Part shown: in pieces, positions 1-32,000 of the stretch
Numbering within the stretch: position 1 is the stretch's first letter
How the letters are laid out: the number at the start of each line of letters is the position of its first letter
NCBI RefSeq assembly: GCF_000270205.1
Contig: NC_015913.1
Coordinates: forward strand, 840,001-872,000
Length of the DNA: 32,000 nucleotides
DNA from: Candidatus Arthromitus sp. SFB-mouse-Japan
GTDB lineage: Bacteria; Bacillota; Clostridia; Clostridiales; Clostridiaceae
Reading direction: 5' to 3'
Notes under the pieces: model-generated
Database searches by the model: none
What the model saw: only the letters and a program-made list of their open reading frames with translations
Told to the model about the DNA's origin: nothing
Program-made: the position numbers and the translations under genes

Positions 1-2742
1 TACATATCTTGCAGAAATTGCTTTAAATGTATCTATTGTATTAGCTTTAGAATTCTTCTTAACATTAACAATTTCAGTAAAATTATCACCATCTTCACTA
101 ACCTCTATGATATAGTCTGATGTATTCATAGAGTTACTTTCTCCTCCAGCTTCAGCGTGAGCTATTTTAACTTCACTAATAAGTGACACACTTCCGAGAT
201 CGACAGTTATATTATGAGGAGGTGTCCCAGTAGCACACCACTTAGTATCTAATTTACCATCAAAGGCAAAGTTTGGAGCTTCATTGCTGTTAACAAAGCT
301 TGATGCTCCAGCATTTTTTGAATTAGATAAATTTTTAAAATTTTCGGCATCTTTTGTCACAGTGATATAATTTTCAATTGTTTTAATATCTTCACCAGAA
401 GAATTTTTAGCTTTTAATGAAACTTTATATGTTCCTTCATTTTCGTACTTTACTGTTGGTGAAATTTCAGTACTGTTTTGTACAGTTGCTCCTTCAAACG
501 TCCATTCTAAATTTTCAGTAACTTGTGAACTTAAGTTTGTAAATGTTATTTCTTCACCTGGTGAAATAAGTGTTTTTGATGCTGTAAAATCTGACTTGGG
601 AATACTATTATCAGGCCATTCTATCTTAGTTCTCATACCATTTCCCCTAGATAAATCATTATTTACAGCTACAACTTCAAAAGTTGTAGTGTTAGATTTA
701 TTATCTCTTGTTAGTGCATTTACAAAATAATTTTCATTAATTGATGCACCTAAAAATGTTAAAGATTCATCCTCATTTACTTTATAGATTTCATAATGTT
801 TGACATCATTTTTATTTGATGCATCAAATGAAAGTCTAACTCCTGCATACATATCTTCTTCTTCAAATACAACATTATCTACATTAACAGATATAATATC
901 TGAAACGTTTGCATTTTTAGAATTTATACTAATATTTCCAAAATTAACAGATATATTGGAAACATCTTTATCACTTAAAATTTTATAAGATATAGAACGT
1001 ATGACTTTACCGGTAAATTTCGATACATCAAAATTCACTTTTGTCCAATCACTAGATACGATAGTATTACCTTCAATTTCTTCAGAACTTCCATCATCAA
1101 AATCTAAAATTAATTTTATGGAAACATCAGAACTAGCAGAAAGTATTGTTGTAAATTGAGTATCGTTTTCTATTTTTAAATCTGAACTAAATAATTTTAT
1201 TTCACTAGGAGTATTAGCTTTAAGATTTCCTGCTAATTTTATGGAATTTCCTCCATAATAAGCTTTTGAATAATCAATTGAAGCCTTAAGAGAATTATCT
1301 CCTTCATTATCTATTATCCATCTATAAGTTGGCATGACATCAGCAAGACTTCGGTTATTCCAATCCATTGATGAAACCTTTTCACCATTCACAAAAAAAT
1401 TATATCCATTACCTATATTAAAGTTTGTTGTGAATGGTATCGAATTAATTACTGTATTTTCAACAGCATAAGTGGACATTCCTATAAATCCTGCATTTTC
1501 AATATTTGCTCTTGGATCTCCAAGCTCATTAACCCATAAACGATTTTCTTTTGACATAAATTCATCTACATTATTTGAAGAAAAGAATGTCCAGCTTGGA
1601 CAATATATACCTAATGAAGTGTAAGGTATATTATTATCATCAGTTAAAAGACCCCAACGAATTTGAGTATTTGTGCCATTTGCTTGTATATCTATACCAG
1701 CATACAAACTATATGGATTGATGCCGAGAGAAATTGCTCTTAAATTAGATTCTCTTAAAAGCTCTTGTTCTGCTAAACGATTAGTTGTCCACCAAAAATT
1801 CAAAAACATACTATCAGCGACTTTTTCCTTATCTGCATCAATTAAAAAATAATCATTTTTTTCGGTTAATGCATTTTGCCAATCCATTTCCCCATCTTTT
1901 GTTAAAGAATCATACCACATAATTTCATAATCAGATTTTTTATTAAATTCTCTTATAAATTCTTGCATGAGTTCAGCATGAGTTTTTGTGATTTTTGCTC
2001 CCTCTTGTACTGTTTCACTTTGGTCTATAAAATTATTTTCTTTAATAGTAAGTCCTGTTTCTTGATTTATAAACCATCCATCAAATCCTAAAACTTCACA
2101 AACCTCAATAAGTTTATCGATCATTGGGAAATTTCCATTTTCATCTTTGTATAAAAATTGTTCAACCCACTCAGCCTTTCCACCATGTTCTGTGGTTGGG
2201 AAGAATATAGTGCCTAATACAGGAACTCCATTTTTGTGAGCTGAGTTAATAACATCTGCACTAGGAGGAACTATTATTCCTTCACCTGAAGATCCTCCCC
2301 AATAAACTAACTTATCTATATACTGCCAATAAGAAAATGTATTAGAATCAAATTTATTTAAACCTTGAGGAGAATTGCCACTTGTGCTTTCATTCATCAT
2401 AGATAAAACAACTATATTAAAATCTTTATTTTGAGTTTTGTTAATTAATGGAAGGTTTTCTTTAGAAACTCTTTCAGCTAGAGGAATAGTAGCTTTATTG
2501 TACTTAATATCCTCATCTTTAGTTGGATCCCATTTTAGGAGTTCTTCGGGAAACCAAAAAGGAGTTATTGGCATGTTTGAGATCTTTATATTTTCTGCTT
2601 CTTCTGCTTCTCCAGTTACGCTGTAATTTATAGTTGAAATATTATTTGATGATGTTGTTACAGTTCTTTCACTGCAAGACATAATACCAATAGCTAAAAA
2701 CATGGACATGGCAATAATTCTTTTTAATTTTAGCTTATTCAT
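1..2742 (-). CDS. GH85 endo-beta-N-acetylglucosaminidase, surface lipoprotein with C-terminal PKD and F5/8-type-C (discoidin/CBM32-like) domains; 3' end lies beyond the left edge
   Basis: This ORF is not in the supplied track because it has no stop in the window. I checked every triplet in this minus-strand frame from 2742 down to 1 and found 914 sense codons with no stop. ATG is at 2740-2742, preceded by GGAGG (2749-2753). The N-terminus MNKLKLKRIIAMSMFLAIGIMSCS is a signal peptide with a lipobox Cys. The GH85 active-site motif GFDGWFINQET is present (N-Q-E at 2059-2067). A PKD-like segment (SDFTASKTLISPGEEITF...YITV) spans about 361-597. A discoidin-like segment (FDGKLDTKWCA...) spans about 1-340. 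Confidence 0.85.
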   Translation of the reverse strand, partial: MNKLKLKRIIAMSMFLAIGIMSCSERTVTTSSNNISTINYSVTGEAEEAENIKISNMPITPFWFPEELLKWDPTKDEDIKYNKATIPLAERVSKENLPLINKTQNKDFNIVVLSMMNESTSGNSPQGLNKFDSNTFSYWQYIDKLVYWGGSSGEGIIVPPSADVINSAHKNGVPVLGTIFFPTTEHGGKAEWVEQFLYKDENGNFPMIDKLIEVCEVLGFDGWFINQETGLTIKENNFIDQSETVQEGAKITKTHAELMQEFIREFNKKSDYEIMWYDSLTKDGEMDWQNALTEKNDYFLIDADKEKVADSMFLNFWWTTNRLAEQELLRESNLRAISLGINPYSLYAGIDIQANGTNTQIRWGLLTDDNNIPYTSLGIYCPSWTFFSSNNVDEFMSKENRLWVNELGDPRANIENAGFIGMSTYAVENTVINSIPFTTNFNIGNGYNFFVNGEKVSSMDWNNRSLADVMPTYRWIIDNEGDNSLKASIDYSKAYYGGNSIKLAGNLKANTPSEIKLFSSDLKIENDTQFTTILSASSDVSIKLILDFDDGSSEEIEGNTIVSSDWTKVNFDVSKFTGKVIRSISYKILSDKDVSNISVNFGNISINSKNANVSDIISVNVDNVVFEEEDMYAGVRLSFDASNKNDVKHYEIYKVNEDESLTFLGASINENYFVNALTRDNKSNTTTFEVVAVNNDLSRGNGMRTKIEWPDNSIPKSDFTASKTLISPGEEITFTNLSSQVTENLEWTFEGATVQNSTEISPTVKYENEGTYKVSLKAKNSSGEDIKTIENYITVTKDAENFKNLSNSKNAGASSFVNSNEAPNFAFDGKLDTKWCATGTPPHNITVDLGSVSLISEVKIAHAEAGGESNSMNTSDYIIEVSEDGDNFTEIVNVKKNSKANTIDTFKAISARYV

Positions 2743-2773
2743 AATTTACCTCCGAAAAAATAATAGTGATTAT

Positions 2774-3721
2774 TTATTTATTTTTAGATTCTATCATAGC
2801 AAGTGCAATAGCCCCTAAAACTCCAATCTTTGAACCTAAACTAGACTTTGATATTTTACAATTTCTAAGTATTGGTCCTAAACATCTTTTTTTCATTTCT
2901 TTATGAATAATTTCAAACATTAAATCTCCACTATCAGTAATACCTCCTCCTATTATTATTAAGTCTGGATCTAATATGTTAGCATAATTTGATATTGCAA
3001 CCCCTAAATAGCTCATAGCTGTTTCAACTATTTCCATTGATACTTTATCACCTTTATTAGCTTCTAAAAATAATTCTTTTGCCGTTATATTATTATAATT
3101 TTTTAATGAAGTTTCAACTCTGCTTGATATCGCATCTTTTGCTGCCTTCATCATAGCAGTACCAGATGACATTGCCTCAACACATCCAATATTACCACAA
3201 CCACATCTTCTTCCATAAACAGATACTGTTGTATGTCCTACTTCTAAAGCATTTGATGTGCTTCCCCTATATATTTTACCATTTAATATAGCACCTCCAC
3301 CAACTCCTGTGCTAACTGTAACATAAACCATATTATTTGTTCCTTTTCCAACACCAAACATATATTCAGCCAAAGTTGCAACATTCGCATCATTATCTAA
3401 ATAAATTTTTATATTAAATTCATTAAATAACTCATCAACTATGGGAAAGTTAACGAATGGTAAATTAGCAGGTTCAGCAATTAATCCATTTTTAATATCT
3501 AATGGACCTGGAGATCCTAATCCTATTGCTTTTATTTTAGATTTATCTATATCTTTTATAACATATTTAATACTATCTTTTATTTTTTGTACTATTTGTT
3601 CTGCTCCCTTTTCTGCTTCTGTTTTAAGAATTATCTCATTAATGAATTTTCCATTTCCATAACACAAAGCAGTATAGATTTTTGTCCCACCTAAATCTAC
3701 ACCTACATATAAATTATCCAT
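2774..3721 (-). CDS. ROK-family sugar kinase (glucokinase-like, with Zn-binding Cys motif)
   Basis: 315 aa. N-terminal ATP-binding motif VGVDLGGTKI. ROK signature with GHTTV...CGCGNIGCVEA. It lies in the same operon as the glycan transporter and hydrolases. Confidence 0.85.
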   Translation of the reverse strand: MDNLYVGVDLGGTKIYTALCYGNGKFINEIILKTEAEKGAEQIVQKIKDSIKYVIKDIDKSKIKAIGLGSPGPLDIKNGLIAEPANLPFVNFPIVDELFNEFNIKIYLDNDANVATLAEYMFGVGKGTNNMVYVTVSTGVGGGAILNGKIYRGSTSNALEVGHTTVSVYGRRCGCGNIGCVEAMSSGTAMMKAAKDAISSRVETSLKNYNNITAKELFLEANKGDKVSMEIVETAMSYLGVAISNYANILDPDLIIIGGGITDSGDLMFEIIHKEMKKRCLGPILRNCKISKSSLGSKIGVLGAIALAMIESKNK

Positions 3722-3732
3722 TTTTAATCCCC

Positions 3733-4842
3733 CTAAAATATAGTTTTTTGCTCATTTTCATCAAATAAATGAATTTTATCAATATCTATTACGAATCTAA
3801 TTTTTCCGATAGTACTTATATTATCTGATGTAGGTGTTTTAATAACCATATTTCTACTTCCAGCTTTTGCATAGATATATGTTTCTGCTCCAAGATTTTC
3901 TGTAATATCTATATCGAGTTTAAAAATTGTATTTGATTCATTTTTAAGATCTTCTTCTTTACAACTAATATTTTCAGGTCTAATTCCAACAATAAGCTTA
4001 GTATTCAAATTATTCGTATCATTTAAAATTTTAGCTTTATCTTTAGGTAATATAATTTCTTTATCTAAAACTTTAAGAATAATACTATTATCTTTTTTAT
4101 AAGTTTCCCCATATAAAATATTCATTTGTGGGCTTCCTATAAAGCTTGCAACAAATAAATTCTTAGGATGATCATATATACGTTTTGGTGTGTCTACTTG
4201 TTGTATAACACCATCATTCATTACAACTATTCTAGTACCTAAAGTCATAGCTTCCGTTTGATCATGAGTAACATATATAAAAGTTGTTGCTAATTGATTA
4301 TACAATTTTGCAATTTCTGTTCTCATTTGTACCCTTAATTTTGCATCTAAATTAGATAAAGGTTCATCCATCAAAAAAACTTTAGGATGTCTAACTATTG
4401 CACGTCCCATAGCAACCCTTTGTCTTTGCCCTCCAGATAATGCTTTTGGTTTCCTATCAAGCAAATGTTCTATATCTAAAATTTTAGCAGCTTCGCGAAC
4501 TTTTTTGTCAATTTCATCTTTTGGTACTTTTCTTAATTTAAGTGCAAAAGCCATATTTCCATAAACTGTCATATGAGGATATAATGCATAATTTTGGAAT
4601 ACCATTGCTATATCTCTGTCTTTAGGAGCGATATCATTCACCATAACACCATCTATGTATAATTCGCCACCAGAAATTTCTTCAAGTCCAGCAATCATTC
4701 TTAAAGTAGTTGATTTACCACAACCTGAAGGTCCTACAAAAACTATAAATTCCTTATCTTTTATTTCTAAATTAAAATTATTTACAGCCTTATAACCATT
4801 TTCATAAATTTTATCTATATTTTTTAATAATAATCCTGCCAT
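3733..4842 (-). CDS. Carbohydrate ABC transporter ATP-binding protein (MsmK/MsmX/MalK family)
   Basis: 369 aa. Walker [10 protein letters not shown], signature LSGGQRQR, Walker [12 protein letters not shown], and a C-terminal MalK-type regulatory/TOBE-like region. RBS GGGAGAG lies upstream of the ATG. Confidence 0.9.
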
Positions 4843-4870
4843 AATAATTCTCTCCCTAAAAATTTAATAT

Positions 4871-5407
4871 TTATTTCAAAATATCTAAATCATGCTTAAA
4901 TATCATTGGATTAATCTTTTCACACATCTTCTGAAGATTTTTGTCCATTGCAAGCTTATATCCAATTGAATTTGAATCATTAACTCTAACAATTAAAATA
5001 TTTTCTGTTAGTTTTTTTGTTTTAATTCCACTTAAAGTTAAATTGATAATCTTAATGTCTTCATTGATATATGAATTTGAAGATTTAATTTTAATTACAT
5101 CATTAATATTTATGTTAGCAACAATTTTTCTATTTTTTTTGTTAAATATCTTTGATACAATTAGTTCACTTCCTGTCAACTCATACTCAAATTCTATAAA
5201 CTTATTACGAGCAATTATTGAAAGAATGACATAAACTAAAAATGTCAGTATTGCTATGATTTTTCCTAAAAAAATCATATTGAGTAATGTAAGAATCAAT
5301 AGTGCCTGTTTAGCTGATTCAACTTTCTTTCTTTTAAATTCATAATCTTTTGTTAAGAATTGTTCGTAAAAAATATCCATATACTCACTTCTTTCATTTA
5401 TATTCAT
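4871..5407 (-). CDS. Hypothetical small membrane protein (predicted TM hairpin plus beta-rich C-terminal domain)
   Basis: 178-aa ORF packed between a ROK kinase gene (20-nt gap) and the ATPase gene (28-nt gap) on the same strand. A hydrophobic hairpin ALLILTLLNMIFLGKIIAILTFLVYVILSII is followed by a soluble domain. I recognise no family motif. There is no convincing SD before the annotated ATG, and an alternative ATG exists at Met10. Confidence 0.55.
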   Translation of the reverse strand: MNINERSEYMDIFYEQFLTKDYEFKRKKVESAKQALLILTLLNMIFLGKIIAILTFLVYVILSIIARNKFIEFEYELTGSELIVSKIFNKKNRKIVANININDVIKIKSSNSYINEDIKIINLTLSGIKTKKLTENILIVRVNDSNSIGYKLAMDKNLQKMCEKINPMIFKHDLDILK

Positions 5408-5427
5408 AATAAACGTTTTTATAATTT

Positions 5428-6306
5428 TTAATAATATTCTTTCTTAAAATTTGATAATGCACCTATAAGATTTGCATCTTTTTTATAAGTACAAGTCCTT
5501 ATTTGTGGTTTTATTTTTGCTAATTCAATTTTGTTCACTAAATAATCTAAATTATCATTTATTTTATCTAAGAAGTCTTCTCTTTCAGATATAGCACCAC
5601 CAAGTAAAATAAGTTCAGGATCATACATATATTGAAGATTATAAATTCCTTTTGCCAAATTCAAATAAAATTTATTAATTGCATTAATGCAAATCATATT
5701 TCCACATTCCGCTTCTCTAAATATTTTTTCTCCATCCCAATCTCCACTATAAAATCTCTTTACTCTTGTAACCATAGATATTGTGGAAGAAATTTCACTA
5801 AATGTACGAAATTTATCATCTTCATTTTCCATTATCATAAATCCAAATTCTCCACAATGAAGATTTTTACCATTAATTATTTCCCCATTATAGACTATAG
5901 ATCCACCTATTCCAGTTCCACAAACAATAAATATCATGTTATTTACATCTTTTGCTGAACCATTAAAAACTTCAGCAAGAGCTGCACAATTTGCATCATT
6001 TTCAATACTTACATTAAGATTTAATCTTTCTCCTAATATTTTTTTAAAGTTAGGACCATGGATACAATTTAAAGCGCTTGATCCATAAATTACACCTTCT
6101 TTTGTGTCTACTGCACCAGGAGAACTTATAGCTAAACCTTCAATTAAAAAATTTCTTTTAGATCTCTCGACAAAATTTACTATGATATCAAATAATTTAT
6201 CTATATCATCAATAATTTTTAAAGTTTCTCTAAATTTAATTTTACCATTTTTATCTAAAACTCCTGCCTTTATTGATGTTCCTCCAATATCAATACAAGC
6301 TATCAT
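5428..6306 (-). CDS. ROK-family protein, probable sugar kinase (divergent; lacks the CxCGxxGC zinc motif)
   Basis: 292 aa. N-terminal IACIDIGGTSIKAG. The ROK core DANCAALAE is present. HCGEFGF replaces the Cys-rich motif seen in the paralog at 2774-3721. RBS GAGGTG is 8 nt upstream of the ATG. Confidence 0.75.
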   Translation of the reverse strand: MIACIDIGGTSIKAGVLDKNGKIKFRETLKIIDDIDKLFDIIVNFVERSKRNFLIEGLAISSPGAVDTKEGVIYGSSALNCIHGPNFKKILGERLNLNVSIENDANCAALAEVFNGSAKDVNNMIFIVCGTGIGGSIVYNGEIINGKNLHCGEFGFMIMENEDDKFRTFSEISSTISMVTRVKRFYSGDWDGEKIFREAECGNMICINAINKFYLNLAKGIYNLQYMYDPELILLGGAISEREDFLDKINDNLDYLVNKIELAKIKPQIRTCTYKKDANLIGALSNFKKEYY

Positions 6307-6388
6307 ATTTAAAACACCTCATAATGAAATATAATTAAAGGAGATATAAATTCAATAAAACGAATAAATACCTCCTCCAAAAGTTATA

Positions 6389-7861
6389 TTAGTTATTACT
6401 TTTCCAGGCATCAAGTTGGGATTGCATCTCATTAATTACTTTATCAATACCTTGTTCTTTTAATTTATTATTTAATTTAGTTAAATACTCATCAACATCA
6501 ACAGATCCACTATATAAAGTGGCTTTAAATTCTTCGAGAACATTATTAATAGCGGCAATTTCACTAGATACTCTAGATGCATCAAATTTAAATCCTAATG
6601 CTGGAGATACTTTAGCTTTATCATTAAATTCTTTGAACTCTTCCCATTTTGTGTCAGGCTCATTATCTAAAGTATAAGTTATAAACATATTTCCTAATCC
6701 AAAATAAGGAATTTCATATCTACGTTGATCTTGGTTAAGAAGTTTAATACTGTTTTCAGATACTTTTTCATAATGGACACCTTCTATACCATAGTTAAGT
6801 AAATTTCTCAATTTCTTATCAGTATTTAATAGTGTCAAAAATTCAAACGATTTCTCTTTGTTTTTGGAATTTTGAGATATAGCTATTAGCGCTCCAGTTG
6901 CTGATGCGTTTGTAACTAATGTATCCACTATCGGAGATGCTACAACTTCATATTTCAAATCTTTAGACCAAATTTTTTCAGCATAAGGCTGACCATCGCC
7001 TTTAGTAACAAGTCTTTTGACTGATTTATCGTCTTGAGCAGTTGCTGAATCTGCATTTATATAACCAAGCTGATAATATCTTCTTAATGTATCTAAAGAT
7101 TTTTTCATTTCAGCTGTTTCAAACATATTTCTAATTGTAAGAGTTTCATCATCAGATAAAATCCCCACAGGATCTACTAATTGATCAAAGAATACAGTAT
7201 AAGAGAATCCTTTAGTTATATATAAAGGAACTACCCCTGGTTCATTTTCTTTTATAATTTTTAGCCATGGCTCTAAATCCTCTAAGGAATGAATGCTTTC
7301 ATAAGGTATATTATATTTATCTACATATTCCTTAGTAAAAACCCACATAGGAGCAACTCCCAATTCTTTTTGATTAGGAACCCCATATATTTTTCCATCT
7401 ATAGATGCACCATCCCAAAATCTTTTATCGATTGTAGTAAATAAAAGATTCCCAGAATCAGAATTTAACATATCATTTAGTTCTAAAAATGCACCCTTTC
7501 TAGAATTACCTAAATAGTCACCAGCCCATGAACACGTAAATGCTAAATCATAGTCTTCGCCAGAATTTATAATAACAGACATTTTTTGAGTATAATCACC
7601 AAAATCTATGAATTTCATATTTAGATGTACATTTATCTTCTCTTCTAAATATTTGTTAACTTCCGTAATAACTTGTTTGTAATCTTTAGGTTCAAGACCT
7701 ATTGTATACCAAGTTAATTCAGTAATTTTTTGACCACCTGAACCAACTTTGTTTGAATTATTCCCACAACTTGTAAAAAAAGTTAATGTCATGATGAAAA
7801 ATAAGACAATTGATAATGATGATATAAGTTTCTTGGTTTTAATACATTTAATTCTTCCCAT
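6389..7861 (-). CDS. Extracellular solute-binding lipoprotein of a CUT1 ABC transporter (LplA/YtcQ-like, large ~490 aa class)
   Basis: 490 aa. Signal peptide with lipobox LTFFTSCGN. Size and composition fit oligosaccharide-binding SBPs. RBS AAAGGAG is 7 nt upstream of the ATG. Confidence 0.85.
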   Translation of the reverse strand: MGRIKCIKTKKLISSLSIVLFFIMTLTFFTSCGNNSNKVGSGGQKITELTWYTIGLEPKDYKQVITEVNKYLEEKINVHLNMKFIDFGDYTQKMSVIINSGEDYDLAFTCSWAGDYLGNSRKGAFLELNDMLNSDSGNLLFTTIDKRFWDGASIDGKIYGVPNQKELGVAPMWVFTKEYVDKYNIPYESIHSLEDLEPWLKIIKENEPGVVPLYITKGFSYTVFFDQLVDPVGILSDDETLTIRNMFETAEMKKSLDTLRRYYQLGYINADSATAQDDKSVKRLVTKGDGQPYAEKIWSKDLKYEVVASPIVDTLVTNASATGALIAISQNSKNKEKSFEFLTLLNTDKKLRNLLNYGIEGVHYEKVSENSIKLLNQDQRRYEIPYFGLGNMFITYTLDNEPDTKWEEFKEFNDKAKVSPALGFKFDASRVSSEIAAINNVLEEFKATLYSGSVDVDEYLTKLNNKLKEQGIDKVINEMQSQLDAWKSNN

Positions 7862-7896
7862 TTCATTACTCCTTTCAGTAAAATTAGAAAGAGTTT

Positions 7897-7910
7897 TTAT
7901 AACGTTTACA
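7897..7910 (-). promoter_or_regulatory. Candidate catabolite-responsive element (cre, CcpA operator)
   Basis: The minus strand reads TGTAAACGTTATAA, matching the cre consensus TGWAANCGNTNWCA at 13 of 14 positions. It sits 5 nt downstream of a TGnTATAAT element and about 36 nt upstream of the SBP start codon. Confidence 0.35.
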
Positions 7911-7915
7911 ATCGA

Positions 7916-7924
7916 ATTATATCA
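7916..7924 (-). promoter_or_regulatory. Candidate internal promoter (extended -10) for the SBP and downstream genes
   Basis: The minus strand reads TGATATAAT (TGnTATAAT) within the 138-bp GH38-SBP gap. The -35 is poor (TACAAA/ACAAAG). Chance matches are common in AT-rich sequence. Confidence 0.3.
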
Positions 7925-7999
7925 TATGAATTAGCTATCTTTGTAGTGTACTTTTTATATATTTAGTTGAAAATTTCCCACTATAAAGACAATTAATTT

Positions 8000-10900
8000 T
8001 TATAATTTAATTTTAAATGTTTTAATTTCAAATGGTTTAATCTCAAAGTCAAATTTATTGGCATTTGGAGTAATAATTTCTAGATTATTTTCTAATAAAT
8101 CACACTCATATGCTAATTGTATATTTTTTATAAACTCTATAGATACACTAGTACGTTTATTATGGAACTCATACAATCTAACTATTAAATAATCTGAATC
8201 TTCTGCTTTTTTAATTACTTCAATCATTACATTTTCTTTATTTAATTTAGCTAAACTTAAGTTATTATTAAGTTCTCCACTATGAGCATTACATACTTTT
8301 GAAAATAATTTTGTATTTAAATTATATGCAAGTTGTACTGTTTTTGCTTCTTGCCATGTTTTATCATGTGCATATATTGAATATGTGAAAAAATGTTCTT
8401 CTTTATCAGCATCTGGATTTGGATCTCCTGTTGACTTCAATAATGTAAGTCTCATATTTCCATTTTTAATATCATGTCCGTATTTAGAATCATTCAACAA
8501 CGATACTCCAAAATTTCCTTCAGATAAGTCAACCCATTTGTGTCCACAAACCTCAAATGCTGCAAGATCCCATGAAGTATTGTTATGTGTAGGTCTTGTT
8601 ACATTTCCATATTGTATTTCATAAGTAGCATCTTTTGCATTAACTTCAATTGGAAATGAAACCTTAACAAGAATGTCATTTTCTTTCCAATCAACATAAG
8701 TATTAAAATCCACTCTCTCTATATCATTATAGATATACACATACTGAATAATAATTGAATCCAAAAATTTTCTTTTAATTCTAAGGGTACTTCTAACGGG
8801 TCCATTTTCTATAACTTCAATGTCTTGAATATCGTCAATTAACCACATTTTTTCTTTATAATAAATATCTATATCCCAGTTATCAAAACACATTGGTTTA
8901 TCTTCAAATGCCTGAAGTTGATTCCCAATATGTCCAATTTTAATGATTTCTCTATTTTGCATTTTATTTATAAATGATGTTATTTGCCCTTTATTATCAA
9001 ACTTAATTTTGAAAAATCTATTTTCAGCGAAATCAATTGTAAGTATAATATCAGTTTTAATTTCTTTATTCATAGATTCTATAATTTTAAATGTTTTATA
9101 TCCATTAGCAGGTATAGCTTTGGCGAAAAATATAGCTTTAGATTCACTTATTAACTGACAAACAATTTCATTTCCATTATCATCAATTAATAGAGGATTT
9201 TTAATATTCTTTGGAATATCAAATTCAACAATATCATCTCTTTCGAAACCTAAAGTATTAAATACAACAACACTTTGATTTTTTAAGTTTATTTTATCTG
9301 AGATACTATCAATAGTCTTATCTATTAATTGAGTAACTTTATCTAACAATTCTTTATACTCAACTTTGGTTACATCGTAAACATCCTTTATAGATGATCC
9401 TGGTATTATATCATGGAATTGATTTAGTAATATTGTTTCCCATGCATCATTTATTTCTTTTTGAGTGTAGTTATCTCCAAAAATCATAGATAATGAATTG
9501 AGTTTTTCTAAAGCTAGGTATAAATTTTCACATTTTCTGTTATCTCTCTTATTTCTAGCCATAGATGTATAAGTACCTCTATGATACTCGAGATATAATT
9601 CACCGACCCATTTTGGAAGTTTTTTATGATTTGAAATTTTATTTTCTAATTTCTGGAAAAATTCTAGAGAAGTACCCATTTTAACTCTAGGAGCTCCTGG
9701 TATACCTTTGGCAAGTCTTCTTCCATTTTCTAGCATTTCAAGGGTAGCTCCACCGCCACCGTCTCCCCATCCAAAAGAAATTAAAACATCATTTGTTAAA
9801 TTTTTATTTTGAAATCTTCTCCAACTTCCCATTACAGCATCTGGTTGAATGTGTCCATTATACGTAGTAAAGAATGATAATTTATCTTGTCCTGGTCCTG
9901 ATGTAGTTATAAAATAAGTAAGCACTTCACTTCCATCTATCCCCTGCCACATAAATGCATCATTAGGAATTTTATTAAATTGATTCCATGAAATTTTAGT
10001 TGTCATAAAATATTTAATTCCAGATTTTTTTAGAATTTGTGGAATTGCTGCAGAATATCCAAATACGTCGGGAAGCCATAAAATTTTATTATCAACCTCA
10101 AACTCTTCTTTGAAAAACCTTTTTCCATGAACAATTTGTCTAATTAACGATTCTCCAGAAGTTACGTTACAATCTGATTCAACCCACATGGCACCTTCTG
10201 GTTCCCAAACTCCTTGCTTAATCTTTTCTTTAACTCTTTTATAAACTTTAGGATGATCCTCCTTTAGCATTTTATATAATTGCGGCTGTGATGACATGAA
10301 TATATATTCCGGATATTCTTCCATTAATTTAAGAACTGTTGAAAAACTCCTAGCAACCTTTTCTCTTGTCTGAGCTACTGTCCATAGCCAAGCAATATCT
10401 ATATGAGTATGTCCAACACATGTAGCTATAACATCTTCATGACCACATAATTCTCCATAGAATTTAGTATTTAAAAATTCATTAGCTTTCTTTATACTAT
10501 CATCATATTCTTTGGAGTATGGCTTTCTTAAATCAATGATATTTATAGCATCATTTAATACTGTTATCATATCTACCCTATTTTTATCTTCTTTATCTAG
10601 TTCTTTACAAACATCAAGAGGAACTTTTAAATTCCAATAAAGTTCTCTAGCATTCATATCAATAACAGTAAATTTTCCATTTAATGTTGCTTTTTTATCT
10701 GCAAGCATTCCTGCATATGCATGTAAATCAATATCATATTTTTTGCCAGCTATAGCGTTATGAGTTAATATAATTTCCCTATGATTTATGTCAACACCTT
10801 GAATGTGTTCACCGTCAACATAAATAATAAATTGAGGATTTGTAGCATCCCAACCTTCCTCGAAGGTAGATAAATTAAGAGCTATTGTTTGTCCAGTAAA

Positions 10901-11131
10901 ATTTTCCGGAACAACAACACTAAATTTGAACCACCCATGACAATCTCTTCCACCCCATAAATCTCCACTCTTAAATTTTCTCCATTTATCTTCACTAACT
11001 TCTTTGATTAATTCAATATTATGGTAATTTCCATCGACATACATAAAATTGTCAATATTAATTGTATTTTTATATATGTGTTTTTGAATTTCTCTGCAGA
11101 TTTTATCAATTCTTTCTAATAAATAAGTCAT
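8000..11131 (-). CDS. GH38 alpha-mannosidase, cytoplasmic
   Basis: 1043 aa with no signal peptide. The GH38 metal-binding motif GHTHIDIAWLW is present, along with conserved WLPDVFGYS and EYHRGTYTS segments typical of bacterial GH38 enzymes. Confidence 0.9.
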   Translation of the reverse strand: MTYLLERIDKICREIQKHIYKNTINIDNFMYVDGNYHNIELIKEVSEDKWRKFKSGDLWGGRDCHGWFKFSVVVPENFTGQTIALNLSTFEEGWDATNPQFIIYVDGEHIQGVDINHREIILTHNAIAGKKYDIDLHAYAGMLADKKATLNGKFTVIDMNARELYWNLKVPLDVCKELDKEDKNRVDMITVLNDAINIIDLRKPYSKEYDDSIKKANEFLNTKFYGELCGHEDVIATCVGHTHIDIAWLWTVAQTREKVARSFSTVLKLMEEYPEYIFMSSQPQLYKMLKEDHPKVYKRVKEKIKQGVWEPEGAMWVESDCNVTSGESLIRQIVHGKRFFKEEFEVDNKILWLPDVFGYSAAIPQILKKSGIKYFMTTKISWNQFNKIPNDAFMWQGIDGSEVLTYFITTSGPGQDKLSFFTTYNGHIQPDAVMGSWRRFQNKNLTNDVLISFGWGDGGGGATLEMLENGRRLAKGIPGAPRVKMGTSLEFFQKLENKISNHKKLPKWVGELYLEYHRGTYTSMARNKRDNRKCENLYLALEKLNSLSMIFGDNYTQKEINDAWETILLNQFHDIIPGSSIKDVYDVTKVEYKELLDKVTQLIDKTIDSISDKINLKNQSVVVFNTLGFERDDIVEFDIPKNIKNPLLIDDNGNEIVCQLISESKAIFFAKAIPANGYKTFKIIESMNKEIKTDIILTIDFAENRFFKIKFDNKGQITSFINKMQNREIIKIGHIGNQLQAFEDKPMCFDNWDIDIYYKEKMWLIDDIQDIEVIENGPVRSTLRIKRKFLDSIIIQYVYIYNDIERVDFNTYVDWKENDILVKVSFPIEVNAKDATYEIQYGNVTRPTHNNTSWDLAAFEVCGHKWVDLSEGNFGVSLLNDSKYGHDIKNGNMRLTLLKSTGDPNPDADKEEHFFTYSIYAHDKTWQEAKTVQLAYNLNTKLFSKVCNAHSGELNNNLSLAKLNKENVMIEVIKKAEDSDYLIVRLYEFHNKRTSVSIEFIKNIQLAYECDLLENNLEIITPNANKFDFEIKPFEIKTFKIKL

Positions 11132-11153
11132 TTTAAAATAATCCCCTCTTTTA

Positions 11154-12101
11154 TTATTCTTTTACAGCTCCAACAGTCAATCCACTTACAAAATATTTCT
11201 GAAAAAATGGATATGCACATATTACTGGTAGTGTTGATATTACAACTATAGCCATTTTTATTGTATCTTTCGGTAGTTTCGATGCTTGTTCAACAGCAGC
11301 TATACCAAGGCTAGATGAATTATTAGTCAAAAACTCTATAGATTTTTCTAATTTCACAAGTAAATATTGAAGTGGCATTAAACTATTGTTATCTATATAG
11401 AGCATTGCATTAAACCAATCGTTCCAGAATCCTAAAGTTAAAAATAAAGCTATTGTCGTTATTGCTGGAAGTGATATTGGTAAAACTATTTTTAAAAACA
11501 ATAGCCACTCCGATGCTCCATCAATTTTTGCTGATTCAATAATTGCATCGGGTACTGTGGTTTTAAAAAATGTTCTAAGAATTATTATGTGGAAAGAACT
11601 AACACAAATAGGTAAAATAAGTGCTAGTAGATTATTTTTTAATCCTAAAAATCTTGTTACAACTAAATAAGAGGCAACCATACCTCCTGAAAACAACATA
11701 GGTATAAATATAAGTTTTGTAAAAAATTTTCTATAAGCAAAATTTTTACGAGATAAGGCATATGCATATGTCGTCATGATTATTAAACCAAGTAAAGTTC
11801 CCGTTATTGTAACAAATATTGTAATTCCATAAGCATTTAAGATATTACTTCCAGATGCAAAAATATATTTATAAGCATCAAGGCTCCATTCAGAAGGCCA
11901 AAACTGGTAACCATTTAATTGAAGTGATTGCTCACTTGTAAACGAAATAATAAGTACAAATACAAATGGAACAATACATAATGCTGCTAATATGATAAAT
12001 AGCAAATTAAACATAAAATTAGTTTTTTTAGATATAGCATTAAACTTCATAATTTTTTCTTCTGATTGTGATACTTTTTTAGTCTTTGATACTCTACTCA
12101 T
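11154..12101 (-). CDS. Carbohydrate ABC transporter permease (LplC/YtcP-like)
   Basis: 315 aa with multiple TM segments. The EAA-loop region AKIDGASEWLLFLKIVLP is present. ATG at 12101 follows GGGGTGA. Confidence 0.88.
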   Translation of the reverse strand: MSRVSKTKKVSQSEEKIMKFNAISKKTNFMFNLLFIILAALCIVPFVFVLIISFTSEQSLQLNGYQFWPSEWSLDAYKYIFASGSNILNAYGITIFVTITGTLLGLIIMTTYAYALSRKNFAYRKFFTKLIFIPMLFSGGMVASYLVVTRFLGLKNNLLALILPICVSSFHIIILRTFFKTTVPDAIIESAKIDGASEWLLFLKIVLPISLPAITTIALFLTLGFWNDWFNAMLYIDNNSLMPLQYLLVKLEKSIEFLTNNSSSLGIAAVEQASKLPKDTIKMAIVVISTLPVICAYPFFQKYFVSGLTVGAVKE

Positions 12102-12120
12102 AAATTAAATCACCCCATTT

Positions 12121-13080
12121 CTAGAAGAATGCATTTTCTTCATCAACCTTTCTAACTATTCCGTTTGTAACTAAAATAAGAACTAGTCCAACAAAAGATT
12201 GATATAATGCAGCAGCAGAACTCATACCGATATCTCCTAAATTGATAAGTCCTCTATAAACATAAGTATCAATAACATTTGTTACAGAATATAAAGCTCC
12301 TGAATCTTTAGGTAGTTGATAGAATAATCCAAAATCAGCTCTAAATATTCCCCCAACGGCCGTTATAAACATAATTATCAAGACAGGTTTTAATAAAGGA
12401 AGTGTTATATATTTTATTTGCTGAAATTTATTTGCACCATCTATCATAGCAGCTTCAAAATAAGACTTGTCTATACCACAAATGGATGCTAAGTAAACTA
12501 CAGTTCCATATCCAACACCTTTCCACTGACTCATAAAGATAATTATAAATATCCAATATTTAGGCTCTGTGTACCAGGATATCCGATCCCCACCTAGAGA
12601 AGTGATTATATTATTTAAATATCCTTTATCTGGACTTAAAAAAGTATATAAACAATAACTCACCACAACCCAGGATAAAAAATATGGAAGAAACATTGCG
12701 CTTTGATAAAATTTTGATAATTTTTTGTTAAGTAATTCCTTTAAAAGTATTGCAAGTGTTACAGGAATAACTATACCTAAAATTATAAAAGTTATATTAT
12801 AAAGAATGGTATTTTTTGTAATAAGCCACGCATCACTACTTCCAAATAAGAATTTAAAATTCCGTAATCCAACCCACTCACTTTTAATTAAACTTTCTAA
12901 AAAACCACCGTGAATTCTCCAATTTTTAAAAGCTAAGACTATACCGAACATAGGTAAATAAGCAAAAACCAAAAACCATAGTGTGCCTGGTATCGTAAGA
13001 AATAAAAGCTCTTTATTCTCTTTAAACGTTTTAAATATAGATTTTTTATTAGCTTTATTAGAACTTTTAACTCTAGACAA
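12121..13080 (-). CDS. Carbohydrate ABC transporter permease (LplB/YteP-like)
   Basis: The maximal ORF runs to a TTG at 13128. I prefer the TTG at 13080 because it lies 9 nt after a strong AAGGAG (13090-13095), giving MSRVKSSNKANKKS..., a typical basic N-terminus. The EAA loop AAMIDGANKFQQIKYITLP is present. Confidence 0.85.
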   Translation of the reverse strand: MSRVKSSNKANKKSIFKTFKENKELLFLTIPGTLWFLVFAYLPMFGIVLAFKNWRIHGGFLESLIKSEWVGLRNFKFLFGSSDAWLITKNTILYNITFIILGIVIPVTLAILLKELLNKKLSKFYQSAMFLPYFLSWVVVSYCLYTFLSPDKGYLNNIITSLGGDRISWYTEPKYWIFIIIFMSQWKGVGYGTVVYLASICGIDKSYFEAAMIDGANKFQQIKYITLPLLKPVLIIMFITAVGGIFRADFGLFYQLPKDSGALYSVTNVIDTYVYRGLINLGDIGMSSAAALYQSFVGLVLILVTNGIVRKVDEENAFF

Positions 13081-13204
13081 CCAACTCAACTCCTTTACAT
13101 ATATTTGTGTAAATTTTCCATCAAACAATTAAACTATAACATATAACTATTGATGCTTTGAGTTTAAAAATTTTAGATTTAGTGAACAAATTAAGGATTT
13201 CAAA

Positions 13205-13243
13205 AAAGTATTTATACTTATCTGTAGTAAATATAAATACTTT
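13205..13243 (-). terminator. Weak candidate terminator / stem-loop after the response-regulator gene
   Basis: Perfect 12-bp inverted repeat AAAGTATTTATA (13205-13216) and TATAAATACTTT (13232-13243) with a 15-nt loop. The stem is almost all A:T and the U-tract is short, so support is low. Confidence 0.3.
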
Positions 13244-13247
13244 GATT

Positions 13248-14777
13248 TTAATATTTTTTCATATTTCTTAAAGTTGATGGACATACACCAAAATATTTTT
13301 TAAATTTCCTATAAAAATAACTCGTATCTATATAACCTACAGATCTTGCAATATCGTTAATCCTCATATTTGTATTCAATATAAGATCCTTTGCTTTAGT
13401 ATTTTTAATCTTGTTTAAATACTCAGAAAATGAAACACCAACTTCTTTAGTAAATATTTGTCCTAAATAAGAACTATTTATGTTGTATTTTTGTGCAAGT
13501 GTTTTTAAACTTAATTCTTTATGATAATTTTTATTTATTAGATTGATAACTTGTCTAATTACAGGACTATAACAAACATCAGTATTATTCATAAGTTCAA
13601 TTATTTCTCTAAGCTCGCTTGTAATAAATGTTTTAACATTTTCTCTAGTATTTTCACTACAAAGTTCTAATATCATATTGCCTAAACTATCATCTTCATA
13701 TTTATCACTTGACTTTTTTAATTTGAATTCTTCAAGTATGTTGTGTATTAAAAATATTATTTTTATACAAAGATCGTAAATATTCTTAGGACTCAGCTGA
13801 TTGTTGTCAAAAATATTTTCAATATAATTTTCAAGCTCGTAGAGTTTTTTCTCTATTATCAACTTGTTTATATTTTCAAGTTCTTTTGAAAATGTTAAAT
13901 TGTTATCATTAATATAATTCAAAGAGTATCTATCAAGACAAATGTTACTTCCCTCTGTAAGCATATATTTATTCAAAGCTTTTGCTATATCATAAGTGAA
14001 TTCGATTTTATCGACACTATCTGTTAAATCTCCAATTGATATAAAAACTTTCTGGTTTAATTTTTCAATTATATTATTTTTAACTTCTTCATAGTAATTC
14101 TTTATTTCTAAATACTCAGTATGTTTATTCCAAGAATTTATTATAATTATTTGACCGTCATATCTATGTAAAATTTCATATCCTTCTTTAAAAATTCCTT
14201 TAAATATATTTTCTATATATAGGGTTAGATCTTTTTTACCCTTATTTATAAATGTTATGATTGCAACAGTGTAATTTTTATGTTTAAGAGAAAAATCTAA
14301 ATGATTCTCAATTTTTACTAATTCTTCCTTAGATGCATTTCCGTTTATATATTGAAATAAAATTCTATTTTTAGTTAATATCTTATTCTCTATGTTCTTA
14401 TTGTTATTTATCTCCATCACTATTTTATTTAAAGTTAATTTAAGTTCATCCTCATCTATGGGTTTTAAAATATAATTATCAGCACCATATTTTATGGCTT
14501 CTTTTGCATAGGAAAATTCATCATATCCACTTATAATAATAAATCTAGTTTTATCGTTGATAGATTTAATCCTTTTTAATAATTCAAGTCCGTTTAACTT
14601 AGGCATATTTATATCACTAATAATAATATCAACTGGATCTTCCGTAAATTTCTCAATTGCATCTTTCCCATTGCTCGATGTTTTAGTAACTTTTAGATCG
14701 AGTTCCTCCCAGTCTAATATATTTAATAGACCTTCGATTATTAATTTTTCATCATCAACTAACATAACTTTATTCAT
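13248..14777 (-). CDS. Two-component response regulator with AraC-type HTH output (YesN-like)
   Basis: The receiver domain has MLVDDE...ISDINMPKLNG. The C-terminus has an AraC HTH (YFYRKFKKYFGVCPSTLR). The track ORF starts at a GTG at 14792. I prefer the ATG at 14777 (MNKVMLVDDE), which lies 7 nt after the kinase stop. Confidence 0.88.
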   Translation of the reverse strand: MNKVMLVDDEKLIIEGLLNILDWEELDLKVTKTSSNGKDAIEKFTEDPVDIIISDINMPKLNGLELLKRIKSINDKTRFIIISGYDEFSYAKEAIKYGADNYILKPIDEDELKLTLNKIVMEINNNKNIENKILTKNRILFQYINGNASKEELVKIENHLDFSLKHKNYTVAIITFINKGKKDLTLYIENIFKGIFKEGYEILHRYDGQIIIINSWNKHTEYLEIKNYYEEVKNNIIEKLNQKVFISIGDLTDSVDKIEFTYDIAKALNKYMLTEGSNICLDRYSLNYINDNNLTFSKELENINKLIIEKKLYELENYIENIFDNNQLSPKNIYDLCIKIIFLIHNILEEFKLKKSSDKYEDDSLGNMILELCSENTRENVKTFITSELREIIELMNNTDVCYSPVIRQVINLINKNYHKELSLKTLAQKYNINSSYLGQIFTKEVGVSFSEYLNKIKNTKAKDLILNTNMRINDIARSVGYIDTSYFYRKFKKYFGVCPSTLRNMKKY

Positions 14778-14784
14778 GATAAAC

Positions 14785-16524
14785 CTACACACCTTTACAT
14801 GGTATTTTTATAATAACAATATTTTCACCTTCATCATTAGTCATTAAGGATATACCATACCCTTTACCATATTCTAATAAAATTCTCTTATGTACGTTAA
14901 TTATTCCCATAGAATTATTATTGCTATATATGTCATTTTGAATTTTATGATTTATTAAGTTCCGTTTTTCCTCATCAATACCTATTCCATTATCTATTAT
15001 TTTAATAAGTATAACATCAGAATTTATAGAAGAGATAAGTATCTTTAAAATATTATCGCTATTCTCAAAATTTATCCCGTGAATAAAATAATTTTCAATT
15101 AATGGTTGCAGTGTAAATTTTGGTATCCCTTTGTCTTTAAGTGAATCATCACATTCTATATAAAAATCAAATAAATCATTGTACCTAAATTTAAATAACT
15201 CAACATATTTAGTGCAATATTTAAGCTCTGTATTTATCGTTATGATATTTTTATCTTTTAACTGATTTCTAAATAACACAGATAATATATAAAGCATCTT
15301 TCCAACTTCTTTATCGCCATTACATATTGCCTTCATCCTTATGGACTCAAGTGTATTATACAAAAAGTGAGGATTTATTTGATTTTGTAAAGATATCATT
15401 TCTGCTTTTTTAAGCTCTAATTCCGCTCTATATCTCTTATCTATATGGGTGTTTAAATCTTTACACATTTTATTAAAATTATCTGCTATATAATTTATTT
15501 CATCTAAATCTGAAGTCAAAGGTATTTCAATGTCTAAATTTCCGTGCCTAACTTTATCCATAGCATTTAAAATTTCGTTTGTCCTATTACCTAGATTTTT
15601 AATTTTAAAGAAAGCTATTAATTGAGATAAGAATATGAGAGATAATGCTATAAAAATTATCAAAGCTATACTACCATATAGATTTTCTATATTTTTAGAT
15701 TCCATCATCGATATAACTGTAAGTCCATCTTTATTCAAATACGTTTTAATATAGTAAAGTGTATTTAGCATTATTTTTTTGTCATCATCATGATGAATCA
15801 CATCTTCATAATACATATAAGGCTCATATCCTAATTTTTCATCCGAATCATATACGACATAACCTATATTATTTAAAATTAAAACATTAGACTTTTGATC
15901 ATACTTTTCTAACACTTTCTTCAGGTATTCCAAATTATAAGTTAGAATCATTAATCCTTTGGTTTCTAAATTAATTGGATCATTGATTTCTTTTAAAAGA
16001 CTTATACTATTTTTATCTGTTAGTATATTTAGCAATCCTACATCACTATAAAAATCCTCTTTATTAACCTTTGTTACATTTATTTGATTTGATCGATTGA
16101 ATACACTTTTGGTATTCATATTAAAACTCACAAATCCAATTTCTTTTAAATTCTCATTTGACATAAATGAGCTTCTCACAAATTTTTCAATCCCTATATG
16201 ATAAGATGAATTACTCAATGACAGCTTGTCTAACTTTTGAGTTAAATAGTTTATTGTGTCAGCATTTAGAAATTTAATTATATCCTCCACAACAAAATCA
16301 TCAGTATAAATATCATTAACAATTCTTAACGAATGATTATAAATATACTCAAGTTCATTATCAACATCATTTAAAATTTTCTCATTAATATACAATTGAG
16401 ATTCTTTAACATTTGAAATTAAATATCTCATTAAGTAAATATCTAAAGTTAACATTAAAAAAATGACTGTGATTGTATTTATCCAAAAAATTTTTTTGTA
16501 AACTTTGGATTTATTTTCAACCAT
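14785..16524 (-). CDS. Sensor histidine kinase (YesM-like; two TM segments, extracellular sensor, HAMP, His_kinase and HATPase domains)
   Basis: 579 aa. N-terminal TM (ITVIFLMLTLDIYL) and a second TM (IALIIFIALSLIFLSQLIAFF) flank a sensor domain of about 260 aa. The motif NQINPHFLYNTLESI carries the phospho-acceptor His of the LytS/YehU-type class. DNGIGI marks the ATPase domain. RBS AGGAGA is present. Confidence 0.88.
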   Translation of the reverse strand: MVENKSKVYKKIFWINTITVIFLMLTLDIYLMRYLISNVKESQLYINEKILNDVDNELEYIYNHSLRIVNDIYTDDFVVEDIIKFLNADTINYLTQKLDKLSLSNSSYHIGIEKFVRSSFMSNENLKEIGFVSFNMNTKSVFNRSNQINVTKVNKEDFYSDVGLLNILTDKNSISLLKEINDPINLETKGLMILTYNLEYLKKVLEKYDQKSNVLILNNIGYVVYDSDEKLGYEPYMYYEDVIHHDDDKKIMLNTLYYIKTYLNKDGLTVISMMESKNIENLYGSIALIIFIALSLIFLSQLIAFFKIKNLGNRTNEILNAMDKVRHGNLDIEIPLTSDLDEINYIADNFNKMCKDLNTHIDKRYRAELELKKAEMISLQNQINPHFLYNTLESIRMKAICNGDKEVGKMLYILSVLFRNQLKDKNIITINTELKYCTKYVELFKFRYNDLFDFYIECDDSLKDKGIPKFTLQPLIENYFIHGINFENSDNILKILISSINSDVILIKIIDNGIGIDEEKRNLINHKIQNDIYSNNNSMGIINVHKRILLEYGKGYGISLMTNDEGENIVIIKIPCKGV

Positions 16525-16612
16525 ATTTTATCTCCTAAAATTAACTCATGTTTAATTACACGAATGTGGGATAAATTAATTTTTTATGGAATTATTATAT
16601 AATTTTAATTAA

Positions 16613-16640
16613 ATTATACAGTAATGTTTGAATTTGTAAA
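16613..16640 (-). promoter_or_regulatory. Candidate sigma-A promoter for the kinase/regulator operon
   Basis: On the minus strand, -35 TTTACA (16635-16640), a 16-nt spacer, and a perfect -10 TATAAT (16613-16618). It lies about 90 nt upstream of the kinase ATG. Confidence 0.4.
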
Positions 16641-16656
16641 CCTTTTAAATTATATT
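16628..16656 (+). promoter_or_regulatory. Candidate sigma-A promoter for the DUF624-GH125 operon
   Basis: On the plus strand, -35 TTGAAT (16628-16633), a 17-nt spacer, and -10 TATATT (16651-16656). It lies about 37 nt upstream of the ATG at 16693 and overlaps the divergent minus-strand promoter. Confidence 0.35.
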
Positions 16657-16692
16657 AGTATTAGATTAGTAGAAAATTTTTGGAGGTGGTGT

Positions 16693-17376
16693 ATGCTAAA
16701 CGAAATCTTTAATTTTGAAAAATTGTTTGATACTTTCAACTATGTATTTTGGTTTTTCATACTAAATCTTCTCTTCTGGATATTTAATATCCCAATTATT
16801 TTATTTTTCATGTTTATAGGAATTAGTAGAATAACTACATATTTCCCTCTATTTTTAGTTTGTTTATTACCGACTGCACCAATATTTACAGTGTTATTAT
16901 ACTGTGTGAACAAGCTTTACAAAAATAAGAATATATCTATACTATCTGACTTTATACGAGGATTTAAATTAAACTTTATACAAGCATTGGTTGTGTGGAT
17001 AATTGAATTGATAATTTTATTTATCATTTATTCAAATATTAAATTTTTTACACTAATATTCGACAGCTTAGTACTAAATGGATTATTTATAGGAATTTTA
17101 ATTTTACTTGGAATTATTACACCATTTTTATTTTTAATTATCAGTAGATTCTCTATGAAAAATCTAGATGTATTAAAACTTGGTTTTACTTTGGCATTTA
17201 CAAGACCTATTTTAACTATAACAAATACACTTTTAATACTTGTATTTTTAATTTTATTTGAACTTAATAGTGCAATTTTATTGTTTGTTTCATCTATATT
17301 TGCGTTTTGCTTGGTGTTTATTAATAGAACAGTATTTAGTGAACTTGAAGAAATTTCAAGGAGAAATAATAAATAG
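16693..17376 (+). CDS. YesL-like DUF624 integral membrane protein
   Basis: The track ORF starts at 16624. I prefer the ATG at 16693, which lies 6 nt after GGAGG (16683-16687) and gives a 227-aa product. It is a polytopic hydrophobic protein of the size and pattern of DUF624 proteins that accompany YesM/YesN-regulated sugar loci. Confidence 0.7.
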   Translation: MLNEIFNFEKLFDTFNYVFWFFILNLLFWIFNIPIILFFMFIGISRITTYFPLFLVCLLPTAPIFTVLLYCVNKLYKNKNISILSDFIRGFKLNFIQALVVWIIELIILFIIYSNIKFFTLIFDSLVLNGLFIGILILLGIITPFLFLIISRFSMKNLDVLKLGFTLAFTRPILTITNTLLILVFLILFELNSAILLFVSSIFAFCLVFINRTVFSELEEISRRNNK

Positions 17377-17391
17377 GAAAGGATATTTATT

Positions 17392-18684
17392 ATGAATAAA
17401 TGTACGTATAAAAATTTAGATGTATTTAAAGATATTATTAAAAAAATAGCAGTTGATCTATCTAACTCCATTAATGATGAGAAGCTAAAAAAAATGTTTT
17501 GTAATTGCTTTATAAATACTCTTGAAACCACGATGAGTTTTGAAAAAGACGATACATTTGTAATAACTGGAGATATTCCAGCAATGTGGTTACGAGATTC
17601 AACTTCTCAGGTTGAACATTATATACCCTTTATAAAGCAATATCCAGAGCTAAAAGATATGTTTATCGGTCTAATTAATAGACAAGTTAAATGTATTTTA
17701 ATTGACCCTTATGCTAATGCATTTAATAAAGAACCGAATGGTAATAAATGGGATAATGATATTACGGAGGATAATCCTTGGGTATGGGAGAGAAAGTATG
17801 AAATAGATTCACTTTGTTTTCCTATAAGATTAATATATAAATATTGGAAAGAGTCATCGGATTCTAGCTTTTTTAACGATGATATTTTAAAAGTTTTTAA
17901 GACAATTATTGGAATTTGGAAAACCGAACAATACCATTTTGAGGAATCAAAATATAAATTTCAGAGATTAAATTGTTCTGAAAGTGATACTTTATCCCAC
18001 AATGGTATGGGAAATCCTGTAACTTACACTGGCATGACTTGGTCAGGATTTAGGCCTAGTGATGATTCTTGTGAATATGGATATCTTGTTCCTTCCAATA
18101 TGTTTTGTGTCGTCGTGTTATCATATATATCAGAGATAGCTAATGAAATTTATAACGATAGCGATTTAAGTAAAAATGCACTTAATCTTAGGGATGAAAT
18201 TGAGAATGGAATAAATAAGTTTGCTATTATTAACCATAAAATTTATGGAAAAATATATGCATATGAAGTTGATGGATTTGGAAATTATAACCTAATGGAC
18301 GATGCAAACGTTCCAAGTTTACTCTCTATACCATACATTGAATATAGAAATTTTGATGACAAGATTTATCAAAATACTAGAAAATTTATTTTAAGTAATA
18401 ATAATCCTTATTATTATGAAGGATCTTTCACATCAGGAATTGGAAGTCCTCATACACCAGAAAATTATATATGGCATATAGCTTTATGTATGCAAGGAAT
18501 TACAACTAAAGATAAAAATGAAGTTAAAGAATTACTAAATACAATTATCAGATGTGATGGTGATACTAATTATATGCATGAAGGATTTAACAAGGATAAT
18601 CCCAAAGAATTTACTCGTGATTGGTTTGCTTGGGCTAATTCACTTTTTGCAGACTTTATATATAAAAAATTAATAAAAGAGTAG
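17392..18684 (+). CDS. GH125 exo-alpha-1,6-mannosidase (DUF1237 family), cytoplasmic
   Basis: 430 aa with no signal peptide. Conserved segments [29 protein letters not shown] and [10 protein letters not shown] are typical of the metal-independent GH125 mannosidases characterised from C. perfringens and S. pneumoniae. Confidence 0.88.
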
Positions 18685-18704
18685 TCGTAAATGACTACTC
18701 TTTT
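18675..18704. terminator. Bidirectional rho-independent terminator between the convergent GH125 and GH31 genes
   Basis: Stem AAAAGAGTAGTC (18675-18686) pairs with GACTACTCTTTT (18693-18704), with loop GTAAAT. T-runs follow on both strands (TTTTTTAT on plus, TTTTATTA on minus). Confidence 0.75.
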
Positions 18705-20945
18705 TTATATAAAAACATATTTTGATTGTTCCTCATAATCAAGTCCCTTATTTAAAAAATGTTCAATAACTTCTTTCATATTTACCTTAATTACTTTAAA
18801 ATTATATTTTCCATTTCTATATTCATTTGTTATTCCATCATCATAATAATAAGTCCCTTCTGCAACATTTCCATAAACATTAAAAGTTACAGTATTTGGT
18901 CTGTTTTTAGTATTTAAATACTTTTCTTCATAAGTTGGTATTATACTTCCCTCTCTAATAAAAATAATGACTGTATTTAAATCACATTTTAATCTGTATC
19001 TCTGCCCACCATTATAAATTTTATTAGTCATAAAATCATACCATTTACCCTTCGGAAGATAAACAGTTTTATATATTTCACTCTTGTGCAATACAGGAGC
19101 AATTAATATAGAATTTCCAATCATAAATTCTTCTTTCATATTAATAACATTTATATCATTTTGATATTCCATGATTAGAGGCCTAAACATAGGAAGACCA
19201 TATTTATGAGATTCATAAAAACATGTATAGATATAAGGTATTAATCTGTATCTAAGTTCTATAGCATTCCTTGCTATTTTCTCAGCTCTAAAACCAAAAG
19301 ACCATGGCTCCTGCCTTCTTGTATATTTATTTGAATGATTCCTAAAAATAGGAAGAAATGTTCCAACTTGCATCCACCTTATAAATAATTCCTCATCACA
19401 ATCTAGCGAAAATCCCCCAACGTCATTCCCAACAAAAGAAAAACCACTAATTCCTAAGTTACAATTCATAGATATGGACATCCGAAGTTGACTCCATAAA
19501 CTCATATTATCTCCAGTCCAAACTGATGTATATCTTTGACCACCAGAATATATGGCTCTACTCATAGAAAAACTTCTTAAATTTGGATTTAATTCTTCTT
19601 GTGCTTCATAGGAACATCTGCTCATTTCAAATCCATATCTATTATGAAACTCCTTATGCTCTAAAACACCATAATCACTATTATGTATACAATTTTCAGG
19701 TATAGTTTTAAAATCATTATTAAATACACATGGTTCATTCATATCATTCCAAATTCCATCTATATTATAGTCAGATATAAATTTTTTGAGTTCACTCTTC
19801 CACCATTCCCTCGATTGTTTATTTGAAAAATCAGGAAAGGAACTATCATTAGGCCATACAGCTCCAATATATACAGTGCCATCAGGATTCTTTACAAAAT
19901 GATCACCTTCTATACCATTTTTATAAATATTATAATTTTCATCAACTTTTACTCCAGGATCTAATATTGTTATAGTTCTAATTCCTTTATCTTTTAAAGT
20001 TTTTATAAGTGATTTAGCATCTTCAAACTCTGGAACTTTAAAAGTCATAACTCTAAAACCATCCATATAATCTATATCAAAGTAGATTACATCAATCGGA
20101 ATTTCCTTATCTTTAAATGTATTTACTACATTAAGAATTTCTTTACTATTCATATAACTAAATCTATTTTGTTGATATCCGAGACTCCATAATGGTGGCA
20201 TATCCATTTTACCTGTAAGATTTGCATATTCACAAATAACTTTTTTTATATTTTTACCTAATATGAAGTTGTATTGTATATGACCACCTATAGCTCCAAA
20301 AAATATTCTATCTTCATAACTTTTACCCATATCAAAAAAACTTCTAAAGCTGTTATCAAAAAATATTCCATAAGTTTTTTGATCGTTCAATGCAACATAA
20401 AAAGGTATTGTTTTATAATAAACCAATGATTCATCATCTGTCTCTGGATCATCAATATTAAAATTTTCTATATAATAACCCTTTTTATTTAAATCTCCAC
20501 CTTTTTCTCCAAATCCATAGTAAGCATAACAGTCATCAATTTTTGAAATATAAACACATCCATCTTCATCTTTAAATGATGGTTCAAAATCTTCGCATAA
20601 AATTTTGCCAGAAATATCTTTAAACATAACTCTTGAGTCAATTTTGTTAATGCACGTTATTATTTTATCTCCAGATATAACTATTTCATCTTCTATATTA
20701 TGGATTGTAAGAGTTATGTCTTCACTTTTTAATACAGTTGAATTTGTATTTGATTTTTCATCGCAAATACCAGCAATAAATATAGATACAATATTTTGAT
20801 TAATGTATTCCACACAAACTTTTCTAGAATTATAAATTATAGTTGTTACGTTACCTTTTGAAATAAATTTTTCATAAATAAGAGAGTTGCCTTTATATGA
20901 TTTGAATTTTTGATTTAAATGCTCTCTATACTTTAATTGTTCCAT
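18705..20945 (-). CDS. GH31 family glycoside hydrolase (alpha-glucosidase-like), cytoplasmic
   Basis: 746 aa with no signal peptide. The GH31 nucleophile motif DGIWNDMNEP and the acid/base region SVWTGDN are present. RBS AGGAGA is 8 nt upstream of the ATG. Confidence 0.88.
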   Translation of the reverse strand: MEQLKYREHLNQKFKSYKGNSLIYEKFISKGNVTTIIYNSRKVCVEYINQNIVSIFIAGICDEKSNTNSTVLKSEDITLTIHNIEDEIVISGDKIITCINKIDSRVMFKDISGKILCEDFEPSFKDEDGCVYISKIDDCYAYYGFGEKGGDLNKKGYYIENFNIDDPETDDESLVYYKTIPFYVALNDQKTYGIFFDNSFRSFFDMGKSYEDRIFFGAIGGHIQYNFILGKNIKKVICEYANLTGKMDMPPLWSLGYQQNRFSYMNSKEILNVVNTFKDKEIPIDVIYFDIDYMDGFRVMTFKVPEFEDAKSLIKTLKDKGIRTITILDPGVKVDENYNIYKNGIEGDHFVKNPDGTVYIGAVWPNDSSFPDFSNKQSREWWKSELKKFISDYNIDGIWNDMNEPCVFNNDFKTIPENCIHNSDYGVLEHKEFHNRYGFEMSRCSYEAQEELNPNLRSFSMSRAIYSGGQRYTSVWTGDNMSLWSQLRMSISMNCNLGISGFSFVGNDVGGFSLDCDEELFIRWMQVGTFLPIFRNHSNKYTRRQEPWSFGFRAEKIARNAIELRYRLIPYIYTCFYESHKYGLPMFRPLIMEYQNDINVINMKEEFMIGNSILIAPVLHKSEIYKTVYLPKGKWYDFMTNKIYNGGQRYRLKCDLNTVIIFIREGSIIPTYEEKYLNTKNRPNTVTFNVYGNVAEGTYYYDDGITNEYRNGKYNFKVIKVNMKEVIEHFLNKGLDYEEQSKYVFI

Positions 20946-21054
20946 TTTGGTTATCTCCTAAATTTTTCTCTAGTCTAACACAAATATTTAAATATGTTTT
21001 TATCTTGATGTAACAATGTTGAATTTAACCACATAAAGTATAATTTTTTCATAT

Positions 21055-21091
21055 AAAAAAAGCACATGGCTTATAAAATATAGCCAAATGC
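21055..21091 (-). terminator. Rho-independent terminator after pdxT
   Basis: GC-containing imperfect hairpin: GCACATGGC (21062-21070) pairs with GCCAAATGC (21083-21091), with a 2x2 internal mismatch. On the minus strand a run of 7 T follows (21055-21061). Confidence 0.6.
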
Positions 21092-21095
21092 CTTT

Positions 21096-21674
21096 TTATT
21101 CAGATTTGAATTTATAACATTTATCTAAAAAATACTTATGTATCCTATTATCTTTTGTTAATTCTGGATGAAAAGATAATGCAATTTGATTTCCATACTC
21201 AACGCCAACAATCTTATTATCAACTTTACTTAAAATTTTAGCTTTAGGATCTACATAAGATATATAAGGTGCTCGTATGAATCTCATTGGAAAAATTCCA
21301 ATACCTTTAACTTCATGCTCTATGGCAAAACTTCCAATTTGTCTTCCATATGCATTCCTCTTTATTGTCATCGGAATAGTACCAAAACATATATCATTCT
21401 GATCTTCAATTCTTTCTGCAAGAAGTATAGCTCCAGCACAAGTTCCCATAACAGGAAATCCTATTAATATTCTTTCTCTAATATCATCAAATATATCAAG
21501 CTCGTATAAAAGTTTTCTCATCACCGTGCTTTCACCGCCTGGTAATATTATCCCATCAATTTCATTATTCATATGAGATTTTTGTCTTATCTCAAAACAT
21601 TCTATTCCAAGATTATTAAGTACATTTTCATGTTCAATAAAAGCCCCTTGTACAGATAAAACTCCTATTTTCAT
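21096..21674 (-). CDS. pdxT: Pyridoxal 5'-phosphate synthase glutaminase subunit PdxT
   Basis: 192 aa. Class-I glutamine amidotransferase with MGTCAGAILLA (nucleophile Cys) and SFHPELT (catalytic His/Glu). It starts 6 nt after pdxS. Confidence 0.95.
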   Translation of the reverse strand: MKIGVLSVQGAFIEHENVLNNLGIECFEIRQKSHMNNEIDGIILPGGESTVMRKLLYELDIFDDIRERILIGFPVMGTCAGAILLAERIEDQNDICFGTIPMTIKRNAYGRQIGSFAIEHEVKGIGIFPMRFIRAPYISYVDPKAKILSKVDNKIVGVEYGNQIALSFHPELTKDNRIHKYFLDKCYKFKSE

Positions 21675-21680
21675 ATACGA

Positions 21681-22556
21681 TTATCTACCTCTCTCAGACA
21701 TAAGAAGTTCAATTTCATTTGGATTGATTCCAACCATAGCTTCTCCAAGATTTTCTGACAACTTAGCAATTATTTTGCTATCATTATAATTTGCGACAGC
21801 TTGGACAATTGCTGTGGCTCTCTTTACAGGATCTCCAGATTTAAAAATTCCTGATCCTACAAAAACTCCTTCTGCTCCAAGTTGCATCATAAGTGCTGCA
21901 TCCGCAGGTGTAGCAACTCCACCAGCCGCAAAATTAACTACAGGTAATTTTCCATTTTCATGAACATAGCATAAAAGATCATAAGGAACTTGAAGTTCTT
22001 TAGATTTATTATAAAGTTCGTCTTTTCTCATAGATAAAATTTGAGATATTTCACTATTCATTTTTCTTATATGTCGTACTGCTTGTACAATATCTCCTGT
22101 GCCAGGCTCGCCTTTTGTTCTTATCATACTAGCCCCTTCATTGATTCTTCTCAAAGCCTCGCCCAAATCTTTTGCACCACAAACAAAAGGAACACTAAAT
22201 TCTCTTTTATCAATATGGAACACATCATCAGCTGGTGACAAAACTTCACTTTCATCAATATAATCAATCTCTATTGCTTCTAATATTTGTGCTTCTACAA
22301 AATGACCAATACGACACTTTGCCATAACAGGAATAGAAACAGCCTCTTGAATACCTTTTATCATTTTTGGATCACTCATACGAGATACTCCTCCAGCCGC
22401 ACGAATATCAGCAGGTATACGTTCTAAAGCCATAACAGCACAAGCTCCTGATGCTTCAGCGATTTTTGCCTGTTCAGGTGTCGTAACATCCATAATAACT
22501 CCACCTTTTAACATTTGCGCTAACTCTTTATTTAACTCATAACGGTTATTATCCAT
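21681..22556 (-). CDS. pdxS: Pyridoxal 5'-phosphate synthase lyase subunit PdxS
   Basis: 291 aa. The highly conserved PdxS/SNZ sequence is present ([51 protein letters not shown]). Confidence 0.97.
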
Positions 22557-22595
22557 TTTTACATGTCCTTTCTTTTAATATTAAATTTGAATATA

Positions 22596-22604
22596 ATTAT
22601 ATCA
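22596..22604 (-). promoter_or_regulatory. Candidate extended -10 promoter for pdxST
   Basis: The minus strand reads TGATATAAT (TGnTATAAT) about 40 nt upstream of the pdxS ATG. The -35 is weak (TTCTTC). Confidence 0.35.
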
Positions 22605-22640
22605 CTCCATGCTATTAAGAAGAACATACAAAAATGTATC

Positions 22641-25600
22641 CTAAGTTAAAATTACTTCTTTAATATTTTTTTCAATATCTTCTTTGTGAATTATTCCAGA
22701 ATATTTATTGAAAAACTCCCTAATTTCCTCAACCAATTGTTGTTTTTTATAATATCTGCTTTCATTTTTATCTCCAAAACGAGAAACTGGTTTCATAATT
22801 TCATTAATTTCTGTGCCTATTGATTTAACCTCAGCATCTCTGAACATATTTTTAATGTATTTCCTAAACAAATCTTCATTTAATCTTTGTTCATTTATAA
22901 GTCTTTTAATGTCTTTTTCCATTTCTTCTGAAACAAATTCTTTCCAATCATTAATTACTTCATCTTCAACATTAACTTTATTAATGAAATCAGTAATAAG
23001 TTTCTTCTTGCTTTTTAACATAAATTTATCAATAAGATCTTTTTTATTCCTCAAATCTGGACTTGATTTTACAGCTTTATCTATTGCAACAAAAATTTCC
23101 TCATCTTTATTATTTGATTCGTGATATTTTATAAGTAAATTTAAAATATAATCGATATTAACTTCAATTTGTTTTACAAGTTCCATTTCAAAAATAATGT
23201 CATCATTAATATTTTCTTTATCATTATTTTCAACATTTCTTACTTTTTCATATAAATCATTGTACTTACCTGTGAAATCTTGAAATTCAATTTCTGTTAA
23301 AATTTCATTTCCTTCAAAATCATCAAAACTTGACAATATATTTCTAAGTTTTAAAATTTCACCGAACAAATATATGAATTCTTTTTCTGCATTCTCTCCA
23401 ATAATTTGGTCAGAAAAATTATTAACTAATTCTTCAATCATTTCCCCGTAACCCCTATGATAATTCCCATTCTCATCTTCATATCCGTAATAATAATCCT
23501 CATAAGTTTTCAAAATTACAGTTTCTCTTATACTATTTCTTTCACTATCATTACCAAAAATAATAAGTGCATCATCTGTTTCCTTTATTAGATCCCTGAA
23601 ACAAACAATATTACCGAATTTCTTTACTGAATCTAATATCCTATTTGTCCTACTAAAGGCTTGAATAAGTCCATGGGCCCTTAAATTTTTATCAACCCAT
23701 AAAGTATTTAAAGTTGTAGCATCGAAACCAGTCAAAAACATATTTACAACAATAAGTAAATCAAGTTTTCTATTTTTCATTTTACGAGAAACGTCTTTAT
23801 AGAAATTTGGGAATTTTTCGCTTGAGGTATCATATGATGTACCAAATTCTTTATTGTAATCTTTTATTGCCATTTCCAAAAAATCTCTTGAAGAATCTGA
23901 AAGTCCATCTGTATCATCAGAATTTTCATCATCCATAAATTCAGCGTTACTTTCTTCATTAACTCCATAGCTATAAATTAGAGATATTTTTAATTTCTTA
24001 CTTGGATCTTCTTCCATTTGCTTTTTGAATTCCAAATAATATTTTTTTGCTGCCTCAATACTTGAAACTGCAAAAATCGAATTAAATCCATTAAATCCAT
24101 AACTTCTTTTTGTTTTTTGATTAAAATGCTCTAGAATATATTCAGTTACAGATGAAATTCTCTGAGGTGCAAGCAAAGCCTTTTCATAATCTATAGCACT
24201 AACTTTCTTGTCTGATATATTTTCTTTTATTTTCATCGTATTTATATAATCAATTTTAAAAGGAAGTACATTTCCATCATTTATGGCATTTACAATTGTA
24301 TAAGTATGAAGTCTATCTCCAAAAACATCTTGAGTTGTCTGCAAATCTTTAAATTTTCCATTAACAGAATTTTCTTCAAAAATTGGTGTTCCTGTAAATC
24401 CAAAAATAAAGTAATTCTTAAACTTCTTTGTAATAGCTCTGTGCATATTTCCAAATTGGTTTCTGTGGCACTCATCAAAAATCATTACAATATTTTTGTT
24501 ATAAATTGGATGATTTTCATTTTTTGAAATGAACCTATCTAATTTTTGAATTGTTGTAATTATAATTTTGTATTCATGGAAATTACCATTTTCATCTTTG
24601 TTCTCTAATTGTCTTTGTAGAGTTTTAGTGTTTTTACTTCCATTTGCCGAACCTTTTTCATAACGTTCATACGCTTCGATTGTTTGATAATCCAAATCCT
24701 TTCTATCAACAACAAATAAAACCTTGTCTATATACTCAAGTCTTGATGAAAGCTGAGAAGTTTTAAAAGATGTTAGAGTTTTTCCACTACCTGTGGTATG
24801 CCAAATATAACCCCCTGCTTTTATAGTTCCCATTTTTTTATAATTTTTAGAAATTTGTATTCGTTTTAATATTTCTTCTGTAGCCATAATTTGATAAGGT
24901 CGCATGACAACTAGTTTATTTTCAGATGTAAATACACAATACTTAGTTAAGATATTTAAAAGTGTGTGTTTTGCAAAAAATGTTCTAGCAAAATCAACAA
25001 GATCTGGAATTATTTTATTTTTACTATCTGCCCAAAAGCTAGTAAACTCGAAGGAATTACTAGTTTTATTCTTTTTGTTGGCTTTTTCCCTATCCTTAAT
25101 TGCAGATTCACGAGTTGTGTTTGAGTAATATTTCGTATTTGTACCGTTTGAGATAACAAAAATTTGTATATATTCATACAAACCGTCTCCAGCCCAAAAA
25201 CTATCTCTTTGATATCTTTCAATCTGATTGAAAGCCTCTTTTAAAGCAACCCCTCTTCGCTTAAGTTCAACATGAACAATAGGAATTCCATTAATAAGTA
25301 TCGTTACATCATATCTATTTTTATATTTTCCATCATCTGTTGAATATTGATTGATAACTTGAAGGAAATTATTATGTATATCTTTTTTGTCAATCAACAA
25401 AATATTTTTACTTGATCCATCATCTCTTTTTAAAATTTGAACAAAATCCTCTTGTATTTTTCTTGACTTTTGTACAATTCCCTCATTTTTATTAGCGATA
25501 CAATCTTTATAAAAATTTTTCCACTCATTATTTGAAAATTTGATATTGTTTAATTTTTCGAGTTGGAATCTTAAATTCGAAATCATTTCTTCAGAAGAAT

Positions 25601-25763
25601 TAATATCTTTTGCATATTGATATCCTTGAGAAGATAAAATTTCTATAAATTCCTTCTCCAAAGATGCTTCACTTTGGTAAGCTCCAGATCGTTTTTTTTG
25701 AGATGTATATTCAGTTACAAGCGTACTTTCATCTGTAGAAACTATAATATTATAATTGCTCAT
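22641..25763 (-). CDS. hsdR: Type I restriction enzyme R subunit (HsdR), Type IC-like size class
   Basis: About 1040 aa. The N-terminal nuclease motif is D...VHVELKRRG (PD-ExK). Helicase motif I is TTGSGKTLTS and motif II is FDECHRNQFG. The track starts at a TTG at 25766. The ATG at 25763 lies 7 nt after AGGGGA. A 91-bp gap separates it from hsdS. Confidence 0.93.
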   Translation of the reverse strand: MSNYNIIVSTDESTLVTEYTSQKKRSGAYQSEASLEKEFIEILSSQGYQYAKDINSSEEMISNLRFQLEKLNNIKFSNNEWKNFYKDCIANKNEGIVQKSRKIQEDFVQILKRDDGSSKNILLIDKKDIHNNFLQVINQYSTDDGKYKNRYDVTILINGIPIVHVELKRRGVALKEAFNQIERYQRDSFWAGDGLYEYIQIFVISNGTNTKYYSNTTRESAIKDREKANKKNKTSNSFEFTSFWADSKNKIIPDLVDFARTFFAKHTLLNILTKYCVFTSENKLVVMRPYQIMATEEILKRIQISKNYKKMGTIKAGGYIWHTTGSGKTLTSFKTSQLSSRLEYIDKVLFVVDRKDLDYQTIEAYERYEKGSANGSKNTKTLQRQLENKDENGNFHEYKIIITTIQKLDRFISKNENHPIYNKNIVMIFDECHRNQFGNMHRAITKKFKNYFIFGFTGTPIFEENSVNGKFKDLQTTQDVFGDRLHTYTIVNAINDGNVLPFKIDYINTMKIKENISDKKVSAIDYEKALLAPQRISSVTEYILEHFNQKTKRSYGFNGFNSIFAVSSIEAAKKYYLEFKKQMEEDPSKKLKISLIYSYGVNEESNAEFMDDENSDDTDGLSDSSRDFLEMAIKDYNKEFGTSYDTSSEKFPNFYKDVSRKMKNRKLDLLIVVNMFLTGFDATTLNTLWVDKNLRAHGLIQAFSRTNRILDSVKKFGNIVCFRDLIKETDDALIIFGNDSERNSIRETVILKTYEDYYYGYEDENGNYHRGYGEMIEELVNNFSDQIIGENAEKEFIYLFGEILKLRNILSSFDDFEGNEILTEIEFQDFTGKYNDLYEKVRNVENNDKENINDDIIFEMELVKQIEVNIDYILNLLIKYHESNNKDEEIFVAIDKAVKSSPDLRNKKDLIDKFMLKSKKKLITDFINKVNVEDEVINDWKEFVSEEMEKDIKRLINEQRLNEDLFRKYIKNMFRDAEVKSIGTEINEIMKPVSRFGDKNESRYYKKQQLVEEIREFFNKYSGIIHKEDIEKNIKEVILT

Positions 25764-25857
25764 CAAACCATCCCCTATAAAAATTATTTATTTCCTAAAA
25801 TATCTTCAAAAAAACCAAAAAATTATCTATATAATAATCGTAATATTTTTATAAACT

Positions 25858-27045
25858 TCAATCTTTATGCTCTGAAATATTTTTAAAAGTCAAAAGTTTG
25901 TCCCTGTAATACTCATATTGTTTCTTCCTCGCATCAATTTCTGCCGGAAGTCCTTCGGATATATCATTACATAATTTATCAAATTTATCGAGAATTGAGA
26001 CTATTCTTTCCTGTTCTGGAAGTGAAGGAACACATACAGGAAATTCAATAATCACATTTTGATTAAGATGTTTTATTGTTCCACCAGTTAACCTACTTCG
26101 TGCAAAATTCATCAATTTGGGTGATCTTAAATAATAAAACAAATATTTACTTAGAACAACACTTTCATCATTGCATCTTACAACAAATATACCACTATTT
26201 AATGTTGATGGTTTTATAAGCTTATTAATATATGCAATTTTTCCTAGCGTACCATCCTTAGTTACTAAAATATCTTTTTCCTTAATCTGAATATTTTTAT
26301 CTTGTAAATACCTTTCTTCTGATACAAAATAACATTTAGAAAAATCAACGCTACCATTTACAAAATTCACACCTGTTATTAGTTGATATTTTCCGTCTAT
26401 TAAATACTCTTCCTTTGTTAAACCTTGCCAACCTATTCTAGCCTTTATTGTTGCAATATCCTTCAATTTTACTCTTTCAATATCATCACCAAAAGTAAGC
26501 AAACTATCTCTATAGAATTCATATTGTTTCCTTCTTGCTGTAAGCTCTGCTGTAAGCTCTGCTGTAAGCTCTGTAAACAAATCTAAAATATGTACAATCT
26601 CTTCTTGTATTTCTAATGGTAGGATTGGGATTTTAATATTACTTATATCTCTTCCATAAACATGAGCAACACCAGCTCCTTTTTTAAGTGAATAAATTAA
26701 ATCCTGTTTATTTTTTAAAAAATAATATGTGTACTTTACACTTAATATGGAATAATCTCTTATATCCACAGTAAAAGAATCCGCACAAAATATTGGTTTG
26801 TCCCAATAACTTACAAATCCCGCATAAGCACCTGAACCAGCTACTGTTATACAATTACCATTCCTATTTGAAACATTGTGATAAAATGCTGGTTTTTGTC
26901 CTCCAGATATTACTGGTACCTCACCCCCAACTGCATTTGTTGATTTTATAGACTGCCCTCTCTTAAAACCACAAAGTTCTCCCAATTCTTTCCACTCAAC
27001 ACCATCAGGACAAAGTTTTTCTATTAACTCATCAAGTCTACTCAC
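25858..27045 (-). CDS. hsdS: Type I restriction-modification specificity subunit (HsdS) with two target-recognition domains (TRDs)
   Basis: Two variable TRDs are separated by a conserved central helix (ILDLFTELTAELTAELTARRKQYEFYRDSLLTF). A homologous C-terminal helix follows (ILDKFDKLCNDISEGLPAEIDARKKQYEYYRDKLLTF). The track starts at a TTG at 27060. I prefer the GTG at 27045, which has GAGGGGGA 5 nt upstream and overlaps the hsdM stop as GTGAGTAG, suggesting translational coupling. Confidence 0.9.
   Translation of the reverse strand: MSRLDELIEKLCPDGVEWKELGELCGFKRGQSIKSTNAVGGEVPVISGGQKPAFYHNVSNRNGNCITVAGSGAYAGFVSYWDKPIFCADSFTVDIRDYSILSVKYTYYFLKNKQDLIYSLKKGAGVAHVYGRDISNIKIPILPLEIQEEIVHILDLFTELTAELTAELTARRKQYEFYRDSLLTFGDDIERVKLKDIATIKARIGWQGLTKEEYLIDGKYQLITGVNFVNGSVDFSKCYFVSEERYLQDKNIQIKEKDILVTKDGTLGKIAYINKLIKPSTLNSGIFVVRCNDESVVLSKYLFYYLRSPKLMNFARSRLTGGTIKHLNQNVIIEFPVCVPSLPEQERIVSILDKFDKLCNDISEGLPAEIDARKKQYEYYRDKLLTFKNISEHKD
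26538..26575 (-). repeat. Perfect 12-bp x 3 tandem repeat inside the hsdS central conserved region (encodes ELTA-ELTA-ELTA / TAEL repeats)
   Basis: The plus strand reads GCTGTAAGCTCT three times (26538-26549, 26550-26561, 26562-26573), followed by a partial unit. The repeat is in frame and encodes the TELTAELTAELTARR segment. Confidence 0.95.
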
Positions 27046-28612
27046 TCTTGTCCCCCTCAATTTCTGCGATAATCTTATCTATCTCTTTCCTCAAAACTTC
27101 CTCTCGTGCAACAATCTCTTTAATCTCTTCGTTTAATTTTACAATATCAATTTTCTCTCTCGTATCTTCCTGCTCAACATAAGTGGACACAGAAAGATTA
27201 TATTTTTCATTCCTTATTTCCTCAAGGCTTACGAGTTTCGCAAAATATTCAATATCTTTTCTTTCAGCATAAGCCTTAACAATATTCTCTATATTTTCTT
27301 TGCTGAGTTTATTGTTATTAGTAGCTTTTTCAAATTCCTTAGATGCATCAATAAACAATACATTCTTATCTTCCTTACTTTTTTTGATAACCATTATGCA
27401 AGTTGCAATACTTGTTCCAAAAAATAAATTACTTGGGAGCTGAATAATAGTATCAATAAAATTTCCTTCAACTAAATATTCTCTAATCTTTTGCTCCGCT
27501 CCCCCTCTATACATAATTCCAGGGAAACATATAATCGCCCCAACCCCATTAGGTGCAAGCCATGAAAGTGCGTGCATAATAAAAGCAAGATCAGCTTTAG
27601 ATTTTGGAGCCAAAACTCCTGCAGGGGCAAACCTTTCATCGTTAATTAATACGGGATTATTATCCCCTTCCCATTTTATTGAATAAGGAGGATTGGAAAC
27701 TATTGCTTCAAAAGGTTCTTCATCAAAATGTTTTGGATTAATAAGTGTATCCTCACATTCAATTTTAAATTTTTCATAACCGATATCATGTAAAAACATA
27801 TTAATTCTACAAAGATTGTAAGTTGTTATATTAATTTCTTGTCCAAAATATCCACGTCTAACTCCATCTTTACCAAGAATTTTAGCAGCTTTTAATAAAA
27901 GCGAACCACTCCCACAACACATATAATAAATTTTATTGACCTCCTTCTTACCATGAACAACAATTCGTGTAAGAAGTTCAGAAACCTCTTGAGGAGTAAA
28001 AAACTCTCCCCCACTTTTTCCAGCATTAGAAGCATACATACTCATCAAAAACTCGTAAGCATCACCAAAAGCATCAATAGTATTTTTTCTATAATCTCCA
28101 AGATTCATATTCCCAATACCATCTAAAAGTTTAACAAGTTTTTCATTTCTCTTAGCAACAGTTGAACCAAGCTTATTGCTATTCACATCAAAATCATCAA
28201 ATAATCCTTTGAGATCTCCTTCACTTTCATGACCCTTAGCCGAATCTTCAATATTTCTAAAAACTTTTTCTAAAGTTTCATTTAAATTTTCATCATCTTT
28301 TGCCCTAGCTCGAACATTTTCAAAAAGTTCTGAAGGAGGGATAAAGAACCCTTTATCATTAATCATTTCTTCTCTAATTCCTTCAGCCATTTCATCACTA
28401 ATTTTTGCATAATCAAAATCAGTACTGCCTGCTTCAATCTCATTTCTATTAATATCATTTTTAAAATTCTCAGATATGTAACGATAAAACATTGTACCTA
28501 AAACATAAATTTTAAAGTCCCATCCATCAACACTTCCTCTTAACTCATCAGCTATACTCCATATTGCCCTGTGTAATTCATCTCTCTCTTGTTCCTTTTT
28601 ATTATCCGCCAT
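27038..28612 (-). CDS. hsdM: Type I restriction-modification N6-adenine DNA methyltransferase subunit (HsdM)
   Basis: 524 aa. N-terminal HsdM_N-like helix bundle. Motif X is GEFFTPQEV. Motif I region is KIYYMCCGSGSLLL. Motif IV is VSNPPYSIKW. RBS GGAG is 8 nt upstream of the ATG. Confidence 0.92.
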   Translation of the reverse strand: MADNKKEQERDELHRAIWSIADELRGSVDGWDFKIYVLGTMFYRYISENFKNDINRNEIEAGSTDFDYAKISDEMAEGIREEMINDKGFFIPPSELFENVRARAKDDENLNETLEKVFRNIEDSAKGHESEGDLKGLFDDFDVNSNKLGSTVAKRNEKLVKLLDGIGNMNLGDYRKNTIDAFGDAYEFLMSMYASNAGKSGGEFFTPQEVSELLTRIVVHGKKEVNKIYYMCCGSGSLLLKAAKILGKDGVRRGYFGQEINITTYNLCRINMFLHDIGYEKFKIECEDTLINPKHFDEEPFEAIVSNPPYSIKWEGDNNPVLINDERFAPAGVLAPKSKADLAFIMHALSWLAPNGVGAIICFPGIMYRGGAEQKIREYLVEGNFIDTIIQLPSNLFFGTSIATCIMVIKKSKEDKNVLFIDASKEFEKATNNNKLSKENIENIVKAYAERKDIEYFAKLVSLEEIRNEKYNLSVSTYVEQEDTREKIDIVKLNEEIKEIVAREEVLRKEIDKIIAEIEGDKSE

Positions 28613-28647
28613 TTTATCAACTCCATTTACATTTCAAATTCAAAACC

Positions 28648-28653
28648 ATTATA
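28648..28653 (-). promoter_or_regulatory. Candidate -10 element for hsdMS(R) transcription
   Basis: The minus strand has a perfect TATAAT about 36 nt upstream of the hsdM ATG, just downstream of the terminator that closes the preceding gene. I could not identify a good -35. Confidence 0.3.
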
Positions 28654-28680
28654 ATATACCATTGATTTTTATTGTAGGTA

Positions 28681-28717
28681 TAAAAACAAAAAAAGACAAT
28701 TAAAACTAATTGTCTTT
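28681..28717 (-). terminator. Rho-independent terminator of the RloC-like gene
   Basis: Perfect 11-bp stem: AAAGACAATTA (28692-28702) pairs with TAATTGTCTTT (28707-28717), with a 4-nt loop. On the minus strand TTTTGTTTTTA follows. The stem overlaps the stop codon at 28716-28718. Confidence 0.75.
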
Positions 28718-30938
28718 AAGGATGTATCTTATATTTTTTAGAATATTCTTTGAAATGTTTTTCACCATGATTTTTTTCTAAACATGACTTAAAATCATTA
28801 ATTAGTTCGATCTTAGATATTCCACTTAAATCATGTTCAAAATCATCAATTGAATGAGAGTTAACATCACATGCTTTTTTGAAAAATGGACTATTTTCAT
28901 AAAAACCACCTTGATCTAAACAATTAAATTTAATATATGTTTCTAAAATTCTCCTCATAGGATTATATAATATATCTGATGATGCGTTATTATTATAAAG
29001 ATTTCCCAATTCTTTCCAAAGCAAATCATAACTTGTTGTAAAATCATCTTCTCTTTTCTTTACATATTCAATATTAGTTTTCTTACCATCCGATATTAAT
29101 TTAATAAATTTACTAATTTTATTATCATTTATATATTCTAATTTATCATCTTCATACTTTCTATCATGTTTAACATTTAAATAGAAATGGCAATTATGAG
29201 TTAGAATAATTAATTTTTTATCATCTTCTCTTTCAATCTTTCTCATAATTCTTTGCAAATCATTAATTATCAAATACTGTTTAGTATCATCATTAGAACT
29301 CATAGGGTCATCAAATACCATAACCCTAATACTCCCAGGTACTTCTCTTTCAATATCCTTAAATTGCTCAATGAAATATAAAAATGCAATTATATTTTTT
29401 TCGCCAGTAGATAATTCCTTAACACTACGATACTTAGATGATCTTAAACATTTCACCCTATAAAAGGCCCTCTCTTTCTGTTCATTCTCATTATAAAGAG
29501 AAAGTTCAAATGATACAAATGTTCTTAATTTCTTATTTATATTATTAACTGCCTTTTCTACATTTTTCATTCTATTTTTTAAATTTATAATATCTTTTTT
29601 AAAATTATCTATTTCCCCCATAAGTTTTTTACGTGCTTCTTCTTTATTAAAATAATCTTCTTCTACATTTTTTTTATGATATTCTAAATTATTCATTTTT
29701 TCAATTTCAACACCATATTTAAAACCATCAAGATATTTTTTGATTTCATTATATCTTATTTTTTCTCTTGCTTCTTTTTTTATTTTTAATAAATCATTTG
29801 AATTATGTTCTCTAACTAACTTATTATATTCTGCAATATAATCCGATAATTTTTTATCTTCATTTAATAATTCAGGTAAATCCAATTCAATTTCATCAAA
29901 AAGTTCACTTCTCTTTTTTTTCAATTTCTGAATATATTTTTCTAACAAGTTAATATAATATAATTTCTTTTCATTTATTTTCTTATCTATTTCTTGGACT
30001 CTTTTATTTTTATCGGTATATAAATTATTTAAATCAATATTAATTGATTCTAGTATTTTTTTATATCCTTCTAATTCCTTACATTTATCCTCTATCTTAT
30101 TTTCAAATTGTTTTATTTCTGTTCCAGAAAAATAATTTTCCAATTCATTTAATATATCCGCTGTTATTATACTTCCACAAAATCCACATTTTTCACCGAC
30201 CTTATGGATGTCAAGTCCATACTTAGCAAAATTAGACTTCTTAGGATCGTTATTTAATTTACTAATAATTTTTTGGGGTTTGACTCTATCTTTTAAAATT
30301 TGCTCTACCTCATTTGATATCTGAATAATATTTATAGGTGTTTCGTATATCTCATTAAGATTTTTTTTCTCTAATTTTAAAATATTATTAAACTTATCAA
30401 TTTCATATTCAGATAATAGACAATTATTTCCCATATTTTTAATATCATTTTTTATATCATTAATATCATATTTATTTCCTTCATGTATTTTATAGCTGCA
30501 ACCTTTTATTTCACTTGCAAAACGTTTTAAAGCATTATCTATATATATTTTTTGTTTTTTAAATTCAGCTATCCTTTCTTCTTTCATACTAAATAAATTT
30601 TTCTCATTATTTAAAGGATTGTTTATCTTTTTATTAATTTCTTCAATCTTTTTTTGATTTTCTAGAATTAATGACTCTTTTTTTTCAATTTCTTTATTTA
30701 TTTTAGAATTTTCATTACTTAGGGTAATACAATTTAAATTTTCATTTTTACCTATTAAAATATCAAATCCCTGAAAAATGCGAATATCATATTTTTCATT
30801 ATTTTCGTATTGTTTTTGTAATAAATTTGTAATGGTTGATTTTCCTGTTCCATTTTTACCATATACAAAATTTACTTTCTTATCAAATTCAATTACATTT
30901 TCATTAAATAGATCTTCATTGCTTAAATCTATTTTCAT
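28716..30938 (-). CDS. rloC: RloC-like anticodon nuclease candidate: AAA_13/ABC-type ATPase with long coiled-coil insert, CxxC zinc hook and C-terminal PrrC-type tRNase motifs
   Basis: 740 aa. Walker A is GKNGTGKST (aa 27-35). A Lys/Glu/Asn-rich coiled coil of about 420 aa spans aa ~75-495 and carries CGFC at aa 251-254 (nt 30177-30188). ABC signature LSTGE is at aa 509-513, Walker B RVMVFDD at aa 538-544, and the H-loop LTHN at aa 579-582. The C-terminal domain has RRILE (aa 662-666) and NSH (His695, nt 28854-28856), which matches the Arg-x3-Glu...His pattern of PrrC/RloC. RBS AGGGGGTG is 8 nt upstream of the ATG. Confidence 0.7.
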   Translation of the reverse strand: MKIDLSNEDLFNENVIEFDKKVNFVYGKNGTGKSTITNLLQKQYENNEKYDIRIFQGFDILIGKNENLNCITLSNENSKINKEIEKKESLILENQKKIEEINKKINNPLNNEKNLFSMKEERIAEFKKQKIYIDNALKRFASEIKGCSYKIHEGNKYDINDIKNDIKNMGNNCLLSEYEIDKFNNILKLEKKNLNEIYETPINIIQISNEVEQILKDRVKPQKIISKLNNDPKKSNFAKYGLDIHKVGEKCGFCGSIITADILNELENYFSGTEIKQFENKIEDKCKELEGYKKILESINIDLNNLYTDKNKRVQEIDKKINEKKLYYINLLEKYIQKLKKKRSELFDEIELDLPELLNEDKKLSDYIAEYNKLVREHNSNDLLKIKKEAREKIRYNEIKKYLDGFKYGVEIEKMNNLEYHKKNVEEDYFNKEEARKKLMGEIDNFKKDIINLKNRMKNVEKAVNNINKKLRTFVSFELSLYNENEQKERAFYRVKCLRSSKYRSVKELSTGEKNIIAFLYFIEQFKDIEREVPGSIRVMVFDDPMSSNDDTKQYLIINDLQRIMRKIEREDDKKLIILTHNCHFYLNVKHDRKYEDDKLEYINDNKISKFIKLISDGKKTNIEYVKKREDDFTTSYDLLWKELGNLYNNNASSDILYNPMRRILETYIKFNCLDQGGFYENSPFFKKACDVNSHSIDDFEHDLSGISKIELINDFKSCLEKNHGEKHFKEYSKKYKIHP

Positions 30939-31140
30939 ATTAACTACACCCCCTATTTTTGATAATATTTAATTATCTATAAAATTTCTCAATTAAAATT
31001 ATACAACATCACCTTATAACATGAATTTTGTAAATGCATATGTTTATATGTACTTATTTCTTTATTTTCTTTAAATAAATCAATAGATTTCATAATATAA
31101 TTTAAATACTTCTCGTAAATATCTAAAGATATCCATTTTA

Positions 31141-32000
31141 TTATTTTGATCTTATCTGTAGATTCAATGTAAAGAAAAAATCACCGCTATCCTCGAAAAT
31201 CTCAAGCATATGATATCTAGATGTACTCGGCGAATCGAATTTAGATTTATAATATAAATAATTTTCTAATATTTCATTATGATAAATTTTATCCAATAAA
31301 ACAACTTCTCCTGAGTTTTTAGTCACCATAATTCCACCATTAACTGAATATTTTCCATCCCATTCTTCGGAAGGGAAAAATCCAAAACATATTCCATATA
31401 AAAAATCTATTAACTTTTTTCTTAGAAAAACTTCGTCATTTCCATGATTCGACTTTAAAAACGCTTTTTGTAAATCCTTTTCATTTTCAACATAAGAATA
31501 AAGCAATGCATTGGCTAATAATTTATCCATCGATGAATCTATTAACCTAATATTCCTTTCCAAAGTATTACTAACGATTTTATAAAATTCAATTTTACCT
31601 TCAAGTTCTTTGATCTTATAAATCCTATCTAACAATTTCTTTTTTGTTTTTATACGATTAACTTCTTGCATTTTATCTTTATCAAAACCTTGAACTTTAT
31701 GCATGAAATTCGTATGCTTACTTGCATTCAATAATGTTGCAGGACTTCCAAATTGAGATTTGAGACTATATGTAATATTAACATCCTTACAAATTTTGTT
31801 ATCCTTTACATTTGCACCAAGATCTGCTTTACTTTTAGCTTTACCTTTAATGCTATATCCATCTGTAAAATTTTCAATAAATTCATTTAGTGAGGGAAGC
31901 TTTATTGAACCTCCGTTCAACGGTTTCTTATTAATAAGTGTTTTTAATAAGAATTCTTTCGCTTTTATTACAGCATCCAAAGATACCACACCAATCTTTT
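31141..32000 (-). CDS. Probable type II restriction endonuclease, HpaII-family-like; the 5' end probably lies beyond the right edge
   Basis: The track ORF begins at a GTG (31989), but the frame stays open to the window edge (..K-I-G- upstream). The segments LKSQFGSPATLLNASKHTNF and DSPSTSRYHMLEIF...LNLQIR resemble, from memory only, conserved blocks of the HpaII restriction-endonuclease family. It was not verified by search. Confidence 0.4.
   Translation of the reverse strand, partial: KIGVVSLDAVIKAKEFLLKTLINKKPLNGGSIKLPSLNEFIENFTDGYSIKGKAKSKADLGANVKDNKICKDVNITYSLKSQFGSPATLLNASKHTNFMHKVQGFDKDKMQEVNRIKTKKKLLDRIYKIKELEGKIEFYKIVSNTLERNIRLIDSSMDKLLANALLYSYVENEKDLQKAFLKSNHGNDEVFLRKKLIDFLYGICFGFFPSEEWDGKYSVNGGIMVTKNSGEVVLLDKIYHNEILENYLYYKSKFDSPSTSRYHMLEIFEDSGDFFFTLNLQIRSK

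Follow-up and report, generated by a model that had tools for sequence, protein, structure and literature searches.

A TAEL-type repeat in the central helix of a Type IC-like HsdS from a segmented filamentous bacterium and a sister allele one unit shorter

The control of Type I recognition by repeat number in the specificity subunit HsdS has been described since 1989. EcoR124I, whose HsdS contains two TAEL repeats, recognizes GAAN6RTCG, whereas EcoR124II, with three, recognizes GAAN7RTCG, the two being related by unequal crossing-over at a 12-bp repeat (PMC3874165). In hybrids of EcoR124I and EcoDXXI, engineered changes in repeat number shift the gap as predicted (PMC3874165). For the natural NgoAV system, PacBio sequencing assigned GACN6TGC to the form with one LEAT repeat and GACN7TGC to the form with two (PMC6789123). 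Tetra-amino-acid repeats of this type (TAEL, LEAT, SEAL or TSEL) are characteristic of Type IC HsdS proteins and serve as a hallmark of them (PMC10030836; PMC3874165). Atack et al. mention the TAEL tract and raise the idea of phase variation, without analyzing the tract itself (PMC7383803).

The window, by which we mean the whole 32,000-nucleotide stretch of DNA analyzed here, contains hsdM, hsdS and hsdR as intact, full-length open reading frames on the minus strand (Table 1). This gene order is typical of Type IC. The Type I S, M and R assignments agree across Pfam, PDB, NCBIfam and PADLOC. The preliminary description of this locus, made from the letters alone, had identified the hsdS frame as a specificity subunit, and its match to Pfam Methylase_S (7e-48) supports this; the protein comprises two target-recognition domains (TRDs) with a central helix between them. 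HsdR carries the Pfam domains HSDR_N, SWI2_SNF2, T1R_D3 and EcoR124_C, the last at 1.5e-53. EcoR124I is the best solved-structure match for HsdS, for HsdM (E 4.9e-192) and for HsdR (E 6.6e-250). Across 509 aligned residues, HsdM shares 57% identity with its EcoR124I counterpart, whereas the Type IA EcoKI HsdM is matched at only E 3e-11. The mechanical hsdS frame runs from a TTG at 27060 to 25858 (400 aa), and the GTG start that we list is the one used in the gene calls of public assemblies (L002-L004), where it overlaps the hsdM stop by 8 bp. Judged by these matches, the locus clearly groups with Type IC (the EcoR124I family), in line with the earlier assignment as Type IC-like, and the tetra-amino-acid repeats expected in the HsdS central region are present as TELTAELTAELTA between ILDLF and RRKQY.

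Table 1. Coordinates of the features discussed in the text (positions in the window)
Feature	Position	Strand	Support or remark
Perfect period-12 array, 3 units GCTGTAAGCTCT (plus) / AGAGCTTACAGC (sense)	26536-26573	-	Tandem Repeats Finder, sequence, shuffles
13-residue linker TELTAELTAELTA (T158-A170 of the 395-aa protein)	26536-26574	-	Ungapped alignment to EcoR124I FTALTAELTAELNMRKKQY
hsdR, motor and nuclease subunit, 1041 aa, EcoR124_C terminal domain	22641-25766	-	Pfam, PDB
hsdS, Type I specificity subunit, 395 aa, GTG start at 27045	25858-27045	-	Pfam PF01420, PDB 7bst_A
hsdM, N6-adenine methyltransferase subunit, 524 aa	27038-28612	-	Pfam N6_Mtase and HsdM_N
AAA_13 (PF13166) protein, 740 aa	28716-30938	-	PADLOC defence candidate PDC-S06, 1.3e-199
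HpaII-like endonuclease	31141-31989		Cut by window end

Within hsdS, a period-12 array ranks first by score among the 20 rows that Tandem Repeats Finder returns for the window (score 76, 3.2 copies, 100% matches). Direct reading places the first copy of the plus-strand unit GCTGTAAGCTCT from 26537 and the end of the third full copy at 26572, and the perfect periodicity overshoots the three units by one base per side (26536-26573). The longest perfect period-12 run, counted as positions at which each base equals the base 12 nt upstream, is 26 in the window. The longest run never exceeded 13 (mean 8.5) across 300 mononucleotide shuffles, nor 12 across 300 3-mer-block shuffles, and no other period from 4 to 30 exceeded 14 in the real window, that 14 being a period-24 harmonic. 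A chance origin of the array is ruled out. The preliminary description had reported a perfect 3 x 12 bp tandem repeat, which Tandem Repeats Finder, direct reading and the shuffles all confirm; the span given for it, 26538-26575, was displaced by +1/+2 nt, a trivial error, and the repeat peptide it quoted is the minus-strand translation.

On the minus strand the codons run GAT TTG TTT ACA, then GAG CTT ACA GCA three times over, then AGA AGG, and the peptide across the array reads D L F T, three times E L T A, and R R K. The array thus codes (ELTA)x3, equivalent to TEL-TAEL-TAEL-TA, and forms the length-variable part of the HsdS central helix. A second coding reading over the repeat was dismissed, as the plus strand has no open reading frame of at least 80 aa there.

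The linker TELTAELTAELTA is flanked by two anchors that are conserved family-wide, IVHILDLF and RRKQYEFYR. The central helix pairs with EcoR124I HsdS FTALTAELTAELNMRKKQY with zero gaps (phmmer; 7bst_A, E 5.6e-42), and the nucleotide-identical 12-bp units sit in the D1 helix at the EcoR124-homologous position. This residue-for-residue pairing with the EcoR124I TAEL repeat upholds the earlier placement of the array in the conserved helix that separates the two TRDs. Given this gapless pairing, the window allele corresponds to the two-TAEL (N6) state, with two full TAEL units and the helix length of EcoR124I. The same alignment rejects an equation of the window allele with the three-TAEL state of EcoR124II. 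The apparent ‘third’ unit is accounted for by the flanking residues (TEL... and ...TA), which happen to carry the period on.

We consider it highly probable that the repeat is a tetra-amino-acid array of the TAEL type, that it lies in D1, the central coiled-coil helix of a Type IC HsdS, and that it sets the spacer of the recognition sequence. The D1 helix would act as a ruler between the two TRDs. One 12-bp unit encodes four residues, roughly one helical turn, and each added unit would move the bipartite half-sites one base pair further apart, as in EcoR124I/II and NgoAV. Nucleotide identity among the units would allow whole units to be gained or lost through replication slippage or unequal recombination, events that would keep the reading frame. 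The single strand over the array has a fold energy of −3.3 kcal/mol (z = −0.16), which is nothing unusual, and hairpin-assisted slippage was rejected on these values. Since the single strand folds unremarkably, the likely route would be simple slippage or else unequal recombination involving units of identical sequence.

A protein search returned one 99%-identical HsdS (P0001) that reads FTELTAELTARRKQY and is therefore one unit shorter. It is encoded on an ENA metagenome contig (L001; ERZ14651025, 17.5 kb, ~3.9x coverage) that is 99.5% identical to window positions 18801-28740 over 9.9 kb. In a base-by-base comparison, the 37 substitutions all fall in hsdM, hsdR, pdxS, pdxT and intergenic DNA, and the sole difference within the 1.2-kb hsdS is the precise loss of one 12-bp unit. 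The linker is 9 residues long in the sister allele versus 13 in the window allele. By analogy with the characterized systems, the two alleles should recognize the same half-sites with spacers that differ by 1 bp, and the unit change would have arisen by slippage. The metagenome contig lacks a ~5-kb block upstream of hsdM that is present in the window lineage (HTH, C5-methylase, R.HpaII-like and AAA_13 genes), and for this reason we take it to come from a separate lineage rather than to be a second assembly of the same one.

Closer to the window, the exact 395-aa HsdS is encoded by five contigs from complete genomes and draft assemblies, all five of which have three units by definition. They include AP012209.1 (1.59 Mb) and the draft assemblies AFXW and AFXS, to which the window is 99.96-99.98% identical; we take these to be mouse segmented filamentous bacterium (SFB) genomes (‘Candidatus Arthromitus’, or Savagella). 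Because all five carry three units, the array is stable on the timescale that separates them. Such invariance suits a fixed structural repeat that is just part of how this coiled coil is made. Helix length would then be stable, no functional switching would take place, and the two-unit contig would reflect either an artefact of assembly or a neutral deletion that is rare. The two-unit allele is known from that single low-coverage contig, and a lack of hairpin-forming potential in the array also fits. An artefact, however, is an unlikely source of the shorter allele, since single short reads and k = 55 assembly graphs should span the 38-bp array and make a collapse improbable.

Further copies were sought in several ways. 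An exact-flank DNA pattern with one to six units had no match in the metagenome contigs; protein-guided scans of genome and metagenome contigs found no further copy of this hsdS, only distant alleles at no more than 48% full-length identity; and a look-up of protein clusters yielded nothing further, with the 395-aa protein missing from that collection and the shorter protein a singleton in it. The contigs with the closest HsdM relatives (L165-L167) have a different N-terminal TRD and stop just before the hsdS central repeat, which leaves their unit number unreadable; their ends probably reflect an assembly-graph branch at the conserved region. In two of them (L165:7568-8083 and L167:3872-4387), which break off right where the central conserved region starts, the N-terminal TRD of hsdS is completely different beside a 98% identical hsdM, and the flanks are SFB-like (SpoIVA, GpsA, Der). 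These hsdS genes seem to indicate TRD swapping between SFB lineages.

The region upstream of hsdM also varies. The block of HTH, C5-methylase, HpaII-like and AAA_13 genes (28499-32000; L002:3277-8570) that is absent from the sister contig is bracketed in L002 by a 242-bp direct repeat (96% identity) made up of the hsdM 5' end and upstream DNA, and recombination at hsdM appears to have inserted or deleted it. A long coiled-coil region of the AAA_13 protein contains the motif CGFC, and near the C terminus of the protein is a stretch RRILE...H; these features are reminiscent of PrrC and RloC, anticodon nucleases associated with EcoprrI and other Type IC systems. In SFB-mouse-Yit (L002), the A5 tract of the AAA_13 gene (30813-30817) is A6, which shifts the frame.

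To place the array among its relatives, we used 160 loci with HsdS relatives, collected by protein-guided scans of one-genome-per-species contigs and metagenome contigs; the hosts include Bacteroidales, Campylobacter, Clostridia, Streptococcus, Gardnerella, Treponema and others. Linker length was measured between the same two conserved anchors, and 143 central linkers were scored. They are 5, 9, 13, 17 or 21 residues long in 2, 5, 77, 56 and 3 cases, respectively, with no intermediate lengths, and the C-terminal partner helix is 17 residues long in every case of the same survey. Of the 36 genes that encode exactly TELTAELTAELTA, 29 keep a perfect period of 12 over 37 bp or more. The unit itself exists in at least six synonymous versions across lineages (GAG CTT ACA GCA, the same ending in GCG, GAA CTC ACG GCG, GAG CTT ACC GCA and others), and units of the 17-residue class include GAG CTG ACC GCC and GAG CTA ACA GCG. 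A few genes encode TELTAELTAELTA with diverged units, with spans of 17-27 bp, which shows that this peptide can be encoded by units that are not identical in nucleotides. The TAEL array is a family hallmark that is common, usually nucleotide-perfect and not special to this genome. Units that are the same within a gene and different between genes indicate ongoing turnover by repeated expansion and contraction.

Unit number also varies between close relatives. When alleles were clustered at 97% amino-acid identity or above over 365 flanking residues spanning both TRDs, 16 groups had at least two members, and unit number was polymorphic in five of them: linkers of 9 and 13 residues occurred together twice, 13 and 17 twice, and 17 and 21 once. 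Four of these polymorphic groups are additional to the SFB pair. With roughly a third of near-identical allele groups polymorphic, unit changes appear to be common and recent across the family. The preliminary description had proposed a slippage switch and had held that the proposal would fail if copy number never varied. Copy number does vary, both in the SFB allele with one unit fewer and in the five polymorphic groups. What stands of the switch is the repeat and a natural one-unit variant; what weakens it is the uniformity of the five mouse-SFB contigs and a change in HsdM, described below, that casts doubt on activity.

The survey bears on the fixed structural repeat as well. Such a repeat needs no identical codons, yet most genes for the same peptide are near-perfectly periodic with a lineage-dependent unit version, and the members of the polymorphic groups, which come from independent assemblies, differ by whole units. 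We consider a fixed repeat very unlikely. At the other extreme, the array could be a high-frequency, phase-variable contingency locus that changes length within a clonal SFB population often enough for methylomes to be mixed, whether as a phasevarion or to hedge bets against phage. Units that are homogenized family-wide and the frequent polymorphism between near-identical alleles are compatible with this idea, which is the one raised by Atack et al. (PMC7383803). Against this, the five assemblies are invariant and the array has only three 12-bp units and no structure-forming potential that we could find; classical simple-sequence contingency tracts should slip much more frequently than an array of this size. 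High-frequency switching of this kind seems to us quite improbable. Spacer setting by the D1 helix, with gain or loss of whole units, is our preferred reading of the array.

A broader proposal is that the array is an evolved, mutable ‘dial’ across the Type IC-like HsdS family rather than a passive structural repeat. Either recurrent gain and loss or selection in favor of mutability would keep the units of each gene identical in nucleotides, and lineages would step their recognition spacer through at least five quantized states (5, 9, 13, 17 and 21 residues). If so, the one-unit difference within SFB would produce distinct methylomes and a barrier to DNA exchange. We put this forward tentatively, as a possibility that falls short of an even chance.

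Two variant architectures turned up among the relatives. Many of the closest HsdS proteins (P0002-P0120; L007, L013, L030 and others) are 580-620 aa long, with three TRDs and three helix segments, and in these the variable TAEL array is in the first helix only, the other two being fixed at 17 residues. ‘Extended’ HsdS proteins with three TRDs have been noted by Atack et al. (PMC7383803). A half-size HsdS at L168:7568-8167 (199 aa) consists of a single TRD that runs into TKLTNELTNELTNELIARRKQYEYYRDKLLTF and then a stop codon, and adjoins an 82%-identical HsdM; it resembles the homodimeric EcoR124I(delta50) and NgoAV type of subunit, which recognizes palindromic sites.

Whether a unit change has consequences in the window lineage depends on the activity of the enzyme. 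Motif I of HsdM reads KIYYMCCGSGSLL (YYMCCGSGSLL), in which residue 230 (codon 27923-27925, minus strand) is Tyr in place of the motif I Asp (D230Y), a single GAT-to-TAT change. The motif is Y-D-P-x-x-G-S-G-S-L-L in ~126 HsdM genes from related loci. Among the 120 closest database HsdM proteins, all 120 have Asp and 117 have Asp-Pro (116 YDPACGSGSLL and one YDPCCGSGSLL); YDMCCGSGSLL is found in three, with identities of 99%, 98% and 82%, whose contigs belong to SFB or close relatives. The P-to-M and A-to-C changes of motif I are therefore lineage traits, and D230Y is confined, among the homologues examined, to the window lineage, including the sister contig. D230Y may impair AdoMet binding in a restriction-modification locus that is intact in other respects. 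Because it alters an otherwise invariant aspartate of the AdoMet motif, we regard the activity of the enzyme in the window lineage as uncertain; if D230Y impairs the system, unit changes there would have no phenotype.

It is conceivable that the whole system is inactive and decaying in a reduced genome, with the unit loss in the sister lineage a product of neutral drift. Besides the replacement of an aspartate found in all of the homologue sets above, this reading can draw on an A8 tract at the 5' end of hsdR (codons 22-24; 25692-25699, minus strand), which is A9 in two draft SFB assemblies (L003 and L004), where the resulting frameshift leads to a gene call of 1006 aa from a downstream start. 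The A8/A9 difference is either a phase-variable ON/OFF restriction tract or a homopolymer sequencing error. Several observations are at odds with decay. All three hsd genes are intact and full length in the window, motif IV of HsdM (NPPY) is intact, and hsdM differs from its 98%-identical relative at 22 synonymous versus 6 non-synonymous codons, which fits purifying selection. Furthermore, hsdS has accumulated zero substitutions between the two lineages versus the 37 in flanking genes. Decay is unlikely in our view, though less so than a fixed repeat.

The mechanism at issue here is already known and has been confirmed in natural populations; what is new is the host and the natural allele pair, and the understanding of the mechanism is unchanged by the present findings. 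The SFB alleles add a one-unit pair to the small set of systems with HsdS helix-length variation, namely EcoR124I/II and NgoAV. The concerted evolution of units across the family and their frequent polymorphism are a useful quantitative addition rather than a new kind of system. SFB is an unculturable, host-restricted symbiont, and our literature search found no paper with an SFB methylome. It is now a target of in-vivo genome editing, for which the Type I specificity of a strain matters in DNA delivery, and the unit count and HsdM D230Y would be the first things to check.

Among known systems, the locus shares with Type I systems that use simple sequence repeats or inverting hsdS genes (Atack et al. 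2020; SpnD39III-type shufflons) a heritable change of specificity through hsdS repeats. Those systems rely on homopolymer or pentanucleotide ON/OFF tracts or on recombinase-driven shuffling of TRDs, whereas the SFB change is in-frame and affects helix length only; the list of open reading frames in the window contains no recombinase and no silent hsdS copies. NgoAV, a Type IC system of Neisseria gonorrhoeae, is closer in that the number of tetra-amino-acid repeats in the center of its HsdS varies naturally between strains. Its repeat is LEAT, however, of a different phase and sequence, and a poly-G frameshift truncates NgoAV HsdS. Furthermore, the N6 and N7 spacers of NgoAV were shown by PacBio (PMC6789123), whereas for the SFB pair a spacer difference is predicted.

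EcoDXXI and EcoprrI are Type IC enzymes of the same family and also have the TAEL repeat, in three copies, but their linker is 17 residues long, unlike that of the SFB window allele. The EcoprrI locus embeds an AAA_13-type anticodon nuclease gene, prrC (PMC3874165), and a 740-aa AAA_13 gene lies directly upstream of SFB hsdM. Unlike PrrC, the SFB protein is larger and is encoded outside the hsd operon, and any nuclease role is putative.

The closest counterpart is EcoR124I/EcoR124II (R124/3), which shares the tetrapeptide, the 12-bp unit, its position in the central helix and the gene order, and gives the best match for all three subunits. In contrast to that enterobacterial plasmid system, the SFB locus is chromosomal and resides in a Gram-positive, low-GC host. 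The TRDs differ as well, with HsdS 37% identical overall to that of EcoR124I and mostly so in the conserved regions, and SFB HsdM carries D230Y. Finally, the EcoR124I/II pair has linkers of 13 versus 17 residues, whereas the SFB pair has linkers of 9 versus 13, that is, one versus two full TAEL units.

Follow-up and report, generated by a model that had tools for sequence, protein, structure and literature searches.

We identified in the genome of Candidatus Arthromitus sp. SFB-mouse-Japan a gene for a Rad50-like ABC ATPase of 740 amino acids which, by analogy with the RloC of Geobacillus, is probably a tRNA anticodon nuclease of the RloC family, a reading that we hold with somewhat better than even confidence. 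The gene lies in a stretch of 32,000 nucleotides (NC_015913.1:840001-872000), referred to here as the window and numbered from its first letter. An exact-sequence look-up identified its product as BAK56573.1, the existing annotation of which is limited to "AAA family ATPase". The gene is most likely a fairly ordinary member of a described defence family.

Segmented filamentous bacteria, which cannot be cultured, are gut symbionts attached to their host whose genome measures 1.6 Mb; to our knowledge, their phage defences have barely been described. SFB-mouse-Japan keeps a three-part island made up of an HpaII-type endonuclease, a putative tRNase of the RloC type and a Type IC restriction-modification (R-M) system.

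In the mechanism we propose, a Rad50-like ABC ATPase, with an arm bearing a CxxC hook, is fused to an anticodon-nuclease domain of the PrrC/RloC type (HEPN-like) and would be silenced from within, by its ATPase and zinc-hook switch. Phage infection may then throw this switch through a DNA signal, for instance DNA ends or restriction that has failed or been inhibited, upon which R662, E666 and H695 would cleave tRNA anticodon loops, translation would stop and the infection would be aborted. The analysis itself establishes membership of the family, the order of the domains, the conservation of the catalytic residues and what the neighbouring genes are; we infer the cleavage of tRNA, its trigger and any cross-talk with the R-M system.

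The rloC-like gene and its restriction neighbours

The following features were mapped in and around the gene:

31141..31989, minus strand: HpaII-type Type II endonuclease gene (RE_HpaII, 2.8e-56, profile positions 76-358 of 359; PADLOC REase_II)
30947..30954, minus strand: ribosome-binding site AGGGGGTG, read from the sequence, 8 nt 5' of the ATG
28716..30938, minus strand: rloC-like gene, 740 aa plus stop (ORF list, translation)
28692..28717, minus strand: terminator-like hairpin starting at the rloC-like stop codon (11-bp stem, then a U-run)
27038..28612, minus strand: hsdM, Type I methyltransferase (TIGR00497, 2.7e-222; Pfam N6_Mtase and HsdM_N)
25858..27060, minus strand: hsdS (Pfam Methylase_S in two stretches; translation)
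22641..25766, minus strand: hsdR, EcoR124-like (Type IC) (phmmer; EcoR124_C, T1R_D3-like, HSDR_N and SWI2_SNF2)

The ORF list and translation showed the ORF at 28716..30938 to be genuine, with an ATG start and an intact 740-aa frame; the frame and coordinates given in an earlier reading made from the sequence only were retained and the strand was corrected to minus. The HpaII-type gene lies upstream, its 5' part extending beyond the end of the window. The hsdM, hsdS and hsdR ORFs are all full length, with an overlap of 23 nt between hsdS and hsdM, and their assignment to Type IC was confirmed by the match of HsdR to the EcoR124I HsdR (2w00; 7.7e-250 by phmmer), by its EcoR124_C domain (PF12008; 1.5e-53) and by the repeats TAELTAEL within the central conserved region of HsdS (26542-26565). 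The HpaII-type endonuclease, the rloC-like gene and the complete Type IC hsdMSR form a small defence island.

The rloC-like gene had been described as lying directly beside the R-M system, and it is indeed its neighbour, although the 103-bp gap before hsdM holds the terminator-like hairpin (-9.7 kcal/mol, z -3.7 by RNA folding). A consensus terminator scan found nothing, the hairpin having too few G-C pairs for the requirement of the scan. The rloC-like gene appears to be transcribed separately, and the order in the window (rloC-like gene, hairpin, hsdM, hsdS, hsdR) differs from the embedding between hsdS and hsdR typical of prrC.

Family assignment, ATPase head and putative zinc hook

BAK56573.1 is a member of the RloC family. 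Pfam AAA_13 (PF13166) matched it along profile positions 7-696 of 713 (3.6e-87; 294.2 bits, the gathering threshold being 36), and hhalign of 25 of its relatives against 15 proteins of the canonical RloC clade gave a probability of 100 % (E 1.5e-52, 611 columns), pairing the P-loops, CGFC with CAFC, LSTGE with LSEGE, DDP, THN and R-x3-E (NPMRRILETY with NNARKFLEAF). These matches, together with the placement of the C-terminal domain on the same Pfam segment as that of canonical RloC, bear out the RloC-like identity first read from the sequence. The Marinobacter protein that appears in the supplementary alignment of the founding paper (PMC2610378) lies close to the canonical set, and the clade was entered via a single 28%-identical match to a GkaRloC fragment taken from a machine-read copy of that alignment, a fragment we consider unreliable since the search with it returned this one match. 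The JGI name 'wobble nucleotide-excising tRNase' is carried by members of the canonical set and by one 36%-identical relative of BAK56573.1, the subfamily of which comprises 194 clusters at 50 % identity.

Among the PADLOC models the strongest match, full length and at 1.3e-199, was to the candidate defence family PDC-S06 (PDLC04897); LmuB gave a weak match (6.8e-13) through the SMC-like head. Three other identities were considered and rejected: a conjugative-transfer AAA_13 protein, as transfer genes are absent nearby; Lamassu LmuB, as the LmuA effector and LmuC partner are absent among the neighbours; and a genuine Rad50/SbcC, as SbcD is absent and the protein has an extra C-terminal domain of 113-145 aa.

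The protein is organised as follows:

30834..30860, minus strand: Walker A/P-loop GKNGTGKST, aa 27-35, invariant, paired with the canonical RloC P-loop
29526..30716, minus strand: mostly helical insert, aa 75-471 (AF2 secondary structure; Foldseek)
30177..30188, minus strand: CGFC, aa 251-254, putative zinc hook, invariant, paired with CAFC of the canonical clade
29400..29414, minus strand: ABC signature LSTGE, aa 509-513, invariant, paired with canonical RloC
29307..29324, minus strand: Walker B/D-loop VMVFDD, aa 539-544, invariant, paired with canonical RloC
29193..29201, minus strand: H-loop THN, aa 580-582, invariant, paired with canonical RloC
28719..29057, minus strand: all-helical C-terminal domain, aa 628-740, predicted anticodon nuclease (AAA_13 match; AF2 pLDDT 77.9)
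28941..28955, minus strand: R662-R-I-L-E666, Arg-x3-Glu of the putative triad (conservation; paired with canonical NNARKFLEAF)
28854..28877, minus strand: K688-A-C-D691-V-N-S-H695, triad His within a variant of R-x2-N-x3-H (conservation; paired with DRVNNEYSH)

All motifs quoted in the sequence-only reading lie at their positions in the 740-aa protein. The ATPase motifs, C251, C254, R662, E666, N693, S694 and H695 are invariant among 25 homologues of 34-57 % identity, as is H245 upstream of CGFC, the sole CxxC of the protein. This invariance, with retention of the triad across 205 C-termini, argues that the motifs did not arise by chance. In the AF2 model (mean pLDDT 82.6) the CxxC falls in a short turn that joins helix 232-244 to helix 260-270, and the ATPase head is split, as had been suggested, by an insert of about 400 aa that is predicted to be mostly helical. 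Foldseek with the full model gave, as its top matches, heads of Rad50 and SMC proteins together with coiled coils. Searches of the PDB by single sequence and by profile returned P-loop regions of Rad50, SMC and AriA only, with no PrrC or RloC, and the CGFC region gave weak, non-significant profile matches to the Rad50 zinc-hook structures 6zff and 1l8d.

Association with restriction systems among relatives

Of the genes directly next to the relatives, R-M genes are the most frequent kind; most relatives do not lie beside an R-M system. Type I genes within 10 kb are recurrent but confined to a minority (12 of 79 relatives), while other relatives adjoin MmeI-type, EcoRI-type or DpnII-type genes, or nothing related to defence, and some are carried on mobilizable and conjugative plasmids. 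Six loci in Pasteurellaceae and Moraxella (L001-L003, L005, L031 and L078) carry the gene between hsdS and hsdR, the position of prrC. In L002 and L005 the stop codon of the rloC-like gene and the start codon of hsdR overlap within the sequence ATGA, and the two ORFs abut in L003. The HsdM and HsdR most like those of the window occur at these loci (57 % and 42-43 % identity, respectively), where the RloC-like proteins share 40 % identity with BAK56573.1. EcoR124_C was present in all four HsdR genes found directly downstream of relatives.

By analogy with PrrC, a suggestion can be made that the RloC-like protein serves as a second-line backup coupled to the adjacent R-M system. In a strict form of such coupling the latent nuclease would be bound and silenced by the Type IC enzyme and freed by a phage anti-restriction factor that attacks this enzyme; sensing would fall to the R-M system and not solely to the zinc-hook switch within the protein. 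PrrC invariably accompanies a Type IC system (PMC3458546), the system in the window is Type IC, and the prrC position with stop/start overlap in L002 and L005, the resemblance of the window's HsdM and HsdR to those of the Pasteurellaceae and Moraxella loci and the presence of EcoR124_C downstream are all consistent with it. However the scarcity of Type I genes near the relatives, and their occurrence beside other R-M types or outside any defence context, argue against it, as does the position of the window gene, which is upstream of hsdM rather than embedded and is followed by a hairpin. The zinc hook, which in GkaRloC is an internal silencer (PMC3458546), is also kept. We regard control of this kind in SFB-mouse-Japan as unlikely.

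The C-terminal domain and its predicted catalytic residues

The isolated C-terminal domain exceeds the gathering score of AAA_13. Residues 628-740 alone aligned to profile positions 612-698 (8.6e-10) and residues 596-740 to positions 585-697 (3.5e-13), the segment to which the canonical RloC C-terminus aligns (586-712, 5e-23). Among 205 non-redundant C-termini R662 and H695 are conserved in 100 %, E666 in 97 %, and K688, N693, S694, D699 and H728 in 92-99 %. Position 688 is K in 93 % and R in 2 % of the subfamily, position 691 is N in 60 % and D in 38 %, and N693 is kept in 95 %.

The Arg, Glu and His residues align with those of the canonical clade, R-x3-E in hhalign and S694-H695 in a greedy local profile alignment in which K688..S694-H695-x4-F-E is collinear with canonical R..S-H-x4-F-E (P 0.047, the best over all C-terminal runs, with a collinear alignment in this local mode only); in each case the triad was compared with canonical-clade proteins and with the Pfam profile, not with the EcoPrrC or GkaRloC sequences themselves. 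The shared register reads N-x2-R-x3-E, then [KR]-x2-[ND]-x2-S-H-x4-[FL]-E. When hhalign was restricted to the C-terminus, from the H-loop onwards, it gave no significant match to canonical RloC, and an HMM of the subfamily domain scored only 2-5 bits on canonical RloC proteins. No solved structure, of a HEPN protein or otherwise, matched the C-terminal model in Foldseek below E = 1, and within the full AF2 model confidence is lowest in the loop around H695.

The residues RRILE and NSH named earlier were located as described, but the 29 counted between them are 29 positions from E666 to H695, that is, 28 intervening residues. The Glu-His gap is mostly X26-28 across the subfamily and X28 in BAK56573.1, outside the published RloC spacing of Arg-X3-Glu-X36-52-His, a descriptive range drawn from 72 orthologues (PMC2610378). 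We read the X28 spacing as a subfamily difference and not as a departure from a defining feature; the table of the founding paper lists Firmicutes and Fusobacterium proteins of 702-712 aa (PMC2610378) and its Listeria row resembles the subfamily of BAK56573.1. Of the R-x2-N-x3-H motif of PrrC, which corresponds to Rx4-6H of HEPN proteins, the His is kept, with Lys688 in place of Arg and Asp691 in place of Asn. In EcoPrrC R349, N352 and H356 are essential and both R349K and N352D are inactive (PMC3025547). The equivalent of PrrC His295 is not conserved, being variable in the subfamily and K642 in BAK56573.1. K688, D691 and the X28 spacing mean that nuclease activity and its target are not guaranteed for BAK56573.1.

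These departures admit two further readings. The subfamily of about 700-740 aa, which spans Firmicutes, Fusobacteria and Pasteurellaceae, may form an anticodon-nuclease lineage of its own, with an active site that would be compacted and altered (K-x2-[N/D]-x-N-S-H, Glu-His gap of 28 residues). It would combine the internal zinc-hook switch of RloC with PrrC-style control by an EcoR124-type Type IC enzyme. The hsdS-rloC-hsdR embedding and overlapping codons in Pasteurellaceae and Moraxella hint at such control. The tRNA target or cut site would then differ from those of PrrC and GkaRloC and, in segmented filamentous bacteria, slippage in an A-run at codons 40-42 would additionally provide on/off switching. 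We give this reading less credence again than restriction-coupled control, and consider it distinctly improbable.

Slightly more doubtful still is the reading of the protein as a Rad50/SMC-like defence ATPase with a C-terminal domain that is not a tRNA anticodon nuclease, the RloC label then denoting ancestry only. Such a domain might act on a different RNA or on DNA, or might lack catalytic activity and serve in binding or regulation. The non-significant direct comparison with canonical RloC, the want of a Foldseek match to a solved HEPN or other nuclease, the substitution of the HEPN Arg and Asn by residues that inactivate PrrC (PMC3025547) and a PADLOC grade of candidate only (PDC-S06, with weak similarity to LmuB) all favour it, as does the citation of one E. 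coli PDC-S06 protein among the high scorers that a language-model paper treats as lying outside the known defence set. The conservation described above is however that expected of an active site, the domain is collinear with the same Pfam segment as canonical RloC and the residue register matches through S-H-x4-[FL]-E.

Integrity of the reading frame

Strain comparison drew attention to one further feature:

30813..30817, minus strand: A5 run at codons 40-42 of the rloC-like gene (sequence, strain comparison)

SFB-mouse-Yit and SFB-mouse-NYU apparently have A6 at this run, and the extra A places the Walker A segment out of frame. That this reduced genome carries the gene as a mere remnant, in decay or switched off and without current function, would accord with this frame loss, with the splitting of about 8 of 79 relatives into two ORFs and with a GC content of 22 % against a window mean of 27 %, but is very improbable given the intact 740-aa frame in the window with its strong ribosome-binding site, the identical intact protein recorded under four NCBI accessions and the preservation of every catalytic and ATPase residue.

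Assignment of BAK56573.1 to the RloC family as a probable anticodon nuclease thus remains the reading we prefer. For the RloC field it points to a sizeable subfamily in which, on the aligned residues, Lys replaces the HEPN Arg and the active-site loop is shortened; some of its members lie exactly where prrC does within Type IC operons. A divergent subfamily with members so placed makes the long-standing question of cross-talk between RloC and R-M systems testable with natural gene pairs. Otherwise the result is an upgrade of the annotation from "AAA family ATPase" to "RloC-like".

Comparison with known systems

Lamassu needs LmuA and LmuC in addition to LmuB, neither of which is nearby in the window, while PDC-S06 of PADLOC, the full-length match of BAK56573.1, is a computational phage defence candidate without a described mechanism. 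Rad50, SbcC and SMC proteins share the head fold, helical arm and CxxC hook, and the best PDB sequence match is the Rad50 P-loop region. However Rad50/SbcC proteins have far longer coils, lack the C-terminal nuclease-like domain and work with an Mre11/SbcD partner, whereas the neighbours in the window are the HpaII endonuclease gene and hsdM.

PrrC (E. coli EcoPrrC, 396 aa) has the common plan of an ABC ATPase followed by a C-terminal anticodon nuclease with Arg-x3-Glu...His, and is likewise found with a Type IC neighbour (EcoprrI). The 28 residues between Glu and His of BAK56573.1 are nearer to the 31 of PrrC than to the gap of RloC. PrrC is however only about 400 aa in length and lacks the coiled-coil/zinc-hook insert, which here is a helical insert of about 400 aa with CxxC. 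No PrrC-sized protein with this variant of the C-terminal domain was found among the best 150 of 194 matches. In addition, prrC lies between hsdS and hsdR and its product is silenced by the R-M enzyme, while the rloC-like gene lies upstream of hsdM and has its own hairpin.

RloC was first seen in the hsd loci of Campylobacter jejuni (PMC2610378), and its biochemistry comes from GkaRloC and the A. baylyi RloC only. Mutation of R692, E696 or H737 abolishes the nuclease of GkaRloC and mutation of its zinc hook activates it (PMC2610378); it is activated by ATP and DNA ends, with the zinc hook as internal silencer (PMC3458546). BAK56573.1 differs from RloC in its length (740 aa against about 800-890 aa), in its Glu-His gap (28 against 39 in the canonical clade and 40 in GkaRloC), in the Lys in place of Arg seven residues before the His, in the Asp/Asn at -4 and in the extra Asn at -2. 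Its subfamily lacks a conserved equivalent of PrrC His295, and direct comparison of HMMs does not detect its C-terminal domain. With RloC (GkaRloC, 804 aa; Acinetobacter baylyi RloC; COG4694/AAA_13) it nevertheless has in common an occasional linkage to R-M loci, a conserved His before the central CxxC, N-x2-R-x3-E and S-H in the C-terminal domain, and the order of head, arm with CxxC and C-terminal domain.

Gene, reading frame and strain variants

The open reading frame proposed in the sequence-only reading is real and lies on the minus strand. Its ATG is preceded by a ribosome-binding site (AGGGGGTG, 8 nt 5′ of the ATG, read from the sequence) and its product is exactly BAK56573.1 of Candidatus Arthromitus sp. 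SFB-mouse-Japan by exact-sequence look-up, a protein labelled in databases as 'cation transport ATPase' or 'AAA family ATPase'. The GC content of the gene is 22 %, against 27 % for the window.

Features of the gene and its surroundings (window coordinates)
31141-31989, minus strand: HpaII-type Type II endonuclease gene, directly upstream, first ~75 codons past the window end
28716..30938, minus strand: rloC-like gene, ORF and translation of 740 aa, ATG start
30813-30817: A-run at codons 40-42 of the rloC-like gene, A5 in the window
28692-28717, minus strand: terminator-like hairpin running from the stop codon, 11-bp stem followed by a U-run
27038-27060, minus strand: hsdM/hsdS overlap of 23 nt
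26542-26565: two perfect TAEL repeats (12-bp units) behind a degenerate FTEL, in the hsdS central conserved region

Four NCBI accessions, SFB-mouse-Japan among them, carry the intact 740-aa form. The SFB-mouse-Yit and NYU versions are 712-715 aa long with the N-terminus MVKMEQENQPLQIYYKKQYENN, and are read in the +1 frame 5′ of the A-run with the Walker A segment out of frame, as expected if A6 replaces A5. Inactivation at the strain level, phase variation or a homopolymer error common to the records could each explain this difference among SFB strains. Elsewhere, the homologue is in two ORFs at 7 of 79 genome loci (L013, L029, L031, L042, L062, L077 and L078) through a frameshift, or in L062 through a ~1-kb interruption; at L029 (Gemella haemolysans) an intact second paralogue lies 5 kb away.

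Motifs and family assignment

Every motif quoted in the sequence-only reading was found in the translation at the residues assigned to it.

Motifs of the 740-aa protein
aa 27-35: Walker A
aa 251-254: CGFC, the sole CxxC
aa 509-513: LSTGE
aa 539-544: VMVFDD
aa 580-582: THN
aa 662-666: RRILE
aa 693-695: NSH

Pfam AAA_13 covers almost the whole protein (3.6e-87; residues 13-704 aligned to profile positions 7-696 of 713). In PADLOC the candidate family PDC-S06 ranks first (1.3e-199 over the full length), followed only by weak P-loop matches to LmuB, JetC and PtuA; no model named RloC or PrrC was among the PADLOC matches, and an NCBIfam search gave nothing above cutoff. The closest relatives, 35-57 % identical, come from Fusobacterium, Enterococcus, Streptococcus, Pasteurellaceae, Erysipelotrichaceae and others, one of them carrying the JGI name 'wobble nucleotide-excising tRNase'. 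The 25 relatives aligned as A1 share, without exception, the ATPase motifs, H245, C251, C254, N659, R662, E666, N693, S694, H695, D699 and H728.

In Geobacillus kaustophilus RloC (GkaRloC) the catalytic triad is R692/E696/H737 and C291 is part of the hook (PMC2610378). Standing in for GkaRloC, a canonical clade was reached via P0121, which is closely homologous to the Marinobacter sequence of the PMC2610378 alignment; its members too bear the JGI name, and their C-termini read ...FNFLFHQIY...NFGNNARKFLEAF-X39-...DRVNNEYSHLAGVFE. Profile-profile alignment of A1 with this clade (probability 100 %, E 1.5e-52, 611 columns) paired the P-loops, the hooks (HKVGEKCGFCG with HK.KR..CAFCG), LSTGE with LSEGE, FDDP with IDDP, THN with THN and, at the R-x3-E, NPMRRILETY with NNARKFLEAF. 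Together with the AAA_13 match, this bears out the RloC-like identity first proposed.

A full-length AF2 model (pLDDT 82.6, pTM 0.49) comprises a β/α head, helices over most of residues 75-471 and an all-helical C-terminal domain; the CxxC falls in a turn linking helix 232-244 to helix 260-270. Among PDB structures the model comes closest to Rad50 (Mre11-Rad50-Nbs1) and to SMC/condensin heads, with the Lamassu LmuB, retron and JetC ATPases next. Rad50 zinc-hook crystal structures matched the profile weakly and non-significantly at residues 239-316.

C-terminal domain

The RloC assignment was most exposed at the C-terminal domain, which was placed in no other family. By itself the domain matches the C-terminal part of the AAA_13 profile and passes the gathering threshold, both as aa 596-740 (profile positions 585-697, 3.5e-13) and as aa 628-740 (612-698, 8.6e-10). 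The canonical RloC C-terminus falls on the same segment (586-712, 5e-23). Compared directly, the resemblance is weak: a subfamily HMM of aa 628-740 scored no more than 2-5 bits on canonical RloC proteins, C-terminus-only hhalign in its default modes was not significant, and when aa 596-740 were modelled by AF2 (pLDDT 77.9), Foldseek returned no solved structure at E < 1, HEPN included. Greedy local profile alignment of the subfamily and canonical C-termini was collinear (P 0.047), pairing DFTTSYDLLW with DYVTEFNFLF, NPMRRILETY with NNARKFLEAF and KKACDVNSHSIDDFE with DRVNNEYSHLAGVFE. From this register R662, E666 and H695 correspond to the RloC triad, as had been suggested.

Conservation in 205 non-redundant subfamily C-termini
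R662: 100 %
E666: 97 %
K688: 93 %
N693: 95 %
S694: 92 %
H695: 100 %
D699: 95 %
H728: 99 %

Restriction-modification neighbourhood

The minus-strand order is HpaII-type endonuclease, rloC-like gene, hairpin, hsdM, hsdS, hsdR, pdxS and pdxT. RNA folding gives the stop-codon hairpin -9.7 kcal/mol (z -3.7); a consensus terminator scan missed it because that scan requires more G-C pairs than the 2 in the stem. Given this order and the hairpin before hsdM, the rloC-like gene looks like its own transcription unit within a small defence island. No cognate methyltransferase of the HpaII-type endonuclease was seen within the window. The neighbouring system is Type IC, as claimed: HsdR matches that of EcoR124I (~7e-250) and has the EcoR124_C domain, and HsdS contains TAELTAEL. 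How long the recognition-site spacer of an EcoR124-type enzyme is depends on its number of TAEL-type repeats. The called starts of hsdS and hsdR are both TTG. Beyond the island, which pdxS and pdxT adjoin, the remaining window (2774-20945) holds ordinary sugar metabolism (a GH38 alpha-mannosidase, a GH31 glucosidase, an ABC sugar transporter, two ROK kinases and a two-component AraC-type regulator).

Surveying relatives at 79 loci, one genome per species, we found Type I genes within 10 kb at 12. HsdS is the commonest direct upstream neighbour family (7/72) and EcoR124_C-type HsdR the commonest downstream (4/74), with a few further DNA methylases and endonucleases; the majority of neighbours are unrelated. 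In Pasteurellaceae and Moraxella the gene has hsdS on one side and a Type IC hsdR on the other, the position of prrC (e.g. L002 12090-12140, L003, L005), and in L002 and L005 its stop and the hsdR start share ATGA. These flanked loci have the HsdM (57 %) and HsdR (42-43 %) most identical to the window's. In Fusobacterium, 17 bp separate the homologue from a downstream MmeI-family (Type IIG/L) R-M gene (L080 8001-12917; L082 1985-6876); a ResIII helicase and a T5orf172 protein come after, and a PDDEXK_9/AAA-ATPase_like gene before. Some relatives reside on mobilizable and conjugative plasmids of lactobacilli. This minority but recurrent link agrees with the published pattern, RloC being 'rarely' but repeatedly R-M linked and PrrC always (PMC2610378, PMC3458546).

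Proposed function and comparison with known systems

The rloC-like protein is most likely an abortive-infection tRNase, every functional step of which we infer by homology. The tRNase would be silenced by the Rad50-like ATPase and zinc hook and activated by a DNA-borne signal, after the precedent of GkaRloC, which is activated with ATP and linear DNA (PMC3458546). The protein might also depend, as PrrC does, on the adjacent Type IC enzyme, an idea made worth examining by the relatives embedded between hsdS and hsdR. The gene arrangement in the window gives no pointer to it.

Compared with known systems, the putative tRNase differs at its active site. Between Glu and His lie 28 residues (26-28 in most of the subfamily); the canonical clade has 39, GkaRloC 40 and PrrC 31. 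Seven residues before the His is Lys in place of PrrC Arg (R349), which is essential, R349K being inactive (PMC3025547); at position -4 Asp replaces Asn (N352), N352D also being inactive in PrrC (PMC3025547). At this position the subfamily has N in 60 % and D in 38 % of the 205 C-termini. The equivalent of PrrC His295 (PMC3025547) is variable. These changes may leave room for another target or weaker activity. A C-terminal domain search of 1.84 billion representatives gave only 194 clusters, and the best 150 of these are proteins of RloC length or fragments, none of PrrC size. One match, P0336 (429 aa), has an HsdS-like start and an RloC-like C-terminal domain at its end, and is a fusion mis-called across neighbouring genes or else a genuine rearrangement. 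The gap, the Lys and Asp substitutions, the variable His295 equivalent and the lack of PrrC-sized proteins among the best 150 of the 194 clusters place the protein, by sequence comparison, in a divergent RloC subfamily. The founding paper evidently took this subfamily as RloC, since its table enters 702-712-aa proteins of Fusobacterium, Staphylococcus and Listeria as such (PMC2610378). Both names given from the sequence, RloC-like for the gene and Type IC R-M for its neighbour, were thus correct, and on sequence grounds the gene is a new member of the known RloC family, within a divergent subfamily, rather than a new kind of system.
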